Part shown: positions 1-64,000 of the stretch, piece after piece
How positions within the stretch are numbered: position 1 is the first letter of the stretch
How the letters are laid out: every line of letters starts with the position of its first letter
Assembly (NCBI GenBank): GCA_964510095.1
Contig: CAZEAE010000001.1
Span: 1-64,000, forward strand
Source of the DNA: an uncultured Elusimicrobia bacterium
GTDB taxonomy: Bacteria > Elusimicrobiota > Elusimicrobia > UBA1565 > UBA9628
DNA length: 64,000 bases
Reading direction: 5' to 3'
Program-made: the position numbers and the translations under genes
The notes under the pieces: generated by a model
Seen by the model: only the letters and a program-made list of their open reading frames with translations
What the model was told of the DNA's origin: nothing
Databases searched by the model: none

Positions 1-118
1 GCTAAAACGCAGTGATCCCCAGCTGTGCCTTCAACTTTAACCGGACAGGAGTGATCCGAATAGAGTCCTACAACCCTGGCACCCGGCTCGACCGCCGAAC
101 TTTATATACTGGCACTCG

Positions 119-1825
119 ATGGGCTTCTCCCGGAAGCTGACGCTCTCCTTCTGCCTGCTCACCGCCTTGGCCATGGGCTTGGCCGACCTTTTGATCACCC
201 ACGCCGTCAAAGCCGACCTAATCCGCGGCTTGGAGGGCACCCTGATCACCCAAGCCCGCCTCATCGCGCAGTCCGGCAAACCGACCGACGCCCGCCGCTT
301 CGCCGAGGCCTGCGGATGCCGCGTCACCTTCATCAGCGCCGACGGCAAGGTGCTTGGAGATTCGGAGGTCCCCCCCGCGGAGCTCGCCGCCGTCGAGAAC
401 CATAAGGACCGTCCGGAGGTCGCCGCGGCCTTGCTGGGCCGGACCGGGCTCGATATCCGACATAGCCGCACCGTCGGCCATGACTTCCTTTACGCTGCAG
501 TGCCTCTGAACCACGCGGGGGTGGTGCGCGCCGCCCTGCCGCTCACCCAGATCCAGAGCCGCGTCGCGGCCACCCGCCGGGCCATCGGAGGCGCCGCGCT
601 TATGGTGCTGGTCGCCGGCCTCCTGGCGGCCTTGTGGCTGTCGCGCTCGCTGAGCCGTCCCGTGCTCGAGATGTCCGCCGTCGCCGAACGACTGGCCCGC
701 GGCGATCACGCCGCTCGCGTCAGGGACCTCGCCCAGGACGAGCACGGACGCTTGGGCGCCACGCTAAACCTGCTGGCCGAGACGGTGCAGCGGCAAGTCC
801 GGGAGCTTTCCCAAGAGAAGGGGCGTTTGCTCTCGATCCTCTCCAATATGGTGGAGGCCGTCGTCGCCGTCGACTCCCACGCCCGCGTCCTGGCCGTCAA
901 CCCCGCCGTCACCGCGCTCTTCGGCGTGAAAGAGGAAGACGCCCTCGGCAAGCCGTTCCTGGAGGCCCTGCGCCACCATCAGCTCAACGTCCTGCTGGCC
1001 TCGGTCCTCAAGGAGCAGGCCCCCCGGTCCGGAGAGGTCCGCATCTTCGTCCCCGCCGAGCTCGTCTTCGAGGCCCACGCCGTGCCGCTGGACGGCGGCG
1101 CGCTGCTGGTCCTGCACGACATCACGCGCCTGCGCCGGCTGGAGCAAGTGCGCCGCGAGTTCGTGGCCAACGTCTCCCACGAGCTGCGCACGCCGCTGAC
1201 CTCCATCCAAGGCTTCGCCGAGACCCTGCGCGGCGCGGCCAAGGACGACGCCGCCGCGCGCGACGAGTTCCTGGGAGAGATCGAGTCCGGCGCCCAGCGC
1301 CTGACCCTGCTAGTCGACGACTTGCTGGAGCTCTCGGCCATCGAGTCCGGCAAGCGCGCCCCGCGCTTGGAGACCGTCGACCTCGCCGCCTTGGCGCGCG
1401 AAGTCGCGCAGAGCCTGGAGCCCGTGGCCCGGCGCAAGGACGCGCGCGTCTCCGTGGAGGCGGAGGCCGGCCTACCTCCCGCGCAAGGCGACCGCGCCCA
1501 ACTGCGGCGCGTCTTGACCAACCTGCTCGACAACGCCCTCAAGTACAACCGCCAGGGCGGCACGGTCACCGTGACGACTCGCATGGAAGGCGCCCTGGTC
1601 GCCCTGCGCGTCGCCGACACCGGCGCCGGCATCCCCCCGCAGGATCTGCCCCGCATCTTCGAACGATTCTACCGCGTCGACAAAGCCCGCTCCGTAGAGC
1701 TGGGCGGCACCGGGCTGGGGCTTTCCATCGTCAAGCACATCGTCGAGGCCCACGGCGGCTCGGTCGCCGTCGAGAGCCGGCTGGGCGAGGGCTCCGCGTT
1801 CACGTTCACCATCCCAAAATGTTAG
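119..1825 (+). CDS. phoR: PhoR-like sensor histidine kinase (2 TM, periplasmic loop, HAMP, PAS, HisKA, HATPase_c)
   Basis: H-box [19 protein letters not shown]; PAS-like [16 protein letters not shown]; G-boxes [13 protein letters not shown]; two N-terminal TM helices; followed by PhoU-like + PiT + ppk genes. Cognate phoB not in window (may lie upstream of position 1). Confidence 0.85.
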
Positions 1826-1853
1826 ACTCTCGCATCTTGAGCGTGGAGGAACG

Positions 1854-2480
1854 ATGGCCTGGAATCTGATCCCCAAGGAAGAGAAGTTCTATGAGCTCTT
1901 CGAGACGCAAGCCGCCCACAACGTGGAAGCGGCCAAGATCTTCCTCGCGCTGGCCAAGAACTGGGACCTCGCCTCCGACAAGTTCAAGACCCTGCACGAC
2001 CTCGAGCATGAGGCCGACATCACCACCCACGAGATCTACGACAAGCTCAACCGCACCTTCGTCACCCCCTTCGACCGCGAGGACATCCACGAGCTGGCCT
2101 CCGAGCTCGACGACGTCGTCGACCTGATCCAGTCGATCTCCTCGCGCATGCAGCTCTACCACGTCGACCATTCCACCGAGGACCTCAAAGGCATGGCCGA
2201 GATCCTGGTGGACGCCACCGAGGCCGTCAAGCGCGCCATCACGGAGATGAAGAATCCGGAAAAGACCCGCCGCGTCCTTGATTATTGCATCGAGATCAAC
2301 CGCCTGGAGAATGCGGGAGATCGCGCCCTGGAAGTGGCGCTGAGCAAGCTCTTCGACGGCAAGCCCGATCCGCTCGAAGTCATCAAGTGGAAGGAGATCT
2401 ACGAGACCTGCGAGACGGCCATCGACAAGTGCGAGGACATCGCCGGCATGATGGAATCGATCCTGGTGAAGAACTCCTAG
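1854..2480 (+). CDS. DUF47 family protein (PhoU-like phosphate transport regulator, pairs with PiT)
   Basis: 208 aa, helical, DUF47/YkaA-like sequence (NWDLASDKFKTLHDLEHEADITTHEIYDKL...REDIHELASELDDVVD); 10 bp upstream of a PiT transporter gene (classic DUF47-PiT pair). Confidence 0.8.
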   Translation: MAWNLIPKEEKFYELFETQAAHNVEAAKIFLALAKNWDLASDKFKTLHDLEHEADITTHEIYDKLNRTFVTPFDREDIHELASELDDVVDLIQSISSRMQLYHVDHSTEDLKGMAEILVDATEAVKRAITEMKNPEKTRRVLDYCIEINRLENAGDRALEVALSKLFDGKPDPLEVIKWKEIYETCETAIDKCEDIAGMMESILVKNS

Positions 2481-2490
2481 CGCCAACAGC

Positions 2491-3501
2491 TTGAACATCG
2501 TCTTCGACAACCACTTCGCCGTCGTCGCCTCCGTCTGCGCCCTGGCGTATCTCTTCGATTTCCTCAACGGGATGCATGACGCGGCGAATTCGATCGCTAC
2601 CGTGGTCTCGACCCGGGTCCTTTCGCCGCGCAACGCCGTCCTATGGGCCGCCTTCTTCAACTTCATCGCCGCCTTCGTCTTCGGCGTGCACGTGGCCAAC
2701 ACCATCGGCAAGGGCCTGGTCGACCCCAAGATCATAGATAACGCGGTCATCGTCGGCGCGCTGGTCGGCGCCAGCCTCTGGGACTGGATCACGATGCACT
2801 ACGGCATACCGGTCAGCTCCTCACATGCGCTCATCGGCGGACTCTGCGGTGCCGGCATCGCCAAAGCCGGCTTCGCCTGCCTCCTAAAAGAAAAGCTCAC
2901 CATGACCATCATATTCATCTTCCTATCTCCCGCCATCGGCCTCTTCTTCGGCTTCACCCTCATGGTGGCGGTCTTCTGGCTGTTCCGAAATCGCGCGCCG
3001 GGCCAGGTCGACGCGACCTTCCGTGTCGGCCAGCTCGTCTCCGCCGCCCTCTACAGCCTCTCCCATGGCGGCAACGACGCGCAGAAGACGATGGGCATCA
3101 TCTCCGTGCTGCTCTTCGCCAATGGGTACATGGGCGACAAGTTCCACGTACCCTGGTCCGTCATCCTCTCCTGCCATGCCGTGATCGCGCTGGGTACAAT
3201 GATGGGCGGCTGGAAGATCATCCATACCATGGGCAACAAGATCACCAAGCTGCGGCCGGTCGGCGGCTTTTGCGCCGAGACCGGCGCGGGCCTCTCGATC
3301 TTGATCTGCTCGCACTTCGGCATCCCGGTATCGACGACGCACACCATCACCGGCGCGATCGTAGGGGTGGGTTCGACCCAGCGGCTCTCCGCCGTGCGCT
3401 GGGGCGTGGCCGGGCGCATCGTCTGGGCCTGGGTGCTGACGATCCCCTGCGCCGCGCTGACGGCCGCGCTGGTCTACCTGGCCGTCTCACGCTTCATCTA
3501 G
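2491..3501 (+). CDS. pit: Inorganic phosphate transporter, PiT (PHO4) family; TTG start
   Basis: Signature NGMHDAANSIAT near the N-terminus and a second GNDAQKTMGI repeat; ~10 TM segments; the ORF track start at 2491 is a TTG codon, which places the GxHDAAN motif at the usual distance from the N-terminus. Confidence 0.85.
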   Translation: MNIVFDNHFAVVASVCALAYLFDFLNGMHDAANSIATVVSTRVLSPRNAVLWAAFFNFIAAFVFGVHVANTIGKGLVDPKIIDNAVIVGALVGASLWDWITMHYGIPVSSSHALIGGLCGAGIAKAGFACLLKEKLTMTIIFIFLSPAIGLFFGFTLMVAVFWLFRNRAPGQVDATFRVGQLVSAALYSLSHGGNDAQKTMGIISVLLFANGYMGDKFHVPWSVILSCHAVIALGTMMGGWKIIHTMGNKITKLRPVGGFCAETGAGLSILICSHFGIPVSTTHTITGAIVGVGSTQRLSAVRWGVAGRIVWAWVLTIPCAALTAALVYLAVSRFI

Positions 3502-3742
3502 CGCCGGAGCTCCGCCTCTAGATCGTCCAAGACGTACCCCTCTGCTTCTTGCTGGGGGCCGGACGCTCCAAGCGGAAGGCCAAAGCCGCCAGCACCGTCA
3601 CCACCGCCAGGCAGATCATCTCGCTCTCCAGGGTGCCTCCGTGCTGAGGCTAGTATAGGCCCGGCGCCCGGGATATCAAAGAGCTAAGCGGTTACACGCG
3701 GGTGTGATTTTCAGCACAAGACGCCGCTTCCTCCAGCCCCGG

Positions 3743-3760
3743 CTGTCACCGTGCTGTCAC
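3743..3760 (+). promoter_or_regulatory. Pho box-like direct repeat CTGTCAC-cgtg-CTGTCAC upstream of ppk1
   Basis: Two 7-bp CTGTCAC repeats with a 4-bp spacer (11-bp periodicity) match the PhoB consensus CTGTCAT-N4-CTGTCAT; a TATAAT hexamer lies at 3806-3811; ~150 bp upstream of the likely ppk1 ATG at 3911. Confidence 0.35.
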
Positions 3761-3910
3761 CCACCGTTGACCCTGCCGCCACATGGGCGTGGTACCCTTC
3801 ATATTGATATAATGCGAGAAATCCCCCCGGCCCCCCCATTGAGAGCCCCTCGAGCCAAGCCCGTCTCCCCCTTTTCCCCCTTCCGCGTCGAGCTCGGCCG
3901 CTCGCCCAAG

Positions 3911-6007
3911 ATGCCGGAAGGCGCGGCCGCCTCCCGCAGCCTGGAAAAGCGCCTCTTCAACCGCGACTTGTCCTGGCTGCGCTTCAACGACCGCGTGCTG
4001 GCCGAAGCCGCCGACCGCGGCGTGCCGGCCCTGGAGCGCCTGCGCTTCGCCACCATCGTCAGCTCGAACCTCGATGAATTCTTCATGGTCCGCGGCGCCG
4101 AGATCGCCCGCATCGCCCGCCGCCAGCCGCAGATGCGCTTTCCCGACGGCATGACCGCCTCTCAGGTCCATGCCCAGATCCGCGAGCAGGTCCTGCGGCA
4201 GAAGGGCCGCCAAGCGGAGATCCTCGATGACCTCCTCTTGGACCTTCAAACCGAGGGCATCAAGGTCCACGCCGACTTCGATTCAGACCGCAGCCTCGAC
4301 GCCTTGATCCAAAGCCGCCTGCCGAAGCTGACCCTGTCGCTGCGCCGGTCCTCCGAGCCCCTGCCGGCCTTGCCCAGCGCGCGCATCCACGTCTTCGTGC
4401 GCTTCCCGGGCCAGTACGCCGTCATCGCCATCGAGGAGCGCCAGGCGCGCCTCTTGGAGCTGCCGCCGGACGGCAAGCAGCGGCGCTACGCCTTGACCGA
4501 ACGCTGGCTGAGCGCGCGCGCCGCCGAGATCTTCCCCGACCTGGAGGTCATCGAGGCCTTCCCCTTCAAGATCATCCGCGACGCCGACCTGCGCTACCAC
4601 CCCGACGACGAGGAATCCCTGGAGGAGCAGATCGTCACCGCGATCCAGAAGCGCCAGAAGGCGCGCGTCGTGCGCCTGGAGGTCGACGCCCCGACGTATT
4701 CCGAAGGCGCGCTCTTCCTGGCCACGGCCCTCGGCCTGGATTCCGCCGCCCTTTATCGTTTCGACCTGCCGTTGGACCTGCGCACCCTGGCCCTCCTCTA
4801 TAACGAGCCCGGCGCCGACCGTCTGCGCTACGCGCCCATCCAGCCCCAGATCCCCGCCCCTTTCCGCAAGAAGACGACGGTCTTCGACGCCATCCGCCGC
4901 AAGGACCGCCTGCTCCACCACCCTTACGACTCCTTCGACATCGTCGTGCGCTTCCTGCAGGCCGCCGCCGTCGACCCGCAAGTCAACGAGATCAAGCACA
5001 CCCTCTACCGCACCAGCCGGGAGTCTCCGGTCATCGAGGCCCTGAAGGACGCCGCCCAGCGCGGCAAGCGCGTGACGGTCTACGTCGAGATCAAGGCCCG
5101 TTTCGACGAGCTCAACAACGTGCGCACCTCCGGCGAGCTCAAGCGCGCCGGCGTGCGCGTCGTGCAGCCCTTGGGCCGCCACAAGGTGCACAGCAAGCTG
5201 ACCCAGGTCATCCGTCTCGAGGACGGCAAGGAGGTCTCCTACCTGCACCTAGGCACCGGCAACTACCACCCGGTCACCGCGCGCCAATACACCGACCTCG
5301 GCCTGCTCACCGCCGACCAGGACCTGGGCCGCGACATCGCGGCGTATTTCACCGCGCTGTCGAAGGGCAGCCGTCCGGCCGGCTCCGAGGACCTCATGGT
5401 CGCCCCCGGCAGCCTTCACGGGCGCTTCCGCAAGCTGATCCAAGAGGAGATCGACCTTCATAAAGAGAAGGGCGGCGGCCGCATCATCGCCAAGGTGAAT
5501 TCCCTGGTCGACCCGGAGATCATCGAGGCCCTCTACCAAGCCTCGCAGGCCGGAGTCTCCGTCGAGCTGCTGGTGCGCGGCATCTGCTGCCTGCTGCCCG
5601 GCCTCAAGGGCCTGAGCGAGAACATCCGCGTCGTCAGCGTCATCGACCGCTTCCTCGAGCACTCGCGGATCTACTACTTCCACGCCGGCGGAGCGGAGAA
5701 GCTCTACCTGTCGAGCGCGGACTGGATGCCGCGCAATTTCTACAACCGCTACGAGATAGCGTTCCCCGTGAAGGACCCCATCCTGAAAGGCTACGTCCGC
5801 GACGTTATCATGGCCAAGGGGCTCAGCGACAATGTGAAGGCCTGGACGCTCAAGCCCGACGGCTCCTACACCAAGCTGCCGGCTCCCGCCGGCGCGGCCG
5901 AGGTGCGCTCCCAGCTCTACTTCGAGGCGCTGGCCAAGGAAGACTACCGCGACACGGGCCTGGAGCTGCGCGGCAAAGCCAAAAGGAGCGAACCAGCCCC
6001 CTCTTAA
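3911..6007 (+). CDS. ppk: Polyphosphate kinase 1
   Basis: N-terminus LFNRDLSWLRFNDRVLAEA and RFATIVSSNLDEFFMVR are PPK1 hallmarks; two PLD-like C-terminal domains with conserved His (KVHSKLTQVIR; FLEHSRIYYF). The ORF opens at 3704, but the 3812 ATG overlaps the putative -10 and the upstream residues are non-homologous, so 3911 is preferred. Confidence 0.9.
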   Translation: MPEGAAASRSLEKRLFNRDLSWLRFNDRVLAEAADRGVPALERLRFATIVSSNLDEFFMVRGAEIARIARRQPQMRFPDGMTASQVHAQIREQVLRQKGRQAEILDDLLLDLQTEGIKVHADFDSDRSLDALIQSRLPKLTLSLRRSSEPLPALPSARIHVFVRFPGQYAVIAIEERQARLLELPPDGKQRRYALTERWLSARAAEIFPDLEVIEAFPFKIIRDADLRYHPDDEESLEEQIVTAIQKRQKARVVRLEVDAPTYSEGALFLATALGLDSAALYRFDLPLDLRTLALLYNEPGADRLRYAPIQPQIPAPFRKKTTVFDAIRRKDRLLHHPYDSFDIVVRFLQAAAVDPQVNEIKHTLYRTSRESPVIEALKDAAQRGKRVTVYVEIKARFDELNNVRTSGELKRAGVRVVQPLGRHKVHSKLTQVIRLEDGKEVSYLHLGTGNYHPVTARQYTDLGLLTADQDLGRDIAAYFTALSKGSRPAGSEDLMVAPGSLHGRFRKLIQEEIDLHKEKGGGRIIAKVNSLVDPEIIEALYQASQAGVSVELLVRGICCLLPGLKGLSENIRVVSVIDRFLEHSRIYYFHAGGAEKLYLSSADWMPRNFYNRYEIAFPVKDPILKGYVRDVIMAKGLSDNVKAWTLKPDGSYTKLPAPAGAAEVRSQLYFEALAKEDYRDTGLELRGKAKRSEPAPS

Positions 6008-6051
6008 TTGCTAGATTAAGGACCTCATAGCAAAAGCCGTACGGAGGCCCC

Positions 6052-8160
6052 ATGGAACTGCTGAGCTCGTTTGCCGCCCTCTTCGGATTGAAGGCCGGGG
6101 AGTTCGGGATCCTGATCGTCCCCATCCTCGCCGCCCTGCTGCTCTTCGTCCTCTTCCACACCATCGTCATCGTCGGCGGCACGCAGGTCGCCGTCTTGGA
6201 GCGGCGCTGGCTGGGCGGCTCCATGCCGGAAGGCCGCGTCGTCGCCATGGCGGCCCAAGTCGGCATCCAGGCGCGCATCCTCGGCCCCGGCCTGCACTTC
6301 CTGGTCCCGTTCCTCTATAAGGTCGAAAAATTCCCGATGCTCGAGGTCAAGGAGACCGAGGTCGGCTTGGTCGAGTCCATCGACGGCGACCCCGTCTCCC
6401 CCGGCCGCATCTTCGCCAAGGTCGTCCAAGGCCATAATCTTTTCCAGGACGGCGAAGCCTTCCTCACGAATCAAGGCGAAAAGGGACCGCAGATCCAGAT
6501 CCTGCCGCCCGGCCTCTACCGGATCAACCCGTACCTGTTCAAGGTGGCCAAGGTAGCGGCGCTCAACATCGGCAACAACCGCATCGGCATCGTGGTGGCC
6601 GCCGACGGCCAGCCGCTGGCGCCGGGACGTCTGCTCGCCCGGCGCGTCGATGGCCATGAGAGCTTCCAGAACGGCCAAGCCTTCCTTGAAAAAGGCGGCC
6701 AGAAGGGCCCGCAGATCGACATCCTGTTCCCGGGCTCCTACCGCATCAACTCGAAGCTCTTCCAGGTCGAGGTCCGCGAAGCGGTCATGGTCCCGGCCAA
6801 GAAGGAAGGCCTGGTCACGGCGCGCGACGGCGAGCCCTTGCCGCCCACCGAGTACGTGGCCAAGACCGTGGCCGGCCACCGGGATTTCCAGGACGCGGCG
6901 GGCTTCCTCGCCAACGGCGGGCAGCGCGGGCCGCAGCTGGACTTCCTCAAGCCCGGCACCTACTACATCAACCCGCTGATGTTCGACATCAGCTCCGACG
7001 AGGTCCTGGGCGTGCAGCGCGGCGAAGTGGCCGTCATCGTCTCCAACATCGGCAAGGACCCCGCCGGGGAAGCCCTCAGCGGCAAGGTGCCGATGACGGC
7101 CGACGAGGCGGTCAAATTCGGCGTCGAGCGCTACGTCGTCGACTCCGGCTATCGCGGCATCCAGCGCGACGTGCTGGGGCCCGGCACCTACTACCTCAAC
7201 AAGCTGGCCTTCACCCCGCACATCATCCCGACGACCAACATCACCATCGACTGGGCGGAGGAAAAGGTGGCGGGCAAAGGCGCCCGCGGCTTCGACCCCT
7301 TAGCTATCGTGTCTAAAGACGGGTTCGAGATGACCGTCGAGGTCAAAGTCATCCTGCGCGTCCAGCCCCAGCAGGCGCCCCACATGGTGGCCCGCATCGG
7401 CACCATCGAGAACTTAGTCGAGCACGTCATCCATCCCTTGATCGACTCCTCCTTCCGCAACCAGGCGTCCTCGTCGGAAGCGATGAAGTTCATGCAGGAC
7501 CGCTACGAGGAGCAGCGCAAGGCCGAGCAGCACGTCATCGAAGAGCTCAAGCGCTACCACGTCGAGTGCGTCAGCGTCTTGATCTGCCAGATCGGCCTGC
7601 CCGAGCGCCTGATGCTGACGCTCACCAACAAGGTCGTGGCCTCCCAGCAGAAGTCGATGTACGACTCCCAGCAGGAAGCCGAAGCGCGCCGCCGCGAGAT
7701 GGAGAAGACCAAGGCCCAGGCCGACCTGCAGCCGAGCCTGGTCAAGGCCGAGATCGATGTGGAGATCGCCGCCCAGCAGAAGCAGCAAGCCGTCATCCTG
7801 GCCGAAGGCCGCGGGCAGGCCACGCGCCTGGAGCAGGAGGGCATCGCCGCCGGCGTCGCGGCCGTCGGCAAAGCCGAAGGCGAGAAGATCCTGGCCATCG
7901 GAAACGCCACGGCCGAAGCCTACACCAAGCAGGTGCTGGCGATGGGGCAGGCGCCTTTGACGATCATCGAGGTGATGAAGCACGTCTCCGGCGGCAAGGT
8001 CAAGATCACGCCGGACATCATGGTCAGCGGCGGCGGCCAGGGGCAGGGCGACGGCAACTCGTCGAACGTCCTGTCGGCGTTCATGGCCAGCCTCATGACC
8101 AGCGGGATGAAGCTCGTGCCCGCGAAGCCCGAGACGCCGCCTCCGGGCAAAGCCGGCTAG
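6052..8160 (+). CDS. Flotillin/YqiK-like (SPFH superfamily) membrane protein with N-terminal triple ~75-aa repeats
   Basis: N-terminal TM helix; three tandem repeats (GH.LFQDGEAFL..G.KGPQI.IL.PG.YRINP.LF.V at ~6410-7260); C-terminal region with flotillin-like coiled-coil (EAEARRREMEKTKAQADLQ...AEGRGQATRLEQEGIAAG...AEGEKILAIGNATAEAY). Confidence 0.5.
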   Translation: MELLSSFAALFGLKAGEFGILIVPILAALLLFVLFHTIVIVGGTQVAVLERRWLGGSMPEGRVVAMAAQVGIQARILGPGLHFLVPFLYKVEKFPMLEVKETEVGLVESIDGDPVSPGRIFAKVVQGHNLFQDGEAFLTNQGEKGPQIQILPPGLYRINPYLFKVAKVAALNIGNNRIGIVVAADGQPLAPGRLLARRVDGHESFQNGQAFLEKGGQKGPQIDILFPGSYRINSKLFQVEVREAVMVPAKKEGLVTARDGEPLPPTEYVAKTVAGHRDFQDAAGFLANGGQRGPQLDFLKPGTYYINPLMFDISSDEVLGVQRGEVAVIVSNIGKDPAGEALSGKVPMTADEAVKFGVERYVVDSGYRGIQRDVLGPGTYYLNKLAFTPHIIPTTNITIDWAEEKVAGKGARGFDPLAIVSKDGFEMTVEVKVILRVQPQQAPHMVARIGTIENLVEHVIHPLIDSSFRNQASSSEAMKFMQDRYEEQRKAEQHVIEELKRYHVECVSVLICQIGLPERLMLTLTNKVVASQQKSMYDSQQEAEARRREMEKTKAQADLQPSLVKAEIDVEIAAQQKQQAVILAEGRGQATRLEQEGIAAGVAAVGKAEGEKILAIGNATAEAYTKQVLAMGQAPLTIIEVMKHVSGGKVKITPDIMVSGGGQGQGDGNSSNVLSAFMASLMTSGMKLVPAKPETPPPGKAG

Positions 8161-8678
8161 CCGGGCTTGGCCGGTTCCGGCGCCTTGGCCTTCAGCGCTT
8201 TTTTGATGTCCGAGGCGTACAGGAAGCTGGGGCTGATGCGCAGCGCGATGCGCCCGTAGGGGTCGATGATGAAGACCTCCGGGCGCACCCGCGAGCCGTA
8301 GGCGCCGGCCAGCGCGCCGTCCAAGCCGATCCAGGCATGCATGGGATGGAGCTTCATGAAGGCCTCCACCGTCTCGCGAGGCTCATCGGTGACCGAGAGG
8401 AAGCGCACCGGTTGGTCCTTGAATGAGTCCACCAGCTTGTTCATGTGCGGCAGCTTCTCGAGACATGGCCCGCACCAAGTGGCCCAGAACTCCAGCACGA
8501 CGACCTGCCCGCGCAGGTCCTTGAGCGAGGCCAGGGACGTCATCGGAGCCTGAAGCAGTTCCTGGACGCCCGCGTCGGGGGCCCAGACGACGGGCTTGGG
8601 CGCGCGGCAGCCGGTGATGAACGCCCCCAGCAGAAGGCTTAACACTTGTCGACAAAGGCACTTCATCCCTGGCACCAA
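8157..8678 (-). CDS. TlpA-like thiol-disulfide oxidoreductase (thioredoxin fold, redoxin family), secreted/lipoprotein
   Basis: WCGPC active site in VLEFWATWCGPCLEKLPHM; N-terminal signal/lipobox-like LLLGAFITGC; convergent 4-nt stop overlap with the upstream plus-strand gene. Confidence 0.7.
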   Translation of the reverse strand: MVPGMKCLCRQVLSLLLGAFITGCRAPKPVVWAPDAGVQELLQAPMTSLASLKDLRGQVVVLEFWATWCGPCLEKLPHMNKLVDSFKDQPVRFLSVTDEPRETVEAFMKLHPMHAWIGLDGALAGAYGSRVRPEVFIIDPYGRIALRISPSFLYASDIKKALKAKAPEPAKPG

Positions 8679-8683
8679 ACGTT

Positions 8684-9475
8684 TCAGTGGTTCTTCAGGA
8701 AGAACGACTGGCAGCGGTGGTACTTGTCCAGGGGCTCGCGGCGCAGGCTGAATTCGCGGCCCAAGGCGGCGTTGAAGTCGGTCAGCTCGTCGACGTGCGC
8801 GAGCTTGGCTTCCAGGCTGCCGCCCGGCGACTTGATCTCGTTCTCGAACTCGCAGAAGGTCGATAGGGGATGCGGCCCCGTCTTGCCGATATGGAAGGCG
8901 AAGATGCGGTCCAAGGACGGCTCGAGAAAAGCATTGCCGAGCTCGACCAAGAACTTCTCTTTTTGATATATCGACAGGATCGGGCCGACGTTGATCCTCG
9001 CGATGACGCTCTTGCCCAGGTGCAGGCGCATGGCGCGCGCCATGGCCGGCTCGGCGTGGTTGTCCAGGATATCGCGGACGGAGGTGCGGGAGAACTTGAC
9101 GATATCATGCCGGCTCTCCTCCATCAAGACGTGCTTGAGCCGCTCGGTGGAGAACTCGGAGCGGAAGAGCATGCCGTTGCGGTGGAAGCCCGGGCCTTTG
9201 TACTGCAGATAGACGCTGGAGCCGCCCTTTTTGTACCGTAACCGCAGGCTGGCCCCGACGCGGAAGACGTCCATGTTCGGGGTATCGAGGAATTGGTCGA
9301 AAAAGAAGGAACTCTTTTCGACTTGGACCTTCTTGCGCTTGAGCAGGAACTTGCGGATGTCCTTGACGTCCTCGGGGCGCACGCGGTGCTTGGACTCGAC
9401 TTCGACGTACTTCCAGTCCTCGATGCCCAGGCGCCGGCAGATCTGGTCGGATTCGCTCTCTGAATCTCGTCTCAT
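8684..9475 (-). CDS. CYTH/VTC-like triphosphate tunnel metalloenzyme domain protein (putative inorganic triphosphatase/polyP-related)
   Basis: N-terminal ExExK motif (YVEVESKHRV) characteristic of the CYTH superfamily; 263 aa; located in a ppk1/PiT neighbourhood. Family assignment from motif and context only. Confidence 0.45.
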   Translation of the reverse strand: MRRDSESESDQICRRLGIEDWKYVEVESKHRVRPEDVKDIRKFLLKRKKVQVEKSSFFFDQFLDTPNMDVFRVGASLRLRYKKGGSSVYLQYKGPGFHRNGMLFRSEFSTERLKHVLMEESRHDIVKFSRTSVRDILDNHAEPAMARAMRLHLGKSVIARINVGPILSIYQKEKFLVELGNAFLEPSLDRIFAFHIGKTGPHPLSTFCEFENEIKSPGGSLEAKLAHVDELTDFNAALGREFSLRREPLDKYHRCQSFFLKNH

Positions 9476-9628
9476 CGCAGTGCCGCAAGGATAACATATT
9501 TGCGAGCGCGGCCCTCCGCCGCGGGGCTCTTTGCCGCTTTTTTACTCAGACGCCATCTCCTGGAAATCAATTCGCTCGATCGCGGGGCTACCCTATGGCG
9601 AGGGAAGACCCTTCCCAGGAGGCTGCCC

Positions 9629-10195
9629 ATGAACATCAAGATGATATCCCTGATGGCCTTGCTCACAACACTGACTGGTTGCGCCGGACACCGGGAGACG
9701 GCCCGCCCTGAACCCGCCGCGCCGCCTCTGGAAGCACCGCAAGCGCCCTTTTCCCTCGAACCGCTGGGCTGCCCGGTCTATGCCGGAGACGACCGGCCGG
9801 ACTATGACGCGCAAGCTCTCGAGTGCATCGTCAAGTGGATGGGGGAAGCCCACGAGTACCTCGCCAAAGGCGGCAAACCGACGAAGCATACCAGCGATGA
9901 GAGCTTCGAGCAATACCGGGTGACGGCCCAGAAGCTCGTCGCCCGCGTCTCAAGATCGCTCACGCAGGCCCGCCCGAACGCCGCCGCGGCCCCGCCCGCA
10001 AGCGGCATGACCGCCCGAACACCGTCTGGCGCCGACGCCAGCCGGGAATCTCAGCAGCACTACCTGAGCGGCGTCATCTTCTACCAGAAGGGCGATCTCG
10101 AAGGCGCGCGCCGGGAGTGGCTGCGGGCCAAACGGCTCGACCCCGCGAACTCCGATGCCGAGGCGGGCCTGGACCGCCTCGAGAAGACCCGCTGA
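9629..10195 (+). CDS. TPR-containing lipoprotein, hypothetical
   Basis: Start MNIKMISLMALLTTLTGCAG (lipobox LTGC); C-terminal TPR-like YLSGVIFYQKGDLEGARREWLRAKRLDPANSDA. The longer ORF from 9500 lacks a signal peptide. Confidence 0.5.
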   Translation: MNIKMISLMALLTTLTGCAGHRETARPEPAAPPLEAPQAPFSLEPLGCPVYAGDDRPDYDAQALECIVKWMGEAHEYLAKGGKPTKHTSDESFEQYRVTAQKLVARVSRSLTQARPNAAAAPPASGMTARTPSGADASRESQQHYLSGVIFYQKGDLEGARREWLRAKRLDPANSDAEAGLDRLEKTR

Positions 10196-10255
10196 CTCCG
10201 CGTGATGATCCAGGATATCTCGGACCGAGGTACGTGAGAACTCGGGAGGCGAAGG

Positions 10256-11026
10256 CTACTTCCAGAACTGAGCCTTGTCCGCTAAACGGCCAAGGAAGGA
10301 ACGCTGGTTGCCCTTCGCGGCTTGCAGCGCCGCGTCCCCTGGAGGGGCAGGCTCCGCGACGTCGGCTTGCGCGTTCCTAGGGGTCGACCTTGCCAGAGCA
10401 AGGCGTATCTTCCCGTCATGGCCCGCGGGGCTGCCTGACTGCGCAAGCACGCTCGGAGCGGGTTCGACCAGGGCTTGAGCTGTATTTTCCCCAGTAAAAA
10501 ACCCGTCCAGCGCCGCTTTCATCCCCTCCGGGGAATCGAGCGACAGCCCGATAGATGACAACTGCTTGCTGAGGGGAGCGATCGTGGTGGCGAAGGCCGC
10601 CCGCGCCTTAGGGTTGCCCTGAAAGGGCCGCAAGAAGGCCTGAAGATGATCGTTGACTTCGGCGCCGACAGGCGGCAGGCCTGCGTCCAATCGGATATCG
10701 CTAAAAAGCGCCTGCACCGCGGGCAGAGCCTCCGGCCGTTCGATCGCCTCGATAAGAAGCGCTCCCGCCGTGGCTTGGGTCGGCGTCACTTCCGGACCGA
10801 CCAAGCTTTTGGTCAGGGCTTGGGCCATCAATTGAGGAGAGCCGGCCAACGGAGTCAAGGCCAGGATCTGAGCATTGAGGTCCAGGGCAATCTTGGGCAA
10901 TTGCCCGGCCAAACCGGGACGTTCCGCGCGGATCCCGGAATTCCCGATCGATACCGCGGCGAAGGCCTGCGGGGCAAGAGAGCCGCTCAGTAAAAACAAC
11001 CACGCCGCTACCTTCAATAGGTTCAT
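10256..11026 (-). CDS. Secreted hypothetical protein
   Basis: Start MNLLKVAAWLFLLSGSLAPQAFAAV (signal peptide); Ala/Leu-rich, no recognisable domain. Confidence 0.4.
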   Translation of the reverse strand: MNLLKVAAWLFLLSGSLAPQAFAAVSIGNSGIRAERPGLAGQLPKIALDLNAQILALTPLAGSPQLMAQALTKSLVGPEVTPTQATAGALLIEAIERPEALPAVQALFSDIRLDAGLPPVGAEVNDHLQAFLRPFQGNPKARAAFATTIAPLSKQLSSIGLSLDSPEGMKAALDGFFTGENTAQALVEPAPSVLAQSGSPAGHDGKIRLALARSTPRNAQADVAEPAPPGDAALQAAKGNQRSFLGRLADKAQFWK

Positions 11027-11209
11027 GATGCTTTTATGTGAATCTCTCCTAAGTATTAAGCTGCGCCCCTCTTTTGTCAAGGCCCGCAGTCAAACCCGGT
11101 TTTTCATCGACCTCCGAAACACGCAACCCCGTTTCTGGAGCCGATGCCGCCGACCGCCTTCCCTTCCGCCTCAGGACTTGATCGCGGCCCAGGGTTACAA
11201 TACGATGAG

Positions 11210-13840
11210 ATGAGAAAAGCCTCTCGGCTGGTCCGAAAGTCCCTCCTGGGGTTGTCCTTGCTCCTCTTGCAGCCCTCGGCGTTCGCCGCCCCGGTCAAGA
11301 TCGACGAGGCAGGCCTCGGAGGAGAGATCATGTCCCTGGTGGGCGCGCGGCCCGAGCGCTTGCGCGACTACGCCGTCGCCATCGAAGACGGCCGCTTCGT
11401 CCGCCTGGACCGGCGGATGGGCAAGCCGCTTAAGCCGACCCGGTTCGCCGACCGCGCGGAGTTGGCGAAGATCGCCCGAGAGCTGCGCGACCTGGACCGC
11501 CGCTCGACGCAGAGCGACACGCGGCGCGACACGCAGATCGACCGCCAGGCCGCCGCGACGCTCGCCGCCATCCCCGCGCCCGAGGCCTGGAGGACAGGCG
11601 CGGCCCTGCTCTTCGACGGCGGCAGGCTTGAAGCCGAGACCAGCCTTCAGGGCGACTGGAGCGCGCGCGCGGATTTTGCCAACGGGCGGCTGCGGCGCTG
11701 GAATATGAAGAGCCCTTCCAGCGACACCGAAGTCGAGGTGGGAGACCTGGCCGCAGGCGGCTTGAGCCCCGCTCTAGGGTCAAGCCCGTACTGGAGCGTG
11801 ACCAAGGGGCATGCCGGCTCCGGCGACTGGCTGGATCACCAGTTCCGCGGCCAGGCCTCCTATGTGAACCTGGAGGCGCGGAATTTTCCCGAGGTCCCCG
11901 CGCCGCAATACCAGGGCGGCTTCACCAAGGAGTCCTATTACGTCTTCAGCGGCCTCGCCCAGGCCGGGCGGGCCTATCCCCTCTACGGTCCGGTGGACGC
12001 GGCCTGGAGCGCCCTCGGGGTTTTTCGCCGCACCCAAGCCTTCCCCAACGCCTCCTTCGATGAGAGCGTGGGGCTGCGGGCGAGGATAGGGCAGGATCAT
12101 TCGCTCGGGCTCTTCACCGGCGTCACCCAGGCCGTGGGCCTGCTCAGCGAGGACTGGGCCAACCGGGCCGTCTCGGGCTTGGAGCAACAGGCCGGCATGG
12201 AAAAAGCCCCGCATTCCAATATCTCCCTTTGGGGCCGGCTCCCCTGGCGCCAGGCCGACTACGCGGTGGACCTGGGGCGCCAGGACAACCCCATGACCGA
12301 GGTCTCCAGCCTCCGGGCCTCCTTGGGCGCGCCTGCCGGCGCGGGGCGGCTCTCCGTGTACGGGGCCGGGGAGACCGAGGTCGGCCGACGTATCGAGTTC
12401 GACCGCCGCCGCTCCAGCCTCGGCGCAAGCTGGGCTCCGGACGGCAGGACCCGTTGGTTCGCCGAGTACGGCCGGCAGGACTTTCGCTTTGGAGACGCCG
12501 AGGTAAAGAGCCGCCAGGTTATGGTCGGTCTTGAGCTCTCCGATAAATACCGCACCGGCGCCGGCGTCACATTAGAATCGAGCTTCGGGGGCCGTGAGAA
12601 GCTCACGGCCGGCGGCGCCGATTTCCAAGCCCTGGCCGGCCCCCTGGCCGCGGGGCTTTCCCAGCTCGAGACGGCCTTGAACCAGGCGCTGGCGGTCCTC
12701 GAGACGACGAACGAGGACCAGGCCTGGCTGTCCTTCACCGCTTACTATAACCACCTGCCGGCCGACACCCGCGCGGCCATCGAGGCGGAACTGGGGCCCG
12801 CCGACCGCGACGACTTCGACTTGCCCGCCTGGATCACGGTCATTCGCCAGGGGGCCGGCGGCCTAGCCCAAGCAAAAGCCCTGGTGGGAGACCCCGCCTT
12901 CCTCGATCGGACCTTCACGCGCTACGCCCGCGCCGCGCTGCAGAAGAGCATCGGCGAGACCGAACTGGAGGTCTTGGGCGCGCAAGTGCGCCTGACGCCC
13001 CCCGCCCTCCTCGCGCTGCTTCACGCCTACAGCCTCGGGGTCAGCCCCCTGCCGCCGGTGGGCCGCGACCTGCTCTCCGGCCCCCTAGACCAAAGGGTCC
13101 TCGACCAGATCAACAGGAAGTTCGGCAGCGCCTGTTCCGGAGATTTTAAGACCGTCTCCGCCTGCCTGATCGAGCACGTCCCCGCCGATAAAAAAGCGGC
13201 CCTCGAGGCGGCCTATGGCAAAGATTTGCCGATCGTCCTGGGCGACTCCATGGCCCTCATGGCCCAGGTCCTGCGCCGGGAGCTCAACGTCTTCCTTCTT
13301 TCCGCGATGCTGGCGGCCGAGAAGCTCGACGCGCTCAGCGTGGACCGCGGCCAGCGCCTCGGCGAGATGAACAAGGCGGCCCTGACGCGCTCCTTCGCCC
13401 TCCTAGACCAGCGCCGGCGCGCGGAAAGCGCGCCCCCGCGGGTCCTGGCGCGAGCCGAGGGCAGGCTCCGGGAAGAGCTGGCCCGGCAGGACGCCGACAT
13501 CGCCGGGCGGCTGCGCGAGCACGGCCCCAAGCTGCTGGCCAGCCTGGTCTCCCAACCCTCCTGGCCGAGCAACGTCTCGGTCAGCGTGCCCCAAGAGCAC
13601 TGGCCCGCCCTCTTGTCCCGATACGGCTCCGAGAGCCTGGCCCTCTTCCTGCGCCAGGCCGCCTCCAAGCTCGGGCAGAAGGCGGGATTCAGGATGGTTC
13701 GTTTGCGCCTTGAGTTCAAGAACGACCCCGACCTGGGCCTCTCTTTGACGCGCGGAGATATCCTGCGCCTCACGCTGCCGCCGCTGGGTCCCGGCCGCGA
13801 CCCCGCCTCCGCTCTAGAGGCGATCCTTTCGGCGCTTTGA
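11210..13840 (+). CDS. Large secreted hypothetical protein (~876 aa)
   Basis: Signal peptide MRKASRLVRKSLLGLSLLLLQPSAFAAP; the N-terminal half is Gly/Ser/aromatic-rich with alternating patterns compatible with beta strands, the C-terminal half is helical Ala/Leu-rich; no recognised domain. Confidence 0.5.
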   Translation: MRKASRLVRKSLLGLSLLLLQPSAFAAPVKIDEAGLGGEIMSLVGARPERLRDYAVAIEDGRFVRLDRRMGKPLKPTRFADRAELAKIARELRDLDRRSTQSDTRRDTQIDRQAAATLAAIPAPEAWRTGAALLFDGGRLEAETSLQGDWSARADFANGRLRRWNMKSPSSDTEVEVGDLAAGGLSPALGSSPYWSVTKGHAGSGDWLDHQFRGQASYVNLEARNFPEVPAPQYQGGFTKESYYVFSGLAQAGRAYPLYGPVDAAWSALGVFRRTQAFPNASFDESVGLRARIGQDHSLGLFTGVTQAVGLLSEDWANRAVSGLEQQAGMEKAPHSNISLWGRLPWRQADYAVDLGRQDNPMTEVSSLRASLGAPAGAGRLSVYGAGETEVGRRIEFDRRRSSLGASWAPDGRTRWFAEYGRQDFRFGDAEVKSRQVMVGLELSDKYRTGAGVTLESSFGGREKLTAGGADFQALAGPLAAGLSQLETALNQALAVLETTNEDQAWLSFTAYYNHLPADTRAAIEAELGPADRDDFDLPAWITVIRQGAGGLAQAKALVGDPAFLDRTFTRYARAALQKSIGETELEVLGAQVRLTPPALLALLHAYSLGVSPLPPVGRDLLSGPLDQRVLDQINRKFGSACSGDFKTVSACLIEHVPADKKAALEAAYGKDLPIVLGDSMALMAQVLRRELNVFLLSAMLAAEKLDALSVDRGQRLGEMNKAALTRSFALLDQRRRAESAPPRVLARAEGRLREELARQDADIAGRLREHGPKLLASLVSQPSWPSNVSVSVPQEHWPALLSRYGSESLALFLRQAASKLGQKAGFRMVRLRLEFKNDPDLGLSLTRGDILRLTLPPLGPGRDPASALEAILSAL

Positions 13841-13878
13841 TGTCCGACAAATCCGACCGACGCTGTGAGGTGAAAAAC

Positions 13879-14757
13879 ATGAGAAGCAATAGCTATCGGA
13901 GCCTGGCGGGAGTTCTCTGCCTGCTCGCCCATGCGAGCCTCGCTTGGGCCGGCGCGGGGTTCGGCCCGGGGCAAAACCTGGATGTCGAAGAGTTCTTGCG
14001 CGCAGCCCGGGCCGGCGACGGCCCGGCCGCGCCGCGGTCATGCCACCCCGGCCAAGCGGTCGAATGGGTGGCCATCAAAGGAGGGAAATTCGCGATGGGC
14101 GCCGACAACGGCGATAGCGATGCCAAGCCGCTCCACGAGGTCGCCATCAAAACCTTTGAGATGTCCAAGGCCTTGATTACCGTGGAGCAATACGCCGAGT
14201 GCGTAATCAAAGGCGGTTGTACGGAGCCGGGCGCCGGTGAGTACTGCAATTGGGGGAAGACGGACCGGCAGCGCCACCCGGTCAATTGCGTGGACTGGAA
14301 ACAGGCCGACCGGTACGCGAAATTCAAGGCCGCGCGGTTGCCCAGCGAGTCCGAGTGGGAGTACGCGGCGACCAGCGGGGGCAGGAACCAGAAATACCCT
14401 TGGGGCAACGAGGAGCCGAGCTGCGAGAGGGCCGTGATGCACGGCGAGGACGCCTATGGCTGCGACGGCGGGGGCACGATGCCGGTCTGCTCGAAGCCCG
14501 ACGGGAACACCGCGCAGGGTCTGTGCGACATGGCGGGAAACGTCTGGCAGTGGGTGCAGGACAAATATCAGGACTCGTATGCCGATGCGCCTGCGGACGG
14601 CAGCGCGTTTGAGGCTGCGGGCTCCTACCGGGTATGGCGTGGCGGCTCCTTCATCAACGGCGGCGCCAGGTACCTGCGGGCCAAATACCGCAACAACGTC
14701 GGCCCCGGCTACCGCGGCAGCCTCGTTGGCTTCCGCGTGGCGAGGTCGAGCCGTTGA
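13879..14757 (+). CDS. Secreted FGE-sulfatase (SUMF1/formylglycine-generating enzyme) domain protein
   Basis: Signal peptide then SUMF1 domain motifs: VTVEQYAECV, HPVNCVDWKQADRYAKFKAARLPSESEWEYAA, GNVWQWVQDKY, RVWRGGSFINGGARYLRAKYRN...GFRVARS. Confidence 0.75.
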   Translation: MRSNSYRSLAGVLCLLAHASLAWAGAGFGPGQNLDVEEFLRAARAGDGPAAPRSCHPGQAVEWVAIKGGKFAMGADNGDSDAKPLHEVAIKTFEMSKALITVEQYAECVIKGGCTEPGAGEYCNWGKTDRQRHPVNCVDWKQADRYAKFKAARLPSESEWEYAATSGGRNQKYPWGNEEPSCERAVMHGEDAYGCDGGGTMPVCSKPDGNTAQGLCDMAGNVWQWVQDKYQDSYADAPADGSAFEAAGSYRVWRGGSFINGGARYLRAKYRNNVGPGYRGSLVGFRVARSSR

Positions 14758-14821
14758 CCAGGAGGAAGGCCCGATTCGGGGCTGCCAGGAGTTCGATAAG
14801 ACTTGAAGCAAAGGAGAAACC

Positions 14822-15394
14822 ATGAAAAGCAAAAGGACGCCTTCACGACTCAAGATCGCGCTGGCCCTGACGGCGCTGTGCCTTTCCAGCCAGGCCGTCG
14901 CCGCGGAGACTTCCCTCGGCGAAGCCTTCGGCTCCGTGCAGGAAACGGTCCAAGCCGGCAAGACGCGGCTCAAGGCGACCCGCGCCGCCCCGGTGATCAT
15001 CGCCGAGCGCGGCGTATACAAGGCCTCGCTGACGACGCTTCTCGCCAAGCAGAAGTGCTCATCGCAATTCGAGCAGGTCAACGGCCGCGAGCCTCTGGCG
15101 ACGTGCGCCGTTGACGCCGGCGCGCCGGGAATGATCAAGCCCGTCGCGATCCTTCCCTTCGGGCTTCACGGCGAGTTCGACTCCGAGATCGGCGCGGGCT
15201 CAAAAGTGGGCTGCACCGGCGGCATCCGCGCAGACGCGGGCCTGGCGGGCCAGTTCCAGATATTCGTCGGCCTCAGCCCCTACAGCCTCGATTATTCGAA
15301 GGAGCAGTTCCAGCAGTGCTTCGAGTCCGTGATCTCCAAACTCCAGGCCAAGGACCGGGTCATGTACTTCGAAGCGGTTCAGACGGCGAAATGA
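14822..15394 (+). CDS. Secreted Cys-containing hypothetical protein, paralog family A (member 1)
   Basis: Signal peptide + conserved leader MKSKRTPSRLKIALALTALCLSSQAVAAETSLGEAFGSVQETVQAGKTRL shares ~85% nt identity with the 5' end of the 17336 gene; AAGGAGA RBS. Confidence 0.5.
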   Translation: MKSKRTPSRLKIALALTALCLSSQAVAAETSLGEAFGSVQETVQAGKTRLKATRAAPVIIAERGVYKASLTTLLAKQKCSSQFEQVNGREPLATCAVDAGAPGMIKPVAILPFGLHGEFDSEIGAGSKVGCTGGIRADAGLAGQFQIFVGLSPYSLDYSKEQFQQCFESVISKLQAKDRVMYFEAVQTAK

Positions 15395-17226
15395 GACGGC
15401 AGGCGATCCCGCTCGCGGCCTTGGCCGCGCTGCTGGCGGCGCTTGTCCTGCCCGTCGGCGCGGCGGACGGCCCGGCCGCCTCCGAGGTCGACCTGAGCGC
15501 GCGCTACCTGCCGGGCGGGTCATGGTTCGACGTGGGCGACCAGGGGCTGGCGATACGCCTGACAGGCCGCCCTGCCGTCAACGGGATCGTGGATTTCCGC
15601 GGCCAAGCGGGGGGCGCCTTGGCCTTCGAGGCCCGTCCGCTCTCTTCGGCGCAGCCGCCCTACGGCTACTCCTTGATCGGAAGCGCGGTCTCCGCGCGCG
15701 TCACGCGCTTCGGCGCGGGCTTCCTTCTAGAAGGCCAAGCGGGCGGCAGACCCCTGGCGCTGACCTTGGAGCGCCTGCGTGATCAAGACTACCAGGTCGT
15801 CGGCCGCGACGGAACGAAGCTCAAGGCCTGGATCACCCCCTCCCTGGCCCGCCTGCAAGGACGCTTCGAGCCGGAGAAAACATCGCGAGAGGGGCTGGCC
15901 GTCCTGGGCGCGGCGCTGGCCCTGATGTTCTCGGAGCAACCCGCGACGCCGCCTCGCGCCGCCTCCGACGCCGGCGCAAGCGAAGCAGCTCACGAACCCG
16001 CCGCTGCTTTGAATGAGAGCGTCTCCGCCGAGGGATTGGACTTGGACGCCCTTTTCGACGGCGTGAAGGACTTCCGCGGAGCCGTCCATGTCCACACCTC
16101 CCTCTCGCGCGACAGCCACGCCTCGCCGGAGGATCTGGTCAAAGCCGCCAATGAGATCGGCCTGGACTTCGTGATGACCTCCGATCACCGGGGGCAGGAC
16201 GTCTACGCGAAGTCGCTGCGCGGCATGCAAGGCGGCACTCTCTTCATACCCGGGATGGAAGTCATCCAAGGAGGCTCCGGGCTCTTCGGGAACTGCTGGC
16301 CGCCCTCGGTCTGCAACTCGGCTCTCTACTTGAACATGAGCGATTCGACCACGGTCACCAATCCAGATCTTGAGCGGCTGCTGACGGGCCCGCGCGGCCC
16401 GGAAGAACTTGTGATCGTGGCCCATCCCTTGGGTTTCAAAGATTGGGAGCACGGAAACATCGACGGGATGGAGATCTACGATCTGGCCGATGAGTTCATG
16501 CCGCCCTGCGTCTGGGGGACCTTGCGCAGGATCCTCGCGCTGGTCCTGCGGGCCGTCGGCGTCCGGTTGTTCGACCAGCCCACGGAGGACATCCTGATCG
16601 ACCGGCTGCAAAGGCCCGACGCGCACCTCAAGAAGTGGGACGAATTGCTCTCCCAGGGCCGGCACGTCGTGGGCGTCGGGGCTCCCGACGCCCATCAGAA
16701 CATGAGGATCTTCGGGGTGCAGCTGGACCGCTACGTCTTGACCCTGCGCTTTCCTTCCGTGCACATCCTGGCGCGCGAGCTGACCGCGCAGGCGCTGGCG
16801 GCCGCTCTCAAGAACGGCCGCAGCTACACCTCCTTCGACCTGCTCGCCGATCCCTCGGGGTTCAGATTCTCCGCCGCGGACGGCCAATCGTCGTATACAC
16901 AGGGAGACAGCATGCGCTTGGCCCGGGATCGGCCGGTGGTCTTCACCGCGATGTCGCCCCGCGAAGGCAGGATCAGGCTATTCAAGAACGGAGCGCTCGT
17001 CCAGGAGGCGTCCGGGGCACAGTTGGGCTTTACGACGCACGACCCCGGGGCGTATCGGGTCGAAGTCGAGCTGAACCTCAAAGGAGAATGGAAGCCTTGG
17101 ATCTTCTCGAACCCCATCTACTTGGAGCCAAGCCCCGAGACTCCAGAGCAGAAGGAATCGTCGCGGGACAACAACGCTTCGGCTGGCAGTCAAACCGGGC
17201 TTTCCAACGGCGGACCAAATGGATAG
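15391..17226 (+). CDS. Secreted PHP-domain (polymerase/histidinol phosphatase-like) metal-dependent phosphoesterase
   Basis: Start MRRQAIPLAALAALLAALVLPVGAADG overlaps the upstream stop (ATGA); PHP motif AVHVHTSLSRDSHASPEDLVKAANEIGLDFVMTSDHR. Confidence 0.6.
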   Translation: MRRQAIPLAALAALLAALVLPVGAADGPAASEVDLSARYLPGGSWFDVGDQGLAIRLTGRPAVNGIVDFRGQAGGALAFEARPLSSAQPPYGYSLIGSAVSARVTRFGAGFLLEGQAGGRPLALTLERLRDQDYQVVGRDGTKLKAWITPSLARLQGRFEPEKTSREGLAVLGAALALMFSEQPATPPRAASDAGASEAAHEPAAALNESVSAEGLDLDALFDGVKDFRGAVHVHTSLSRDSHASPEDLVKAANEIGLDFVMTSDHRGQDVYAKSLRGMQGGTLFIPGMEVIQGGSGLFGNCWPPSVCNSALYLNMSDSTTVTNPDLERLLTGPRGPEELVIVAHPLGFKDWEHGNIDGMEIYDLADEFMPPCVWGTLRRILALVLRAVGVRLFDQPTEDILIDRLQRPDAHLKKWDELLSQGRHVVGVGAPDAHQNMRIFGVQLDRYVLTLRFPSVHILARELTAQALAAALKNGRSYTSFDLLADPSGFRFSAADGQSSYTQGDSMRLARDRPVVFTAMSPREGRIRLFKNGALVQEASGAQLGFTTHDPGAYRVEVELNLKGEWKPWIFSNPIYLEPSPETPEQKESSRDNNASAGSQTGLSNGGPNG

Positions 17227-17335
17227 GGCCGTTTCTGGGGCCAATGCCAGGCTCGGCTTGCCCTTGCGCCTCAGGCCGAGCGCCCGACTTGGGGCTACAA
17301 TGAGTTCAAGAGAACTTGCCGGAAAAGGAGAAGCC

Positions 17336-18043
17336 ATGAAAAACAAGATGACGACTTCACGCCTCAAGATCGCGCTGGCCCTGACGGCGCTGTGCGCTTC
17401 CAGCTGGGCCGCCGCCGCGGAGACATCCCTCAGCGAAGCCTTCATCTCCCTGCAGGCGACGGTCCAAGCCGGCAGGGCGCGGCTCGACCAGGCCGCGGAA
17501 AGTTCGAAGCCCGCCGATATGGATGAGGACGACGTCGTCGTCACCCCTGGAATTGGCCATTGGGTCATGGACAAAGAAGACCGGGTCGGCCAAATCATCG
17601 AGATTTATCCAAACGGAGCCGCGCGTTATCAGGTCGGGAGCGACGTCTATATCTCGAACTATCTTTCCCTGGAGCAGGAACATGGAGACGGCGTGTGGAC
17701 CGGGGACACGGTGATCGATACCGACAATGAGATCGGAACGGTCATGCGCATCTTCTGCACGCGCAACCCGCGGGCTTTGCGCGATCCGGCCTGCCGCATC
17801 CAGTACAAGGTGAGAAACAGCTTCTATATCGCCAAAGGCGGCCTCAAGCGCGAGGTCCAGGAATATGTCAAGTCGGACTTCCCCCACCTCGGCCAGAAAG
17901 TTTCGCGAGGCTCCATGATCATCACCTCGGAGAACAATACGTTAACGGTGGATCAGCTCTTCTCGGACGGCCGCGTCCGCTTTCGCGTCGGCGCAAAATC
18001 AGAGATCCTGACCAGAGACCGCTACACCGCGGTCCAGCGTTGA
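17336..18043 (+). CDS. Secreted hypothetical protein, paralog family A (member 2), with three ~50-aa SH3-like repeats
   Basis: Leader MKNKMTTSRLKIALALTALCASSWAAAAETSLSEAFISLQATVQAGRARL matches family A; AAGGAGA RBS at 17324-17330; lower GC than surroundings. Confidence 0.5.
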   Translation: MKNKMTTSRLKIALALTALCASSWAAAAETSLSEAFISLQATVQAGRARLDQAAESSKPADMDEDDVVVTPGIGHWVMDKEDRVGQIIEIYPNGAARYQVGSDVYISNYLSLEQEHGDGVWTGDTVIDTDNEIGTVMRIFCTRNPRALRDPACRIQYKVRNSFYIAKGGLKREVQEYVKSDFPHLGQKVSRGSMIITSENNTLTVDQLFSDGRVRFRVGAKSEILTRDRYTAVQR

Positions 18044-18062
18044 ACGAAATGAAGGGGGGAAT

Positions 18063-18752
18063 ATGAAAAAATCGATATCCATCCGCCGCGCGGGGTCTTC
18101 CGTCGCCGTGATCCTAGGCGCCCTGGGGATTCTTGCCGCGACGAGCTCTGCTCAAAGCCCGGTCGAATGGAACGCCGGCGACCCGGTGATCCAGCTTCAG
18201 CAGCGCCTGGCCGAACAGCCCGCCGCGGCGACTCCACCGGCCAGGCCCGTGTCCATCAAACCCGAGGAGAAGGAGGTTAGCGGGATCGCCGACCCCGCTT
18301 TGACCGGAGACTACCGGCTCAAGGAGATCCGCGCCCAGGGCTTCCCTGAAAAACTGCGTTCGCATTACTGCCCCGACCGCCTCAGGGTCGTGCTCGACGA
18401 CCCTTCCCGCCGCGTCACCGTCTTCGGGAAGATGGACGACGAAGAGGGACCCGACGGCGAGTATCCTGGATACCGCCTCCTCAAGACTTTCTCCCCCTCT
18501 CGCCTGGTCAAGGAACCGGACGAGGTCGACCGCGGAGCCGTGACCGAAACGGCATTCGACGGCAAAGAGGTGCGCACCACCCATAACGGCTTCATGCTGC
18601 TGATCTTCAGCGTAGTGCATGAATACACCGGCCTGCGCCTGACCAGCCAGGACGTCTTGGTCTGGAAGCATTCCGAGACCGTCGTGCCGGCCGGCGCACT
18701 GCTCTCCAACGATGAAGACTACACCTGTCACTATGACAGAGCCGCCCGCTGA
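18063..18752 (+). CDS. Secreted hypothetical protein, paralog family B (member 1)
   Basis: MKKSISIRRAGSSVAVILGALGILAATSSAQSPVEWNAGDPVIQLQQRLAEQ shared with the 22001 gene (~88% nt identity over ~70 nt); RBS AAGGGGGG. Confidence 0.5.
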   Translation: MKKSISIRRAGSSVAVILGALGILAATSSAQSPVEWNAGDPVIQLQQRLAEQPAAATPPARPVSIKPEEKEVSGIADPALTGDYRLKEIRAQGFPEKLRSHYCPDRLRVVLDDPSRRVTVFGKMDDEEGPDGEYPGYRLLKTFSPSRLVKEPDEVDRGAVTETAFDGKEVRTTHNGFMLLIFSVVHEYTGLRLTSQDVLVWKHSETVVPAGALLSNDEDYTCHYDRAAR

Positions 18753-18767
18753 CGAAACACCTCGAGG

Positions 18768-20348
18768 TTGAACATGAAACGCTTGATGAACCCTGTCGCG
18801 CCGCTCCTGTCGCTCTCGTTGATTTTGACGGCCCCAGGCTTGGGCTGCTATGAAGCCGCGGCCGCCAGCTTCAAAGCCTTGCGAGTGGCGCCGCCGTCGA
18901 GCGCCATGAGCTTCAATCCGGGAGCTCTCGGCCGCTTCCCTGTCTCTTATCAGGGCGCCGGTTTGACCGCGCCGGGGTTTTTGACGCCGCTGCCCGTGAT
19001 CTCCGCGTTGACGCAGCCTGCCAGCATCCCCCAATTGAGCCCTTCGGCGCCTTCGGCGCTTGAGGGCGCGGCAGTCCCCGCGGCAATCGCGGCCACAGTC
19101 GAGGCGGGCCCCTCTTGGCAGCAGCGGCTTTCGGCCCTTGGTGAAGAGGTCAAGGGAATCGTTTCCTCCCGAGATGTCGGCGACCAAGCCGCGGTCCTGC
19201 GCCGCATATTCGAAGCCGGCCTAAGGCTTTCAGTCGCGCCCGAGACTCCCGAGGGCGCGCCAAAAGCCGCCTCCATTGGCTCTCCGCGGACGCGAAGGAT
19301 GCCCGAGGTCCTGGAGATATCCGAGTCCCGACGCCTCGACACGCTCGAAGGCCTATACGTCCGGACTCAGCCCCAAGGAGCGGTGGCCCCGCGCTCGTCG
19401 CCCCTCAAGAATAGGACCGCAGGAAAAATATCCCCGGAGCTCGATAGGATGCTGCGGCCCGAGAACGTCTATGACGTGACCGTCAGCTTGATAGCTCATC
19501 CTTCCGTGACCGAGGAAGACCAGCTGGTCTACTATTTGTCCGAGCTCGAAGGAGCCTCCTACCGGCACGACCACAGGAGCGGAAAGATATCCGTCCAGGG
19601 GATCAGCGGCCGGGATATCCGCGTCATCGCGGGCTTTCCCGCCGTGAGCCGCATCGCGGGGACATCCAAGGCGCCGACAGACGCCGCCACAAAAGGCCAG
19701 GGCGACAATCCGGAGGAAAAGACGCCCGTCATCTTCGTCGACAAGAAGCTCCGCCCGGACGTGGCCCTGCGCGTCCTGGAAGGCGCCGAACGGAACGACT
19801 TGGCGGCGCTCGACGGCAAAATCAATATCACCGTCGAAATCCGATCCAACCCGCGCAACCCCATGATCCTGATGAAGGGCGCCAACGGCTTTAGGACGAT
19901 GTTCTATCTGCACGAGGCCGGGGAGATGATCCGCGAACTGCAGTTTCGTTGGCACAAGCCTTCGACCTGGCTCCCGCGCGATGCCGACCCCGACAAGATG
20001 GACGCCGCCGAGCAGATGGACCTGGTGATCGCTTACGCGAAGGAAGCGTTCAAAGGGATCGTTTCCCGGGAAGGCAAGCCGAAAACGCCTTCAGAAAACT
20101 CCGGAATCTCCGGACTCTCGACAAAGAACGTCGTGCTGACGCTGACCGGACTCCTTAGCATAACCGGTCTCTTGGGCACATTGGGAATATTGACCGGGTT
20201 TTTCGCCTCCCTCCTGCCCCAAGTCCCTATTGAAGTCGCAGATTACATCTATGCCGTCAGCGGCAAGGCTCTCATAGGAGTGGCGGCCGGGACGGTTACT
20301 CTGGCCCTAGCGGGCATAGCCGCCTACCTTCTCTGGGCAAGAGAGTAA
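18768..20348 (+). CDS. Exported hypothetical protein, paralog family C (member 1), C-terminal double TM anchor
   Basis: First ~150 aa (signal + LSLSLILTAPGLGCYEAAAASF...PPSSAMSFNPG.LGR.PVSYQGAGLTAPG...SWQQRLS.LG.E.K.IVSSRD.GDQAA) conserved with the 20354 gene; unique C-terminal domain ending in two hydrophobic helices. Confidence 0.5.
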   Translation: MNMKRLMNPVAPLLSLSLILTAPGLGCYEAAAASFKALRVAPPSSAMSFNPGALGRFPVSYQGAGLTAPGFLTPLPVISALTQPASIPQLSPSAPSALEGAAVPAAIAATVEAGPSWQQRLSALGEEVKGIVSSRDVGDQAAVLRRIFEAGLRLSVAPETPEGAPKAASIGSPRTRRMPEVLEISESRRLDTLEGLYVRTQPQGAVAPRSSPLKNRTAGKISPELDRMLRPENVYDVTVSLIAHPSVTEEDQLVYYLSELEGASYRHDHRSGKISVQGISGRDIRVIAGFPAVSRIAGTSKAPTDAATKGQGDNPEEKTPVIFVDKKLRPDVALRVLEGAERNDLAALDGKINITVEIRSNPRNPMILMKGANGFRTMFYLHEAGEMIRELQFRWHKPSTWLPRDADPDKMDAAEQMDLVIAYAKEAFKGIVSREGKPKTPSENSGISGLSTKNVVLTLTGLLSITGLLGTLGILTGFFASLLPQVPIEVADYIYAVSGKALIGVAAGTVTLALAGIAAYLLWARE

Positions 20349-20353
20349 AAACC

Positions 20354-21811
20354 ATGAGACTCCTAATGAAGCCCATCGCGCCGCTCCTGTCGCTCTCCTT
20401 GATCCTGACGGCTCCGGGCTTGAGCTGCTTTGAAGCGGCGGCTGCCAGTTTCAATATCGTGAGGGTGACGCCGCCGTCCAGCGCCATGAGCTTCAATCCG
20501 GGATCGCTCGGACGCCTCCCTGTCTCTTACCAGGGCGCAGGTTTGACCGCGCCGGGGCTTTTGCCCCCGCCGTCCTTAACCTCCGCGCTAACGCTGCCTA
20601 GAGGCTATCCCCAATCAAGCGCCACGGCGCTCCCGACGCTTGCGGGCGCGGCCGCCCCCGCGGCGGTCCCCGCCGCAGTCGAGCCCGGAGCCTCCTGGCA
20701 ACAGCGGCTCTCCTCTCTTGGAGACGAGATCAAGGCAATCGTTTCCTCCCGGGATATCGGCGACCAAGCCGCGGGCCTGGGCCGCATCTTCGAAGCCGAC
20801 CGAATACTTTCAGCCACGACGCCAGGAGAAGGGGGCTTTGTGCCCGCAACCCGCAAGGCAGCAAGCGGCCTGAAGACGCCCAAGGCCGCCGCTGGCGGCG
20901 CAGGCCAGATCTCCCCGGAGGGAATGCGCGAGCACCGCTTCGAAGCCCTCATGGACGAGCGCGCCGAACGATATCGATCCGCTCACGCCCGGCTCGAATT
21001 CCTAAGCGGACACGCGAACGGCCTGAGCTCCGCGCTGGTGTCGCACATGGATTGGATGCTGCTTCCGATAGTCGGCTTCACGCTGGCGTGGAACATGCCC
21101 GTCTTGGCGGCCGTCGCGCTCCTGACGTTAGCCGCGACCGCAGCCCGATCCTACGCGCTGTACAAGGTCGCCGACCGCATCGGAGGCTTGTACGAGTCCT
21201 GGGGCCAGGGGCTGCAATCACTGCTTCGCTTGGAGCCTTCCTTGGATGGATCGGAGAAGGCACGCCTGGCCCAGGGAATGTACGACCTGCTGAGCTTCCC
21301 GCGCCGCGTCAGGGTTTTCGGAAGATACTACCCCATAAGCGTCGACGAGAACTGGCATCGCTGGGCCTCGATATTCCGGACTCATCTCGCCTCATTCCTA
21401 GACGACAGAAGCAGGCGAGAGTTGGTCCGATTGAGTTTTGAGCGCTCTCAGTACGCTCTCGGAAGGATCAGCCAACGCGACACCACGGACGCGAACGCCT
21501 ATTTTTCAGTTTTGATGCCTCTGCGGCTGCATACCCTGCTTAACGAACGGCAAAAAAAAGACTCTATCGAGTCCATGCTCGAGTTCTATGAGAGGGCGCT
21601 CTGGGTCCAGGGCTTCACCTACCCGATGGATGGCCAGGGCTTCGACGAGGTCGATCAAATGCTGCGCGACCGGCAGATACCGCGCGAATCAATCCGAAGC
21701 TTTTACCCCAGGTTCTACGCCTTGCTCGACCGGCAGCCATTCTTGGAGAGCCGGCCGTTACTGCTTAAGGTATTGAACCGCATGCGCGAGAACTTTAAGG
21801 AAAAGATATGA
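20354..21811 (+). CDS. Exported hypothetical protein, paralog family C (member 2), with internal TM hairpin and unique C-terminal domain
   Basis: N-terminal 150 aa paralogous to the 18768 gene; its own C-terminal ~230-aa domain is unrelated to member 1. Confidence 0.5.
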   Translation: MRLLMKPIAPLLSLSLILTAPGLSCFEAAAASFNIVRVTPPSSAMSFNPGSLGRLPVSYQGAGLTAPGLLPPPSLTSALTLPRGYPQSSATALPTLAGAAAPAAVPAAVEPGASWQQRLSSLGDEIKAIVSSRDIGDQAAGLGRIFEADRILSATTPGEGGFVPATRKAASGLKTPKAAAGGAGQISPEGMREHRFEALMDERAERYRSAHARLEFLSGHANGLSSALVSHMDWMLLPIVGFTLAWNMPVLAAVALLTLAATAARSYALYKVADRIGGLYESWGQGLQSLLRLEPSLDGSEKARLAQGMYDLLSFPRRVRVFGRYYPISVDENWHRWASIFRTHLASFLDDRSRRELVRLSFERSQYALGRISQRDTTDANAYFSVLMPLRLHTLLNERQKKDSIESMLEFYERALWVQGFTYPMDGQGFDEVDQMLRDRQIPRESIRSFYPRFYALLDRQPFLESRPLLLKVLNRMRENFKEKI

Positions 21812-21981
21812 AGAAGACGATCTTGATGCGCCGCGGCGGGGTCGGCCCAGACAAGAAATCGGGCCTGTCAAACCCTGTTTTTCAGCGACCGTCGGAATGC
21901 ATAACGGCGCTTCTGGAGCCAATGCCGCGCGCCGCCTTACCCGCAGCCCCAGGCCGAGAACCCGACATGGGATTACACTGA
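21808..21981 (+). pseudogene. Remnant 5' end of a family-B gene (MKKTILMRRGG...) fused to the conserved upstream element
   Basis: ATG overlapping the stop of the 20354 gene (ATGA); first ~35 nt match the family-B starts (atgaaaaagatgatcttgacgcgccgcg / atgaaaaaatcgatatccatccgccgcg), then diverges into non-coding-like sequence; 57 codons. Confidence 0.3.
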
Positions 21982-22000
21982 GGATATGAAAGGAGAAGAT

Positions 22001-22807
22001 ATGAAAAAGATGATCTTGACGCGCCGCGCCGGGCTTCCCGTTGCGCTGATACTCTGTACGTTGGGGACCATGGCCGCGACGGGCTCGGCCCAGAGCCCGG
22101 TCGACTGGAATTCCGGCGACCCCGTGCTCCAGCTTCATCAGCGCCTGGCCGAACAGACGCCGGCCGCCGTCTCACCCACCGGCGCGGCGGTGCTGGAAAC
22201 GGGACGCCCCGTGCTTGATCTCGTGAACAAAGTCGCCGGGTTGTATATGGGAGACAAGAACCCCGACACCGCCGTTCTAGAACCCGACCGCCGCAAGAAT
22301 CAACTGAGAGTCTCCTCGTGGCTTCAGAAGAAGTCCGAGATCCGAGCGGAAATCCTTGAGCCCGTTGGAATCAAAAAAGGAGACGCGATTTTAGTTTATG
22401 ATAAAATCGCGCCTTTATCCTCCAAGATCCTGGGGGTTTATGAAGAAGGTTACCTCTATTTCGAGGGACGAAGCCGCTGGGTCGCCACTTCTGATTACTC
22501 AGACACCACGGCTCCGACCTATGTCATCAAGAAAGCTGAGGACATCTTCCTCGAAGTCGGCGAGATCGATGGCATGCGGGCGGGGCAGGCCGTCTGCTTG
22601 AAGGAAGACCATGACTCCGGTGGAGACAAATTCAAGGCAGGAAAAAAAGGAAAGATCGAGCATGTTTTCTCGAACGGCGTCGCTGAAGCCTCCTTCAGCC
22701 CCCCGCTGAATATCGTTCGATTGCCCTTGGCTTTTTTGGGGATGAAAGAGAGTCTTTTTTTGAAGATCGCGGATTTGAAAGACTGTTCAACCAGGAGGAA
22801 AAAATGA
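22001..22807 (+). CDS. Secreted hypothetical protein, paralog family B (member 2), SH3-like repeats
   Basis: AAGGAG RBS 6 nt before ATG 22001 (the ORF track start at 21986 includes the RBS); leader MKKMILTRRAGLPVALILCTLGTMAATGSAQSPVDWNSGDPVLQLHQRLAEQ; the body is ~50% GC. Confidence 0.5.
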   Translation: MKKMILTRRAGLPVALILCTLGTMAATGSAQSPVDWNSGDPVLQLHQRLAEQTPAAVSPTGAAVLETGRPVLDLVNKVAGLYMGDKNPDTAVLEPDRRKNQLRVSSWLQKKSEIRAEILEPVGIKKGDAILVYDKIAPLSSKILGVYEEGYLYFEGRSRWVATSDYSDTTAPTYVIKKAEDIFLEVGEIDGMRAGQAVCLKEDHDSGGDKFKAGKKGKIEHVFSNGVAEASFSPPLNIVRLPLAFLGMKESLFLKIADLKDCSTRRKK

Positions 22808-23436
22808 AACGCCAGGAACATAGCCCCCTATTGTCCGCCGGTCTGAGTCTGCTGCTCCTCTCCGCGGCGGGCAAACCGCTCAGCGCGGCAAGCCTCGCGC
22901 CGGCCCCGCTGGAAGCCTCCCTGGAGGCCGCGTTCGCCCAGGCGCGCGTCGCCGTCGCCGACGCCGCGATCAAGGATTTCTCGGACGCCGACGCCCTGGC
23001 TTCGGCCGCCGGCGTCTGGGTCATGCGCCTGCGCGCCGACGCCAATGCCCTTGCCGCCCGGGCCCAAGCGCGTCCGGCCGACCCGGCCCTGGGCCGGGAG
23101 CTTCAGGCCCTGGAAGACCACACGCAGGACCTGGATTCCGATTTAGCCGGGCTCGACCGCGACCTGAGGGGGCTCATCGCGCGGGCGCCGGCGCTCATTT
23201 CCATCAAAGACCGCGTCTCCTTCCTTCCGGACATGATCTTCGCCGCGCGTAGCAGCCTCTGGCTCGCCTGGCAGGAGGCGTTCCCCCGAGCCGAGGTCTT
23301 CCGCCGGTCGGATCTGGCGACCTCCTTCGCGCGCTTCCAACGCGCGCTCGAGCACGCCGAGGCCGCCGCCCAGAAATGCGAGGAGTCCGCCCTAGAGCTC
23401 AAACACGCGGTGGACGCGGCGTCCCGCGGGCGCTGA
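22804..23436 (+). CDS. Secreted Ala-rich helical hypothetical protein
   Basis: Signal peptide LLSAGLSLLLLSAAGKPLSAASLA; ATGA overlap with the upstream gene; coiled-coil-like composition. Confidence 0.4.
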   Translation: MKRQEHSPLLSAGLSLLLLSAAGKPLSAASLAPAPLEASLEAAFAQARVAVADAAIKDFSDADALASAAGVWVMRLRADANALAARAQARPADPALGRELQALEDHTQDLDSDLAGLDRDLRGLIARAPALISIKDRVSFLPDMIFAARSSLWLAWQEAFPRAEVFRRSDLATSFARFQRALEHAEAAAQKCEESALELKHAVDAASRGR

Positions 23437-23443
23437 CCCCATC

Positions 23444-23800
23444 ATGCGCGCTCTCATCGTAGACGACGACGTAAACGTCGCCAAGATCCTGCGGCGGCAT
23501 TTGACCGCGTGGGGTTGGGAGACCGACGTAAGCACCACCGTGGCCGACGCTATCATGCTCTTCAAGGAAGGCCGGTATGACCTAGCGCTTTGCGACGTGG
23601 ACTTGCCGGACGGCGACGGTATATCCTTGGCCAGTGTCTTTCTAGGGGCTTTGCCGTCGCTGTCGGTCATCATCGCTTCCGGCGATCCCAAGAATCTGGA
23701 ACGCGCCCAAGAAGCCGGTTTCGCGCGCTGCCTCGAGAAGCCTTTTTCTCTGGAGAATCTCAAAGCCTTGCTCGAAGAAGCCCTGAAGGGCCGGCTGTAA
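23444..23800 (+). CDS. Stand-alone response-regulator receiver (CheY-like) protein
   Basis: MRALIVDDDVNVAKILRRHL...LALCDVDLPDGDGISLA with the phospho-acceptor Asp context (LCDVDLPDGDG); 118 aa, no output domain. Confidence 0.8.
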   Translation: MRALIVDDDVNVAKILRRHLTAWGWETDVSTTVADAIMLFKEGRYDLALCDVDLPDGDGISLASVFLGALPSLSVIIASGDPKNLERAQEAGFARCLEKPFSLENLKALLEEALKGRL

Positions 23801-23828
23801 TGACGTATACTTTCCCGGAGAGCGTCCC

Positions 23829-24698
23829 GTGACCAATAAGCCGATGGCCTTCGCCGCCGTCCTCACCCAGTTCAGAAAGGAGGCCGGCTACTCCTCCGCC
23901 CGCGACTTTTATAGGGCCGTCGGAGCCCAGGGCACCTTCGGCTGCACCTACGCGCAATACCTCAACATCGAGGCGGGCCGCTCGACGCCGAAGCCCACCC
24001 TGGTCCGCAAGATCATGGCCCTGCTGGAACTCTTCCCCCGCGACGCCAAGGGCCGCGAGTTCATCACCGCCTATTTCAGGGCGCTGCTCAAGGATGAAGA
24101 TTTTTTCGAACTGGCCCTTCAGGCCCTCTCGGGGGGGCCTTCGGCGCAGGGACAGGACGACGCGCCATTGAGCCAGGCCCTGAAGACAAGCGTCGCGCTA
24201 AAACAGGTCTGGCTGACCGACAAGCAAGTCGCCGTGATCGAGGGCGACCGGACCGCCTACTGGTGTTTCGAGGTTTTTTGCAATGACGGCCGGGACTGGG
24301 GAACGCTGGAGCTTTCCCACCTGCTCGGCCACAATGTGAAGGCGATCTCGGCGGCTCTTAAAAAACTACAAAAAGCCGCTCTGATCGTGGCGGCCCCGGA
24401 TGGGCGCTACCGTTGCTTTGCCAAGGACAAGATCCTCGCTTTCCCCCGGAAGGACATGTTCCTCCCGGAGAACATCGACCGCGCGCGCGGCTATCTGGAG
24501 GAGATGGCGCAAAGCCGCGGCCGCTTCGAGCTGTACCAAAACCTCAGCCTGCGCGCTTCCTCGAAACGTCTCAAGCAATACTACCCCCACCTGGCCCAAA
24601 GCGTCGCCGGCGCCAATATCTATTCGAGCCCGGAAAAGGGCGACGACACGGGCTTCTACGTGATCGAGACCATCGTCCGCAGGCTGTTCGACTTCTAA
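23829..24698 (+). CDS. HTH-domain protein (XRE-like N-terminus; resembles the TIGR02147-type paralogous family)
   Basis: N-terminal FRKEAGYSSARDFYRAVGAQGTFGCTYAQYLNIEAGRSTPKPTLVRKIMALL fits an HTH-XRE fold; the remaining ~200 aa have no recognised domain. Confidence 0.5.
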   Translation: MTNKPMAFAAVLTQFRKEAGYSSARDFYRAVGAQGTFGCTYAQYLNIEAGRSTPKPTLVRKIMALLELFPRDAKGREFITAYFRALLKDEDFFELALQALSGGPSAQGQDDAPLSQALKTSVALKQVWLTDKQVAVIEGDRTAYWCFEVFCNDGRDWGTLELSHLLGHNVKAISAALKKLQKAALIVAAPDGRYRCFAKDKILAFPRKDMFLPENIDRARGYLEEMAQSRGRFELYQNLSLRASSKRLKQYYPHLAQSVAGANIYSSPEKGDDTGFYVIETIVRRLFDF

Positions 24699-24699
24699 G

Positions 24700-25329
24700 A
24701 TGAAGCGCTGGCGAGAAAGTCTGGCGATGATCAGCCTTCTTATCCTGGCGATGGATGCATCCGCGGCCGGCGTCCCGGTGCGCGGCCCTCAGCCGGTCGT
24801 GCAGGCCGAACTGAGCTTCAGCCGCACCTGCGCCGACGGCACGCCCCGCTATGCGCTGGCCGATGTCTCGAAAGACCTCGGCCCCTCGCTCGATATCACC
24901 ACGGAAAAGAGCAAGATCGGCTATCTCTACGTCCTGGAGGCCGGCTACCGCCCCATCATGGACGCCGACCAACCCGGAGCGCCCATCTTCCTCAGCGACG
25001 CTTCGACCGGCAACCGCCTCCCTTTCGCCGTCCTGGACCCCAAGGACATCCCCCCTTGCAGGAGCGGGGGCGGCCGGGAATACGCGTCGCCGGTGCGCAT
25101 CCGGCTGGAGCCTTCGGTCCGAGCGGAGCTTGAGATCAAGCCTCGGACGGGGATCTTCCGGCCGGCCTGCTACAAGAACGTGACCACGGGCGCCTACAAG
25201 CTCGACCTCTGGAACATACTGACCCTCAAGCTGCCGGATCGCAAGATCGAGGTCAAAAGCGCCGACTCCGAATCCTTCCAGGATGAAGAAGAATGCCGTA
25301 GATTCTACGAGGCGATGAAAAGTCCTTAG
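24700..25329 (+). CDS. Secreted hypothetical protein
   Basis: Signal peptide MISLLILAMDASAAG; no recognised domain. Confidence 0.4.
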   Translation: MKRWRESLAMISLLILAMDASAAGVPVRGPQPVVQAELSFSRTCADGTPRYALADVSKDLGPSLDITTEKSKIGYLYVLEAGYRPIMDADQPGAPIFLSDASTGNRLPFAVLDPKDIPPCRSGGGREYASPVRIRLEPSVRAELEIKPRTGIFRPACYKNVTTGAYKLDLWNILTLKLPDRKIEVKSADSESFQDEEECRRFYEAMKSP

Positions 25330-25368
25330 GGCCCTTGATAATCCCGCCCTCCCGGTTATACTAGCCTT

Positions 25369-26319
25369 ATGCCGGTTCGATCCAGGCTTCTATGCGTCAT
25401 GTCTCTCTGTTCCATGGCTTTTCTCCTTGGGACACCGCGGATCTTCGCCGAGGGGACATCCATCCGACTCTGCGAGGAGGCCGGGGAGGGCAAAGACTGC
25501 CTCGGAAACCTCAAGAAGCCCGCCACGCCCTCCTCGAACCCCGCTCCCTGGCCGGAGAGCGTCGGCCGGAAGACTTGTCCCGCTGACTGGCTCCAGTCAC
25601 GCAAGGGCGGTTGCCTGACCCAGGTCACCACCGTCGATGGACAAAGAGGGTCGGCCTATGTCCATCCGGGAGGCTGGCTGGTCGATGCGCGGTGCTTCAG
25701 CGATAAGCGCTTCAAAGCCTCGGAGCTGCTGGCGGCGCTCGAACTGGTGCAGCGGAAGATCAGCCCGACGGCAGGCTTGGACAAAGGAGGCTGCCTCTCC
25801 AAGTTCAACCCGGAGTGGGGCGCGGAATTGGTCAATGCCTCCTGGGAGAAGGGCATCTACGTCGACTGCCCGCCGCTCGACCCCTCGGACTCCGAACCCT
25901 CCTGCGCCGCGCACGTCACCCAGGGAATCCGCGCTTCGATAGGCAGCCGCGGCTATCGCCGCGAGACCGAACTCTCCTTGCTGTCGCTCGAAAACGTCGC
26001 GGGCTGCATGGGCAGCGGGACCACGGGGCTTGCGGGCGTCCTGTTCCACGAGTTCCTGCACGCCGCCGGAGCCGACAACTATCCCACGGAGAAGCATAAC
26101 ACGGCCTGGCGGCTCCAAGACTACGTCTTCGTGTCCGACCGGGTGTATGGGACCGAGGCGCTCTGCTTCTTCGGCGTGGACGACGCGCGCAAGGACTTGG
26201 TCAACGTCCTGCAGTGCCGGCAGGCGGCCTCCTACCGCGCCATCGCCCCCCGCTTCGACCTCTGCCGGGGCTTCAGCACCTCTTTCACCGACATGCCCGC
26301 CAAATTCATCAAGCACTGA
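25369..26319 (+). CDS. Secreted Cys-rich protein with HExxH motif (putative zinc metallopeptidase)
   Basis: Signal peptide LLCVMSLCSMAFLLGTPRIFAEG; HEFLH at ~residue 225 (VLFHEFLHAAGADNYPTEKHNTAW); 14 Cys. Confidence 0.45.
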   Translation: MPVRSRLLCVMSLCSMAFLLGTPRIFAEGTSIRLCEEAGEGKDCLGNLKKPATPSSNPAPWPESVGRKTCPADWLQSRKGGCLTQVTTVDGQRGSAYVHPGGWLVDARCFSDKRFKASELLAALELVQRKISPTAGLDKGGCLSKFNPEWGAELVNASWEKGIYVDCPPLDPSDSEPSCAAHVTQGIRASIGSRGYRRETELSLLSLENVAGCMGSGTTGLAGVLFHEFLHAAGADNYPTEKHNTAWRLQDYVFVSDRVYGTEALCFFGVDDARKDLVNVLQCRQAASYRAIAPRFDLCRGFSTSFTDMPAKFIKH

Positions 26320-26332
26320 GGCCGGCGATCCC

Positions 26333-26830
26333 ATGGAACTGCTCATCATACGACATGGCTTGGCCGGCGACAAAGCCGATTGGGCCAAGGCCGGCAAGGA
26401 CGATGCCGAGCGCCCGCTTACCAAGGAAGGGCGACGCAAGCTCAAGCAAGAGGCGCCGGGCCTGGCCGAAGCCTTCGGTCGGGCCGGCCTGCTGGCCTCG
26501 AGCCGGCTGGCGCGCGCCCTGCAGACCGCGGAGCTCCTGCGCAAGGCGCTAGGCAAGCCGCCGCTGACTCTGACCGAGGCTCTTAGCCCCGCGGCCCCCC
26601 CGAAAGCGGTCTTGGCTTGGCTGTCCACCCTCAAGCAGGAGAAAGTGACCCTCGTCGGCCACGAACCTCACCTGAGCCGGTTGATCGCGCTGCTTTGCAC
26701 CGGAAGAACCGCGCCCTTCACCGAGCTGAAGAAGGGGCAGGCCTGCCTCCTGGAGTTCGCCGGTCCCGTCAAAGCCGGCGCGGCCAAGCTGCGGTGGTCG
26801 CTGAGCCCTGGACAACTGCGAGCTCTCTGA
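26333..26830 (+). CDS. sixA: Phosphohistidine phosphatase SixA
   Basis: MELLIIRHGLAGDK...AERPLTKEGRR...LASSRLARALQTAE...VTLVGHEPHLSRL: histidine-phosphatase RHG motif and SixA-like length (165 aa). Confidence 0.75.
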   Translation: MELLIIRHGLAGDKADWAKAGKDDAERPLTKEGRRKLKQEAPGLAEAFGRAGLLASSRLARALQTAELLRKALGKPPLTLTEALSPAAPPKAVLAWLSTLKQEKVTLVGHEPHLSRLIALLCTGRTAPFTELKKGQACLLEFAGPVKAGAAKLRWSLSPGQLRAL

Positions 26831-26833
26831 AGG

Positions 26834-27544
26834 TCAACCCTTGGGCTCCGGCCAGACCCAGACCTTGATCGTGTAGCCTAAGTAATACAGGGCCCCTCCG
26901 AAGAAGGGCCAGATCAGCAGCACGCTGGCCATGATCCCGATCTGGGCCGCGAAGGCGTCCTTGGGATCCCCGCGGAACCCCCCCATCCCCTCGATCACGC
27001 CGCTCGAGACGTTGAGCATCGTCATCCCCATGACGATCGCGGCGACCGGCAGCAGCGTCGCGACGAGCGCCGACAGGCCCGAGAGACCCGCCGCCACGCG
27101 GAAATAGCGGTGGAGCAGCACGACGCGCCAGGACGCGACGATGGAGAGCGCCACCGAGTTATAGGCGAGCGCGCCCTCCGTCGACAGGAACATCTCGACG
27201 GGGACGACGTAAAGGAGGCCCGGCGCGGCGCAGAGGGCGATGTAGGCCGCCAGCGCCTTATAGCGCCAATGAGGCAGGCGCCACGGCCAGAACAAGAGCC
27301 AAAGCAGCGCGCCCAGCACGAAGGGATAAGCCACCGAGCCCAGCCCGAGCTTCTGGACGAGCTGCGCCGTCGGGTCGTCCCACCAGCGTCCGATCCCGAC
27401 GATCCAGCATGCGGCCGCGCCGACCGCGAGCTCCCGGCCGCCGAAGGCGCGGACCTCGTCGGCCGTCGCCCGCATGAACAGCACGCGCCAGAGCGCGGTC
27501 CAAGGCAAAACACGCGGGTCAAACGCCGCTTGCGGCTCGTTCAT
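26834..27544 (-). CDS. Integral membrane protein (Yip1-like?), hypothetical
   Basis: Five or six predicted TM helices; no catalytic motif; its 5' end overlaps the upstream radical SAM gene by 26 nt. Confidence 0.5.
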   Translation of the reverse strand: MNEPQAAFDPRVLPWTALWRVLFMRATADEVRAFGGRELAVGAAACWIVGIGRWWDDPTAQLVQKLGLGSVAYPFVLGALLWLLFWPWRLPHWRYKALAAYIALCAAPGLLYVVPVEMFLSTEGALAYNSVALSIVASWRVVLLHRYFRVAAGLSGLSALVATLLPVAAIVMGMTMLNVSSGVIEGMGGFRGDPKDAFAAQIGIMASVLLIWPFFGGALYYLGYTIKVWVWPEPKG

Positions 27545-28868
27545 GAGTCCTCCTGGCTCGCCGACAATCGCGGAAAGCGCCGCGGCGGCGAGCGACCGCG
27601 GTCTTCGAATAAAGCCGACCCATCAATGATATAAAACCGTCCCGGAGCTCGCCCAGGCTCATGCGCCGGGGCGTGAAGACGGGGTCGAAGAGGGTCAGCC
27701 GATCCCAAAAAGGCGCCGTCGGGAGCCGACCCTCGGACTCGAGCGTCCGAAAGAGCGGGGTCCCGGGAAACGGGGTGGGGACCGTGATCTGGACCTCCGC
27801 CAGCCCGCTGTCCGAGACGAAACGCTCGGTCTCGTCGAAGCACTCCGGCCCGTCGGAGTCGAGCCCCAGGATGAAGCAGCCGTTGACGCTGATCCCATAG
27901 GACTGGATGCGGCGGATCTTCTCCAGATAGCCGTCGAATCGCCGGCGCTTCCAATCGCGGCTATCAAGGCCGCGCAAAGACTCGGGCGAGGCGGACTCCA
28001 GCCCGATCAAGAGCTGGACGCAGTTCGACTCGGCCAGCAGCTCGAGCAGCTCGGGGTCGTCGGCCACCGAGATATCGGTCTCGGTGAACCAGCGCAGCGG
28101 ATACTCCTTGAACAACCGCGCGAGCTTCCGCGACCAGGGCTTGCTCGCGAAGCTGTTGTCGTCGGCGAGCTCGAGGAACGGCCGGGGCCAGCGCGCGAGC
28201 AGCGCCTCGAGCTCGCGCCGGACCTGGAAGATGGGCTTCAGCCGGTAGGGGCTGATCGTGCGCGAGGCGCCGCAGAACGAACAGTCGAGCGGGCAGCCGC
28301 GCGCGGTCTGCAGCGTCAGGCGGTTGTAGCGCGAGACCTCCAGCAGCTCATAGCGCGGCGGAGGCGCCGGTCTCGTCCAAAGAGCCCGCGCGCGCCGACG
28401 GTAGAGAGGGCGCAGCCGCCCGGCCGCGGCGTCTTCGAGCAGGCCCGCCCATACCGGCTCGGCCTCGCCGACGACGAGCGCGTCGGCGTGCGCGGCGGCC
28501 TCCTCCGGCATCGCCGAGACGTGGAGTCCGCCGAGCGCGACGGCGACGCCCCGCGCGCGAAGCTGGTCGCTCAAACGATAGGTCTCCAGGATCCTCGGCG
28601 ACAGGCTGGAGATCGCGACGAGGTCGAATCCTTCCAAGGCGATGGCGTCGGCCGCCCCCTCTGGGAGCTCGTCATATTCGCGGTAGACCGGCTCCCAGTC
28701 CGCCGGACAAAGCGCGGCGAGCGTCAGCAAAGACAGGCTCGGCAGGCTGGCGATGACGCGGCCGCGCTCCACGAACCCGGGCAGCGTGAGGCCGGCCTTC
28801 TGCAAGCGCGCGTCCTGGATGCGCAGCCCGCTCATCGCGAGCAACAGCACGCGCCGGGTCGTCGCCAT
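27519..28868 (-). CDS. B12-binding domain-containing radical SAM protein
   Basis: N-terminal Rossmann-like B12-binding region; radical SAM CxxxCxxC in LTLQTARGCPLDCSFCGAS. Confidence 0.8.
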   Translation of the reverse strand: MATTRRVLLLAMSGLRIQDARLQKAGLTLPGFVERGRVIASLPSLSLLTLAALCPADWEPVYREYDELPEGAADAIALEGFDLVAISSLSPRILETYRLSDQLRARGVAVALGGLHVSAMPEEAAAHADALVVGEAEPVWAGLLEDAAAGRLRPLYRRRARALWTRPAPPPRYELLEVSRYNRLTLQTARGCPLDCSFCGASRTISPYRLKPIFQVRRELEALLARWPRPFLELADDNSFASKPWSRKLARLFKEYPLRWFTETDISVADDPELLELLAESNCVQLLIGLESASPESLRGLDSRDWKRRRFDGYLEKIRRIQSYGISVNGCFILGLDSDGPECFDETERFVSDSGLAEVQITVPTPFPGTPLFRTLESEGRLPTAPFWDRLTLFDPVFTPRRMSLGELRDGFISLMGRLYSKTAVARRRGAFRDCRRARRTHERAASGV

Positions 28869-28963
28869 CCGCTAGATGATACATCACAAAGACGGGGTCG
28901 CGAGGCTCTTTGGCGTTGACGGGCCTCAATACGATTTCGCCCGTTTTGTGGTAGAATCGGCTC

Positions 28964-30754
28964 ATGACCAACAATTTAAAGCTCAAAGCCTGGGTCGACG
29001 ACATGTCCGCCCTCTGCCAGCCCGACCAAGTCGTCTGGATCGACGGCTCGGAAGAAGAAAGGTCGCACCTGGAGGCCGAGGCGGTGGCCTCCGGTGAGAT
29101 GGTCCGGCTCGACCAGAAGAAGCACCCCGGCGGGCTCTATCATCGCACGGACGAGAACGACGTCGCCCGCACCGAGCATCTGACCTTCATCTGCACCCGC
29201 AGGAAGGAAGACGTCGGCCCCACCAACAACTGGATGTCCCCGGAAGACGGCTACAAGAAAGCCGCCGACATCTTCCGCGATTCGATGAAAGGCCGCACGA
29301 TGTACGTGATCCCCTTCTCGATGGGCGTCGTAGGCTCGCCTTTCTCCAAGATCGGCGTCCAGCTGACCGATTCCATCTACGTCGTCCTCAACATGCGCAT
29401 CATGACGCGCGTCGGCCAGAAGGTCATCGACCAGCTCGGCAAGGACGGCCTCTTCACCAAATGCCTGCATGGCAAGGCCGACCTCGACGTCACCAACCGC
29501 CTGATCCTCCACTTCCCCCAGGACAACGCCATCTGGAGCGTCGGCTCCGGCTACGGCGGCAACGCCCTGCTCGGCAAGAAGTGCCTGGCCCTGCGCATCG
29601 CCAGCTTTCTGGCCCGCAAGGAGCACTGGCTGGCCGAGCATATGCTGATCCTGGGCGTCGAGGACAGCAAAGGCCGCGTCGAATACATCACCGCCGCTTT
29701 CCCCAGCGCCTGCGGCAAGACCAACCTGGCCATGCTCATCCCGCCCGAAGGCCTCAAGGCCAAGGGCTACAAGATCTGGACCGTGGGCGACGACATCGCC
29801 TGGCTGCGCATCGGCCCCGACGGCCGCCTCTGGGCGATGAACCCCGAAGCCGGCTTCTTCGGCGTCGCTCCGGGCACCAACAGCAAGAGCAACCCTAACG
29901 CGCTGGCCACCGTCCAAAAGAACACGATCTTCACCAACACGGTGCTGACCAAGGCCGGCTCGGTCTGGTGGGAAGACGGCGAAGGCCCGGCTCCCGAGAA
30001 CGCCTGGGACTGGCGCGGCCAAGAGTGGCATCCGGGCGAGAAGGACGCCAACGGCAAGGCCATCCCTGGCGCGCACCCCAACAGCCGCTTCACCGCCCCC
30101 GCCGCGCAGTGCCCGTCGATCTCGTCGCATTGGGAAGACGCTCAGGGCGTGCCGATCTCGGCCATCGTCTTCGGCGGAAGGCGCGAGACCGTCGCGCCCC
30201 TGGTCTACGAGTCCTTGGACTGGAACCACGGCGTCTATGTCGGCGCCACCGTGGCCTCCGAACGGACCGCCGCCCAGGTAGGCGCCCTCGGGGAGGTGCG
30301 CCGCGACCCCATGGCCATGCTGCCCTTCTGCGGCTACAACATGGCCGACTACTTCGCCCATTGGATGGACATGGGCACGCGCATCCCCAAGCCGCCGAAG
30401 ATCTTCCACGTCAATTGGTTCCGCAAGGACGAGAAAGGCAAGTTCCTCTGGCCCGGCTTCGGCGACAACCTGCGCGTCATCGAATGGGTCCTAGCCCGCA
30501 CCCGCGGCGAGGGCAAGGCGCAAAAGACGCCGATCGGCTTCGTGCCGACGCCCGACGCCATCGACCTCTCCGGCCTGAAACTGGCGCCCGGCACGATGGA
30601 GAAGCTCGTCGAAGTCCGGACGGAGGACTGGGAGCGCGAGCTCGAAGGCCATAAGAAGTTCTTCGAGACCTTCGGCGAACGCCTGGGAGTCTCCATGTGG
30701 CAGCAATACGACGCCCTGAAGGGCCGCCTCAAGCAGAAAGTCGGCGCGCGCTAG
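28964..30754 (+). CDS. pckG: Phosphoenolpyruvate carboxykinase (GTP)
   Basis: Full-length GTP-PEPCK: LKAWVDDMSALCQPDQVVWIDGSEEE, kinase-1a FPSACGKTN, P-loop region, C-terminal nucleotide-binding motifs. Confidence 0.95.
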   Translation: MTNNLKLKAWVDDMSALCQPDQVVWIDGSEEERSHLEAEAVASGEMVRLDQKKHPGGLYHRTDENDVARTEHLTFICTRRKEDVGPTNNWMSPEDGYKKAADIFRDSMKGRTMYVIPFSMGVVGSPFSKIGVQLTDSIYVVLNMRIMTRVGQKVIDQLGKDGLFTKCLHGKADLDVTNRLILHFPQDNAIWSVGSGYGGNALLGKKCLALRIASFLARKEHWLAEHMLILGVEDSKGRVEYITAAFPSACGKTNLAMLIPPEGLKAKGYKIWTVGDDIAWLRIGPDGRLWAMNPEAGFFGVAPGTNSKSNPNALATVQKNTIFTNTVLTKAGSVWWEDGEGPAPENAWDWRGQEWHPGEKDANGKAIPGAHPNSRFTAPAAQCPSISSHWEDAQGVPISAIVFGGRRETVAPLVYESLDWNHGVYVGATVASERTAAQVGALGEVRRDPMAMLPFCGYNMADYFAHWMDMGTRIPKPPKIFHVNWFRKDEKGKFLWPGFGDNLRVIEWVLARTRGEGKAQKTPIGFVPTPDAIDLSGLKLAPGTMEKLVEVRTEDWERELEGHKKFFETFGERLGVSMWQQYDALKGRLKQKVGAR

Positions 30755-32250
30755 CCGGCGATAAGGCTCAACGAACCCTTGAGGCCGGCGTCCAGGCTCT
30801 GAGCCTTGGCCTGGTCCTTGATGCCGCCCAGGTTGATGCGCACGTTCTCCGCGGCGCAATGAGCGGCGGCCTTGAGCAGGTGCGCGGCGCAGTTCATGTC
30901 GGAAGCCACCGCGCTGCCCGATAAGGGCAGAGTCGCCAGCACCAAACCATAGGCCTCCACGGCCTTGCCCGTCGTCTGAAGCGGGACCTCCGCGGCATGG
31001 ATCAGGGCAGCCTGCATCCGAGGGGCGCGATCGACGTCATCCTTAGGCATGCCCGCGGCGGCCATAAAGAGGTCGAAGGCCGCGGCGTCCTTGGAGGTCA
31101 GCTCATCGAACTCCGCCTTATACCGCTTGAACGCCGTATGCGCATCCTCGAGGGCGGGTTTTTTAGCGGAATCGAGCTTCTTGGACTTGAGCGTGATCCC
31201 CACAGCCATCATGCCCAGGCCGCAGCCCATGGCGGCGGCGATGCCGGCCGCCGAGCCGCCGCCGGGCGTGGCCTCGGTGTTGGACAAGGCGTCGGCCACG
31301 ACGCGGGCCGCTTTCCGCCAGTCCAGGCCCGGTCCCGTCGAGGCCCCCACGGCCGCCAAACGCTCCTCCAAGACCTGCACGGCGGGATCGAAATGCTCGA
31401 GCCCCAGGGTGTCCAGCGCGAAGTCGAGCAAGGCCTGGCGAGGAAGAAGGCCGACGATCTCCGTGGAGACGATCTTGGCCTTATGACCTGCGGCCAGCTT
31501 CATGGTCTCGGCCAGGACGCGCACCATCGAGGTCTTCTTATAATCGGTGAGCACGGTGGAGATCTGCACCTGTTTGCGAGACGCCAGATCGATCTCCTTG
31601 GCGCGCACGGCGGGCAGGCCCCCGCCCGAGGCGCGCAGGCGCTTGGCGATATCCTTGCCGGCGGCCATGTCATGGATGTCCAGGTTCAGGTTGAAGTTGA
31701 TGATCTGCTGGCGCGCGCCGACGGCCACGGCGCCGGCGGTGGGGTGGATCCGGTCGGGGCCGTAGTCCGGCGTCCGAGAGGCGTCCTTGCCGATGAGCTC
31801 GCGCAGGCCTTCGAACTGCCCTTTGCGCACCGCCGCCAGATCCTTGCGCCCCTCCACCTTGGCGGCCTGGTCGTAAAGATAGGCGGGGATCTCCAGCTCA
31901 CGGCCTATGCGCTCGGCCAGCTTCTCGGCCAGCGCGACGCACTCCGAGATGGTGATGCCCGTCACGGGAATGAACGGGATCACGTCTACGGCGCCCATCC
32001 GCGGGTGCTCGCCCTTATGCTGCGTCAAGTCGATGAGCTCCTTGGACTTTTGGGCGACCCTGAAGCAGGCCTCGAGCGCGGCCTCCGGCGGAGCCACGAA
32101 GGACAGCACGCAGCGGTTATGGTCGGCATCGATCTCGACGTCGAGCAAGGAGACTCCGGGCACCGCGGTGGCGGCGTCGACGATCTTGCCGACCTTCACC
32201 TTGTCCCGGCCTTCCGAAAAATTAGGAACGCATTCGACGAGCACGCTCAT
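30751..32250 (-). CDS. ftcD: Glutamate formimidoyltransferase / formimidoyltetrahydrofolate cyclodeaminase (bifunctional FTCD)
   Basis: N-terminus MSVLVECVPNFSEGRD (formiminotransferase hallmark); C-terminal ~190 aa with cyclodeaminase-like PGGGSAAGIAAAMGCGLGMMAVGI. Confidence 0.85.
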   Translation of the reverse strand: MSVLVECVPNFSEGRDKVKVGKIVDAATAVPGVSLLDVEIDADHNRCVLSFVAPPEAALEACFRVAQKSKELIDLTQHKGEHPRMGAVDVIPFIPVTGITISECVALAEKLAERIGRELEIPAYLYDQAAKVEGRKDLAAVRKGQFEGLRELIGKDASRTPDYGPDRIHPTAGAVAVGARQQIINFNLNLDIHDMAAGKDIAKRLRASGGGLPAVRAKEIDLASRKQVQISTVLTDYKKTSMVRVLAETMKLAAGHKAKIVSTEIVGLLPRQALLDFALDTLGLEHFDPAVQVLEERLAAVGASTGPGLDWRKAARVVADALSNTEATPGGGSAAGIAAAMGCGLGMMAVGITLKSKKLDSAKKPALEDAHTAFKRYKAEFDELTSKDAAAFDLFMAAAGMPKDDVDRAPRMQAALIHAAEVPLQTTGKAVEAYGLVLATLPLSGSAVASDMNCAAHLLKAAAHCAAENVRINLGGIKDQAKAQSLDAGLKGSLSLIAG

Positions 32251-32278
32251 GGGAGTCTCCTGTAAGAGGCCTATTATA

Positions 32279-32313
32279 ACAATAACCGAATAACCGAGGG
32301 CCTGGCACCGGTT
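32279..32313. repeat. Solo diverged copy of the REP-like repeat that flanks the transposase at 47.5 kb
   Basis: caataaccgaataaccgagggcctggcaccggttg vs caataaccgaacaactgtggtgcctggcccc (first 11 nt identical, ~21/31 overall); located in the ftcD-methyltransferase intergenic spacer. Confidence 0.3.
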
Positions 32314-32314
32314 G

Positions 32315-33133
32315 CTAGAAGGGGCGGCGGGCTAGGGCCAGGATGCGGGAGGGCTTGGCGCCGGCGCCCTGCTCGATGAGGCCGCGGCCAAGGGCGACGC
32401 GCTCGAAGCCGGCTTTCTCAAGCGCCGCCTTCAGCCGCGGCCGTGAGTACATCCGCACGAAGGTCCTGGTGCGGCTGGTCCGGCCGTTCGGGGCGATGAT
32501 GAAGCGCTCGGCGATCATCGCCGGGTCTTTGCCTTCGCGCAGCGAGGTCGCCTCCAGCATCCAATAGCCCCGGATGCGGTCCCAATGGCGCGGCGGAAAA
32601 CCGCCGGTGAAGCGCGCCGGGTCTACGACCTCCAGCACCAGCCACCCCCCCGGCTTGAGCGCCCGACGCATGGAGCGCAGGGTCCGTTCGTCGTCGGCGC
32701 GGCTCGGGAAGTAGCCGAAGCTCGTCCAAAGGTTCAAGACGACGTCGTAGGCCTTCTCAAAGCCCAGCCGCCTCATGTCGCCTTGGACGAATCGGACGGC
32801 CAGTTTGGCCCTTTGCGCCCGGCGGCGAGCCTGCTTGAGGTAAGAGGTCGAGTAGTCCAAACCGGTGACGTCATAGCCCGCCGCGGCCAGCGGCACGCTA
32901 TGGCGGCCTACCCCGCATGCGACGTCTAAGACCCGCGCGCCGCGCCCAGCCGGCAAAAGGCGTCTTAACTCCCGGACTTCCAGCTGGGTTGCGTCTATAT
33001 CGATGAGGCTGGCAAGCGGATAGACCCCTTCCCTGAAGAAGCCCTTCCACCAATCCTTCAAGGCCGCACCGCCGGCATCAAGCCAAGCGCGACTGCACCC
33101 ACTCCAAGAACCGCCGAGCGAGCTTCTCCGCAT
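32315..33133 (-). CDS. Class I SAM-dependent methyltransferase
   Basis: Motif I VLDVACGVGRHSVPLAAAGYDVTGLD; start chosen at MRRSS (the ORF extends to 33271 but then overlaps the HEPN gene extensively). Confidence 0.7.
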   Translation of the reverse strand: MRRSSLGGSWSGCSRAWLDAGGAALKDWWKGFFREGVYPLASLIDIDATQLEVRELRRLLPAGRGARVLDVACGVGRHSVPLAAAGYDVTGLDYSTSYLKQARRRAQRAKLAVRFVQGDMRRLGFEKAYDVVLNLWTSFGYFPSRADDERTLRSMRRALKPGGWLVLEVVDPARFTGGFPPRHWDRIRGYWMLEATSLREGKDPAMIAERFIIAPNGRTSRTRTFVRMYSRPRLKAALEKAGFERVALGRGLIEQGAGAKPSRILALARRPF

Positions 33134-33485
33134 CCCTGCCTTCCGCCTCGGTAACTTCCCGATCCTCATAGGCGGAGAGGTTCTTGTATCCCAGCACTTT
33201 CGAAAGAGTCTGTATCTTGGAGCCGAGTTGGTCGTCTTTGATATGCTGCCGCAAGAGGCCGGCAACATCATGATGGGAGTCGCCTATCGATCGGACGCCG
33301 CCATAGTAGACCAAGAGCGCGTCCGCCGCCGAAATCGCCGCATGAACGGCGTTTAAGCCCACGGCGTCCCAATCGCCTATGTTCAAGGCCGACTCCGAGG
33401 CTCGAAGGAATTCCAGCGCCTTCTTAAGATACGTCCCATGGCGCTCGCGAGAGACGGTGCGCGTCTTGAGCTTCTTTGGGGTCAT
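33078..33485 (-). CDS. HEPN domain protein (toxin of HEPN/MNT toxin-antitoxin pair)
   Basis: 135 aa helical; downstream of and overlapping the nucleotidyltransferase gene by 4 nt; ~55% GC. Confidence 0.6.
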   Translation of the reverse strand: MTPKKLKTRTVSRERHGTYLKKALEFLRASESALNIGDWDAVGLNAVHAAISAADALLVYYGGVRSIGDSHHDVAGLLRQHIKDDQLGSKIQTLSKVLGYKNLSAYEDREVTEAEGRDAEKLARRFLEWVQSRLA

Positions 33486-34093
33486 GACAGCAACTCCTTG
33501 ATGTCCTTGCCGTAAATGGTCCGTCCATCCTTAAGAATCTCGCGGATCAGCGGAAGCTTCTGATGGTGTTTGCGCAGCAACTCCGGCAAGGTTTGAATGT
33601 AGTGAGACAGCGGGACGTTGAAGCGCTTGAACAACAGCGCGCTGAGCCGTTCGACGCGCGGCTCCAGAGCTTCCAGGCCTTCCTTTGCGGGAATAACGAC
33701 CAGGAGGTCAAGATCGCTGCCGAGCTGCTCCGTGCCTCGCGCCATGCTGCCAAAAAGCACGATGGCGAGGATATCGGACCCGCGGGAATCGACCAGGGAC
33801 CTCCTAACAACGGCCTCAAGTTGCTTGGGCATGGCCGCTTCTGCCTTAAATAGTAGCGCGAAGACATTCCGGATGAGATAATTGTCGGGATTGATCTTGT
33901 AGAGATGGACGTTTGAGACCCGCCTCAAAAGGACAAGCCCCCGGGCGTCTAGCTTTTTGAGGGTCTCGTGACAGGCGGGCGCGCTCAGGCCGATCTTGCG
34001 CGCGATCTCCCGTCCGCTCCATTCGCCTTGGCTGCGCCAAAGAAACCTCAAAACGCGCGATTGAGCGTCTTCATGAAGAGGAGTGTTAGGCAT
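33482..34093 (-). CDS. Nucleotidyltransferase (MNT/minimal NTase) with N-terminal winged-HTH (antitoxin partner of HEPN)
   Basis: NTase motif LFGSMARGTEQLGSDLDLLVV (GS...DxD); N-terminal wHTH SGREIARKIGLSAPACHETLKKLDARGLV. Confidence 0.75.
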   Translation of the reverse strand: MPNTPLHEDAQSRVLRFLWRSQGEWSGREIARKIGLSAPACHETLKKLDARGLVLLRRVSNVHLYKINPDNYLIRNVFALLFKAEAAMPKQLEAVVRRSLVDSRGSDILAIVLFGSMARGTEQLGSDLDLLVVIPAKEGLEALEPRVERLSALLFKRFNVPLSHYIQTLPELLRKHHQKLPLIREILKDGRTIYGKDIKELLS

Positions 34094-34155
34094 ACATTAC
34101 AGTTGTTATATTAACCTAACAAGTATAGCAGGAAACCATGAGTGCGGCCAGTCCC

Positions 34156-35496
34156 TCAAGGCTTGAGGACCAAGGTCCGCAGTTCCGTGAACTCCTCCAT
34201 CGCGTAGCGCACGCCTTCCCGCCCCGTGCCCGAGTCGCGCACGCCGCCGTAGGGCATGGCGTCGGAACGGTAGGCCGGGATGTCGTTGACGATCAGCCCT
34301 CCGACGGGCAGGCGGCCCCAGGAGCGGAACACCGCGCCCATGTCGTTGGTGAAGAGCCCGGCCTGCAGGCCGTAGGAGCCGCTGGCCAGCTTGTCGAGGG
34401 CGGCTTGGCGCGAGGCGACCTTCTCCAAAGTCGCCACCGGGCCGAAGGCCTCCTCGCAGGACAGCTTGCAGGAATCCGGCGCGTCCTCCACGAGCGTCGG
34501 CGCGACGCGGTCGCCGCTGCGCTTGCCGCCGAGGACGAGCTTGCCGCCGCCGGCCACCGCCTCCTGGATCCAGCTTTCGACGCGGACGGCGGCGGCCTCG
34601 TCGATGAGCGGTCCGATGTCGGTGTTCTCGTCCATCGGGTCGCCGGTCTTGAGTTCGGCCACGTTCTTGAGGAACAGGTCCTTGAACTCGGCGTAGACCG
34701 GCGCTTCGACCAGGATGCGCTGCACCGAGATGCAGACCTGCCCCGAGTAGTAGTAGGCGCCCCAGGCGCAGCGGGCCGCCGCCCAAGGCACGTCGGCGTC
34801 GCTCGCCACGAGCACCCCGGCGTTGCCCCCGAGCTCGAGCACCACATGCTTCTTGCCGGCGATAGACTTGAGGAACCACCCCACCTTCGCGCTGCCCGTG
34901 AACGAGAGGACTCCGAAGCGCTCGTCTCGGACCAGCGCCTCGGCCGCCTCGATGGGGGCCGACACCACCGCCATGGCCTCCTCCGGCCAGCCGGAGGCGA
35001 GGATCAGGGCCGCGAGCTTGAGCGCCGTGCGCGGCGCCGCCGGCGCGGGCTTGAGCACGAAGGGCGTGCCGACGGCGATGGCGGGCGCGACTTTATGCGC
35101 CACCAGATTGAGCGGGAAATTAAAAGGCGTGATGAAGAGCGCGGGGCCGCGCGGGAAGCGCCGCGTCAGAGCGATGCGCCCTTCCGAATTGGCGTCGAGG
35201 TCCAGCGGCAGGATCTCGCCTCCGAAACGCTTGGCCTCCTCGCTGGCCCAGCGGAAGCAAAACACGGCCCGGCCCACCTCCCGGCGAGCCTCCTTGAGGG
35301 GCTTCTTGACCTCCGTGACGATCAGCCGGGCGAAGGCCTCGGCATCCTTCTCCAGGCCTTCGGAGATCGACAGGAGGATCTTCGCGCGCGCATGGGAAGG
35401 CAGCGCCGCGGCGATCGGCGCCGCCTTGGCGATGCGCCCGACCAGCTCGTGCGCCTCACGCGCGTTTAAGACTCGATCTTGAACCATTTCAGCCAT
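34156..35496 (-). CDS. NAD(P)+-dependent aldehyde dehydrogenase family protein
   Basis: ALDH catalytic Cys context (YYYSGQVCISVQRILV), Glu-active-site motif LELGGNAG, Rossmann GSAKVG; start MAEMVQDRV preceded by a GGGGGA RBS. Confidence 0.9.
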   Translation of the reverse strand: MAEMVQDRVLNAREAHELVGRIAKAAPIAAALPSHARAKILLSISEGLEKDAEAFARLIVTEVKKPLKEARREVGRAVFCFRWASEEAKRFGGEILPLDLDANSEGRIALTRRFPRGPALFITPFNFPLNLVAHKVAPAIAVGTPFVLKPAPAAPRTALKLAALILASGWPEEAMAVVSAPIEAAEALVRDERFGVLSFTGSAKVGWFLKSIAGKKHVVLELGGNAGVLVASDADVPWAAARCAWGAYYYSGQVCISVQRILVEAPVYAEFKDLFLKNVAELKTGDPMDENTDIGPLIDEAAAVRVESWIQEAVAGGGKLVLGGKRSGDRVAPTLVEDAPDSCKLSCEEAFGPVATLEKVASRQAALDKLASGSYGLQAGLFTNDMGAVFRSWGRLPVGGLIVNDIPAYRSDAMPYGGVRDSGTGREGVRYAMEEFTELRTLVLKP

Positions 35497-36164
35497 TTTT
35501 CGATCCCCCTGAAATCTCGCGCCAGATGATCCGGCTTGGCCGCCACGAGGCAATCCCAAGCGGCGAAACCGGTGCCGACGGCCACGGTCCTATAGCCCGC
35601 CTTCTTGCCGGCGGCCACGTCCAACGGGGTGTCTCCGATGACGTAGACGTCGGCGTGCCTGATCCGTTGGGCGGTGAGCTTTTGGGCGCGTGCCACGGCC
35701 TTCTTCAGCAAGTTCGCCCGATGCAGGCTGTCGGAGCCGAAGCCGCCGAAGCGGAAATAGGCGTTGAAGCCCGAGGGCTCAAGCTTGATGCGGGCGCCCT
35801 TCTCCATGTTTCCCGTGCCCAAGCCCAGCAAGACCTCGTCGCGGCGGTGGAGGGTCTTGAGCAAGGCGCGGATGCCGGGCGGCAGGATATAGTCCTTTTC
35901 CCTGATCGCGCGGCGCACGTAGCGCGGCAGGAGCCGAAGGTACTCCTGATGCAAGCGCTCCACCTCGCTGGCCGGCACGCGCCGGGACAAAGAGACTTCG
36001 CAGGCCCGGCGGAAATTCCAAAGGTCGGTGCGACCCGCCAGGTTGAACTCGCTGCAGGCGCCCTTCTTTCCGTAGAGCCGGTAGGCCGCCAGGTTGAGAG
36101 CCTTGCGTCCCGCGCCTCCGGCGCGGATCAGCGTGCCGTCGATGTCGAAGAGCAGGACCTTCAT
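35466..36164 (-). CDS. HAD-superfamily hydrolase (phosphoglycolate phosphatase-like, subfamily IA)
   Basis: Motif I MKVLLFDIDGTLI; motif III/IV region YVIGDTPLDVAAGKKAG. Confidence 0.75.
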   Translation of the reverse strand: MKVLLFDIDGTLIRAGGAGRKALNLAAYRLYGKKGACSEFNLAGRTDLWNFRRACEVSLSRRVPASEVERLHQEYLRLLPRYVRRAIREKDYILPPGIRALLKTLHRRDEVLLGLGTGNMEKGARIKLEPSGFNAYFRFGGFGSDSLHRANLLKKAVARAQKLTAQRIRHADVYVIGDTPLDVAAGKKAGYRTVAVGTGFAAWDCLVAAKPDHLARDFRGIEKWLKWFKIES

Positions 36165-37432
36165 CAGAGCTTGAGGCCGTCGCGGGAATGGACCACCGCG
36201 CCTCGCTTCATGACCCAGGCCGCTCCTGAAGCGCCGAAGTAGTAAGGTATCTCGCGGTGGTCCTCGGCATCGTAGCAGAGCAGGTCCGCCGTCTTCGATA
36301 CCTCAAGGGAGCCATGCGACTTTCCCAGGCCCAAGGCATGAGCCCCGTTGATCGTGGCCGCGACGAGCGCCTCGGCCGCGGAGAGCTTGAGCTGCGTGCA
36401 GGCGATCGAGAGGATCATGCGCATGTCCCAGCAGGGGCAGGTCCCCGGATTGAAGTCGGTGGCTAGCGCGACCGCGGCCCCCGAATCGATGAGCTTGCGC
36501 GCCGGGGGGTAGGGTTTGCCGAGGAAATAGTTCGAGCCCGGCACCAGGCAGGCTACGGTCTGGCCTCCGACCAAGCCGCCGAGGTCGTCGTCCAGGAGGC
36601 AGTCGAGATGATCGGCGGAGGCCGCCTTGAGCTCGGGCGCCAGGGAGCAAGCCCCGGTGCGCGAGAGCTGCTCGGCGTGGATCTTGGGGCGCAGACCGGC
36701 CTTGAGACCCGCTTCCAGGACCTGACGCGCCTGCGGGAGCGTGAAGTAGCCCCGATCGCAGAAGACGTCGACGAAGGCCGCCAGCTTCTCGGCCGCCACC
36801 GCGGGGATCATCGACTCGCAGACCTGCCGGACGTACTCCTCCTGCCGCCCAGCCATCTCCGGAGGCAAGGCATGGGCGCCGATGAAGGTGGCGACCAACT
36901 CGAGCGGGCCCCGCTCGCCGGCGGCCTTGATGGCCCGCAGCATCTTGAGCTCGTTGTCTAGATCCAGGCCGTAGCCCGATTTAGCCTCGAGGGTGGTCGT
37001 GCCGCATTCCAGGAAGCCCTGGCCCCTCTGGAGAAGGCCCTCGGTCAATGCGGCCTGGGTGGCGCCGCGCACGCCGTCGACGGTGGACAGGATGCCGCCG
37101 CCGCCTGCCGCCAGCTGCTCATAGCTCCGGCCCTTGATCCGGCCCTCGAAATCATCCAGCCGCGGCCCGGCGAAGACCGGATGGGAGTGGCTGTCGACGA
37201 AGCCGGGCAGCACCACGCGGCCGCCGGCGTCGATGAGGCGCGCGCTGCCGCAGCGGCTGTCGCGCAAGACCAGGTCCCTGAGGCCCGCCGCAAGGATGCG
37301 GCCGTCCTCTATCAGAACGGCGCCGTCGCGAACCAGCCCCAAGGAGGACATCTCCTTGCCGCAGCGCGCGCGGTCGGGGCCGCTCATCGTCAGCAGCTCC
37401 GCGATATTGACTACGAGGGTCGCCTTACCCAC
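36164..37432 (-). CDS. hutI: Imidazolonepropionase
   Basis: Amidohydrolase fold with HutI-type motifs (PGFVDSHSHPVFAG, GTTTLEAKSGYGLDLDNE, DHLD); in a cluster with hutU/hutH. Confidence 0.85.
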   Translation of the reverse strand: MGKATLVVNIAELLTMSGPDRARCGKEMSSLGLVRDGAVLIEDGRILAAGLRDLVLRDSRCGSARLIDAGGRVVLPGFVDSHSHPVFAGPRLDDFEGRIKGRSYEQLAAGGGGILSTVDGVRGATQAALTEGLLQRGQGFLECGTTTLEAKSGYGLDLDNELKMLRAIKAAGERGPLELVATFIGAHALPPEMAGRQEEYVRQVCESMIPAVAAEKLAAFVDVFCDRGYFTLPQARQVLEAGLKAGLRPKIHAEQLSRTGACSLAPELKAASADHLDCLLDDDLGGLVGGQTVACLVPGSNYFLGKPYPPARKLIDSGAAVALATDFNPGTCPCWDMRMILSIACTQLKLSAAEALVAATINGAHALGLGKSHGSLEVSKTADLLCYDAEDHREIPYYFGASGAAWVMKRGAVVHSRDGLKL

Positions 37433-38739
37433 TAGAGCAGGCGGCCTTCGAGCATGGTCGCTAATCCTAGGAACGCGAAAAACCCAACTACGTCGGTGAC
37501 GGTGGTCAGGAAGATGCCGGAGCTCTGAGCCGGGTCGAAGCCCAGGCGCTTCATCATCAAAGGGATGCCCGCGCCGGCCAGGCCCGCGGCCACCATGTTG
37601 ACGACCATCGCCAAGCCCACGACGAGCCCAAGATAGGGGTTGCCCTTCCAGAGCCAGGCCGCCAGGGCCGTGACCACGCCGATGGCGACGCCGTTGGCCA
37701 GGCCGACGCCCACCTCGGTCAAGATCAAGCGCACGGCCACGTCATCCTTAGGCCGCACCTCGCGCATGACGAGGGCGCGCAGGACGACCGACAGGGTCTG
37801 GATCCCGGCGTTGCCGCCCTGGCCGGCGACGACGGGCAGGAACACGGCTAAGACCGCGACCCGGCCGATGATGGGCTCGAAATGGGAGACGACGGCGGCG
37901 GCGATGAAAGCGGTGCCCAGGTTGACCGTCAGCCACGGCAGACGCCGGCCCACCTTGAAACCCAAGGGGGAGAAGACGCGCTCCTCGCCGCTGGCGCCGA
38001 AGAGCATCTGAAGGTCCTCGGTGGCCTCCTCATGAGAACTCTCGAGAAGGTCCTCGCTGCGGATGGCGCCGATAAGGCGCCCCTGAGGGTCGATGACCGG
38101 GATCGAGATGAGGTTCTTGCCGCTGACCTGATGCATGATCTCCTCGCGGTCGGTGAAGGCCGCCACGGAGAAGACCTCGGTGCGCATGATGCTCTCGACC
38201 GTGGCCGAGGCGTCGGCCAGGATCAGGTCGCGCATGTTGAGCACGCCGACGAGCTTATTATTGTCGCCGACGACGTAGGTGTAGGTGTTGAAGCGCTTCT
38301 GCGCCCGCAAGCGCGCGATGACCTCCTTGACCTTGAGGTCCTTGTGGAACGCCGCCACGTCGGTCTTCATGATGCGCCCGGCGCTGTCCTCGGGATAGCT
38401 CAAGATCTCCTGGACCTGCGTCTTGAGCTCGGGCGTCAAAGCCCCGACGGAAGCCTGGCGGGCCGCGTCGGACATCGAACGAAAGACGTCGGCGACGCGG
38501 TCGGGAGACATCCGCCCCAGGATCGAGCTGGCCGGCTCGGGCAGGAGGGTCTCTAGGACCTGGGCGGTGAAGGCCAGCTGGGTGTGCTGAAGACAGGCCG
38601 CCGAGGCCGGGATGCCGAGCTCGCGCAGCAGCGAAGCGGCCGCGGCCGGAGACTGCGCCTCCAAGGACAACGCCGCCTGCTGGGCGTCGATGTCGATGAA
38701 GCGCCGCAGCATGGCCGTGCCCGCCGTTCTCTCCGGCAT
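37432..38739 (-). CDS. mgtE: Magnesium transporter MgtE
   Basis: MgtE N-domain, tandem CBS domains, C-terminal 5-TM MgtE domain (GNAGIQTLSVVLRAL, DVVGFFAFLGLA). Confidence 0.85.
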   Translation of the reverse strand: MPERTAGTAMLRRFIDIDAQQAALSLEAQSPAAAASLLRELGIPASAACLQHTQLAFTAQVLETLLPEPASSILGRMSPDRVADVFRSMSDAARQASVGALTPELKTQVQEILSYPEDSAGRIMKTDVAAFHKDLKVKEVIARLRAQKRFNTYTYVVGDNNKLVGVLNMRDLILADASATVESIMRTEVFSVAAFTDREEIMHQVSGKNLISIPVIDPQGRLIGAIRSEDLLESSHEEATEDLQMLFGASGEERVFSPLGFKVGRRLPWLTVNLGTAFIAAAVVSHFEPIIGRVAVLAVFLPVVAGQGGNAGIQTLSVVLRALVMREVRPKDDVAVRLILTEVGVGLANGVAIGVVTALAAWLWKGNPYLGLVVGLAMVVNMVAAGLAGAGIPLMMKRLGFDPAQSSGIFLTTVTDVVGFFAFLGLATMLEGRLL

Positions 38740-38741
38740 GG

Positions 38742-39239
38742 TCAGCGGAAGTTCTTGAACTGCAGATCGACCCCGAAGCTGCCCTGGCGCAAGAAAGCCA
38801 TGGCGGCCTGAAGTTCGTCCTTGGATTTGCTCGACACCCGCAGCTGATCGCCCTGGATGGAAGCGTTCACCTTCATCTTCTGCGCCTTGAAGGCCGCCTG
38901 CATCTCCTTGGCCTTATCCGTGGGGATGCCCGCGTTGATCGCCACCTCGGCGCGAGAGGTCTGCCCCAAGGCCGAGAGCGTGTCTCCCTTCTTGAAGTTC
39001 TTCAGCGGCAAGCCGCGCTTGGCCATGCGCGTCATCAGCATGTCGAAGACGGCGTCTATCTTCATCTCGTCCTCGGCGCGGATGACGAGCTTCTTGTCCT
39101 TCGCGTTGAGCTCGATGTCGGCGACGGAACCCTTGAAGTCGTAGCGATTCGAGATCTCCTTGAGCGCCACCTGGACCGACTCGGTGACCAGGTTCATGTC
39201 CACTTCGCTGACGACGTCGAACGAGAAATCGGAAGCCAT
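38742..39239 (-). CDS. yajQ: YajQ family nucleotide/c-di-GMP-binding protein (UPF0234)
   Basis: MASDFSFDVVSEVDMNLVTESVQVALKEISNRYDFKGS is the typical YajQ N-terminus; 165 aa. Confidence 0.8.
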   Translation of the reverse strand: MASDFSFDVVSEVDMNLVTESVQVALKEISNRYDFKGSVADIELNAKDKKLVIRAEDEMKIDAVFDMLMTRMAKRGLPLKNFKKGDTLSALGQTSRAEVAINAGIPTDKAKEMQAAFKAQKMKVNASIQGDQLRVSSKSKDELQAAMAFLRQGSFGVDLQFKNFR

Positions 39240-39249
39240 GGTTTTCCTC

Positions 39250-40890
39250 CTATCCGGGTATCTTCAGGCCCTGACGGCGGGCGGTCTTTGCGGCCAGAGC
39301 GTAGCCGGCGTCGGCGTGGCGGGCCACGCCCAGGCCGGGGTCGTTGGTCAGCACGCGCTCGAGCCGCCGGTCCATCGCCTTGGTGCCGTCGGCGACGGTG
39401 ACCTGGCCGGCATGCAGCGAATAGCCCATGCCCACGCCGCCGCCATGATGGAAGCTGACCCATGAAGCGCCGGAGGCCGTATTGAGCAAGGCGTTCAAGA
39501 TCGGCCAATCGGCCACCGCGTCGGAGCCGTCCTTCATGCCCTCGGTCTCTCGATAAGGGCTGGCCACCGAACCCGTGTCCAGATGGTCGCGGCCGATGAC
39601 GATCGGCGCCTTGACCTTGCCTTTGCGCACCAGCCAGTTCATCTTGAGCCCCATCTCGGCGCGCTGCCCCAGGCCCAGCCAGCAGATGCGCGCGGGAAGC
39701 CCTTGGAAAGCCACCTTCTCGCCGGCGAGGCGGATCCAGCGCGCCAAGGCCTCATCTTTGGGGAAGAGCTCGAGCACGGCCTTGTCGGTGACATCGATGT
39801 CGGCCGCTTCGCCGGAGAGCGCCACCCAGCGGAAAGGTCCCTTGCCCTGGCAGAACAGAGGCCTGATGAAGGCGGGCACGAAGCCGGGGAAGGAAAAAGC
39901 CTCTTTAACCCCGGCTTCGAAGGCCATCGTGCGGATGTTGTTGCCGTAGTCGAAGGTCACCGCGCCTTGTTTTTTGAGCGCGAGCATGCCGCGCACGTGC
40001 TCGGCGATAGAGGCCATCGAACGCTTGAGGCAGGCCTTGGGGTCGCGCCTGCGCAGGCTTGCGGCCTCATCGACGGACAGGCCTTTAGGGATATAGCCCA
40101 CCAACGGGTCATGAGCCGAGGTCTGATCGGTGAGCAGGTCGATGGGAACACGGCGGCGGGCCAGCTCCGGGATGATCTCGGCCGCGTTGCCGAGCAGGCC
40201 GACCGAGACCGCTTCCTTGTCCTTCTTCGCCCGCAAGACACGCGCCAGCGCGCGGTCAAGGTCCGTCTCCATGAAATCAAGGTAGCGGGTCTTATGACGC
40301 AGGCGCAGGCGCGTGGCGTCGGCCTCGATGCCGAGGAACGCCCCTCCGTTCATCGTCGCCGCCAACGGTTGGGCGCCGCCCATCCCCCCCAGGCCGGCGC
40401 TGACGACGAGCCGGCCCGCCAGCGTGCCGCCGAAGCGTTGGCGCGCGGCCTCGGCGAAGGTCTCGTAGGTGCCCTGCAGGATGCCTTGGGTGCCGATGTA
40501 GATCCAGGAGCCGGCCGTCATCTGGCCGTACATCATCAGGCCTTTTTTCTCCAACTCGTTGAAGTGCTCCCAGTTGGCCCAGCGCCCGACCAGGTTCGAG
40601 TTGGCGATCAAGACGCGCGGCGCCTGGTCGTGGGTCTTGAAGACCGCCACGGGCTTGCCGGACTGCACGAGCAGGGTCTCATCGCCCTCGAGCGCCCGCA
40701 GCGAGCGGACGATGGCGTGATAGCTCTTCCAGTCGCGCGCCGCCTTGCCTCGGCCGCCGTAGACGACGAGGTCCTGAGGACGCTCCGCCACCTCGGGGTC
40801 GAGGTTGTTCATCAGCATGCGCAGCGCCGCTTCCTGCGCCCAGCCCTTGCAGGACAGCTTGCGCCCTCGCGCCGCGCGTATGGAGGTCAT
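39250..40890 (-). CDS. hutU: Urocanate hydratase
   Basis: Full-length urocanase (546 aa) with conserved NAD-binding [12 protein letters not shown] and the C-terminal region. Confidence 0.95.
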
Positions 40891-42386
40891 GCGAAATATC
40901 CTTCCAGGATCAGCTCGCGCACCCGCTCCATCCGCGGCCCGAAGACCTCGTCTCCCTTGGCCGGCGGGACCTTGGCGCGCAGGCGCCGCAAGCCCTCGGC
41001 CGCGCCGCGCCCGGGCTTGAGCGGAGCGTGCACCTCGACGCCCTCGGCGGCGCAGAGCAGCTCGATGGCCACGATCTGGGCCGCGTTGAAGACGACCTGC
41101 TTGAACTTAAGGGCGGCCCACATCCCCATGCTGACGAAGTCCTCCTTGTTGGCGGAGGTCGGCACCGAGTCCGCCGAGGCGGGATGAGCCAAGGTCTTGT
41201 TCTCGGAGGCCAGCGCAGCCGCCGTCACCTGGGCGATCATCCAGCCTGATTCGAGGCCGGGGTCCCTGGCCAAAAACGGGTTCAAGCCCGGAGCCTGGCC
41301 GCTGATGAGCTGGAAGACCCGCCTTTCCGAGATCCCCCCCAAGGCCGTCATCGCGGTGGCCGCAGCGTCGCAGGCGAAGGCCAACGCCTGGCCATGGAAG
41401 TTCCCGCCGGAGATGACGCGGCCGCTCACGACCAAGGGGTTGTCGGTGACGCTGCCCAGCTCGATCTCGTAGGTCCGCCGCCCATGCTCCAATTGGTCGC
41501 GCACGGCGCCGTGCACCTGCGGCATGCAGCGCAGGCTGTAGGGATCCTGGACGCGCGGGTCGTTCTCGAGGTGGGAGTCGCGGATCTGGCTGCCCGCCAA
41601 AAGGCGCCGCAGCCGGCGCGCGGTCTCCACCTGCCCCGGGTGGGGCTTGAGGCGCGAAACAGCCTCGTCGAAAGGCGCGGGCGTGCCGGTCATCGCTTCC
41701 AGGCTCAGCGCCCCCGCCAGGTCGGCGGCGGAGAGCACCAGCTCGGAGCGGTGCAGCGCCAAGCCGCCCACGGCCTGCATGGCCTGGGTGCCGTTGAGCA
41801 GCGCCAAGCCTTCCTTGGCCTCCAGGACGGCGGCCCTAAGCCCGAGGCGCTTGAGCGCGGCTGCGCCCTTCAATCGCTTTCCCTTGAGAGTAAGCTCGCC
41901 CTCCCCGATGAGCGTCAGCGCCATGTGCGCCTGAGGAGCGAGGTCGCCGCTGGCGCCCACCGAGCCCCGGCTGGGGATGACGGCGGCCGCCCCCGCGTTG
42001 AGCAGCGCGGCCATCAGCTCGATGAGCTCGGCCCGCGCGCCGGAATAGCCCCGCGAAAGCTCGTTGGCCCGCAGGAACATGATCCCGCGCGCCTCGGCCT
42101 CGGAGAGCGGCTCCCCGATGCCGCAGGCATGAGAGAGGACCAGGTTGCGCTGCAGCTGAGCCAAGGACCCGGCCGGAACGCGCTTGGAGGCCAGCTCGCC
42201 GAAGCCGGTGTTGACCCCATAGAGCGGAGCGCCGGAGGCGGCCAGCTTGAGCAGCAGACGGCGCGACGCGGCCACGCGCGCCTTGGCGCCGGAGCCCAGC
42301 GCGACCTTGCGGCCGCCCTGCGCGACAGCGACGAGATCCGGCAGCGCCGTGGCGCCGCCGAGGCCGAAAGGATTAGAGGGCTTCAA
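40887..42386 (-). CDS. hutH: Histidine ammonia-lyase
   Basis: MIO-forming ASG triad in [17 protein letters not shown]; 499 aa. Confidence 0.95.
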
Positions 42387-43518
42387 TGGCGACCGCCACC
42401 GCTTCCCCGCCGCCCAGGCAGATGGCGGCGATGCCCTTCTTGCCGCCGCGCTGGCGCAGCGCGTGGGTCAGGGTGACCAGGATACGGGCGCCGCTGGCGC
42501 CCAAAGGATGGCCCAGGGCCACCGCGCCGCCGCGCACGTTGACCTTCTCGGCGGGCAGCCCGGCCAGCTTCATGACGGCCAAAGACACCACGGCGAAAGC
42601 CTCGTTGACCTCGAAGAGGTCCACCGAATCGGCGCGCCAACCCGTCTTCTTCAAGAGCTTCTCGATGGCCCCGGCCGGCGCCGTCGTGAACCACTGCGGC
42701 TCCTGGCTGAAGGTGGCCCAATCCACGATGCGCGCCAGCGGTTTCCTGCCGGCGGCGCCTTTAGCACCGCACAGGACCAGCGCCGCAGCGCCGTCATTGA
42801 GCTTGGAGGCGTTGGCCGCGGTGATCGTGCCCCCGGCCTTGAAGGCGGGCTTGAGCTTGCTGATCTTATCGAGCTTGGCCCGGCCCGGCTCCTCGTCGAG
42901 GACGAGGCCGTCGACCGCGCAGACCTCGGCGGAAAAGGCGCCTTCCTTCTGGGCGTCCAGGGCCCGCTGATAGCTGCGCGCCGCGAACTCGTCCTGCTGC
43001 TCCCGGCTGATGCCGTGCGTCTCGGCGCAGAGCTCGCCGCAATCTCCCATATGGGTGTTGGTGTAGGGGTCGGTCAGGCCGTCCTTGAGGATGGCATCGA
43101 GCAGGGTGGCGTTGCCGTAGCGATAGCCGCCGCGAGCCTTGTCCAGGAGAAAAGGGGCCTTGGACATCGACTCCATGCCGCCGCCCAAGCCGTAGGCCTG
43201 CTCGCCGAGCCGGATCGACTGTCCGACCATCATGACGGCCTTCATCCCGGAGCCGCAGACCTTGTTGACGGTGGTGGCGCCGACCAAAGCCGGCACGCCG
43301 GCCAAGACCATAGCCTGCCGGGCCGGGGCTTGCCCGACGCCGCCGGAGATGACATTGCCCATGACGACTTCGCCCAACTCCTCCGGCTTGACCTGGGCCG
43401 CGGAGAGCGCCGCGGCGACGGCCTTGGCGCCCAGCTGGGGAGCGGTATAGGCGGACAAGGCCCCGTTGATCGAGCCGATCGGGGTGCGGACGGCGGAGAG
43501 TATCAGGACTTCTTCCAT
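42373..43518 (-). CDS. Acetyl-CoA C-acetyltransferase (thiolase II)
   Basis: Start MEEVLILSAVRTPIGS with an AAGGGAG RBS; active-site Cys in NKVCGSGMKAV, C-terminal GHPLGASGARIL and [15 protein letters not shown]. The ORF track extends to 44178, but that reading runs antisense through the next gene. Confidence 0.9.
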   Translation of the reverse strand: MEEVLILSAVRTPIGSINGALSAYTAPQLGAKAVAAALSAAQVKPEELGEVVMGNVISGGVGQAPARQAMVLAGVPALVGATTVNKVCGSGMKAVMMVGQSIRLGEQAYGLGGGMESMSKAPFLLDKARGGYRYGNATLLDAILKDGLTDPYTNTHMGDCGELCAETHGISREQQDEFAARSYQRALDAQKEGAFSAEVCAVDGLVLDEEPGRAKLDKISKLKPAFKAGGTITAANASKLNDGAAALVLCGAKGAAGRKPLARIVDWATFSQEPQWFTTAPAGAIEKLLKKTGWRADSVDLFEVNEAFAVVSLAVMKLAGLPAEKVNVRGGAVALGHPLGASGARILVTLTHALRQRGGKKGIAAICLGGGEAVAVAIEAL

Positions 43519-43541
43519 GGTGGGCTCCCTTGGCGCCAGGC

Positions 43542-44252
43542 CTACAGATAATACACGAAACGGGCGCAAAGCCCGCCCCCGACGGCAACCGCGCCGCCGA
43601 GGTAATAATTGAACCAAGACAGATCGAGCAGCCGCCTGTCCCGCAGGACATACATGAGGACCAGCCAAGCGGGGACCAGGATGAGCCAGCCCCCGTTGGG
43701 CACCAGGAACAGCATCGCCAAGACGAGACGCTCCACCATGGCCAAGTATTTCTCCTCGAAGCCGGGGAACGAGACGTCGTAAAGGTCCTTCTCGATGAAA
43801 TAGACCAGCACCGTGCAGGCATGCGTGACGGCGACGAAGAGGCAGCCCAAGACCGGCCATTTCTCGGGCAAGAGGCTGACCGAGGGGTTCTGGAAGGCGA
43901 CCGGGATGACGGCAAAGATGACGGCGTAATGGATGACCTGGTCCCAAAGGAAGTAGAGCGTGTTGTCGGGCGTGTTGTACTTGAAGATGGTGAAGACCCG
44001 CCACTCGTCCTCGATGAAATGCACCACGAACACGATCAGCACGCAGGCCCAGCCGGTGAGCTTCACGACCGGCGTGTTGATCCAGAATTCCTTGAGATAA
44101 GGATAGGTGAGAAGCACGTAGAAGAGCGGATGGGTGGCGCAGTGCGCCATCATGCCCCAGAAGCTGCTGCGCTTCCACTGGTTGATGAAGTTCGTCTGGA
44201 ACGTGAAATCAGCCAGCAGATGCCCGAAGAGCAGCCGCCAGAAGATCAGCAT
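43542..44252 (-). CDS. DUF3307-like integral membrane protein
   Basis: N-terminus MLIFWRLLFGHLLADFTFQTNFI (H..ADF.FQ motif typical of DUF3307); 6-7 TM helices; TAGATG junction with the upstream cyclase gene. Confidence 0.45.
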   Translation of the reverse strand: MLIFWRLLFGHLLADFTFQTNFINQWKRSSFWGMMAHCATHPLFYVLLTYPYLKEFWINTPVVKLTGWACVLIVFVVHFIEDEWRVFTIFKYNTPDNTLYFLWDQVIHYAVIFAVIPVAFQNPSVSLLPEKWPVLGCLFVAVTHACTVLVYFIEKDLYDVSFPGFEEKYLAMVERLVLAMLFLVPNGGWLILVPAWLVLMYVLRDRRLLDLSWFNYYLGGAVAVGGGLCARFVYYL

Positions 44253-46412
44253 CTATTTCGCCGTCAGGTTGAAGACGATTTCCTTGTCGTCAGGCGGGAT
44301 CGCGGCGTAATCCTTGGAGGTGTTGAGATAAAGGGTGGCGGGGCCGTCGTCAGGCAGCAGCTTGAGGACCTCCTGGAACACCGTGACAGCCTGCTCATAG
44401 TCGGCCTTGTTGAACAAGACCAAGCCCTTCTCGTAAAGCGGCTTAGCCTGCCGCCATTGGGCGGAAAGCTCCCCTTTCTTCGCCAAGAGTTCGTAGACGC
44501 GGATGGGGATGGCCTTGCCGACCACGCGCACGCGCCCCAGCTCGCGAGCTTCGATGACGCTCTCGGCGCCCTTGTAGCAAGCCTCGCTGATCATGATATG
44601 GGAGCCGAAGAACTTGTTGGCGCCCTCCAGGCGCGAGGCCAGGTTGACCTCGTCGCCGATGACGGTGTAGGCCAGCTTCTTCTCGGAGCCGGTCAGGCCG
44701 ACGGTCATGTCGCCGGAGTTGAGGCCGATGCGGATGGCCGGCATCTCCGGAAGGTTGGGGTCCAGGTTCTCGTTGAGCTTGGCCATGACCTGCTGGCATT
44801 CGATGGCCGCCAGGCAGGCGTTGGCGTGATGATCGGCGTCGTCGAGCGGGGCGTTCCAGAACGCCATGATGCAGTCGCCGATGTACTTATCCACCGTGCC
44901 CTTGCGCTCCTGGATGACGTGGCTGAGGGCGGAAAGATAGCGGTTCAAGAAGATGATCAGCCCCTCGGGCGACATCTTCTCGGAGATGGTCGTGAAATGC
45001 GCGATATCGAGGAAGAACACCGTCATCTCCCGCTTCTCGCCGCCGAGCTTGACCAGGCTGGGGTCCTGGACGAGCTTCTCGACGATGTCCGGGGAGACGA
45101 ACTGGCCGAAGGTCTGCTTGATGAACTTCTTCTCCGCGCCCTCGGTCAGCACGCGGTGGACGGTCTGGACCAAAAACGAGCTGACCAATGCCAGCGCCGG
45201 CGCGATGAAGTCGATCCGGACGCCCTGACCGAACTTCCAGTAGGTGAAGGCGAACCAGCCGCCCAGGACCCCGACGACGGCGAGGTTGCCGACGGCCGGC
45301 GAAAAGCGCAGCAGCAGCAGCGGCAGCCAGATCATCACCAACAGCATGAGGAGGATGTACATCCGCGGAGTGTTCCGCAGGAAGTCGTCATGGAGGATGT
45401 TGTCCATGTTGTTGCAATGCAGCTCGGGCCCCGGCGCCGAGGCGACGAAAGGCGTCGGATAGTGGTCGAAATAGCCCAGCGCGGTGGAGCCGACGATGAC
45501 GATCGAGTTCTTAAGGTCGGCCTTCTGCGTGGCCGTCAGGTGTCCCGCCAGGACATCGAGCGCCGAGATGGTCTGGTAGGGGGCGGAGATCGTCGCCAGG
45601 TTCATCACCGTCGTGCTGGAAGCCTCGTCGGCGTAAGCATGCTGCAGCCAATCCTTGGGACGGCGGAAGTTGATCCGGTGCTCGATGACGCCCCCCCCCT
45701 CATGGGTGAAGCGCTCGATGAGCTCTTCGACGGGCTTGTCGAGGTAGCTGGCGACGGCGACCAAGTCCATCGAAAGCGCGGGGCCTTTGCCGGTCTTAGG
45801 GTCGATCACCCGCGAGTCGACGAACTGGGAACGGCGGATGTGGCCGTCGCTATCGAGCACCGCCTGGATGTTCGGGTGGCCCAGGTACTGAGCGGTCGCT
45901 TTCAGAGCGCCGATGGGCTCGGTGACCGACATGACCTCGCCGTGCTCGTTGCCCTCGGAGTCGACGGCCAGCTTGCCCTCGAAAACGAAAAGATGGATGA
46001 CCCGCTTGAAGCGCTTGGTGGCGGCCGCCAACGCCCGGTCCCCCTCCCGGGGCTCGAAGAACATGACGTCGAAGACCAGCGTCTTGACGCCGAAGGCCTT
46101 GAGCTTGTCCGTCAGCTGGGCCAGCACGGGACGCGGCACCGGGAAGCCGTATTTGCCGCCGGTCTCGGCGTCAAGGGCGACCAGCAGGATCTTGGGGTCG
46201 GCGGGCGGCAGGACTTCCTTGCGCAGCACGAAGAGCCGATCCGTCCAAACGTCCTCGGCATGGCCGAACACCCCGGTATCGATATCCAGCCCGGTGAGGC
46301 CGGGCCAATAGAGGATGAGGAATAAGACGGAAAAGACGATGGAGAAGTTGCGGGGAAACCGCGGCTTGCCCTTTTTCTCGGCCGGCTTCTCCGCTTTCTT
46401 GTCAGCGCTCAT
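44253..46412 (-). CDS. CHASE2 sensor domain-containing class III adenylate/guanylate cyclase with C-terminal TPR
   Basis: N-terminal TM + CHASE2-like extracytoplasmic region, 3 TM helices, cyclase domain (EKREMTVFFLDIAHFTTISE...KYIGDCIMAFWNAP...LNSGDMTVGLTGSEKKLAYTVIGDEVNLASRLEG), TPR-like tail. Confidence 0.85.
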   Translation of the reverse strand: MSADKKAEKPAEKKGKPRFPRNFSIVFSVLFLILYWPGLTGLDIDTGVFGHAEDVWTDRLFVLRKEVLPPADPKILLVALDAETGGKYGFPVPRPVLAQLTDKLKAFGVKTLVFDVMFFEPREGDRALAAATKRFKRVIHLFVFEGKLAVDSEGNEHGEVMSVTEPIGALKATAQYLGHPNIQAVLDSDGHIRRSQFVDSRVIDPKTGKGPALSMDLVAVASYLDKPVEELIERFTHEGGGVIEHRINFRRPKDWLQHAYADEASSTTVMNLATISAPYQTISALDVLAGHLTATQKADLKNSIVIVGSTALGYFDHYPTPFVASAPGPELHCNNMDNILHDDFLRNTPRMYILLMLLVMIWLPLLLLRFSPAVGNLAVVGVLGGWFAFTYWKFGQGVRIDFIAPALALVSSFLVQTVHRVLTEGAEKKFIKQTFGQFVSPDIVEKLVQDPSLVKLGGEKREMTVFFLDIAHFTTISEKMSPEGLIIFLNRYLSALSHVIQERKGTVDKYIGDCIMAFWNAPLDDADHHANACLAAIECQQVMAKLNENLDPNLPEMPAIRIGLNSGDMTVGLTGSEKKLAYTVIGDEVNLASRLEGANKFFGSHIMISEACYKGAESVIEARELGRVRVVGKAIPIRVYELLAKKGELSAQWRQAKPLYEKGLVLFNKADYEQAVTVFQEVLKLLPDDGPATLYLNTSKDYAAIPPDDKEIVFNLTAK

Positions 46413-47491
46413 GGCGTGCCCTTCTTGGGTTGAGCCTTCATGGGCTTAGCCGCCGGCTTCGGGGAGATCTTGGACTTCGCCGCGGCCCCGGGAGCCGGCT
46501 TGATCTCGACGGGCGGAGGAGGCGGAAGCTTCAGGCGCGCGCGCAGCTGGCTCCTGGAGAAATCGATCACGCTCTTCGTGTTGACGTCCTTTTCCGCCGC
46601 GGAGGCGGCGTCCAGGGCCGCCAGGCCCTGCTTCTCATCGCCCACCATGCCCACGATGGAGGCGGCCTGCTGCCGGCTGTTGGGGTCGCGGGACTTGAGA
46701 GCCTCGAAAGCCGCCGGCAAGCCGGCCGCGTTGCCGAAGCGCGATAAGCCCTGCGCCGCCTCCAGCCGGACCGACGGCTGTGAGTCTTGAAGGGCCGCGG
46801 CCAAGGCCGGCAGGACAGAGGGGTCCGGGAGGGAGCCGAGAGCTCTGACGGCGGCGGCGCGCAAGTCGTTGTCCGGGTCGGCGAGCAAGCCCTGCAGCGC
46901 GGGTATGCTCTCCAGCGCCTGCAGCTGCCCCAGCGCCGCCACGGCGGAACGGCGCAGGCCGGAGTCCTTGTCGGACAAGGCCCGAACCAAGGCGGAAGCC
47001 GCTTTGGGCGCGCGCAGGACCCCCAGGGTCCTCACGGCGGCGTAGCGCACGCCGGGAACCGGATCTCCCACCGCGGCGATCAAGGCATCGGCCGCCGCAG
47101 GGTCGCCGAGGTAGGCCAGCGCAGTCGCCGCGCTCTGGCGGGCCGAAGGCTCTTTATCGGAGGTCAGCATCTTGACTAAGCCCGGCAAGGCCTGGCTGGC
47201 ATGGAGCATGCCGAGCGAATCGGCGGCCATGGAACGCACGAGGGGGTGGGGATCGCTGATCGTCTCAAGCAGGGCTGGGATGGCGTCGCCGCGGCGCAGC
47301 TGGCCTAATTCCTCGGCCCCTTGGCGCCGGAGCATCGGGTTGTCGGACTTAAGCTTTCCCAGCGCCGCCTGGTAGTGGTCGATGGGGGCCGGGGCGGTCG
47401 GGGCAGGCTCAGCCGCGACTACCGTGGAAGGCCGAGGAAGACCGAGGAACAAGAAAAGAAAGAATACCGCCAGGACAGGCCATGGTCGCAT
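46409..47491 (-). CDS. Secreted HEAT-repeat (PBS lyase HEAT-like) protein
   Basis: Signal peptide; at least 7 repeats of the ...ALG.LGD..A...L...L.D.D..VR..A..AL form; Pro/Ala/Lys-rich C-terminal tail; ATGA overlap with the cyclase gene. Confidence 0.7.
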   Translation of the reverse strand: MRPWPVLAVFFLFLFLGLPRPSTVVAAEPAPTAPAPIDHYQAALGKLKSDNPMLRRQGAEELGQLRRGDAIPALLETISDPHPLVRSMAADSLGMLHASQALPGLVKMLTSDKEPSARQSAATALAYLGDPAAADALIAAVGDPVPGVRYAAVRTLGVLRAPKAASALVRALSDKDSGLRRSAVAALGQLQALESIPALQGLLADPDNDLRAAAVRALGSLPDPSVLPALAAALQDSQPSVRLEAAQGLSRFGNAAGLPAAFEALKSRDPNSRQQAASIVGMVGDEKQGLAALDAASAAEKDVNTKSVIDFSRSQLRARLKLPPPPPVEIKPAPGAAAKSKISPKPAAKPMKAQPKKGTP

Positions 47492-47531
47492 CGGCTGATT
47501 CTAGCTTTCCTATATAGTTAAGGTCAACCCC

Positions 47532-47562
47532 GGGGCCAGGCACCACAGTTGTTCGGTTATTG
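47532..47562. repeat. Left 31-bp inverted repeat (ggggccaggcaccacagttgttcggttattg)
   Basis: Perfect reverse complement of 48396-48426. Confidence 0.8.
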
Positions 47563-47609
47563 CTGAAAAGTGGAACAAAATGAGGGGTTCAATCGTATAT
47601 AGATTAGGT

Positions 47610-48401
47610 ATGCCCAGAAAAACCAGGATCGACGCGCCAGGCGCCATAAACCACATCCTCTCCCGCGGCAACGACAAACAAGCCATCTTTAGGGATTCTG
47701 AGGATTTCCTAAAATTCATCCGGCTGCTCGCTCAAACGAAGAAGATGTTCCCATTCCGACTCTACTCCCAATGCCTGATGCCCAACCACTTTCATCTGCT
47801 TACCCAGACGCTTTCACACTCCCCTGCGGTATTCATGCAGCGGCTCTTGACCTGCTATGCCCAATACTTCAACCGCCGGCACGGCCATGTCGGCCATGTG
47901 TTCCAAGGCCGCTACAAGGCATTCCCATGCACCACAGATTCCTATTTCCACTCGCTGAGGAAGTACATCCATAATAATCCAGTCCGAGCCGGATTGGTCT
48001 CCCGCCCCGAAGATTGGCCTTGGTCCGGACATAATCAGATGGCGGACCCTCCAGGATGGGGGTTGATAGACTCATCCTCCGGCCTCCTGTTGTTCGATCA
48101 GAGCCAGACCAGCCACAGAAACGCTATGCCCGAAGAAGACGAGCGTCACGTTTTCACCGACAAGCCTCGGCTGGAAGCTCGCCACAGTCTTCTAGCACAA
48201 CTGGCGCAGCAAGCGGCGGGGCGAACAGGGGTATCGGCAGGAATGATGCTCGGGCCCAGACGCCTACGAAGCCTTACTCCCGCGAGAAAGCTCTTCGCCT
48301 CAATGGCAGCAGCGAACGGCTACAAGGTCGCAGAGGTCGCGTCCTTCCTAAATCGGACAAAAAGCTCGGTATTTAATCTTTGCCGACAGTGTCCCCAATA
48401 A
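47610..48401 (+). CDS. REP-associated tyrosine transposase-like (IS200/Y1_Tnp family) with C-terminal DnaA-C-like HTH
   Basis: HUH motif LMPNHFHLL and catalytic Tyr in HVFQGRYKAF; N-terminus INHILSRGNDKQAIFRDSEDF typical of the Y1_Tnp family; C-terminal helix-turn-helix region. Confidence 0.75.
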   Translation: MPRKTRIDAPGAINHILSRGNDKQAIFRDSEDFLKFIRLLAQTKKMFPFRLYSQCLMPNHFHLLTQTLSHSPAVFMQRLLTCYAQYFNRRHGHVGHVFQGRYKAFPCTTDSYFHSLRKYIHNNPVRAGLVSRPEDWPWSGHNQMADPPGWGLIDSSSGLLLFDQSQTSHRNAMPEEDERHVFTDKPRLEARHSLLAQLAQQAAGRTGVSAGMMLGPRRLRSLTPARKLFASMAAANGYKVAEVASFLNRTKSSVFNLCRQCPQ

Positions 48402-48426
48402 CCGAACAACTGTGGTGCCTGGCCCC
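48396..48426. repeat. Right 31-bp inverted repeat (caataaccgaacaactgtggtgcctggcccc)
   Basis: Reverse complement of 47532-47562; overlaps the transposase stop codon. Confidence 0.8.
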
Positions 48427-48436
48427 GCCCGCCTGC

Positions 48437-51400
48437 TTAGTGGATGACGCCGATCTTGCGGATGACGGTGCTGCTGCCGCCGGGGGACTTGACCTTGATG
48501 CGGGCGATGTAGCCGCCCTTGGAGACGAACATGCCCGCGCCGTTCTTGCCGTCCCAGAGCACGAAGTTGGGGCCGGAGCGGCCGCCTTCACCGCCGGGGG
48601 TGATCGAGATGGTCTTGACGATGTAGCCCATCAGGTCATAGATGGTGATCGTCACGTCGGAGTCGGCGCCCAAGGTATAGGTGATCGTGGTCTTGCCGGC
48701 CGGGCCGCCTTTGCGCGTGTCGAAGGGGTTGGGGTAGTTGCTGACGCCGGCCACGATGACGGAGTTGACGCCCGTGTTGACGCTCGTGGCCAGCGGCGAC
48801 CAGGGAGAGAAGACGCCGGCGGCGCTCAGGGCGCGCACGCGATAGGAGAAGTACTGGCCGGGCGGCCGCGGGCCCTCGCCCGGGAACGCGGGGTCGCCGA
48901 CGCCGTAAGTGGCCTGCTTGCCGTTGACCATCCCCAGCGTGCGCCAGATGACCTGCGCCGAGAGGTCCTTGGCCTCTCCGCCGCGCTCCTGGACCTCATA
49001 GGCGGCGACCCCGGAGTTCGCCTGGAGCGACGCCGCCCAACGCAGGCCGTAGACGGGCTTGCCCTGCTCCAGCGGCTGCGCGGCGCCAGGGACCGAGGGC
49101 GCCGTCGTATCGGGACGGAACATAAGGACCGGCTTGGCGGCCGAGGCGGCGGCGCCGGCAGGCACGAAGCGCGCGAAGATGATGGCGGCGGAATCCGAGA
49201 CCGGCTCGCCGGTCAAATGGGTGATGGCCACCGAGCCATGCAGCCCGCGTCCGTTGCCGGGCGCCGGGTCGCCATCCTGCGCCACGGTGCGCAAGGTGGT
49301 CTTATCGACCTTCTCGACCCGGATGATCTCGCTGCCGACGTAGACGATGCCGGGTAGATTGAGCTTGTTGGCGTCATCGACGATGAGCATCGTCGCATCG
49401 GGGGTCAAGGACACCGTCAGCCGGATCACGTTGGGCACGGGCAGGCTCAGGTTCGGGATCTTGGCGGTCGTGACCGGAGCGCCGGCGGCCAGCGCCCCGA
49501 AGCTCTGGGCGCTCAGCCCCGCGGCGGAGATCAGCGTCACGCTCGACCAGCTGTTGCTATAGGAAGATTGGCTGTCGTAGAACGCGCCGACTGAAACCTC
49601 GTAATAACCGGCCGTCGAGATCACGGGGAGAGAAGCGCTCAATTGACCGCTCTTGCCGCTCCAGGCCGAGGGCACGAAGCCCTGGGAGGGCATCTCGGTG
49701 CCCTTGGCGGGATTGCCCTGATCGGTGAGGTCGTTGCCTAGGAGTATTCGGAAGCCGCCGAAGCCGTTGTCCATGATCATGTCCACGATGCCGTCCGCGT
49801 TGAGGTCCATGTCGAGGACCCCGGTGCCGGTCAGGTCGCGGGAAGGATTGCCGTCGCCGGCCAAGGACACCTGGGTCGCCCGCGTGCTCTCGCCGATCTT
49901 GAAATTGTCGGGGATGCCGTCGCCGTTGATATCGATGAGCGGGCCCTGAGTGATGCAGTTGGCCGTCCAGCTCGAGCCGTCGATGCAGATCCACTTGCTC
50001 TGGTCCGGGATCGGGTTGTTGGCGGCGTCGCGGCAGATGTTCTTCCTCGGGTTGCTGACCGCGGCGCCGGCGCAGCCGGACGGCCTCACCTTGGCGAAGG
50101 CAGGGAACCCGACCGCGATGCCCGGTACGCCGGCCTGCGCCCGAGTCATGATGACCGGAGAAGCTATCTGCTGAGAGCTGATCGAGACCTCGGGGACGCC
50201 CACCAGCTCGATGGTCACCAAGCCGGAGGCCAGCGGCGGACGCTTGGAGGAGTTGGCGGCGGCCGTCAGCGGCGCGCCGTTAGGGCCGATCAAATCCGCG
50301 AACGCCCCGAGCAGGACGCCGATCTTATGCCCCAATGTCGACTGGCTGGCCGCGTCCGTCGAACCGATCACCGGCATGTCGGCGGAGACCAGCAAGGTGA
50401 CGGGAGCGACGCCGACCATCAGATAAGGATTGGCCTGCTCCGTGAGGTTGACGACCAGCGAGCCTCCGGCGAAAGCGCCGGTGCCCAGAAGGACGTCGGT
50501 GTTCGGGGTATCGGTGCTGGGCGTGACGACCCCGTCGCCCTTGTCGAGCCAGATGCTGATGCGGCCCAGGTCCCCGTCGCCCAAGCCGGTGGCGTCGACC
50601 AAGCCGGTGGTCGTGCTGATGATCGTGCCCTGCTGGGTGAGGCGCATGCGCGAGATCAGGACGGTGCTGAGGTTGGTCTGCAGGTCGATCTTGAGCAGCG
50701 GCACGTTGCGCTGGCCTTGCGCCGCGCCCACGGGCGCGATATTGGCGCCGGAGACCGACAGGTCGACGACCGGGGCCCCCGGCGCGACGCGGAAGACCGC
50801 CATCGCGCGCGCCGCCGAGGGATTGCCGCTGATGGGGACGTAGCGCGCGAAGAAGATGGCCGCCGAGTCGGAGACGGGCTCGCCTGCCATATGCACGATC
50901 GGCGCCGAGCCGCGCAGCCCGCGGCCGGTGCCCGGAGGCGGGTCCAGCTCCTGGCCCACGACCCGCAGCAGCGTGCTGCTGAGGCGCTCGGCGCGCAGCA
51001 CCTCGCTGCCGACGTAGATGATGCCCGGCAGGTTCAGCTTGGAGGCGTCATCGACGAAGAACGTCGTGGCGTCGGGGGTCAGAGCCGTGGCCAATCTCGT
51101 GATGTTGGGCACCGGCAGGTCCAGGCCGGTCACCCGGGCGGCCGTCATCGGCGAGCCCGCGGACAAGGAAGAGAACGCTTCGGCCGTCAGCCCGGTGATA
51201 TCGGGAGCCGTGACCGAGGACCAGTTGATGCTGTAGGTCAAAGGCGCGTCGTAGAAGGCGCCGACGGCGACCTCGAAATGGCCGGAGACCGCGACGGCCG
51301 GCAGCAGCATGGCCAACTGGCCGCTCTTGTCCGTCATCGCCGAAGGCGAGAAGCCCTGGTCGGGGACGGGGGTGGCCTTGGCCGCGTTGCCCTGGTCGGT

Positions 51401-54400
51401 GACGTCGTTGCCGAGCATGATCTGGAGGCCGCCGAAGCCGTTGCTGAACACCATGTCGACGATGCCGTCGCCGTTCATATCCATGTCGTAGACGCCCGTG
51501 TTGGTCATATCCCGAGACGGGCTGCCGTCTCCGACCAGGGTGACGCGGGTCGCCATCGTGCTGCCCAGGATGGAGAAGTTGTCGGGGACGCCGTCGCCGT
51601 TGACGTCGATGAGCGGGGGCTTCGTGGGACAGAAGGCCGACCAGGCCCGACCGTCGGCGCAGAGCCACTTGCTGGCGTCGGCCTTCGGGTTGTTGTTGCT
51701 GTCGCGGCAGATGTTGTTGCGCGGATTGCCCGCCGCCCGGCCGTTGTTGCAGTTGACCGCGTCCACCTGCGCGTAGGCCGGGTAGCCCACGGTGACCGAC
51801 GACACATTGAGGCCGGCCCGCGTCAAGATGATCGGGATGCCGGAGGAGCTGATGGAGACCGCCGGCAGGGTCAAAGGCGCGATGCTCACCAGCCGGGATT
51901 CGAACGGCGGGCGGATGACCGGGTCGGGAGCGGCGGCCACCGGCGCGCCGTCGGAACCCAGGAGGTCGGTGAACGCGACCAGCTTGAGCCCCGCCGTGTG
52001 GTCCAGCGTCGACTGCGGGACCTCGTCGAAGAACCCGATATCGGCCGTCACGTAGACCAGCGAGGTCGCCGTCGAGACCCGGAGGTAGGGGATGCCGTTC
52101 TGGGCCAGGCTGACGACGGCCACGCCGTCCGAGAAAGCTCCCCCCGCAGACCATGTGACCGAGCCCAAGAGGACGTCGGTCGTCGGCGTGAAGACCTTGT
52201 CGCCGTTGTCCAGCCAGGCGCTGACCTTGGAGAAGTCCCCGTCGCCGACCTTCGTCGAGACGCCGACGTCCATCGTGCCCAGCTGAGCGAAGCGGATCTT
52301 GGAGACGTTGACGAAGTCGGAGTTCACCTTCATCGTCATCTGCAGGATGGGCACGTTCTGCGCGCCTTGGCCGGCGCCGGCCGGCGCGATCGTGAACCCC
52401 GCCACCGCCAGGTTGATCGGATTGATGGCGATGTTGGTGCCGACGAACGGATACGACGTCGTGCCGGTGCCCAGGGTATTGGACCGCGTCACCCCGGTGC
52501 GCACCGAAGGCTGGACGTTGTCGCCGCGCGGCATGACGATCCAGGAAGGGTCTCGGATGACCAGCGAGACCAGGTCGTTCTGGATGGCGGCGTCTCCGAT
52601 GTCGTAGGCCACGAAGAAGGCTTGCGCCGACGGGCCTATGAACTGGTCGTTCTTCAGCGTGATGAGCGACTGGACGTTGGCGTCGTTGGTCTGGTCGTAG
52701 ACGTCGACCTTCTTGACGTTGCGGCCGACCGGGATATCGAGGGTGGGCGTCGGGCTCGTGCCCAAGCGGTCGCCGCGCGAGGTGATCCACAGGCAGGGCA
52801 GGCCGGTGTTGCGGCTGAGCGTGGGCGTGGCCGGGTCCGAGCAGCCGCCGGCCGCGAACGTCATCAACTCGGCTCCATGCACGAAGACGCGCCCGCCGAT
52901 CGCACTGCCGTCGGTGTCGGTCGGGAAGCCCGCCGTGGAGACGACGACCATGCCGAAGGGCGGAGCCGAGGTGATCGACACCGCCACGGCCAGCGACGTG
53001 TTGACCTGGGAGATGTCCACATCCTCGAGCCCGAGGACGTCGTCCTGGTTGATGTCCTTGAAGATCCGGATGAATTTGACGTCCGTGTTGCGGCCCAGGG
53101 GCTTGGCCGGGTCCTGCGAGCCGCCGCCGCGCTCCAGGCGCAAGGCGCGCCAAGGGGCCAGCGCGATGTTGGTGGCCATATTGAAGCGCAGGAACGGCAC
53201 GTTGGTCTGGGCCTGGGTGACGCCGGGGATCTCGGAGGCCACGTTGTTGACGCCGAGGGTCACTTGCGAGATGACCTTCTTGACGGTCACCAGGGGATTG
53301 CTCTGGAAGGTCGGCGTCGTGAAGATCACGACGTTGGGCACCTGGATCGTGAAATAGGCCGGCCCCGCGATCTGCACGCCGGTCTGGGCGTTCTCGGCCG
53401 CGAACTCGGAGATGTCGTAGGTGACGAAATAATCGGCCGGCACCGTGCTGACCAGGATCGGCTGGCGCAGGGTGATGTTGACCGTCCCCGAGCTATAGGT
53501 CTCGTTGCCGAAGGAGAGCAGGTTGGGCGTCAAGCCGGCGCCGGTCCGGGTGGAATCCACGGCGTCGAACACGCCGTTGGAGTTGGCGTCCCGCCAAACC
53601 TTCATGAGCTTGACGTCGCTGTCGAGGCCGTTGGCGCCCATGCGGTCCAGGCGGAGCTTCTGCACGATGGCCGAGTTGCGGTCCGTGCTCAGCCGCAGGC
53701 GCACCATCGGGACGTTGATATCGTTCTGCAGGGCGCTGTTGCCCGAGATCTGGTCGAACTCGGCCCTGATCGTGTTGAGCGTCGGCGTCACCACGTAGGT
53801 GGGCGCCGCCACCGGCGCCTGGAAGATGGTCACGTGACCGGCGTTGGCCGGGGTCAAGAGGAACTTGGCCCCGTCGGTGACGGCCGCGCCGAAGACCTCG
53901 TTGGGAGGCGTCAACGTGATATGAGAGAACTTGGCCGACGGCGAGACGTCGAGGGCCACGTAGTAGGTCTTGGTCGAGGAGGTGATCAGCGCATACCCCG
54001 GCCGGCCCAGCGTCGGGTCGTCGATGGGGATGGTCGTGCGGCCGTCGGTGTCCGGCGGCACGCCGAAGCGGTTGGAGCCCATGACGTAGTCGCTCAGGTT
54101 GAAGCCCGTATCCGGGTCGCGGTGGAAGACCCCGTCGGGCGTGGCCGACTTGTAGATCGTCACGACATCGACGTCGGAGTCCTCGCCGTTGAGGCCGGCG
54201 GGCAGGGTGCGGTTGAGCTTGAGTCCGCTCAGCTGGATCTGGAAGTTGCCCGACCACAGCTCCAGCTTCATCATGGCCAGGTTCCGCTCGCCTTGGGCGA
54301 TCTGCGGGCCGATGACCGTGCCGGTGGAGTGCGCCGTCGGGATGCTGTTGAGCTCTCCGCGCCGGACGTTCTGCAGCAAGGGCAGGGTCGGATGGAAGCC

Positions 54401-57400
54401 CGTATAGCTGATGATCTCGCCGTCGATCATGGCGTAGGTCGTGGCGCCGACGAGCGGGATGGGCAGGCCCTGGGTCGAGCTCAGCACCCAGAAAGAGTCC
54501 ACGGCGCCGACGGGCTGGCTCGACACGGAGGCGCCGGCCGGGTCGAGCAGGGGCGCCGGGAAGGTCCCGCTGGAGTTGCTGAACATCGGCGTCGACCTGA
54601 CGTACAGTATCTGGGGCGAGGCGATGATGGCCCGGAGCTTGGAGACGAAGGGCACCGGCGAGGCCGGGTTGAAGACGTTGGGCAGGGTCAGCGAGTTCTG
54701 CAGCGGGTCGTCGGTGACCGAGCTCAAGGTCGGCAAGGAGGTGTTGAGGATCTGCACGCCCACCGTGCGCGGCTTGGCCGTCACTGGGTCGACCGGCAGG
54801 GCCGTCGGCGACATATGATAGGCGACGAAGTAGCGCTGGGGCTGGGAGGCGCCCGCGGCCGTGACGATCTTGCGCTTGGGATAGAGGTTGACCTGCGCCA
54901 CCAAAGGCAGGCCGGAGTAGTTGCCGAAGGTGCCCGTGCCGACCAGGACGTCGCCGGAGGCCGGGTTGAAGATGGCATCGCCGCTGGCGTCGTACCACAG
55001 CGAGACCATGTCGACGTCTCCGGCCATGCTGCCCTGCGCCGCCGCGGTGCCGGTGGCGTAGAAGAGCATCCAGCGCCAGCCGGAGTCGGCGATGTCGGTG
55101 TCCAGCGTGAAGACGCCGACCGCCACGGTGCTGAGCTGCTGGACGAACGGCCCCAGCGAGCCGTCGATGGTGTCGGAGGAGATCACGCGCACCAGGTCCT
55201 TGACCTCGGCCACGTTCGAGATGAACGACACCGTGCGCCCGCCGTTGACGGCGGGGATGCCGATGTTGAGCGTCGACATGGACTTAGGGGCCTTGACCTG
55301 CAGATACGTGGTGTTGGCGATGATCATGCCGAGGTTGGCCGCCGGCGACACCGAGGCGAAGGCGTCGATATCATAGGCGATGAAGTAGTCCTGCTTCTCC
55401 GTCGTGAGGATCTGGCCGCCGCCGCCGATGAGGCCGACGACCGGGATGCGGGCCGAGCCGGAGAGCACCGTGCCGGTGGCGAAATCTAGGCCGATGGTGC
55501 CCTCCTGGGCCCGGTAGCAGTCGTTGTAGGTGTTGGAGGCCAGATCGACCGAGTAGCACCTGACGACCTCCTTCTTCGTCTCGTCGGCCGTGTCGTCGCC
55601 CAGCACCAGCCGCTGCTGCGGGTCGCCGGAGAACGGGTTGTCGGCGGGATAAAGGGAGAGGATGCTGTTGACCGCGATGCTGACCGGCGTCAGGCTGCTG
55701 ACCCCCACCGAGCTCAAGGGGTCGCGCAGCGTGGTCTGAGGGAAGTTATGGATCGTCGCGTTGAACGGGCTGACCTGCGTGTCGCTGGAGACGTTGAGCA
55801 GGCCGTTGCCGTCCATATCCCGCCAGATGCGGATGTTCGTGACGTCGGCGGCCTTGTTGTTCAAGGCGAAGAGCGGGTCGTAGAGCCCCGTGCCGCTGTT
55901 GAGCGTCGAGGCCATCCAGCGGTCGAGCTTGACGCCCGTCCACTCGGCGGAGCCGGTGTCCACCTTCATCGTCAGCTTGGCCACGGGCTTGTTCTTATCG
56001 TTCTGCGAGATCTTCGAGGGGATGGCGTCGATGGGATCGAGGTTGGCGTCCAAACCCTGGCGGTTGACGTCGGAGAGCTTGACCAGGTCGGGCGTGGCGA
56101 TGATGATCGTCTGCGTGGACGCCACCGGGGAGAACGAGTTCACCGTGCCGTTGCCGAGCAAGGGGATGACGTCCGACTGCGTCACGATCGCGCCGTGGGT
56201 CTGCCCGGATTCCGCGGCCGCGTCGAAATCGTAGGCGACGAAATAGGTGCGGGTCGAAGCGCCGATCGTGCCGTTGGAGCCGCTCGGGTTGGCGATCGCC
56301 AGCGTCACGGTGCGCTCCTCGCCCTCCGGAAAGGACGCCGAGGCCACCAGCTTGTCGATGGAGAACTCGAAGACGCCGTTGCCCGGAGGGCTCTGGTTGG
56401 CCTGCGTGTCCTGGAAGAGCTTGACCAGCTTGATGTGCCGGTCGAGGCCGCTGCCGGTATGCGTGATGCGCAGGCGGCTCAAGACGGCCGTGAACACGTC
56501 GGTCCACATGTCGAACTTCATGATGCCGACGTTGGCCTCGCCTTGGTTGATATAGGAATAGGTCGACAAGGACAAGGCCGGCGGCTGCCAGAAAGCGTTG
56601 ATGTCGGTGCCCTTGACGTTGATGGCGGCGGGCTCGCGCTGCACCGACGAGGTCGCCGTGCGCACGCCGAAGTTGTTGAGGCCGACGGCCACCGCGCTGC
56701 CGGTCGACAGCGTGATGTAGGAGGGGTTGGTCAGCTCCAGGCCGAAGCTGGCCGGCAGCTCGCCGACGGCGTAGCCGCTGGAGGAGACGCGCACGGTGAT
56801 GAAGAAGAAGGACGGCAGCTGGCCCAGGGTGCTCTCCGTAGGCTTGGCTTGCTCGATGCGCTCCTGGCCGAAGAAGGGGTTGCCGAAGAACCAGGCGCCG
56901 TCGGCCGCGCTGTAGGCGCCGCTGGCGAGGAACACGTCGACGGCGGCGTCGAAGCGTCCGTTGGGCGTGGTCGGGTTGTCCCGGTAGATGGCCACTTCCG
57001 TGATATGGCTGTTGTTGAGGTTGCCCTCCACCCGGCTGTTGATGCGCATCTGCGACAACTGGGCGGGCAAGGCGGGGCTGGGCGCGCCCGGCGTCACCTG
57101 CATCGCCATGCGCAGCATGGGGATGGGGTCGGGCGAGGACGCCACGTTGCCGTCGCCCTGGTTAAGCACCTTCTTGGTCACGCCGAAGGCCACCTTGACC
57201 GGCGGGATCGGGCCGTCGGGCGGCGGCGTGGACTCCGGCGAGAAATCGCTCGGGGTCACGACGACGCCGGCCAGGTTGACGTCGCCGTCGGAGCGCTTGG
57301 ACGGGTCGGCGGGCAGCCCGATCCGGCCGACGTCGTTGGTAAAGCCGGTCATGGCCATGTTGCTGTAATCGGTGACCCCGATCTTGAGGACCTCCTGGAC

Positions 57401-60400
57401 CAGATCGACCAAGCGCATGTTGTTGAACGACCCCTGCTCGGCCGGCGTGAAGATATGATAGGTGGTGTTGGCGATGGTGTCGCGCAGGCTGACGGTGGCC
57501 GTCGAGCCCGAGCTTTGGAAGTTCACCTGGCTGGTATAGTACTGGCCGTTGACGGGGTCGCCCTTGGCGATGTTGCCGAAAAGGTCGCGCGCCGTGATGC
57601 CGACCTGATCGGCGCCGATCAGCCGGGTCAGCGTGCCGGGCTGCGTGACCTTCAGCGGGTTGCCTTCCGAGAACTGATGGTGGATCGTGAGATAGGTCGC
57701 CTTGGCGGAGGTGATCGTCTCATCCTGGAAGATCGTCGTGAAGACGAAAGCGCTGTTGAGCTGGGCCCGAGCGGAGATCGTCACGGTGCCGGCGATGGTG
57801 TCCCAGAAGTAGAACGGCGCCTGGCTCAGGCCGGAGCCGCCGGGGATGTCGATGTCGATCTGCGTGCCCGGGGTGATGTTGTTCCAAGCCGCCGAGGGCG
57901 CGGTGCCCACGATGACGGCCGTCGGGTCGATGCCGGCGTAGGTGGAGTTGCGAGACGAGTTGTAGCGGATGATGTAGGTCTCCGTCGAGGTGGTCGTGTT
58001 GCCGAACTGGTCCATCAAGCGCGCGGCGACGACGGTGCCGGTCGGCACGCCGAGGTTGTATTCGATGGTCGTGCCGGCGATCAGGCGGCGCGACGGCGTG
58101 CCCCAGCCGATCTGGGCGGGAGGGCCGGCCGTGACCGAGTAGGAGGAAACGCCCGGGTCCCAGACGGGATAGGTCACGCCGGTGACGGTCAGCTGGAACG
58201 TCGGGTTCGACAGGAGGGTGTCGATCATGTAGAAGCTGGTGGCCGACTGGCCGACGGAGATATAGGCGTTGACGGGAGCGGTCATGAAGTTGCCGGTGGC
58301 AGGCGTGGAGAAGCGGACGTTGCCGGAGGAGTTGGTGTCCAGCCGGAAGGCCACCACGCCCTCGCCCAAGTCCTGACCGGGGCGCAGGGGCGAGGGGTTG
58401 CCGTAGAAATCCCGCGTCTCCAGCGAGAAGGCCTGGGAGGTAGCGCCCGCCAGCAAGGTTTGGCCGGAGCCGGTCGAGAAGGCGATGCGGTCGATGACGT
58501 CGGCGATCACGGTCACCGACTGGCTGGCGGGGAAAAGGCCGGGCACGGAGATGTTGATGACGGGCTTGGTGCCGCCTCCGGCGGCGTATTGCGTGGAAGC
58601 GGTGGTGTCCATGTAGTAGAAGGTCGCTTGATAGGCGTCCAGCGGCACGGTCAGGGTCTTCGTCGAGTAGGTGAAGAACGGGGCACCGAAGCGCGAGCCG
58701 GGAGAGACGTAGGGGGCGGAAGAGAAGCCCACGAAGTCGTTGAGCAGCGTGCTCTGGCGCGTGATGGTGGTGAGCGTGACGACGTAGGTCTGGGTAGCCA
58801 CCGTGGGGTTGTTGAACTGGTCCTGGAGCTGCGCCCGGAAGACGGCCGGCGCGTTGGCGAAATCGACGATCTTGCCCGCCACCTCGGAGTTCTGCGCGTT
58901 GGCGAAGTTGACCTTGTTGGTGATGTTGGGGTCCATGCGAAGGTCATGGGAGGCCAGCAGGGTGCCGCCGATCCAGCCCTGGATCGTCCAGCGTCCGGGG
59001 CGGCCGCTCTCCGCCGTATTGGACGACGGCGAAACGCCTGAATAGGAGCTGAAGCGATCATGGTAGCGGAACGTCGTCTCCGCGCCGGTGAAGCCGTCGA
59101 AGATCGTGTAGCCGGTGATGAAGTTGTTGTTGCCGGAGTCGCGGAAGCCGTAGTCGCCGGTGTTGCCGAAGACCCCCAGCGCGTAGCCTCGGGCGGTATG
59201 GACGGCCGTCTGCGCGACCTTAAGGAGCACCGAGGTGTCGCCTTGGCGCGTGATGTTGTCAAAATCGTCATGGCGCTCGATGACGTAGGCGCCGCCGGCG
59301 GCGGCCACCTCGTTGATGCCGGCGGTGGCCGCCGTAGGCGTCGAGATGAAGAGCAGGCGGGTCGGCAGGCCGCCCACCGTCACGAAGGCGCCGGAGATGT
59401 TCTTCGCCGCGTTGATGTAGCCCTGCAGGGCGGTCGGGTCGGTGGGAGCCGAGATCGTGCCGATCCAGACCCGCGCCGTGTCGCTGCTGGCCTTGGTGCC
59501 GACGAAGTAGGAGAGCAGCGTGCCCAAGCCGACCTTGCCGGCGGCGTCGGTGACGACCTGGGTGGAGCCGCCGACGAGCAGCCAGCCGGCGCCCGTGTCC
59601 CAGGCCAACTGGCCCGGTGCGCCGGTGACGGCGACGCGCTGGACCTGGACGGCCTGCGAGTTGGTGATCGGGTTGTCGAAGGCATCCGTCAGCTGGCCGG
59701 AGAATTGGATCATGCCGGGGTTGTTGGGGACCAGGGAGCCGGCCGAGATCAGCTGGTCGGCGCTGGGCGTGACCTTCACGGAATCGGGCGCGGCCGGGGA
59801 GATGACGACGAAGGGCTTGACCGCGGGGGCCACGCTGCTGGTGATGCCCTGCAAGACCGAGTCGTAAGCCTCGATCCAGCGGCTGCCCACCTTCTTGAGC
59901 TTGACCATGTTGATCAGGTTCTTGACGCCTTGGTCCGTCACGGACGAGAAGGCCACGCTCGTCGGCGTGAACTCCGGGTCCTGGTTGCCGCCGAACATCT
60001 CGGCCAGGAACTGCACCGTGCCCCGGTAGGCGTTGGGGCCCGTCGACAGGATGTTGTCGAACTGGTCGAGCGCGCTCAAGTCGACCGTGATGAAGGAGCC
60101 GGCCGTCGTGCTGGCGGCGACGTTATAGAGGCGGAAGTGATGGAGCGGACCGGGCAGGACCCAGAGCGGGGCCGAGGTCCCCGAGCGGTAATCGACCACC
60201 GGGGCGAGCCCCGTCGAAGCGACGATGGTGTAGGTCGAGATGGCCGCTCGCGGCGTGACCGAGAAGGAGCGCTTGCCCAGGAACAAGCTCTGGCTGGCCG
60301 GAGGCGTCGCGAAAGGGTCGCCGGGCAGCGTGATGTAGACCGCCGGCATCACGGCCGGAGGGTTGGTGTCCTGCAGCGGATTGCCCACGCCGATGTCGGT

Positions 60401-63400
60401 GCAGACGTTGTAGTAGGAGTCGACCAGGTTGACCCCCGCCAGGAACGACGTCTGCGGCGAGGTCATCGCGAAGGGCGTGGGGATGCCGGTCTTGCCGAAG
60501 CCGGGCTCGGACGTCTCCCCCGGCAGAAGCACCTGCAGAGCCACCGCGGAGGAAGCATAGACCTTGAACTGGGGGCTCGTCGCGGCCTGCGCGTGGCAGG
60601 TGTTGGTGGTCGGCGGGCTGTCCTGGCAGATCGGGTCGTTGACGAAAAGGCTGGCCGAGATGACCGCCGACGTCGTCTTGCGCAGGAGCTTGAAGTCGGT
60701 GATCGCCAGGGTCCCGGCCGCGCTCAGCGCGACGTCGGTGAAGCTCGGCGCGTAGGGATCGTTGCTCGTCACGTTGATGCCCGGGCAGCCCGGCGAGCAG
60801 GTCGGCGCGGCCAAGTTCATGAAGCGGTCCACGAAGTTGACCGTCACCGTGAAGGTCGAGCCCGCCGTGCCCGTCGAGATCGAACCGGTCAGGCCCCCGT
60901 AAGGCGGGCCGCTCAGGTAGTTGCCCGAGCCCGGTTGGGCGGTCTGTCCGGGCAGGAGCATCTGCAGGCCCACCGGCTCGGCGGCGGCCACCGTGAAAGT
61001 CGATGAAAGGATGTCGTCGAACAAGCCGGTGGCGTTGAAGTCCAAAGCCTGCAGGAAGTGGTCCGTCGCCGCCCGCCGCAGCACCGCCGTGAAGGCCGGC
61101 GTGAAGCCCAACGATGTGTCGATAGCCACCGTCGTGATCGACGCGGCGAAGGCGTCGGTGAACGCGACGAGCTTGACCTCGGCCACGCACTTCGGGTTGG
61201 CGGGGCAGTCCTTGACCAGGTTGAAGAAGTCGTCGACGACGCCCACGCGCAGGTCGGGCACGATGCCCGAGCCCACCTGGCTGCCCAGCGCCGTGCCGGC
61301 CTTCTGCGAGACGGCGACCCCGGACTTGCCGGTGGGCGAGCCCTGGCTGAAATCCTCGCCGGGGAGCTTGACCAGCAAGCGCGTCGGCAGGCCGGCGGCG
61401 ATGGTGATCACGCTGCTGGTGTCCTTGGTCACGGCGTAGACCCAAGGGGAGACGATGCCGGGATTGACCGTCTCGGCGAAGAACTTCGACGTGCCGGCCC
61501 GCTTCATGTAGACGGTGTAGGTCGCAGACGTCGTGACGACCTGCGTCGTGGGCACGATGACGGCGAAGGGGTCGTCGGAGGTCAGGCGGATCTCCTGGCT
61601 CGCCCCGGGCGTGAGGTTGAAGTAGGAGTCGGCGATGTCGACGATGACGGGGAAGGAGAACACGGGCCCGGCCTGGGTATTGAAAGCCGCGCCGGTGCGG
61701 CCGGTGGTCGTGACGACGGACCCGGGGCTGCGGGTCTCCGTCGGCAGCAGCACGCGCAGATGGTTCGGGCTGCCGGGCACCAGCGGGAAGACCTTGGCCG
61801 GAGACGCCGTCAGGTTGGGCGCCGAGCCGTCGAGGTCGGTGGCCGTCAGCGTGGGGAACCCGGCGGAGATCAGGTTGACGTTCTTGATGGTGGCGCTGCC
61901 GTTGGCCATGGCGAAGCTGCCGACCAAGCCCACCGGCGGCCCGAGCAAGGTCGCGTCGCTGGAAACGACGCGGATGGCGGTCTGGCTCACGGTGGGCACC
62001 CAGTTGTACTGGCTGTCGACGGCGTAGGCGCCGGCGTCGAACAAAACGCCCGCGGTCTGCGTCGAGGCGTTGCCGCTGACGCCCTGGGGGGCCGTCGTCT
62101 TGCCGGCCACCAGGGTTTCCCCCGGCATCACGGTCAAGAGCTTGACCGGGGCGCCCGGCACGACCGAGATGCTCGCCGTGGTCTGCGAAGCCAGCGGGGG
62201 CCCGATGATATCGCTGTCGGTGACGGTCACCGTCAGGTTCGCCGTCGCCGCGCTGACGATGAAGCCTCCGAAGTCCCTAGTGCCGGCCGACAAGATGGCC
62301 GGCGCCGGCATCGTCGCGTAGATGTCGTTGCTCGTCAGCGCCACGTTGCGTCCGTCGTTCGCCAGGTTGTTATAAAGGTCGACGGCGTTGACCGTGACGG
62401 TGTACGGGGTGCCCGCCACCAGCGGGCCCGGGGTCGCCGCGGTCTTGCCGGTGGGGCTGCCCTCCAAGGCCGTCTCGGGAGGCACCAGCAGCTGCAGGCC
62501 GATGGCGCTGTTCGGGCCGACGGCGATGCCTGCGACCGTGTCCGAATAGAAGGTCGTGCCCGCCAAGGCGTTGACGACCTTGACCTGGAAGGAGCCGTTG
62601 CGCGTGACCGGGATGACGCTGAAGTTCGTCGTGCCGGCGACCAAGGCCTTCTGATACAGAGCCGGCGCCAGGCCCCGCAGCTGGATGTTCGTGTCGTTGG
62701 GGAAGCGCATCTCGATGGCCGCCGTATAAGAGGAGACCGGCAGGACGGTCTGGGGCAGGAACGGCGTCGTGCCTTTGACGACGTTGAAGTAGCGGTCGAC
62801 CAGGTTGACCGTGATCTGCGTCGTCACGCCTGCCGTCAGCGCCGACGGCAGGTCCGCGGCGCGGCCGCCCGTGGTGGGGTCCTGGTCGTAGGGCTGGGCG
62901 CCGGGGGAGGCCTTCTGCCCGGCGGCCAGCACCTGGAGCTTCTCGGGCCGCGACCACCAGACCGTCACCGGGTTGGGGGTGATATAGGTCGAGGTCAAAG
63001 CCGGCAGGCTGGCGCTCTGCACGATGACGTTGTGCGTCGACGCCGTCACCGGGACGAAGAAGAAGCGAGTCGTGCCGCCGACCAGGTTGAGCGCGGCGGG
63101 GTTGACGTCGTTGGGGTCCGAGAAGACGTTGCCCGTGACGAGCATGCCGGCGGAGGTGTCGGTGTTATAGTACTGGTCGACGCCGACGACGGTGACCGTC
63201 GTGATGGACCCGGCCTGGAAATCCATCGCGGCCGGCGTCGTCTTGCCCGCGGGCGCGGCGGTCTTGCCCTGCACGCGCGTCTCACCGGGGAACAGGGCCA
63301 GCAGACGGTCGGCCGGCTGGCCGGTCACGGTGATCACGGAGGACGGGTTGGATTCGTTCAAGGCATAGTTGTCGACCTGGGCCTTGCGCGCCCCGTCGAC

Positions 63401-63994
63401 GCTGGCGGAGACCAGCGTGCAGGTGACCGTGGTGGAGCCCGTGAAGACCACCGGGTTGACCGGGGCGCAGGCCGCGTTGTTGGGATCGGTGTCCGAGACC
63501 GTCACGCTGGCCGCCGACGACAGCGAGAGGTTCCAATAGTGGTCGACGACCTGGACGAGATAGGTGACCGGGCTGCCGGCCAGCTTCGAGCGCGGCGTGC
63601 CCGTGCGGCCCTCGAAGCCCGAAGGCGCCATCTTGCCCGGCGCGGGCTGCTCGCCGGCCGGGTCGTAGTCGGCGATCAGCTGGATCTTCTCGGCGCCGGC
63701 GGGCTGGACCGTGACGTTGAGCGTGCCGGCGGGCGACTGCGTGACGTTCTCCTCGACGCGCAGCGTGCGCGCGCCGGCCTTGCGCAGGCGGATCGGGAAG
63801 GTCTTGATGCCGTTGTTGCCGCCGGCGCCGACCGTGAAGGAGTACTGCTGAGGCAGGCCGGTCAGGTCGTCGGGGACGCCGTCGTTGTCCATGACCTCCG
63901 GGCCGCCCGGCACGCCGTCGACGTAGAAATTGACGGTCTTGTCATAGGCGGTGGCGCGCGCGCCGCCGCCGTTGGCGCCGTCCTTGGCTTCCAC
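48437..63994 (-). CDS. Giant surface/adhesin-like protein (>5185 aa, N-terminus beyond window end) with C-terminal T9SS-type (Por/FlgD-Ig-like) sorting domain
   Basis: Continuous minus-strand ORF to the window edge; C-terminal ~90 aa NYPNPFD..TTITYTL..DSDVTITIYDLMGYIVKTI...GPNFVLWDGKNGAGMFVSKGGYIARIKV matches the Por secretion/FlgD Ig-like C-terminal domain; FN3-like domain just before it; Ca-binding DxDxDG loops (DINGDGIPDN, DMDLNADGIVDM); Thr/Ser/Val/Gly-rich beta-rich composition. Confidence 0.85.
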   Translation of the reverse strand: MEAKDGANGGGARATAYDKTVNFYVDGVPGGPEVMDNDGVPDDLTGLPQQYSFTVGAGGNNGIKTFPIRLRKAGARTLRVEENVTQSPAGTLNVTVQPAGAEKIQLIADYDPAGEQPAPGKMAPSGFEGRTGTPRSKLAGSPVTYLVQVVDHYWNLSLSSAASVTVSDTDPNNAACAPVNPVVFTGSTTVTCTLVSASVDGARKAQVDNYALNESNPSSVITVTGQPADRLLALFPGETRVQGKTAAPAGKTTPAAMDFQAGSITTVTVVGVDQYYNTDTSAGMLVTGNVFSDPNDVNPAALNLVGGTTRFFFVPVTASTHNVIVQSASLPALTSTYITPNPVTVWWSRPEKLQVLAAGQKASPGAQPYDQDPTTGGRAADLPSALTAGVTTQITVNLVDRYFNVVKGTTPFLPQTVLPVSSYTAAIEMRFPNDTNIQLRGLAPALYQKALVAGTTNFSVIPVTRNGSFQVKVVNALAGTTFYSDTVAGIAVGPNSAIGLQLLVPPETALEGSPTGKTAATPGPLVAGTPYTVTVNAVDLYNNLANDGRNVALTSNDIYATMPAPAILSAGTRDFGGFIVSAATANLTVTVTDSDIIGPPLASQTTASISVVPGAPVKLLTVMPGETLVAGKTTAPQGVSGNASTQTAGVLFDAGAYAVDSQYNWVPTVSQTAIRVVSSDATLLGPPVGLVGSFAMANGSATIKNVNLISAGFPTLTATDLDGSAPNLTASPAKVFPLVPGSPNHLRVLLPTETRSPGSVVTTTGRTGAAFNTQAGPVFSFPVIVDIADSYFNLTPGASQEIRLTSDDPFAVIVPTTQVVTTSATYTVYMKRAGTSKFFAETVNPGIVSPWVYAVTKDTSSVITIAAGLPTRLLVKLPGEDFSQGSPTGKSGVAVSQKAGTALGSQVGSGIVPDLRVGVVDDFFNLVKDCPANPKCVAEVKLVAFTDAFAASITTVAIDTSLGFTPAFTAVLRRAATDHFLQALDFNATGLFDDILSSTFTVAAAEPVGLQMLLPGQTAQPGSGNYLSGPPYGGLTGSISTGTAGSTFTVTVNFVDRFMNLAAPTCSPGCPGINVTSNDPYAPSFTDVALSAAGTLAITDFKLLRKTTSAVISASLFVNDPICQDSPPTTNTCHAQAATSPQFKVYASSAVALQVLLPGETSEPGFGKTGIPTPFAMTSPQTSFLAGVNLVDSYYNVCTDIGVGNPLQDTNPPAVMPAVYITLPGDPFATPPASQSLFLGKRSFSVTPRAAISTYTIVASTGLAPVVDYRSGTSAPLWVLPGPLHHFRLYNVAASTTAGSFITVDLSALDQFDNILSTGPNAYRGTVQFLAEMFGGNQDPEFTPTSVAFSSVTDQGVKNLINMVKLKKVGSRWIEAYDSVLQGITSSVAPAVKPFVVISPAAPDSVKVTPSADQLISAGSLVPNNPGMIQFSGQLTDAFDNPITNSQAVQVQRVAVTGAPGQLAWDTGAGWLLVGGSTQVVTDAAGKVGLGTLLSYFVGTKASSDTARVWIGTISAPTDPTALQGYINAAKNISGAFVTVGGLPTRLLFISTPTAATAGINEVAAAGGAYVIERHDDFDNITRQGDTSVLLKVAQTAVHTARGYALGVFGNTGDYGFRDSGNNNFITGYTIFDGFTGAETTFRYHDRFSSYSGVSPSSNTAESGRPGRWTIQGWIGGTLLASHDLRMDPNITNKVNFANAQNSEVAGKIVDFANAPAVFRAQLQDQFNNPTVATQTYVVTLTTITRQSTLLNDFVGFSSAPYVSPGSRFGAPFFTYSTKTLTVPLDAYQATFYYMDTTASTQYAAGGGTKPVINISVPGLFPASQSVTVIADVIDRIAFSTGSGQTLLAGATSQAFSLETRDFYGNPSPLRPGQDLGEGVVAFRLDTNSSGNVRFSTPATGNFMTAPVNAYISVGQSATSFYMIDTLLSNPTFQLTVTGVTYPVWDPGVSSYSVTAGPPAQIGWGTPSRRLIAGTTIEYNLGVPTGTVVAARLMDQFGNTTTSTETYIIRYNSSRNSTYAGIDPTAVIVGTAPSAAWNNITPGTQIDIDIPGGSGLSQAPFYFWDTIAGTVTISARAQLNSAFVFTTIFQDETITSAKATYLTIHHQFSEGNPLKVTQPGTLTRLIGADQVGITARDLFGNIAKGDPVNGQYYTSQVNFQSSGSTATVSLRDTIANTTYHIFTPAEQGSFNNMRLVDLVQEVLKIGVTDYSNMAMTGFTNDVGRIGLPADPSKRSDGDVNLAGVVVTPSDFSPESTPPPDGPIPPVKVAFGVTKKVLNQGDGNVASSPDPIPMLRMAMQVTPGAPSPALPAQLSQMRINSRVEGNLNNSHITEVAIYRDNPTTPNGRFDAAVDVFLASGAYSAADGAWFFGNPFFGQERIEQAKPTESTLGQLPSFFFITVRVSSSGYAVGELPASFGLELTNPSYITLSTGSAVAVGLNNFGVRTATSSVQREPAAINVKGTDINAFWQPPALSLSTYSYINQGEANVGIMKFDMWTDVFTAVLSRLRITHTGSGLDRHIKLVKLFQDTQANQSPPGNGVFEFSIDKLVASASFPEGEERTVTLAIANPSGSNGTIGASTRTYFVAYDFDAAAESGQTHGAIVTQSDVIPLLGNGTVNSFSPVASTQTIIIATPDLVKLSDVNRQGLDANLDPIDAIPSKISQNDKNKPVAKLTMKVDTGSAEWTGVKLDRWMASTLNSGTGLYDPLFALNNKAADVTNIRIWRDMDGNGLLNVSSDTQVSPFNATIHNFPQTTLRDPLSSVGVSSLTPVSIAVNSILSLYPADNPFSGDPQQRLVLGDDTADETKKEVVRCYSVDLASNTYNDCYRAQEGTIGLDFATGTVLSGSARIPVVGLIGGGGQILTTEKQDYFIAYDIDAFASVSPAANLGMIIANTTYLQVKAPKSMSTLNIGIPAVNGGRTVSFISNVAEVKDLVRVISSDTIDGSLGPFVQQLSTVAVGVFTLDTDIADSGWRWMLFYATGTAAAQGSMAGDVDMVSLWYDASGDAIFNPASGDVLVGTGTFGNYSGLPLVAQVNLYPKRKIVTAAGASQPQRYFVAYHMSPTALPVDPVTAKPRTVGVQILNTSLPTLSSVTDDPLQNSLTLPNVFNPASPVPFVSKLRAIIASPQILYVRSTPMFSNSSGTFPAPLLDPAGASVSSQPVGAVDSFWVLSSTQGLPIPLVGATTYAMIDGEIISYTGFHPTLPLLQNVRRGELNSIPTAHSTGTVIGPQIAQGERNLAMMKLELWSGNFQIQLSGLKLNRTLPAGLNGEDSDVDVVTIYKSATPDGVFHRDPDTGFNLSDYVMGSNRFGVPPDTDGRTTIPIDDPTLGRPGYALITSSTKTYYVALDVSPSAKFSHITLTPPNEVFGAAVTDGAKFLLTPANAGHVTIFQAPVAAPTYVVTPTLNTIRAEFDQISGNSALQNDINVPMVRLRLSTDRNSAIVQKLRLDRMGANGLDSDVKLMKVWRDANSNGVFDAVDSTRTGAGLTPNLLSFGNETYSSGTVNITLRQPILVSTVPADYFVTYDISEFAAENAQTGVQIAGPAYFTIQVPNVVIFTTPTFQSNPLVTVKKVISQVTLGVNNVASEIPGVTQAQTNVPFLRFNMATNIALAPWRALRLERGGGSQDPAKPLGRNTDVKFIRIFKDINQDDVLGLEDVDISQVNTSLAVAVSITSAPPFGMVVVSTAGFPTDTDGSAIGGRVFVHGAELMTFAAGGCSDPATPTLSRNTGLPCLWITSRGDRLGTSPTPTLDIPVGRNVKKVDVYDQTNDANVQSLITLKNDQFIGPSAQAFFVAYDIGDAAIQNDLVSLVIRDPSWIVMPRGDNVQPSVRTGVTRSNTLGTGTTSYPFVGTNIAINPINLAVAGFTIAPAGAGQGAQNVPILQMTMKVNSDFVNVSKIRFAQLGTMDVGVSTKVGDGDFSKVSAWLDNGDKVFTPTTDVLLGSVTWSAGGAFSDGVAVVSLAQNGIPYLRVSTATSLVYVTADIGFFDEVPQSTLDHTAGLKLVAFTDLLGSDGAPVAAAPDPVIRPPFESRLVSIAPLTLPAVSISSSGIPIILTRAGLNVSSVTVGYPAYAQVDAVNCNNGRAAGNPRNNICRDSNNNPKADASKWLCADGRAWSAFCPTKPPLIDVNGDGVPDNFSILGSTMATRVTLVGDGSPSRDMTNTGVYDMDMNGDGIVDMVFSNGFGGLQIMLGNDVTDQGNAAKATPVPDQGFSPSAMTDKSGQLAMLLPAVAVSGHFEVAVGAFYDAPLTYSINWSSVTAPDITGLTAEAFSSLSAGSPMTAARVTGLDLPVPNITRLATALTPDATTFFVDDASKLNLPGIIYVGSEVLRAERLSSTLLRVVGQELDPPPGTGRGLRGSAPIVHMAGEPVSDSAAIFFARYVPISGNPSAARAMAVFRVAPGAPVVDLSVSGANIAPVGAAQGQRNVPLLKIDLQTNLSTVLISRMRLTQQGTIISTTTGLVDATGLGDGDLGRISIWLDKGDGVVTPSTDTPNTDVLLGTGAFAGGSLVVNLTEQANPYLMVGVAPVTLLVSADMPVIGSTDAASQSTLGHKIGVLLGAFADLIGPNGAPLTAAANSSKRPPLASGLVTIELVGVPEVSISSQQIASPVIMTRAQAGVPGIAVGFPAFAKVRPSGCAGAAVSNPRKNICRDAANNPIPDQSKWICIDGSSWTANCITQGPLIDINGDGIPDNFKIGESTRATQVSLAGDGNPSRDLTGTGVLDMDLNADGIVDMIMDNGFGGFRILLGNDLTDQGNPAKGTEMPSQGFVPSAWSGKSGQLSASLPVISTAGYYEVSVGAFYDSQSSYSNSWSSVTLISAAGLSAQSFGALAAGAPVTTAKIPNLSLPVPNVIRLTVSLTPDATMLIVDDANKLNLPGIVYVGSEIIRVEKVDKTTLRTVAQDGDPAPGNGRGLHGSVAITHLTGEPVSDSAAIIFARFVPAGAAASAAKPVLMFRPDTTAPSVPGAAQPLEQGKPVYGLRWAASLQANSGVAAYEVQERGGEAKDLSAQVIWRTLGMVNGKQATYGVGDPAFPGEGPRPPGQYFSYRVRALSAAGVFSPWSPLATSVNTGVNSVIVAGVSNYPNPFDTRKGGPAGKTTITYTLGADSDVTITIYDLMGYIVKTISITPGGEGGRSGPNFVLWDGKNGAGMFVSKGGYIARIKVKSPGGSSTVIRKIGVIH
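49223..52571 (-). repeat. Intragenic tandem duplication: 2 x 1674 nt (2 x 558 aa, ~60-65% aa identity) within the giant gene
   Basis: Two successive units each ending ...GEPVSDSAAI(F/I)FAR(Y/F)VP and containing the same Cys6 region (V.C.....C....C...C..C) and DxDxDG loops; mirrored by near-duplicate spurious plus-strand ORFs 49347 and 51018 (offset 1671 nt). Boundaries are approximate (+/-100 nt). Confidence 0.8.
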
Positions 63995-64000
63995 GGTGAG

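Follow-up and report, generated by a model that had tools for sequence, protein, structure and literature searches.

The arrangement closest to the one described here is found in Borrelia burgdorferi, where the UHB/Erp families, including Elp, combine a shared upstream promoter/operator and near-identical leader peptides with unrelated mature proteins, and recombination is the accepted origin of this arrangement (PMC12018966; see also Marconi 1996 and Akins 1999, through that article and PMC10016077). A comparable process, as presented in PMC5895054 and PMC6460904, is the terminal reassortment of type III effectors (Stavrinides, Ma & Guttman 2006): an existing 5' terminus, comprising a promoter and a secretion signal, is joined to an unrelated coding sequence, orphan termini remain, and the chimeras vary among close relatives. 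Polymorphic toxins (Rhs, CDI, MafB, LXG) also couple a constant N-terminal part to variable C-terminal parts and leave displaced orphan fragments. The Vlp/Vsp-type lipoprotein families of Mycoplasma consist of clustered genes with a conserved 5' region and signal peptide and divergent mature regions; they are characterized by lipoprotein signals, tandem-repeat bodies and a phase-variation switch, either a homopolymer tract or a site-specific invertase.

We analyzed a 64 kb stretch of DNA (the window) from an Elusimicrobiota metagenome-assembled genome recovered from Hainich groundwater, which contains a chromosomal cluster of approximately 15 kb (about 11.1-26.3 kb) of co-oriented genes coding for putatively exported and membrane-anchored proteins and flanked by housekeeping genes. 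All features of the cluster described below are on the + strand. Six of these genes, annotated as hypothetical proteins in the source genome, had been singled out in the original prediction as three pairs with shared leaders, all on one strand, and both observations hold. The same gene arrangement is recovered in independent assemblies from two samples, with the six proteins carried on contigs of 331, 257 and 106 kb, so the leader/body arrangement is not an assembly artefact. The reading that best accounts for the cluster, to which we assign a probability of roughly 70%, is terminal reassortment, in which promoter and Sec-leader modules are exchanged within a regulon specific to the lineage.

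The pairs (A1/A2, B1/B2 and C1/C2) were found where predicted and are similar at their 5' ends only, far beyond chance. For family A, positions 14810-14971 and 17324-17485 share 88% DNA identity (76% protein identity over aa 1-50, E=1.8e-19), and the similarity also covers some 60 nt of sequence before the ATG; for family B, 18052-18229 and 21990-22167 share 75% (68% over 59 aa, E=4e-22); and for family C, 18773-19072 and 20353-20652 share 80% (63% over 183 aa, E=2.6e-65). The similarity ends abruptly after about 50, 59 and 170 codons, respectively. Identity in 30-nt windows falls to the background level (about 35-45%) at ~14965-14995 in A, ~18230-18260 in B and ~19220-19235 in C. Comparison of the remaining parts of each pair detected no significant similarity for A, B or C, nor did hhalign between the A2 family and B2. 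Apart from a 44-nt stub of leader B, a tblastn search across the window yielded no additional leader copies.

All six N-termini display a basic region, a hydrophobic core and a small-x-small site, with putative cleavage sites AVA/AAA in A, SSA/GSA in B and AAA in C; the presence of signal peptides, which had been predicted, is thus upheld on a heuristic basis, by visual inspection and hydropathy alone. Downstream of the signal peptide, family A carries the motif ETSLxEAFxSxQxTVQAGxxRL, and family B carries SPV(D/E)WNxGDPVxQLxxRLxEQ followed by a Pro/Ala linker. The leaders resemble ordinary Sec-type signal peptides to which lineage-specific segments are appended. Selection differs among the pairs: the family A pair (dS 0.11, dN/dS ~1.4) is probably a recent copy, as judged from these values, and purifying selection acts on leaders B (dS 0.70, dN/dS 0.27) and C (dS 0.42, dN/dS 0.38).

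A1 (14822-15394) consists of a leader A copy (14822-14992, aa 1-57) and a body with four Cys and without a known domain. A2 (17336-18043) combines a presumably native leader A (17336-17503) with three SH3-like (Tudor/KOW-type) beta-barrel repeats, in agreement with the SH3-like repeats originally proposed; at the fold level, binding-type barrels are supported. B1 (18063-18752) comprises leader B (18063-18230; signal peptide and the motif SPVEWNAGDPVIQLQQRLAEQ) and the B1 body, and in B2 (22001-22807) leader B (22001-22180) is fused to an orphan body (22181-22807).

Further evidence comes from related genomes, where the leaders are found reassorted onto other bodies. The combinations are reticulate, with one body carrying different leaders and one leader heading different bodies. 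The A1 body bears leader A in the window and leader F, the first ~53 aa (13879-14037) of an FGE-type protein, in L003 and L013; A1 and its L013 counterpart show a nucleotide identity of 0.36 before aa ~50 and 0.69-0.96 thereafter, and this F-leader/A1-body chimera was recovered from two independent samples. Leader F is present on L003_213, L013_5072, L010_2582 and L015_1028, and in relatives it heads both the A1 body and body K, which carries leader F in L010 and leader B in P0041. Leader B heads the B1 body in four genomes (the window, P0042, P0043 and P0044), and this body has leader G in L010_6646. The F200 body has a B-type signal peptide in L003 and other signal peptides in L010, L007 and the window, and the D210 body has its own signal peptide in the window and an A-like signal peptide followed by the B motif in L010_4045. 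The different combinations of leaders and bodies among relatives show that the reassortment is genuine.

These observations bear on one alternative, that the pairs are plain tandem paralogues whose C-terminal parts diverged past recognition while the N-termini were conserved, without recombination. C1 and C2 are adjacent and clearly derive from duplication, and selection may specifically preserve signal peptides and N-terminal segments. Nevertheless, the bodies of A1, B1, K, F200 and D210 have orthologues (42-90% identity) with a different leader elsewhere, the leader dS is just 0.1-0.7 yet the bodies are unalignable, the members of the A pair are not adjacent, and the B2 body does not resemble its own leader in base composition, so that this explanation appears highly improbable.

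Under the reassortment reading, leader A would originally belong to the A2 family as its N-terminus, and a recent copy or gene-conversion tract comprising about 60 nt of upstream DNA and 56 codons would now head the A1 body. Similarly, leader B would be native to the B1 family; a second copy, with its own upstream element, would head the foreign body in B2, and a third, truncated copy would have been left as a stub after C2. Since the relatives are few and fragmentary, the direction of most events is tentative, and the A1 body, for example, may first have been joined to either leader A or leader F. B2 is chimeric, with a low-GC body compositionally foreign to its leader: GC3 is 0.83 in the leader and 0.63 in the body (body GC 0.52); no homologue of this body was found in any search. 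The stub (21797-21840, 89% identity to the B2 start) consists of a ribosome-binding site, ATG 21808, which overlaps the C2 stop codon as ATGA, and MKKTILMRRGG, after which the similarity stops. At the same position, L003 has an intact leader-B gene and L007 a 13-codon stub; a further orphan terminus, a 43-aa ORF in L004, is leader A alone.

Family C requires a different account. The original prediction of a shared leader followed by an unrelated body stands for A and B, with their sharp junctions; it fails for C1 and C2, which are halves of one multidomain membrane protein. C1 (18774-20348, the ATG at 18774 being a more likely start than the TTG at 18768) contains an N module (aa 1-170), L, M (aa 215-318), P (aa 319-425) and T (aa 428-524), a C-terminal transmembrane region; C2 (20354-21811) contains a second copy of the N module (aa 1-183) and an H domain (aa 199-485) comprising a transmembrane segment and a ~220-aa helical domain. 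The membrane-anchored domains that had been proposed are accordingly present (C1 aa 452-522, C2 aa 235-264). In L013, a single 799-aa gene has the order N-T-M-P-H, the single L003 gene is N-T-M-H, and the L004 and L011 genes are N'-M-H; C2 can be aligned over its full length with the N'-M-H proteins, apart from a ~90-aa gap that cleanly removes M. Jointly, C1 (N-L-M-P-T) and C2 (N-H) contain the domain set of the L013-type gene. Since each keeps its own N module while dividing this set, the pair most probably reflects gene fission, in which a multidomain membrane-protein gene was duplicated in tandem and the two copies then lost complementary domains; it differs from fission of this kind in that both halves keep the 170-aa N-terminal export/anchor module, which is why C1 and C2 resembled a leader family. 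The position of T, after P in C1 but ahead of M in L013 and L003, is not explained by a single simple event.

An upstream element (UE) of ~110 nt with a conserved TACAAT box is located in front of four units of the cluster and of related genes in eight loci; the four copies in the window are all within the cluster. The first (11117-11215; nhmmer E=2e-14 with a model from four other copies) precedes up898, with TACAAT at 11196-11201, 8 nt ahead of ATG 11210. A partial copy, the 3' half only (14759-14823; nhmmer E=5e-4 and alignment), precedes A1, and copies identified by nhmmer precede A2 (17230-17338) and B2 (21891-22003). RNA structure in the UE received no support, which favours a putative DNA promoter/operator element; it has no recognisable -35 box, and a sigma-70 scan did not detect it.

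Among the other genes of the cluster, up898 (11210-13840) encodes a large exported protein (876 aa) without a known domain that is conserved, at 33-36% identity, in all related loci extending to it. It is followed by an exported protein with an FGE-sulfatase domain (13879-14757; Pfam PF03781, E=2e-49), the bearer of leader F. X611 (15391-17226) is an exported protein with a PHP/CehA-McbA-like metallohydrolase C-terminal part, and its N-terminal 190 aa are a stand-alone gene in relatives. Downstream are D210 (22804-23436), an exported coiled-coil-like protein; within 23444-24698, a receiver-domain protein (23444-23800) and E289 (23829-24698), a weak XRE-type HTH protein, which are candidate regulators and whose families accompany the cluster in relatives; and two exported proteins, F200 (24727-25329) and G306 (25399-26319), the latter with an HEFLH motif.

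The original prediction interpreted the locus as a polymorphic toxin/effector system or a set of surface-variation cassettes, in which a constant trafficking leader carries swappable C-terminal payloads that diversify under conflict. The constant 5' ends with unrelated 3' parts, the orphan stubs, which superficially resemble displaced termini, the foreign B2 body and the unequal gene content of the cluster among relatives all fit this scheme. However, no toxin, immunity, Rhs/LXG/MafB/PT-TG or secretion-system domain was detected, in line with the lack of a recognisable trafficking domain already noted in the prediction, and there is no PADLOC match, secretion gene, invertase, recombinase, or tandem or inverted switch repeat. 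Each copy has its own start codon and ribosome-binding site, so silent cassettes are absent. The flanking genes are housekeeping, and orthologous bodies are 65-90% identical among relatives, hence not hypervariable. With toxin modules and switches absent and the bodies conserved, a polymorphic-toxin or antigenic-variation system is largely refuted and has very little probability left. The bodies have orthologues in a loosely conserved neighborhood, but they are not housekeeping proteins.

Another possibility is that the post-signal segments are functional address labels, exchanged as units because any cargo requires them, through which proteins would be anchored at the surface, dock with a partner (for instance, the C or up898 proteins) or enter a second secretion step. 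The B motif evolves with dN/dS 0.2-0.5 across five genes with four different bodies, forms the conservation peak of family B in preference to the hydrophobic core of the signal peptide, and is kept in L010_4045 despite the A-type signal peptide; together with purifying selection on the B and C modules, this retention suggests a specific post-signal function for which terminal reassortment does not account. The junctions coincide with module boundaries, and the A, G, D210 and L011_1245 proteins have comparable E-x-x-L-x-E-A-F/W helices after the signal peptide, although AF2 confidence is low for the A helix. Against this explanation, a comparison of A1 with A2 reveals no purifying selection on leader A, the L003 F200-type protein has the B signal peptide without the motif, and nearby genes include no transporter, sortase-like enzyme or known sorting domain. 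Furthermore, each leader type is found on only one or two proteins per genome, with fewer than 10 in 5.8 billion clusters, too few for a general, dedicated sorting pathway. We consider such a sorting role unlikely.

The six proteins have no relatives in Pfam, NCBIfam, PADLOC or PDB, and their homologues are confined to a few closely related metagenomic genomes. The C1 query produced only 13 matches among 1.84 billion cluster representatives, the A2 query 6 clusters, every one a full-length orthologue, and the B2 query matches that cover the leader only; one related genome was found among 185,579 species genomes scanned. The cluster is limited to one narrow clade of groundwater Elusimicrobiota. 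Leader distribution may be under-sampled, given that word-indexed protein searches overlooked known leader-only matches (A1 with the A2 query, B1 with the B2 query).

Compared with the described systems, the cluster is analogous to the Borrelia UHB/Elp arrangement, with the UE and leaders A, B and F filling the same roles. The two have no sequence relationship, and the Elusimicrobiota cluster differs in its SPase-I-like (AXA) signal peptides, as opposed to lipoprotein leaders with a lipobox; in its chromosomal location between housekeeping genes, as opposed to cp32 prophage plasmids; in its several leader types with reticulate exchange; and in its source organism, a groundwater Elusimicrobiota bacterium that is free-living or of unknown lifestyle, with no known host immune pressure. 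Unlike type III effectors, the proteins have classical Sec-type signal peptides and no T3SS signal, there is no T3SS or hrp-box, and the cargoes are predicted envelope or extracellular proteins, not host-targeted effectors. The lipoprotein signals, tandem-repeat bodies and phase switch of Mycoplasma Vlp/Vsp are all absent.

On the reassortment reading, a few 5' modules would have been copied and joined by recombination to different mature domains, both in this genome and between close relatives. Each module contains a ribosome-binding site, a signal peptide of the Sec type and 25-140 aa of post-signal sequence, and some are preceded by the UE. After cleavage by signal peptidase I, the mature protein would begin with a short conserved helix or tag and would carry a Pro/Ala-rich linker. 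Rather than a new toxin or secretion system, the cluster provides a new and clear case of an evolutionary process that is already known, through which any cargo fused to such a module would become co-regulated and Sec-exported.

The plus-strand gene run between ~11.1 and 26.3 kb contains three direct-repeat pairs, which were delimited using the ORF listing and a repeat search. In the pair A1/A2, positions 14810-14971 and 17324-17485 are 88% identical at the DNA level (76% protein identity over 50 aa, E=1.8e-19); the corresponding stretches of B1/B2 (18052-18229 and 21990-22167) share 75% DNA identity (68% protein identity over 59 aa, E=4e-22), and those of C1/C2 (18773-19072 and 20353-20652) share 80% (63% protein identity over 183 aa, E=2.6e-65). 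Sequence comparison detected no similarity past the paired stretches in any of these pairs, and at each junction identity falls to background inside one 30-nt window. The junctions are placed at ~14990, ~18240, ~19250/20810 and 22180. The three leader-sharing pairs are thus borne out, by both the repeat search and protein alignment, at the positions where the original prediction had placed them, and the feature is real and well delimited. A 44-nt stub of leader B (21797-21840), comprising an RBS and the beginning of the leader (MKKTILMRRGG), overlaps the C2 stop codon; apart from this stub and the pairs, there are no leader copies across the 64 kb window. Nearly all proteins of the run possess a signal-peptide-like N-terminal segment, and C1 and C2 also contain internal or C-terminal membrane segments.

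As read from their sequences, the leaders (signal peptide plus post-signal segment) show the n-h-c regions of Sec-type signals, with predicted cleavage after AVA/AAA (A), SSA/GSA (B) and AWA (F). The cleavage region of leaders A, B and F contains no Cys; the C leader has GLGC or GLSC, with the Cys missing in the orthologues from two relatives (L004 and L011). Leader B includes I/T-R-R-A-G-(S/L), which has the RR but not the F-L-K part of the Tat motif S/T-R-R-x-F-L-K; the RR is missing from the ORF L010_4045 and the database protein P0044. The post-signal segment of leader B is characterized by the motif SPV(D/E)WNxGDPVxQLxxRLxEQ (B motif). An acidic amphipathic segment, E-x-x-L-x-E-A-F/W-x-x-x-Q, is located right after otherwise unrelated signal peptides in A1/A2, D210 (22804 onwards), L003_4296, L010_6646 and L011_1245 (for example, ETSLSEAFxSxQ, EASLEAAFAQ, EDALNEAWTQ and HEALSRAFDAA); this recurrence could be a compositional chance effect. 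Among the bodies (the remainders of the proteins), that of A2 comprises, at the fold level, three tandem copies of a five-stranded small barrel of the SH3-like/Tudor/KOW type, and the C-terminal end of X611, the product of the gene following A1, is a PHP/CehA-McbA-like metallohydrolase domain. Homology of the A2 and B2 bodies as two SH3-like proteins was considered and is not supported: hhalign pairs the leaders alone, with a probability of 1%. The AF2 model of B1, built from a four-sequence alignment, had a mean pLDDT of 46.9 and, being unusable, was kept out of the fold search.

Contigs of related organisms (L003, L004/L008, L007, L010, L011/L012, L013/L014 and L015) were compared with the window module by module. 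Leader A is the native N-terminus of the A2 family, being present wherever a related genome contains an A2 orthologue. The A1 body follows leader A in the window and leader F in L003 and L013, leader F denoting the N-terminal ~53 aa of the FGE-domain protein, which carries it in the window and in L015. Body K, found in relatives, is attached to leader F in L010 and to leader B in the database protein P0041. The B1 body is combined with leader B in the window, P0042, P0044 (L013) and P0043 (L015), and in L010 with leader G, after which comes a GGYP-repeat domain; L003 has this domain on its own behind leader G. The body of F200, another cluster protein, has a B-type signal peptide in L003 and signal peptides of other kinds in the window, L007 and L010. 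In the window the D210 body comes with a signal peptide of its own, and in L010_4045 it is preceded by an A-like signal peptide and the B motif. Chimeras among the relatives therefore run both ways, with one N-terminus joined to different C-termini and one C-terminus joined to different N-termini. An abrupt junction is seen in the comparison of A1 with its L013 counterpart, where nucleotide identity is 0.36 up to aa ~50 and 0.69-0.96 thereafter. Leader-only remnants were found in three cases: the window stub at 21797-21840, a 13-codon stub in L007, which lies at the ATGA-overlap position after the C gene and so matches the window stub, and a 43-aa leader-A ORF in L004. Since an X611-like gene directly follows FGE in L015, A1 appears to have been inserted between FGE and X611 in the window. 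X611 (15391-17226) is itself a fusion protein: its N-terminal ~190 aa correspond to a stand-alone exported protein of ~210 aa in relatives (69-71% identity); the metallohydrolase part is missing from these counterparts (L004 2092-2724 and L011 583-1206).

The C pair has a different history. Modules N, L, M, P, T and H were delimited from homology matches of the C proteins, and their order is N-L-M-P-T in C1, N-H in C2, N-T-M-P-H in a single 799-aa gene of L013, N-T-M-H in L003, and N'-M-H in L004 and L011. C2 aligns with the N'-M-H proteins end to end except for a gap of ~90 aa, through which M is lost, and retains the last residues of M (GFVPATRKAAS compared with GFPAV(S/N)RIAG). The string ISPE in C2 was also considered as a scar of the M deletion and was rejected, the aligned retained edge being GFVPATRKAAS. 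Given these module orders and the C2 alignment, C1 and C2 arose by gene fission, through duplication followed by complementary domain loss, with the N module kept in each half. The P domain (C1 aa 319-425, window 19728-20048; NPRNP...FYLHEAGE...WLP) also makes up the last ~80-120 aa of two proteins from other metagenomes, P0029 (832 aa, an M3-like oligopeptidase with HELGH) and P0034 (662 aa, metallopeptidase-like). HExxH motifs are present in G306 (25399-26319) and in the L004_2752 family, and together with the P domain these proteins hint at a protease-related theme.

The three shared modules differ in age and selection. For leader A (A1 compared with A2), dS is 0.11 and dN/dS about 1.4, values compatible with a recent copying event or conversion tract, and the ~60 nt preceding the gene are part of the tract. 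At its 3' end (KTRLKATRAA), the A1 copy is closer to the A2 orthologues of other genomes than to A2 of the window, so that the copied unit can be placed at ~56 codons, ending at the linker that precedes the first barrel. Leader B (dS 0.70, dN/dS 0.27) and the N module of C (dS 0.42, dN/dS 0.38) are retained modules under purifying selection, and the B motif is conserved on four different bodies. Low dS in some pairs prompted us to consider nucleotide-level constraint on the B motif, which was rejected: the orthologous bodies have dS values just as low and mosaic (0.1-1.0), so that nothing about the motif stands out. Between the window and its relatives, dS is 0.1-1.0 in a mosaic that includes some stretches 100% identical in nucleotides. 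The leaders show no unusual DNA-level conservation. The window and its relatives represent very close lineages in which recombination apparently continues. A2 (17336-18043) is itself a mosaic relative to L013 5662-6321, being 100% identical in nucleotides at codons ~145-170 and 71-75% identical on both sides, which suggests ongoing homologous recombination between closely related populations.

The B2 body has a GC content of 0.52 and GC3 of 0.63, compared with GC3 of 0.83 for the leader to which it is fused and 0.75-0.90 for the genes around it, and no homologue of it was found in protein, phage or plasmid searches; B2 is a native leader fused to a body of foreign or young origin. Within this low-GC body lies an AT-rich near-perfect palindrome, CGCGATTTTAGTTTATGATAAAATCGCG (22384-22411), which has a terminator-like hairpin score on both strands; odd in a coding region of a 65% GC genome, it is compatible with a foreign or young body.

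The upstream DNA of A2 and B2 is homologous as well. An nhmmer model of this upstream element (UE) of ~110 nt identified copies before up898, the first gene of the cluster (11117-11215), A1 (14759-14823, partial), A2 (17230-17338) and B2 (21891-22003). Altogether, the four window copies and eight related loci were recovered with E values of 1e-28 to 5e-4, and in the relatives the UE lies directly 5' of cluster genes (L003, L004, L008, L010, L011 (twice), L012, L013 (twice) and L015). A TACAAT box, at 11196, ~17271 and ~21933 in the window, is conserved in the UE, 30-45 nt 5' of the RBS; a consensus scan of the UE found no canonical sigma-70 promoter, this box alone being evident. The box of up898 (region 11196-11212) ends 8 nt ahead of the ATG and there is no Shine-Dalgarno sequence, which suggests a leaderless or nearly leaderless mRNA, in contrast to the other three units. 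A structured RNA was considered and rejected: there is no Rfam match, RNAalifold yields -8 kcal/mol with zero covariation, and a hand-specified GGCCG-N11-CGGCC helix performs no better than shuffles. Given the lack of an Rfam match and of covariation, a DNA promoter or operator is likelier than an RNA element. In the relatives, an E289-family HTH protein and a receiver-domain protein travel with the cluster, often beside the UE, and can be considered candidate regulators. Four units of the cluster appear to be co-regulated: up898-FGE, A1-X611, A2-B1-C1-C2 and B2-D210-RR-....

The original prediction had likened the cluster to polymorphic or diversifying secreted-protein systems. The module combinations of the relatives uphold the reassortment of leaders; a polymorphic-toxin or antigenic-variation system lacks its defining features here. 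Neither an N-terminal trafficking domain nor a repeat region of the Rhs, CDI, MafB, LXG or PT-TG type was found with Pfam or NCBIfam in the six proteins or their bodies, and there is no toxin domain or small downstream immunity-ORF pattern in these proteins or the cluster; the bodies are 65-90% identical between relatives, as opposed to a hypervariable C-terminal toxin. No T5, T6, T7 or other secretion apparatus is present among the housekeeping and regulatory neighbours in the window. The Vlp/Vsp systems of Mycoplasma combine a tandem-repeat mature region with a phase switch, either a homopolymer tract or an invertase with inverted repeats. In contrast, TRF yields only four trivial repeats (2-3 copies each) in the window, meaningful inverted repeats are lacking, and no recombinase or secretion-system gene lies near the cluster. 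An IS200-like Y1 transposase (PF01797, E=1.8e-11; 47580-48401, plus strand) is encoded ~21 kb from the cluster, with no evident tie to the leader rearrangements. It adjoins a giant ORF of >5185 aa (48437-63994, minus strand), which continues past the window end; in the translation of 48437-57436 (2999 aa), there is no Pfam domain at E<=1e-5. Genes of very large size are reported to be common among Elusimicrobiota and the other PVC phyla (bioRxiv 10.1101/2023.11.21.568195).

Two other systems come closest. In the UHB/Erp-Elp family of Borrelia, an upstream box and leader peptides are common to unrelated mature proteins (PMC12018966, PMC10016077). Likewise, the cluster has similar leaders on unrelated mature proteins and the UE, a putative promoter, ahead of its genes. 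However, leaders A, B and F lack a lipobox Cys and, unlike the cp32 prophage plasmids, the cluster is located on contigs of 257-331 kb with housekeeping flanks (polyphosphate kinase (ppk), histidine utilisation (hut), PEPCK, thiolase and MgtE), and phage and plasmid searches gave no match to the B2 body. In its chimeric relatives and orphan termini, the present case resembles the terminal reassortment of type III effectors (Stavrinides 2006), as described in papers citing it (PMC5895054, PMC6460904); it differs in that the leaders here are of the Sec type and the window contains no T3SS genes. Lacking the lipobox, the prophage plasmid and the T3SS, the cluster belongs to neither class.

All six proteins are on record, annotated as hypothetical, in an Elusimicrobiota MAG from Hainich groundwater (H51 sample assemblies ERZ1292641 and ERZ1292634; contigs up to 331 kb), and the gene arrangement is identical in two independent assemblies. 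The deposited NCBI MAG has an assembly break within A2, where a 17.8 kb contig stops and a 106 kb contig starts; P0003 is a 160 aa partial A2 at this break, and L002 starts there. The repeated leader or UE probably confounds short-read assembly in that MAG. Neither the six proteins nor their separate bodies have a Pfam or NCBIfam match even at E<=10, and PADLOC, NCBIfam, PDB sequence, phage and plasmid searches with the proteins or the B2 body were all empty. In a full HMMER pass over 1.84 billion representatives, C1 gave 13 matches. Separate protein searches gave six clusters for A2, every one a full-length orthologue, and for B2 matches limited to the leader. Pattern scans of 185,579 species genomes identified one related genome, GCA_030696455.1; the H-domain alignment found one locus in the genome scan and one in the metagenome scan, and the genome-collection scan with the C N-module alignment was empty, the back-translated patterns being over-specific.

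The best-supported scenario combines terminal reassortment of promoter and Sec-leader modules, in a lineage-specific envelope/exported regulon, with one gene fission. Ready-made promoter/signal-peptide modules would have been placed by copying in front of other coding sequence, a foreign orphan ORF among them, and the gene of a membrane protein would have been split with duplication of its export module. It has to be considered whether the post-signal segments, namely the B motif with a Pro/Ala linker and the A/G/D210-type helix (E-x-x-L-x-E-A-F/W), are new N-terminal address or tether tags of Elusimicrobiota envelope proteins. The selection data and L010_4045 are favourable to such tags, but very few proteins carry each leader type and no partner machinery is seen, so that we consider this role improbable; if real, it would make the cluster a self-contained, co-regulated "plug-and-play" surface system with cargo domains swapped behind the tags.

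Under terminal reassortment, the cluster reveals neither a new secretion system nor a new toxin family, and is a new instance, from an unexplored phylum, of an evolutionary mechanism already known. Leader reassortment was previously known mainly in pathogens (Borrelia UHB/Elp; type III effectors); here the proteins concerned are Sec substrates, the phylum is uncultured and non-pathogenic, and no fewer than four leader types have been swapped reticulately between relatives that are very close. The small regulon of entirely uncharacterised protein families and its conserved cis-element provide a handle for metatranscriptomic or heterologous study, and the locus illustrates the invention and rearrangement of exported proteins.

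Follow-up and report, generated by a model that had tools for sequence, protein, structure and literature searches.

A non-coding block of about 115 nt, seen three times before unrelated secreted-protein genes of an uncultured groundwater bacterium (Elusimicrobiota), most likely serves as a shared promoter region that depends on a regulator; an RNA element and a recombination site are both less likely. The best reading of its sequence is that it would be a sigma-70-type promoter lacking a canonical -35 box, with control sites spread over about 100 nt upstream. Directly observed are the conservation pattern, the spacing, the arrangement of the genes and the lack of any RNA or coding signal. The preferred reading as a whole, in which each copy would work on the DNA level as a promoter region, with upstream sites for a factor and a 289-aa protein as the candidate for that factor, appears reasonably probable to us.

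Copies of the element in the window

The window (the whole 64-kb stretch of DNA analysed here) contains three full copies of the element, all on the forward strand and aligning gap-free over about 113 nt (Table 1). Their pairwise identities range from 66 to 72% (79 of 113 positions, or 70%, between copies A and B; 66% between D and A, and 72% between D and B), against 27.5% ± 5.7% for 113-nt windows paired at random within these 64 kb. Block 1 and block 2, the two conserved segments of the upstream part, have exact matches in all three copies and no other exact site; for block 1, 0.15 matches are expected by chance even when up to three mismatches are allowed. In copy A, block 1 overlaps the 3' end of an ORF (15316-17226).

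The first-pass annotation had reported that a sequence preceding gene 17336 is found again ahead of gene 22001, and this is confirmed by an ungapped alignment of 17229-17305 with 21907-21983 (55 of 77 positions identical, 71%). While the recurrence is real, the extent of about 75 nt was too short, the element beginning some 32 nt further 5', at 17189, and running without gaps to the hexamer TACAAT, and a third full copy, before gene 11210, had been missed. The same annotation placed the element upstream of paralogous genes, which holds for genes 14822 and 17336 only (their first 50 aa are common), as no similarity among genes 11210, 17336 and 22001 was detectable by blastp. Because the genes after the three full copies are non-homologous, the element was not carried along with a duplicated gene. 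The start of gene 11210 is backed by the NCBI call for this gene (876 aa), and a homologue search with the 876-aa protein returned only itself.

Table 1. Coordinates of the features discussed in the text. Position 1 of the window is the end of the contig, with no sequence further left.
Feature	Position	Strand	Block 1	Block 2	CCnCAGG	Hexamer	Context
Full copy D	11089-11201	+	11089-11111	11133-11148	CCTCAGG, 11169-11175	TACAAT, 11196-11201	ATG of gene 11210 lies 8 nt after the hexamer, without Shine-Dalgarno
Remnant C, 5'-truncated	14758-14821	+					Directly after the FGE-sulfatase stop codon, before gene 14822
Full copy A	17189-17301	+	17189-17211	17233-17248	CCTCAGG, 17269-17275	TACAAT, 17296-17301	Element of the first-pass annotation, extended 5'; before gene 17336
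Predicted short 5' leader of gene 17336	17302-17335	+					Predicted start near 17307-17309
Duplicated start of gene 22001 (ribosome-binding site and first 31 nt)	21797-21840	+					26 nt upstream of copy B
Full copy B	21867-21979	+	21867-21889	21911-21926	CCCCAGG, 21947-21953	TACACT, 21974-21979	Precedes gene 22001
Stand-alone response-regulator receiver domain gene	23444-23800	+					118 aa; immediately upstream of the candidate regulator
Candidate cognate regulator	23829-24698	+					289 aa; in the operon downstream of copy B

Probable core promoter and gene starts

At its 3' end, the element shows the typical features of a -10 box, placed at the right distance from the gene starts, in agreement with the earlier suggestion of a shared promoter or 5'-UTR signal. 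Across 11 full copies (those of the window and of the related contigs described below), the T, A, C and final T of the hexamer TAC..T (TACAAT) are invariant. The hexamer is also the segment with the highest information content (1.77 bits per column, with 1.68 for CCnCAGG and 0.55 for the 5' flank), and conservation ends near it. TAnnnT represents the most conserved positions of -10 boxes. Upstream, CCnCAGG ends 20 nt before the hexamer (21 in one copy) and stands where a -35 box would be expected: none of the 11 copies has TTGnnn at 16-18 nt from the conserved hexamer. Canonical TTGnnn-N16-18-TAnnnT promoters do occur elsewhere in the window, and the absence of a -35 box from all 11 copies is meaningful because such promoters exist in this genome. 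Copy D also has TTGATC-N17-TACGAT overlapping the conserved hexamer, and the hexamer used there is ambiguous. The spacer contains a GC-rich dyad, CCCG-N3-5-CGGG, for which we have no explanation.

TACAAT would be the -10 box of a sigma-70-family promoter, with transcription starting about 7 nt downstream of it (near 11208-11210, 17307-17309 and 21985-21987). We infer this assignment of the hexamer from sequence, since the transcription start site is itself inferred. Gene 11210 would then give a leaderless mRNA, and genes 17336 and 22001 would have a short leader (about 15-30 nt) with a strong Shine-Dalgarno. Both gene 11210 and a 787-aa gene of contig L084 start shortly after the hexamer (8 and 7 nt, respectively) without a Shine-Dalgarno, and the same leaderless arrangement, with TAnnnT 6-7 nt before the ATG, is found in the window at the genes for PEPCK, a HEAT-repeat protein and a radical-SAM protein and at g25369. 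The leader of gene 17336, which is conserved in part among orthologues, contains a small AGTTC/GAACT hairpin and a Shine-Dalgarno, GGAG, at 17327-17330.

The same promoter might instead be read directly by an ECF-type or other group 3/4 sigma factor recognizing CCnCAGG and a TACAAT-like hexamer with no separate activator, the upstream blocks serving another role, for example as repressor sites or as a divergent promoter. We regard this as unlikely. An invariant non-canonical motif at the -35 position, held at a fixed 20 nt (21 once) in 11/11 copies, with canonical TTGnnn -35 boxes present elsewhere in the genome, would suit such a factor, and so would the regulon-like set of secreted-protein operons, as sets of this kind are typical of alternative-sigma regulons. 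Nevertheless, TAnnnT is a hexamer of the housekeeping sigma-70 type, unlike ECF -10 motifs, neither the Pfam-scanned ORFs of the window nor the related contigs, judged by their gene tables, include a sigma factor gene, and a sigma factor alone does not explain the roughly 75 further upstream bases that are conserved with fixed spacing. CCnCAGG at the -35 position fits no sigma factor consensus that we could name. In an informal check of the alignment by eye, the sigma-54 (GG-N10-GC), sigma-28 (TAAA-N15-GCCGATAA) and ECF (AAC-N16-CGT) consensus sequences were at odds with the conserved columns and their spacing.

Homologous elements and upstream blocks

Six other sets of Elusimicrobiota contigs have near-identically spaced elements ahead of genes, which brings the unique full copies to 11. 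They precede orthologous as well as non-homologous genes, which supports the proposal of a shared regulatory signal. Within the genome itself, the search covered 64 kb and gave the three full copies of the window. In a motif scan of the GTDB representative genomes, all 51 matches were in unrelated taxa and none extended past the seed when compared with the element profile; the species is evidently absent from this collection. A scan of JGI metagenomes with a sister-lineage 18-mer gave 23 matches, one of them real (L076), and none of ten matches in viral contigs was real.

Copies of the window and of the sister lineage are only 57% identical overall, and their blocks differ consistently: all window-lineage copies read GTCAAACC / TTCTGGRGCC, and all sister-lineage copies GTCTCAYG / TGAGACGGCC. 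Seven of the 11 copies are located in divergent intergenic regions, and in L084 the element fills the entire 126-nt gap between two divergent start codons; therefore, promoters are needed at these sites. The sister-lineage element also carries a minus-strand promoter (TTGCRC-N16/17-TAnnnT) back to back with the plus-strand one. This minus-strand promoter is intact in the five sister-lineage copies that have a divergent gene no more than about 200 nt away, and not intact in the two copies that lack one; it is not intact in L005b either, though a divergent regulator gene lies 70 nt away.

Upstream of the core promoter, the pyrimidine tract (about -60 to -41), block 2 (about -82 to -61) and block 1 (about -124 to -100) keep a fixed spacing and are putative binding sites for one or more clade-specific transcription factors bringing in RNA polymerase. 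In this way, one control circuit would govern several secreted-protein operons that are otherwise unrelated. Two other explanations of the blocks were discarded. A reading of GGTTTTT, found in block 1 of copies D and B, as an intrinsic terminator is contradicted by the missing T-run in copy A and in all sister-lineage copies, and a long-range inverted repeat between blocks 1 and 2 (GTCTCA/TGAGAC in the sister lineage) is reduced in the window copies to AAAC/GTTT in a shifted register, which is too weak.

RNA structure and coding potential

The length of about 115 nt, the place before genes and the strict spacing would also suit transcription of the element, from a promoter in block 1 or further upstream, into a small RNA or a structured cis-regulatory RNA (an attenuator or riboswitch-like leader), and a small GC-rich dyad before the hexamer shows one compensatory variant (CGCG/CGCG in L005a). 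We give very little credence to this alternative. Rfam 15 returned no match at the gathering threshold in the whole window and none at E ≤ 1 in 10900-22200. The consensus folds obtained with RNAalifold for the 11 copies reached -7.0 kcal/mol on the forward and -11.7 kcal/mol on the reverse strand, with positive covariation terms (+1.26 and +0.19), and the covariation test suggested by the first-pass annotation thus gave no support for an RNA structure, with the limited power that 11 sequences afford. Folded singly, the sequences had z-scores between -1.5 and +1.4, and the folds of the three window copies differ. Structured RNA was rejected for either strand on the basis of Rfam, RNAalifold (with 7 and 11 copies) and these z-scores. 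In addition, two genes begin 7-8 nt after the hexamer without a ribosome-binding site, as in a leaderless start, which argues against a long RNA leader, and, apart from the overlapping one in copy D, neither the element nor the sequence upstream of it showed a plus-strand sigma-70-like promoter.

A small protein-coding gene was rejected as well, as there is no period-3 conservation (lag-3 autocorrelation of 0.08), no frame is open in all copies, and the lengths of the copies differ by non-multiples of three.

Remnants, duplications and the age of the copies

Remnant C retains CCAGG, the 20-nt spacer and a leader with a Shine-Dalgarno, together with a degenerate hexamer (TGCCAG, 14783-14788), and is not picked up by the element profiles. 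It had been described (as 14761-14821) as a deletion variant without the central ~50 nt. However, it is colinear with copy A over the 3' 67 nt only (49/67 identical, with one 1-nt gap); therefore, it is 5'-truncated and has no internal deletion. The hexamer is likewise mutated in the operon-internal remnant of L081 (GACAAT). It decays where a promoter is not needed, in operon-internal remnants, and this loss again favors a shared promoter signal.

These remnants bear on the view of the element as a neutral relic of old segmental duplications without present function. The locus does have a clear history of duplication and rearrangement. Yet the upstream blocks and the hexamer are lost only in the operon-internal remnants, the flanking genes are non-homologous, and discrete blocks, invariant columns and fixed spacing persist across two lineages that are 57% identical overall, next to an unconserved 5' flank. 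We consider the probability of a neutral relic to be close to negligible.

A further possibility is a mobile or recombinogenic unit, be it a MITE-like repeat, an actively propagating mobile promoter or a site at which 5' cassettes are shuffled. The same element stands before non-homologous genes, the neighboring secreted-protein genes are chimeric, having only N-terminal modules in common, and an IS200-like Y1 transposase gene is present at 47580-48401. On the upstream side of copy B, and beside this copy only, there is a 44-nt duplication of a ribosome-binding site and gene start (21797-21840 against 21990-22033, 89% identical, repeat family D20), which includes the stop codon of gene 20354. 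This duplicate fits at least one joint move of a promoter and a gene 5' end, such as the first-pass annotation had envisaged. The longer exact matches (33, 24 and 18 nt) are found in the 5' ends of the genes and not in the element. The longest exact match between element copies is 11 nt, below what homologous recombination needs. Moreover, the window copies are old, as reflected in their identities, and in the sister lineage, copies from one genome (75-77% identical) resemble each other no more than copies from different genomes do (up to 85%). In several contigs from different samples, the element is retained in front of the orthologous gene, and it has no copies in viral contigs. An inverted repeat common to the three window copies was not found, nor one at their termini, and a MITE was rejected on this ground. 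With direct orientation, 66-72% identity, at most 11 nt of exact match and no shared terminal inverted repeats, the earlier proposal of a recombination substrate is not supported for the element itself, and we regard a mobile unit in general as very unlikely.

Candidate regulator

The candidate for the factor that would act on the promoter region is the 289-aa protein encoded in the operon downstream of copy B, which combines an XRE-like HTH at its N-terminus with a central winged helix (DUF4423-like family). Its assignment, the weakest step of the proposed mechanism, relies on gene neighborhood: this two-HTH protein would be the factor, possibly together with the adjacent receiver protein. 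Homologues occur beside the element in every related contig with enough context. They are adjacent and divergent in L084, L083 and L076, with a start codon abutting the element, 70 nt away in L005 and directly upstream in L004, and a partial homologue lies about 2.3 kb upstream of the element in L002. The window homologue (tblastn E-value of 3e-34) is co-directional, 1.85 kb downstream of copy B, and only about 29-32% identical to the sister-lineage proteins. Its individual Pfam and NCBIfam HTH matches are all below the curated cut-offs, the family profile matches winged-helix repressors in the PDB (SmtB, E-value of 1.6e-4), and an AlphaFold model (pLDDT of 91) has a central winged-helix domain. 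The divergent gene beside copy D (10256-11026) showed no homology to the sister-lineage regulator. The factor could equally well be one of the response regulators that the same loci encode.

A more specific proposal is that the ~115-nt unit could be the operator-promoter of an undescribed system of a groundwater Elusimicrobiota clade, in which the two-HTH protein, with or without the receiver, would bind blocks 1 and 2. The protein would have co-evolved with the two blocks, which would explain the lineage-specific block sequences, and the module would have been copied before unrelated secreted-protein genes, rewiring them into one regulon. We put this forward tentatively, as a possibility that we ourselves find doubtful.

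The ~285-aa DUF4423-like family has about 280 cluster representatives in public data, among which no characterized member could be found; if confirmed, the preferred reading as a promoter region with a dedicated factor would supply a first functional hypothesis for it. To our knowledge, almost nothing has been described on transcription signals in the mostly uncultured Elusimicrobiota. Confirmation would provide a concrete architecture of promoters, with TAnnnT as the -10 box, frequent leaderless starts and an upstream module specific to the clade, and a regulon of secreted or cell-surface proteins that can be enumerated straight from metagenome-assembled genomes. The repeat is useful for defining a regulon; it is not a new kind of biology and does not open a new class of mechanism.

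Comparison with known systems

In pho-box promoters, the place of the -35 box is taken by a site for an activator; class I activator sites are centered near -61 to -92. Like such activator-dependent sigma-70 regulon promoters, the element has a good -10 hexamer without a TTGACA-like -35 box, and its upstream blocks are located at fixed helical positions before several unrelated operons. In contrast to them, it is conserved to about 105 nt upstream of the hexamer as one gap-free unit, and its motifs fit no known regulator site.

In another known arrangement, a regulator gene is divergent from its target, and the intergenic region between them contains the operators and two promoters placed back to back. 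The sister lineage resembles this arrangement, as the gene for the putative HTH regulator abuts the 5' end of the element, which carries back-to-back minus- and plus-strand promoters. In the window, however, none of the three copies has a divergent regulator or a minus-strand promoter, and the regulator homologue is located inside the operon driven by copy B.

Leaderless-mRNA promoters have been described in mycobacteria and other bacteria. The hexamer 6-8 nt before the ATG, without a Shine-Dalgarno, at gene 11210 and several housekeeping genes of the window is similar to these, whereas one of the three window copies only is leaderless and the other two have short leaders with a strong Shine-Dalgarno.

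Finally, putative mobile promoters (PMPs) were defined, for a single genome, as homologous non-coding sequences up to about 150 nt upstream of the start codons of genes that are not homologous, at an identity of at least 80% over 50 nt or more (Matus-Garcia et al., Nucleic Acids Res 2012; PMC3488235). The element shares with PMPs its location before the non-homologous genes 11210, 17336 and 22001, within about 150 nt of their start codons, and its conserved core reaches about -120, as in their Treponema brennaborense example (PMC3488235). Nevertheless, the best 50-nt windows of its copies are 72-76% identical, under the 80% criterion (PMC3488235), and, unlike recently propagated PMPs, the window copies look ancient and maintained. 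The element would be an old example, still maintained, of a promoter region used by non-homologous genes.

Genomic setting

The window comes from a Hainich groundwater metagenome (ENA ERZ1292641), where it forms one end of a 257-kb contig. It has a G+C content of ~65% and encodes proteins whose NCBI matches carry the label Elusimicrobiota bacterium. Between 11 and 26 kb lies a co-directional gene run whose products mostly have no assigned family and, among the N-termini inspected, mostly show a signal-peptide-like start; the region also encodes an FGE-sulfatase-domain protein, a weak PHP-domain protein and a stand-alone receiver domain. A near-perfect AT-rich hairpin (CGCGATTTTAGTTTATGATAAAATCGCG, 22381-22414), flanked by T-runs on both sides and with a terminator-like score on both strands, falls within the predicted coding region of 22001-22807.

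Elsewhere, a phosphate-related cluster occupies the contig end (119-6007: PAS/HAMP histidine kinase, PhoU-like protein, PHO4 phosphate transporter and polyphosphate kinase), and a Band_7 (SPFH) gene (6052-8160) contains four diverged tandem repeats (6458-7206, period ~222 nt). An IS200-like Y1 transposase gene (47580-48401) adjoins a giant minus-strand ORF (48437-63994) of more than 5185 aa, which continues past the window edge, has internal repeats ~1674 nt apart and presents a sub-threshold FlgD_ig match near its C-terminus (24.3 bits vs a cut-off of 27).

Copies of the element and their age

The first-pass annotation described a non-coding sequence before gene 17336 (genes are named by start coordinate) that recurs before gene 22001. 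This recurrence holds: the two copies, A and B, are 71% identical over the stretch first considered and 70% identical, gap-free, over 113 nt, with random window pairs at 27.5±5.7%. By repeat finding and two motif searches, the 5' end of the element lies earlier than originally noted, at GTCAAACC (17189 in A, 21867 in B), and a third full copy, D (11089-11201), precedes the gene starting at 11210. Block 1 of the element (GTCAAACCnnGnTTTnCAnCGnC), even with up to three mismatches, is found at these three sites only (chance expectation 0.15); exact matches to block 2 (TTCTGGRGCCRATGCC) are confined to the same sites, and its three additional three-mismatch matches are no more than chance predicts (3.4). 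Before gene 14822 stands a related sequence, first reported as an internal-deletion variant; it is colinear with just the final 67 nt of copy A (49/67) and is instead a 5'-truncated remnant. The genes behind the element had been considered paralogs. The three that follow full copies are non-homologous, and paralogy in the locus is restricted to N-terminal modules (14822/17336, 18063/22001 and 18774/20354).

Homologues of the 235-aa gene 17336 product are few: six at cluster level among 5.8 billion proteins, each encoded on a metagenome contig of Elusimicrobiota type. In these contigs and those of weak gene 22001 homologues, we found eight more unique full-length elements (L004, L002, L083, L076, and two each in L005 and L084), as well as short forms (L086, L004 and L081). 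The full copies align with hardly any gaps (alignment A5); in these relatives, the sister lineage, blocks 1 and 2 differ in sequence (GTCTCAYG and TGAGACGGCCGAACGCC) at unchanged positions. Window copies average 69% identity, sister-lineage copies 77%, and comparisons across the two lineages 57%. Within the sister lineage, same-genome copies are 75-77% identical and different-genome copies up to 85%. Since copies from the same genome are no more alike than those from different genomes, they appear to be old and individually maintained, rather than recently spread or homogenised. Searched more widely, the motif gave nothing beyond chance matches in representative genomes, indicating that the species is absent from that collection; the metagenome scan yielded one additional copy, and the scanned viral contigs none.

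The suggested covariation check (RNAalifold, 11 copies) found no covariation on the forward or the reverse strand, and the energies were weak. Other readings likewise lacked support: a known RNA family (no Rfam match), a structured RNA (unremarkable folding z-scores, predicted folds varying from copy to copy), a protein-coding sequence (neither codon periodicity nor an open frame common to the copies) and a mobile element (no terminal inverted repeats common to the copies). The longest exact inter-copy match is 11 nt.

Features of the proposed promoter

The element is best read as a predicted promoter, with a TACAAT-like hexamer as the proposed -10 box, TAnnnT being the signature of sigma-70-type -10 boxes. 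The hexamer lies 20 nt from the end of CCnCAGG in every full copy, but 21 nt in the first L084 copy. In most copies this spacer contains a GC-rich dyad, CCCG-N3-5-CGGG (CGCG-A-CGCG in L005a, one of the two L005 copies), which may be an operator.

Features of the element and its loci (information computed segment by segment; signed positions presuppose that the hexamer is the -10 box)
Feature	Position	Remarks
5' flank	20 nt before block 1	0.55 bits/column
Block 1	-124 to -100	1.27 bits/column
Block 2	-82 to -61	1.51 bits/column
Pyrimidine tract	-60 to -41	1.26 bits/column
CCnCAGG	-40 to -33	1.68 bits/column
TACAAT-like hexamer	-12 to -7	1.77 bits/column; T, A, C and last T invariant
Post-hexamer leader	+1 to +20	0.98 bits/column; partly conserved, common to orthologues
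Dyad-bearing spacers, window	17276-17295, 21954-21973, 14763-14782	same columns in related loci
Minus-strand promoter sites	L084 2418-2470, L083 189-240	minus strand; also L076, L002, L005
Candidate regulator gene, L084, L083, L076		start codon abuts element 5' end
Candidate regulator gene, L005		70 nt from element
Candidate regulator gene, L004		directly upstream
Candidate regulator, partial homologue, L002		~2.3 kb upstream of element
Candidate regulator, window homologue	23829-24698	~29% identical, tblastn E 3e-34; right after stand-alone receiver gene
Gene pair	14822-15394 / 17336-18043	shared N-terminal module 50 aa, 76% identity
Gene pair	18063-18752 / 22001-22807	shared N-terminal module 59 aa, 68% identity
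Gene pair	18774-20348 / 20354-21811	shared N-terminal module ~175 aa, 63% identity

Divergent genes, which must have promoters between them, flank seven of the 11 copies; in L084 the element takes up all 126 nt separating two divergent start codons. Gene 11210 starts 8 nt past the hexamer without a Shine-Dalgarno sequence, a start supported by its signal peptide and the NCBI 876-aa call, and a 787-aa gene of L084 starts 7 nt past it. TAnnnT likewise stands 6-7 nt before the ATG, again with no Shine-Dalgarno, at the genes for PEPCK (28964, +), a 316-aa protein (25369, +), a HEAT-repeat protein (47491, -) and a radical-SAM protein (28868, -); therefore, leaderless mRNAs appear common in this genome. 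Two of these four have canonical TTGnnn -35 boxes, and a TTGACA-N17-AATACT promoter was assigned to the divergent gene beside copy D, showing that the organism uses ordinary sigma-70 promoters. None of the 11 element copies has a -35 box at 16-18 nt from the hexamer, which usually means that a promoter depends on an activator or on an alternative sigma factor. The integrity of the predicted promoter follows need, as operon-internal remnants have altered hexamers (TGCCAG at 14783 and GACAAT in L081, vs TACAAT).

The 5' half of sister-lineage elements also carries, on the minus strand, a sigma-70-like TTGCRC-N16/17-(TGG)TATCnT facing away from the main promoter. The sequence is intact in five copies with a divergent gene (HTH regulator or SnoaL-like) within ~200 nt, so that the sister-lineage element is predicted to be a back-to-back bidirectional promoter. 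It is not intact in two copies without a divergent gene, nor in L005b, despite a divergent regulator gene 70 nt off. The window copies lack it.

Candidate regulator

Every contig with sufficient context links the element to a ~285-aa protein, which is, by gene neighbourhood only, a candidate factor for it; response regulators of the same loci are alternatives. Its window homologue would sit in an operon driven by copy B, itself a predicted promoter. Single members of this family (~280 representatives at 50% clustering) give only sub-threshold matches to XRE-type HTH, winged-helix and DUF4423 models, and a 60-member profile matches winged-helix repressors in the PDB (SmtB, E 1.6e-4). The AlphaFold model is confident (pLDDT 91), with a central winged-helix domain; a search for full-length structural analogues found none.

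Rearrangement history

Where the window has a PHP-like gene and a full element between genes 14822 and 17336, the closest relative, L081, has just a remnant, and the two orthologues are neighbours there. Just upstream of copy B, the ribosome-binding site of gene 22001 and the 31 nt that open the gene occur a second time, as a 44-nt duplicate (89%) at 21797-21840, which provides the stop codon of gene 20354 and the beginning of a 57-codon ORF (21808-~21978) reading through the element. This duplicate has the look of a scar left when rearrangement brought the promoter to this position. Within each of the three secreted-protein gene pairs the C-terminal parts are unrelated, which suggests that the family is chimeric or modular and that its genes once recombined at their 5' ends. 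Together, the L081 comparison, the duplicate and the exact matches between 5' modules (33, 18 and 24 nt in the three pairs) agree with the earlier proposal that the promoter and gene 5' ends were rearranged together. The accompanying idea of the element as recombination substrate fares differently: these 18-33 nt matches are in the gene modules and not in the elements, which do not themselves resemble a recombination substrate.

Comparison with known systems

The element could help to predict regulons in an uncultured phylum and is a lead for an uncharacterised HTH family; it would hardly surprise specialists. Qualitatively it falls under the "putative mobile promoters" defined in PMC3488235, but its identity is below the ≥80% over 50 nt used in that study. 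Its proposed mode of action would resemble that of an activator-dependent regulon promoter, and the sister-lineage element would additionally resemble a divergent regulator-target control region. The element is a new, clade-specific instance of a kind of feature already known.

What the first reader, a model, noticed from the sequence alone, without database searches (positions are those of the whole stretch)
17500..22800. Local GC dips coincide with the variable bodies of the paralog genes
By eye the sequence drops from ~67% GC to ~50-58% GC in the bodies of the 17336, 18768 (3' half), 20354 (3' half) and 22001 genes (e.g. 22261-22800), while the shared leaders stay high-GC. This is a compositional mosaic. 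It suggests the variable modules were acquired horizontally or are evolving under different constraints than the host-like leader modules.
Basis: seen in the sequence. Interest (0 to 1): 0.5.

Follow-up and report, generated by a model that had tools for sequence, protein, structure and literature searches.

The report
GC dips reflect protein composition, not import
The GC dips are real, but in four of the five genes they arise only because alanine/proline-rich export leaders sit in front of ordinary folded domains. Only one gene body (22184-22807) looks compositionally foreign, and the more interesting feature is a set of promoter-plus-leader cassettes that reassort with unrelated protein bodies in a small clade of uncultured Elusimicrobiota.

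Summary
Against a window background of 66.2% GC, the bodies of genes 17336, 18768 (3' part), 20354 (3' part) and 22001 fall to 0.48-0.58, while their shared 5' leaders stay at 0.65-0.73.

Excluding gene 22001, the whole leader/body contrast lies at codon position 2 (0.579 vs 0.442, p=2e-6). That position reflects amino-acid composition. GC3 is the same in leaders and bodies (0.761 vs 0.766). The leaders are not host-like (GC3 0.75-0.86, CAI 0.42-0.57; core genes 0.87-0.94, 0.61-0.81).

The same modules show the same GC dips in orthologous loci of related Elusimicrobiota. The bodies of 18768 and 20354 are complementary pieces of one gene that is still fused in relatives. Between genomes, bodies are more conserved than leaders. 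These bodies are therefore vertically inherited.

The exception is the 22001 body: GC 0.52, GC3 0.63, a tetranucleotide outlier, no ortholog in syntenic relatives, and only two marginal distant homologs. It may be a recent import, or a fast-evolving young gene fused to a native promoter and leader.

Underneath is a locus of unannotated secreted proteins in which at least four leader types, preceded by a conserved promoter-like element, reassort with unrelated bodies. This resembles the Borrelia erp genes.

The parts
11075..11217 (+). Copy 1 of a conserved ~150-nt upstream (promoter-like) element, in front of the large secreted protein gene. The likely true start of that gene is ATG 11210.
   Evidence: Three-way alignment. 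nhmmer score 131.9. The motif TTCTGGRGCCRATGCC occurs 3 times against 0.23 expected.
11210..13840 (+). Large signal-peptide protein (about 876 aa) with no known domain. It is conserved next to the leader genes in all related loci.
   Evidence: tblastn 32-35% identity to L001, L002, L005 and L017. No Pfam, NCBIfam or PDB match.
13879..14757 (+). FGE-sulfatase-domain protein carrying leader D (signal peptide plus the tag AGFGPGQNLDVEEFL).
   Evidence: Pfam PF03781, E=2e-49. Its N-terminus is 67% identical to the leader of the 14822-type gene in L001 and L004. The same leader+FGE combination is seen in L012.
14769..14971 (+). Leader C, copy 1: 53 nt upstream plus the first 50 codons of gene 14822-15394.
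   Evidence: 84% nt identity to 17282-17485. dS between the two copies is 0.107 [0.02-0.22], against 0.29-0.44 for orthologous bodies.
14972..15394 (+). Body of gene 14822. In L001 and L004 the orthologous body carries leader D, and in P0014 it carries leader A, which shows leader swapping.
   Evidence: Body 77-79% aa identical to L001/L004, whereas the leader is only 22-27% identical. P0014 sequence.
15391..17226 (+). Secreted PHP-domain protein. Its N-terminal domain occurs as a stand-alone ~210-aa protein in relatives.
   Evidence: Weak Pfam PHP match, E=1.8e-4. Residues 53-215 are 69-71% identical to stand-alone genes in L002, L003, L005 and L006.
17171..17333 (+). Copy 2 of the upstream promoter-like element.
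17336..17485 (+). Leader C, copy 2: signal peptide plus the tag ETSLSEAFISLQATVQAG.
   Evidence: GC 0.66, GC3 0.86.
17486..18043 (+). Body of gene 17336 and the first GC dip (0.582). It is predicted to form three small beta-barrel (Tudor/SH3-like) repeats and is conserved with leader C in all relatives.
   Evidence: GC2 0.40, GC3 0.76. Six full-length homologs, all Elusimicrobiota. AF2 domains pLDDT 70-83. Weak Foldseek hits to tandem Tudor/Agenet domains.
18063..18242 (+). Leader A, copy 1: signal peptide plus the tag QSPVEWNAGDPVIQLQQRLAEQ.
   Evidence: dS to the leader of gene 22001 is 0.80.
18243..18752 (+). Body of gene 18063, with a mild dip (0.625). Orthologs are present in L001, L010 and L012.
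18768..19232 (+). Leader B, copy 1: signal peptide, a Pro/Ala/Ser-rich stretch and the conserved motif SWQQRLSALGEEV..SSRDVGDQAA..RIFEAG.
   Evidence: 81% nt identity to 20353-20813. GC3 0.75, CAI 0.43.
19233..20348 (+). Body of gene 18768: linker, I-module (19422-19721), P-module (19722-20078) and TM-module (20079-20345, GC 0.569, GC3 0.64).
   Evidence: The modules match P0002 and P0003 in a different order. Module GC is conserved in L001 and L004.
20354..20812 (+). Leader B, copy 2.
20813..21811 (+). Body of gene 20354. It keeps only 'ISPE' of the I-module and then the D-module. The C-terminal half, 21374-21808, is the GC dip (0.545, GC2 0.37, GC3 0.72).
   Evidence: Alignment A1. The orthologous D-module C-terminal half has GC 0.57-0.62 and GC2 0.35-0.41 in four relatives.
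21808..21851 (+). Truncated leader-A stub that starts at the stop codon of gene 20354. It looks like a recombination scar.
   Evidence: Direct repeats D1 and D5 match 21990-22033 and 22073-22094. Window 21780-21840, which includes the start of the stub, is 92% identical to the L004 junction 3531-3591, where a full leader-A gene follows the B gene.
21850..21998 (+). Copy 3 of the upstream promoter-like element, directly in front of gene 22001.
   Evidence: nhmmer score 146.6..
22001..22183 (+). Leader A, copy 2. It is closer to the leader-A genes of other genomes than to the window's own copy.
   Evidence: 89% nt identity to L010, 86% to L001 and L009, but 72% to the 18063 leader. dS to L010 is 0.10 [0.02-0.20].
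22184..22807 (+). Orphan body of gene 22001, the deepest dip (GC 0.52, GC3 0.63, CAI 0.35). It contains a 13-bp-arm palindrome at 22381-22414.
   Evidence: composition. (homologs). (palindrome).
22804..23436 (+). Secreted helical protein (GC 0.71). Its body type is joined to leader A in other genomes (P0012, P0017).
   Evidence: tblastn 52% identity to L017 4696-5178.
23444..23800 (+). Response-regulator receiver protein, conserved at the edge of the locus in relatives.
   Evidence: Pfam Response_reg listed for the identical gene in L007. Homologs in L001, L005 and L017.
23829..24698 (+). HTH-domain protein, conserved next to the leader genes in every related locus. It is a candidate regulator.
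   Evidence: Weak HTH_31 match. 27-31% identity homologs in L001-L006, L015 and L017.

Best explanation
**Cause of the GC mosaic.** It is mainly a by-product of protein architecture, not of foreign origin. Each gene in the cluster has two parts:
- an N-terminal leader, made of a Sec-type signal peptide, a conserved tag of about 20-25 residues at the predicted mature N-terminus, and an Ala/Pro/Gly-rich linker, all encoded by GC-rich codons;
- a folded body richer in Lys, Asn, Ile, Tyr, Phe, Asp and Glu, which are encoded by AT-richer codons.

In a 66% GC genome this produces leader peaks (0.65-0.73) and body dips (0.54-0.62) at codon position 2, while the synonymous position stays the same.

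**Origin of the bodies.** The bodies of 17336, 18063, 18768 and 20354 are vertically inherited and under purifying selection. Genes 18768 and 20354 arose by tandem duplication of one leader-I-(P)-D gene, after which the two copies lost complementary modules.

**What underlies the paralogy.** The paralog pattern comes from portable 'promoter + ribosome-binding site + leader' cassettes. There are at least four leader types (A-D). They have repeatedly been copied or recombined onto unrelated bodies within a small Elusimicrobiota clade.

**The exception.** The 22001 body has in addition a real drop in synonymous GC. It is a lineage-specific addition fused to a native promoter element and native leader A.

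**Shown versus inferred.**
- Shown: the composition decomposition, the orthology and synteny, the module rearrangement, the leader/body reassortment and the conserved upstream element.
- Inferred: that the leaders act as export/sorting tags, that the upstream element is a promoter/operator, and the recombination mechanism.
For: **Codon-position decomposition.**
- Pooled without gene 22001, leader vs body is GC1 0.627/0.613 (not significant), GC2 0.579/0.442 (p=2e-6) and GC3 0.761/0.766 (p=0.84).
- The GC expected from amino acids under core codon usage accounts for the whole contrast in 18063, 18768 and 20354, about 60% of it in 17336 and about 50% in 22001.
- Other secreted genes of the locus with Ala-rich N-termini show the same N-terminal GC excess.

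**Signatures.** Di- and tetranucleotide signatures of four bodies lie inside the null.

**Vertical inheritance.**
- Module GC is conserved across orthologs. The TM-module has GC 0.57/0.60/0.57 and GC3 0.64/0.65/0.64 in the window, L001 and L004. The D-module C-terminal half has GC 0.54-0.62 in five genomes.
- Synteny with L001, L004, L005 and L017.
- Fused proteins P0002, P0003, P0005 and P0006 contain the modules of both 18768 and 20354. Gene 20354 retains an 'ISPE' remnant of the I-module.
- Bodies are 77-88% aa identical between genomes and leaders 60-70%. Omega is mostly lower in bodies.

**Leader reassortment.**
- The 14822 body occurs with leader C (window), leader D (L001, L004) and leader A (P0014).
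- Leader A occurs on at least 8 unrelated bodies.
- The P0008-type body occurs with leader A or leader D.
- A 43-aa leader-C-only remnant exists in L002.
- A leader-A stub lies at 21808-21851.

**Conserved upstream element.** It is present three times in the window, and its core is found in front of transcription units in five related loci.

**Not an assembly artefact.** Window 17762-31811 is 100% identical to an NCBI MAG contig, and 17836-28778 to an independent Logan assembly.
Against: - The whole cluster (13.8-26.3 kb), leaders included, has lower GC3 (0.63-0.86) and CAI than the flanking core genes. An ancient acquisition of the whole locus by the common ancestor of these lineages cannot be excluded.
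- The TM-module keeps GC3 near 0.64 in three lineages. Amino-acid composition does not explain this.
- About 40% of the 17336 contrast and about 50% of the 22001 contrast are synonymous.
- The background consists of the 64-kb window only, not the whole genome, and the codon reference is dominated by one giant ORF.
- No function is known for any leader or body. There are no Pfam, NCBIfam, PADLOC or PDB hits, so the proposed export/sorting role of the tags is inference.
Confidence: 0.8

Rival explanations
1. One reading: all the variable bodies were acquired horizontally and grafted onto host-like leaders, and the GC dips are un-ameliorated foreign DNA.
For: The dips lie in the lower 1-4% of window GC. 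The cluster as a whole has lower GC3 and CAI than the flanking genes. All the proteins lack known families.
Against: - Leader and body have the same GC3, 0.761 vs 0.766.
- The leaders are themselves not host-like.
- Oligonucleotide signatures are within the null.
- The same bodies with the same module GC sit in syntenic loci of at least four related lineages.
- The 18768 and 20354 bodies are fragments of one ancestral gene.
- Bodies are more conserved than leaders.
Confidence: 0.05
2. Only the 22001 body (22184-22807) is a recent horizontal acquisition from a lower-GC donor. It was fused in frame behind a native promoter element and a native leader A by recombination that left the leader-A stub at 21808-21851.
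For: - GC 0.52, GC3 0.63 and CAI 0.35, against 0.84 GC3 in its own leader.
- Tetranucleotide distance exceeds 300/300 null samples, as does the IS200-like element.
- It is absent from the syntenic position in L001, L004, L005 and L017.
- Its only body homologs are distant (27-32% identity), carry unrelated signal peptides and sit in other contexts.
- A leader stub and duplicated junction are present.
- Its leader is closer to leaders in other genomes (dS 0.10 vs L010) than the background divergence of 0.29-0.44.
Against: - There is no integrase, tRNA or long flanking repeat, and no donor has been identified.
- The one homolog with DNA available (P0019) has gene GC3 0.78 in a 64% GC contig.
- Another lineage-specific body on leader A or D (the P0008 type) keeps lowered GC3 (0.64-0.84) in three diverged lineages. 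This suggests that low GC3 can be a persistent trait of this gene class rather than a sign of recent import.
- Half of the dip is still amino-acid composition.
Confidence: 0.4
3. The 22001 body is a young, fast-evolving native gene, or an old one retained only in this lineage. Weak selection on codon usage lets AT-biased mutation lower its GC3, with no transfer from another organism.
For: - The whole class of leader-bearing genes has reduced GC3 in every lineage examined: 0.72-0.85 vs 0.88-0.94 for the flanking genes in L001, L002, L015 and L017.
- The promoter element and leader are native.
- The neighbouring gene 22804 has normal composition.
Against: GC3 of 0.63 is well below the other locus genes (0.74-0.86). 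The tetranucleotide signature is an outlier even though the other bodies are not. Distant homologs with other signal peptides exist elsewhere.
Confidence: 0.35
4. The mosaic is an assembly or binning chimera of a metagenome-assembled genome.
For: The source is a MAG.
Against: The same sequence is found 100% identical in an NCBI MAG contig (106 kb) and an independent Logan assembly of run ERR3858132. The 22001 protein is recorded on three contigs of up to 331 kb. ORFs are intact across all junctions.
Confidence: 0.02

Closest known systems
Borrelia burgdorferi erp (OspE/OspF/Elp; 'upstream homology box') lipoprotein genes on cp32 prophages
   Same: The paralogs share a conserved promoter/operator region, a conserved leader polypeptide and the first residues of the mature protein, while the remainder of the ORFs have diverse origins and recombine. 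[quoted passage not shown] The window shows the same logic: a conserved upstream element, shared leaders and unrelated bodies that reassort.
   Different: - There is no sequence homology.
- The locus is chromosomal, not on a prophage plasmid.
- There are at least four leader types rather than one.
- The conserved mature tags are about 20-25 residues plus a Pro/Ala linker, rather than a 5-residue sorting sequence.
- There is no convincing lipobox.
- The organism is a free-living, uncultured Elusimicrobiota, so immune evasion is not an obvious driver.
Polymorphic toxin / effector systems (conserved N-terminal trafficking region, variable C-terminal domain, C-terminal displacement by recombination)
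   Same: A conserved N-terminal region is combined with unrelated C-terminal modules. There is evidence of C-terminal replacement at a fixed position: L009 carries leader A plus a different body at the position of gene 18063. Leader-only remnants also occur.
   Different: No toxin, immunity, Rhs, PAAR, LXG or filamentous-haemagglutinin domain was detected. The proteins are small (200-530 aa) and have plain Sec signal peptides. No orphan C-terminal cassettes with immunity genes lie downstream.
GARP versus FYMINK amino-acid effect on local GC (established knowledge: amino-acid composition and codon position 2 co-vary with GC; Ala/Gly/Pro/Arg codons are GC-rich)
   Same: This explains the leader/body contrast: GARP 0.39 vs 0.30 and FYMINK 0.14 vs 0.21, with the difference confined to GC2.
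   Different: Here the effect operates within single genes, between domains, rather than between genomes. It does not explain the GC3 drop in the 22001 body.
Gene fission/fusion with complementary domain loss after tandem duplication (subfunctionalisation by domain partition)
   Same: Genes 18768 (leader-I-P-TM) and 20354 (leader-'ISPE' remnant-D) together carry the modules that are fused in P0002 (leader-TM-I-P-D), P0003 (leader-TM-I-D) and P0005/P0006 (leader-I-D).
   Different: The module order is also circularly permuted (TM-I-P vs I-P-TM). Simple duplication followed by deletion does not explain this by itself.

Membership tests
Recently horizontally acquired DNA (genomic islet) | Synonymous-site composition or codon usage differs from the host and from adjacent native sequence | tested here: not met
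   For the bodies of 17336, 18063, 18768 and 20354, body GC3 equals leader GC3 (0.766 vs 0.761, p=0.84) and CAI is similar. The feature is met only for the 22001 body (GC3 0.63 vs 0.84, p=0.002).
Recently horizontally acquired DNA (genomic islet) | Atypical oligonucleotide signature | tested here: not met
   The fraction of null samples at or above the observed tetranucleotide distance is 0.10-0.49 for four bodies. For the 22001 body it is 0/300, as for the IS200-like element.
Recently horizontally acquired DNA (genomic islet) | Absent from the syntenic position in close relatives | tested here: not met
   The 17336, 18063, 18768 and 20354 bodies are present in L001, L004, L005, L010 or L017 at 63-88% aa identity. 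The feature is met for the 22001 body, which has no ortholog.
Recently horizontally acquired DNA (genomic islet) | Mobility signatures: integrase or transposase, tRNA target, flanking direct repeats | tested here: not met
   The window has no tRNA and no mobility gene between 11 and 27 kb. The only repeat flanking 22001 is the leader-A stub.
Borrelia Erp-type promoter/leader cassette family (by analogy) | Conserved promoter/operator DNA upstream of the paralogs | tested here: met
   A ~150-nt element occurs three times in the window. Its core, CTTCCCTTC..CAGG..(about 22 nt)..GCTACAATGA, is conserved at 11 sites in 6 genomes. Promoter activity was not tested.
Borrelia Erp-type promoter/leader cassette family (by analogy) | Conserved leader polypeptide and first residues of the mature protein, joined to unrelated bodies that recombine | tested here: met
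   Leader pairs are 68-76% aa identical and bodies 24-26%. Leader A is found on at least 8 unrelated bodies. Leaders are swapped between orthologous bodies.
Borrelia Erp-type promoter/leader cassette family (by analogy) | Lipoprotein signal (lipobox Cys) and surface localisation | tested here: inconclusive
   Read by eye from the sequences. Leader C has a conserved Cys (LTALC), but with Leu at position -1. Leader B has PGLGC, which is lost in P0005 and P0006. Leader A has no conserved Cys. No lipoprotein predictor was available, and localisation cannot be tested here.
Borrelia Erp-type promoter/leader cassette family (by analogy) | Sequence homology to Erp proteins / location on cp32-like prophage | tested here: not met
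   No Pfam or NCBIfam hits. The context is chromosomal, with housekeeping genes such as PEPCK and polyphosphate kinase nearby.
Polymorphic toxin system | Recognisable toxin domain at the C-terminus and a cognate immunity gene downstream | tested here: not met
   No toxin or immunity families in Pfam, NCBIfam or PADLOC. One leader-A protein from another genome (P0016) has an HEMTH motif, but no family match.

The most novel reading that the evidence does not exclude
The conserved mature N-terminal tags are QSPVDWNxGDPVLQLQQRLAEQ (A), SLSEAFxSxQATVQAG (C), AGFGPGQxLDVxEFL (D) and the longer B leader. Together with their linkers and the shared promoter element, they could constitute an undescribed sorting or docking system of Elusimicrobiota. 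In that reading, a cell-envelope partner encoded in the same locus (for example the conserved 780-900-aa secreted protein) recognises the tags. The promoter+leader cassettes would then act as a gene-building device that recruits new bodies, some of them foreign such as the 22001 body, into one co-regulated secreted repertoire.
Probability: 0.25. Interest if true: 0.6.

Novelty: new member of a known kind. Interest (0 to 1): 0.33.

Why it matters
**As proposed.** The finding is a cautionary case. Within-gene GC dips of 5-10 points in a high-GC genome can come entirely from codon position 2, that is, from an Ala/Pro-rich signal peptide and linker in front of a folded domain. Such dips should not be read as horizontal transfer unless GC3 or codon usage and comparative data agree.

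**What lies underneath.** The locus is mildly interesting. It belongs to a small clade of uncultured Elusimicrobiota and consists entirely of unannotated secreted proteins. It evolves by reassorting promoter+leader cassettes with unrelated bodies, by gene fission and by module permutation. This converges on the Borrelia erp design. It offers a tractable set of sequences for asking what short mature N-terminal tags do in this phylum, and how new secreted proteins are assembled.

Tried and rejected
**Function searches that found nothing.**
- Pfam, NCBIfam and PADLOC scans of all locus proteins and of leader-bearing proteins from other genomes gave nothing beyond FGE-sulfatase, a weak PHP and a weak HTH match.
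- PDB sequence searches with the large protein and with the B-family profile gave no hits.
- An Rfam search of 10.5-24.5 kb gave no hits, so the upstream element is not a known RNA family.
- The sigma-70 consensus scan found no promoter in the cluster.

**Structure prediction.**
- The AF2 model of protein 22001 was too poor (mean pLDDT 42) to search with.
- The 17336 model (mean pLDDT 58) gave only weak hits to tandem Tudor/Agenet/KOW domains (E>=4.7e-3). I take this as a fold hint only.

**Ideas tested and dropped.**
- That the 22001 and 17336 bodies are related: BLASTP E=0.29, rejected.
- That the motif TGGAGCCAATGCC is a sigma-54 promoter: checked by eye and rejected, because the GG-to-GC spacing is 7 nt rather than 10.
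- That leader similarity within the genome reflects concerted evolution. This may hold for the leader C pair (dS 0.107). It is rejected for leader A, where the within-genome dS is 0.80 and the 22001 leader is closer to leaders in other genomes.

**Searches limited by data.**
- The genome-contig scan with the B-family alignment returned only the already known MAG contig JAUYSH010000048.1, so no further species could be added.
- No DNA was available for the contig of the distant body homolog P0020.

Full report
**Source and context**

The window is 65.6% GC. Positions 17762-31811 are 100% identical to contig JBBTLF010000002.1 of the NCBI MAG GCA_038068815.1, annotated as an Elusimicrobiota bacterium. 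Positions 17836-28778 are 100% identical to an independent Logan assembly of run ERR3858132. The flanking genes are ordinary chromosomal genes: a histidine kinase, polyphosphate kinase, PEPCK and a B12-radical-SAM enzyme. Their GC3 is 0.87-0.94.

Between about 13.8 and 26.3 kb lies a co-oriented cluster of signal-peptide proteins. Apart from an FGE-sulfatase domain, a weak PHP match, a receiver domain and a weak HTH match, they have no family assignment.

Yes.
- 200-bp windows fall to 0.55-0.595 in 17500-18099, 0.565-0.58 in 20000-20399, 0.53-0.575 in 21400-21899 and 0.48-0.55 in 22200-22899.
- The 5' parts of the genes reach 0.67-0.73.
- Outside the cluster, 200-bp windows average 0.662 (sd 0.045, 5th percentile 0.580, 1st percentile 0.541).
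- The 17336 body mean lies at the 3.8th percentile. The minima in the 18768 and 20354 bodies lie near the 1st percentile. The 22001 body lies at or below the 0.6th percentile, matched only by an IS200-like element at 47.4-47.9 kb.

Self-blastn confirms three leader-sharing pairs: 14769-14971/17282-17485 (84%), 18046-18241/21983-22183 (77%) and 18773-19233/20353-20813 (81%). The bodies of these pairs are unrelated, at 24-26% identity in forced global alignment.

**What causes the dips?**

I split each gene at the end of the paralog similarity and compared codon positions.
- Pooling 17336, 18063, 18768 and 20354, leader vs body is GC1 0.627/0.613 (p=0.64), GC2 0.579/0.442 (p=2e-6) and GC3 0.761/0.766 (p=0.84).
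- The GC expected from the amino-acid sequence under the codon usage of the core genes reproduces the whole contrast for 18063, 18768 and 20354. It reproduces about 60% for 17336 and about 50% for 22001.
- Leaders are enriched in Gly/Ala/Arg/Pro (0.39 vs 0.30) and depleted in Phe/Tyr/Met/Ile/Asn/Lys (0.14 vs 0.21).
- Other secreted genes of the locus with Ala-rich N-termini show the same N-terminal GC excess, for example +0.108 in the PHP protein and +0.062 in the FGE-sulfatase protein. Cytoplasmic core genes range from -0.06 to +0.06.
- The leaders are not host-like. Their GC3 is 0.75-0.86 and CAI 0.42-0.57, against 0.87-0.94 and 0.61-0.81 for most core genes (one, 46409-47491, has 0.84 and 0.57). 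The bodies have CAI of 0.43-0.65.
Only the 22001 body (0/300) and the IS200-like element (0/300) are outliers.

**Are the bodies foreign?**

Comparative data say no for four of them.

The family is tiny. A search of 5.8 billion protein clusters with 18768 returned six proteins. Two carry an organism name, both Elusimicrobiota MAGs, and the other four are unnamed metagenome sequences.

Contigs from related organisms (L001, L004, L002/L003, L005/L006, L010, L012, L017) carry a syntenic locus. In L001 the order is:
1. an HTH gene;
2. an 11144-like large protein;
3. a 14822-type gene;
4. a 17336-type gene;
5. an 18063-type gene;
6. one B-family gene;
7. a response regulator.

Two further points follow.
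- **Conservation.** Orthologous bodies are 77-88% aa identical to the window, while the leaders are only 60-70%. Omega is 0.21-0.35 for most bodies and 0.43-0.82 for the C and B leaders. The exceptions are the 18063 leader (0.18-0.27) and the TM module (0.60). So the bodies are 'variable' only between paralogs. Between genomes they are the conserved part.
- **Module-level GC is inherited.** The TM-module has GC 0.57/0.60/0.57 and GC3 0.64/0.65/0.64 in the window, L001 and L004. The C-terminal half of the D-module has GC 0.54/0.57/0.58/0.58/0.62 and GC2 0.35-0.41 in five genomes.

**History of genes 18768 and 20354**

In relatives, a single protein carries the modules of both genes:
- P0005/P0006: leader-I-D;
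- P0003: leader-TM-I-D;
- P0002: leader-TM-I-P-D.

The window has leader-I-P-TM (18768) followed by leader-'ISPE' remnant-D (20354). The two leaders have dS 0.415, about the same as or slightly below the orthologous divergence of leaders (0.46-0.53).

The simplest reading is a tandem duplication in the window lineage followed by complementary module loss. An additional permutation of the TM module remains unexplained. These two 'variable bodies' are therefore pieces of one vertically inherited gene.

**What the paralogy really is: reassorting leaders**

I distinguish four leader types:
- **A:** signal peptide + QSPVDWNxGDPVLQLQQRLAEQ + Pro/Ala linker;
- **B:** about 155 aa;
- **C:** signal peptide + SLSEAFxSxQATVQAG;
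- **D:** signal peptide + AGFGPGQxLDVxEFL.

They are combined with different bodies in different genomes.

| Body type | Leaders seen with it |
|---|---|
| 14822-type | C (window), D (L001, L004), A (P0014) |
| FGE-sulfatase | D (window, L012) |
| 18063-type | A (window, L001, L010, L012), another leader (L017) |
| 22001-type | A (window); unrelated signal peptides in the distant homologs P0019 and P0020 |
| P0008/P0015-type | A (L009, L015), D (L017) |
| 24700-type | A (L004), its own leader (window), another leader (L017) |
| 22804-type | A (P0012, P0017), its own leader (window) |
| HEMTH-motif body (P0016) | A |
| Helical body (P0018 cluster) | A; member P0024 carries the same AAB320 locus-tag prefix as the window genes, so probably the same MAG |

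Scars of the process are visible.
- L002 has a 43-aa leader-C-only ORF.
- In the window, a truncated leader-A start lies at 21808-21851, exactly at the stop codon of 20354. The stretch 21780-21840, which spans the end of 20354 and the start of this stub, is 92% identical to the junction in L004, where a complete leader-A gene follows the B gene.

Leader and body histories are discordant.
- The two C leaders in the window have dS 0.107 [0.02-0.22], against 0.29-0.44 for orthologous bodies. This suggests a recent intragenomic copy onto 14822.
- The 22001 leader has dS 0.10 [0.02-0.20] to the leader of the 18063-type gene in L010, but 0.80 to the window's own 18063 leader.
- Caveat: the leaders are only 50-60 codons long, and 5' synonymous sites may be constrained.

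**A conserved upstream element**

The similarity of the C pair begins 53 nt upstream of the start codon.
- A ~150-nt element occurs three times in the window (11075-11217, 17171-17333, 21850-21998). These copies lie in front of the large-protein gene, 17336 and 22001.
- Its 3' core, CTTCCCTTC..CAGG..(about 22 nt)..GCTACAATGA, recurs in front of transcription units in L001 (twice), L002, L004, L005 (twice) and L012. It ends 20-45 nt before the start codon at most sites.
- It has no Rfam match, and the sigma-70 consensus scan did not pick it up.

I infer that it is a locus-specific promoter/operator, possibly served by the conserved HTH and receiver proteins. This is not shown.

**The exception: the 22001 body**

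- Its GC is 0.52, GC3 0.63 and CAI 0.35. The drop from its own leader is significant at position 3 (0.84 to 0.63, p=0.002) as well as at position 2.
- An exhaustive HMMER search of 1.84 billion representatives found only leader hits plus two marginal body homologs: P0019 (E=3.6e-4) and P0020 (E=5.8e-4). They are 27-32% identical, carry unrelated signal peptides and sit in unrelated contexts.
- The body is absent from the syntenic position in relatives. It sits behind a native promoter element and leader, next to the leader stub.
- These facts fit either a recent import fused to a native cassette or a fast-evolving lineage-specific gene. I cannot separate the two.
- Against a simple import: there are no mobility signatures. 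In addition, the P0008-type body keeps reduced GC3 in three diverged lineages. That shows low GC3 can be a stable trait of this gene class.

**Function**

No function could be assigned.
- The AF2 model of 17336 shows a long N-terminal helix (the tag, at low confidence) and three small beta-barrel repeats (pLDDT 70-83). Foldseek hits to tandem Tudor/Agenet/KOW domains are weak.
- The 22001 model is poor except for one small beta unit at residues 185-236.
- My mechanistic proposal is that the leaders are Sec signal peptides plus retained N-terminal tags that target a co-regulated set of secreted proteins. This rests on sequence features and on conservation of the tags across unrelated bodies. 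It is inference.

**Comparison with known systems**

- The closest analogue is the Borrelia erp family. Those genes share promoter/operator DNA, the leader polypeptide and the first residues of the mature lipoprotein, while the rest of the ORFs derive from many origins and recombine (PMC10016077).
- This locus has the same logic but no homology to erp. It is chromosomal, uses several leader types with longer mature tags, and has no clear lipobox.
- It also resembles polymorphic-toxin C-terminal displacement, but no toxin or immunity domains were found.

**Verdict**

The horizontal-transfer reading is rejected for four of the five bodies and remains open for 22184-22807. The finding as stated is ordinary, because the GC mosaic is driven by amino-acid composition. 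The underlying cassette-shuffled locus of unannotated secreted proteins is a modestly interesting new example of a known evolutionary design.

Noticed in passing
window 11075-11217, 17171-17333, 21850-21998: A ~150-nt conserved upstream element occurs three times in the window. Its core, CTTCCCTTC..CAGG..GCTACAATGA, is conserved in front of transcription units in five related Elusimicrobiota loci. It is probably a locus-specific promoter/operator. It has no Rfam match.
   Followed up: partly
window 21808-21851: A truncated, internally deleted copy of the leader-A start begins at the stop codon of gene 20354. It is annotated as the start of a 57-aa ORF in L008. It looks like a recombination scar left by the arrival of the 22001 cassette.
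   Followed up: yes
window 22381-22414: A palindrome with 13-nt arms (92% complementary, 8-nt gap) lies inside the coding region of gene 22001, in its lowest-GC patch (GC 0.47). It was flagged as terminator-like on both strands. Its significance is unknown.
   Followed up: no
window 47531-48427: An IS200-like Y1 transposase ORF (47580-48401; Pfam Y1_Tnp, E=1.8e-11; GC3 0.63) is bracketed by a perfect 32-bp inverted repeat (47531-47562 / 48396-48427). This is the only other region of the window as GC-poor as the 22001 body. Such long terminal inverted repeats are not typical of IS200/IS605 elements.
   Followed up: no
window 48437-63994 (- strand): A giant ORF of more than 5185 codons (GC3 0.94) runs off the end of the window. 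It contains an internal ~900-bp repeat (49161-50055 vs 50835-51729, 72% identity).
   Followed up: no
window 18768-21811 vs L001 7013-9412 and L004 1499-3562: The module order of the B-family protein is circularly permuted between genomes: I-P-TM in the window and TM-I-P in L001. Duplication followed by deletion does not fully explain this.
   Followed up: partly
window 15391-17226: The secreted PHP-domain protein appears to be a fusion. Its N-terminal ~165 residues occur as a stand-alone ~210-aa secreted protein in L002, L003, L005 and L006 (69-71% identity).
   Followed up: partly
window 33078-34093 (- strand): A second low-GC patch (1-kb GC 0.582; 200-bp minima 0.515-0.565) covers two small ORFs with GC3 of 0.70-0.72.
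   Followed up: no
window 13.8-26.3 kb; related loci L001, L002, L015, L017: All leader-bearing secreted-protein genes have GC3 about 0.05-0.15 lower than the flanking genes in every lineage examined. The trait is persistent and class-wide, and amino-acid composition does not explain it.
   Followed up: partly
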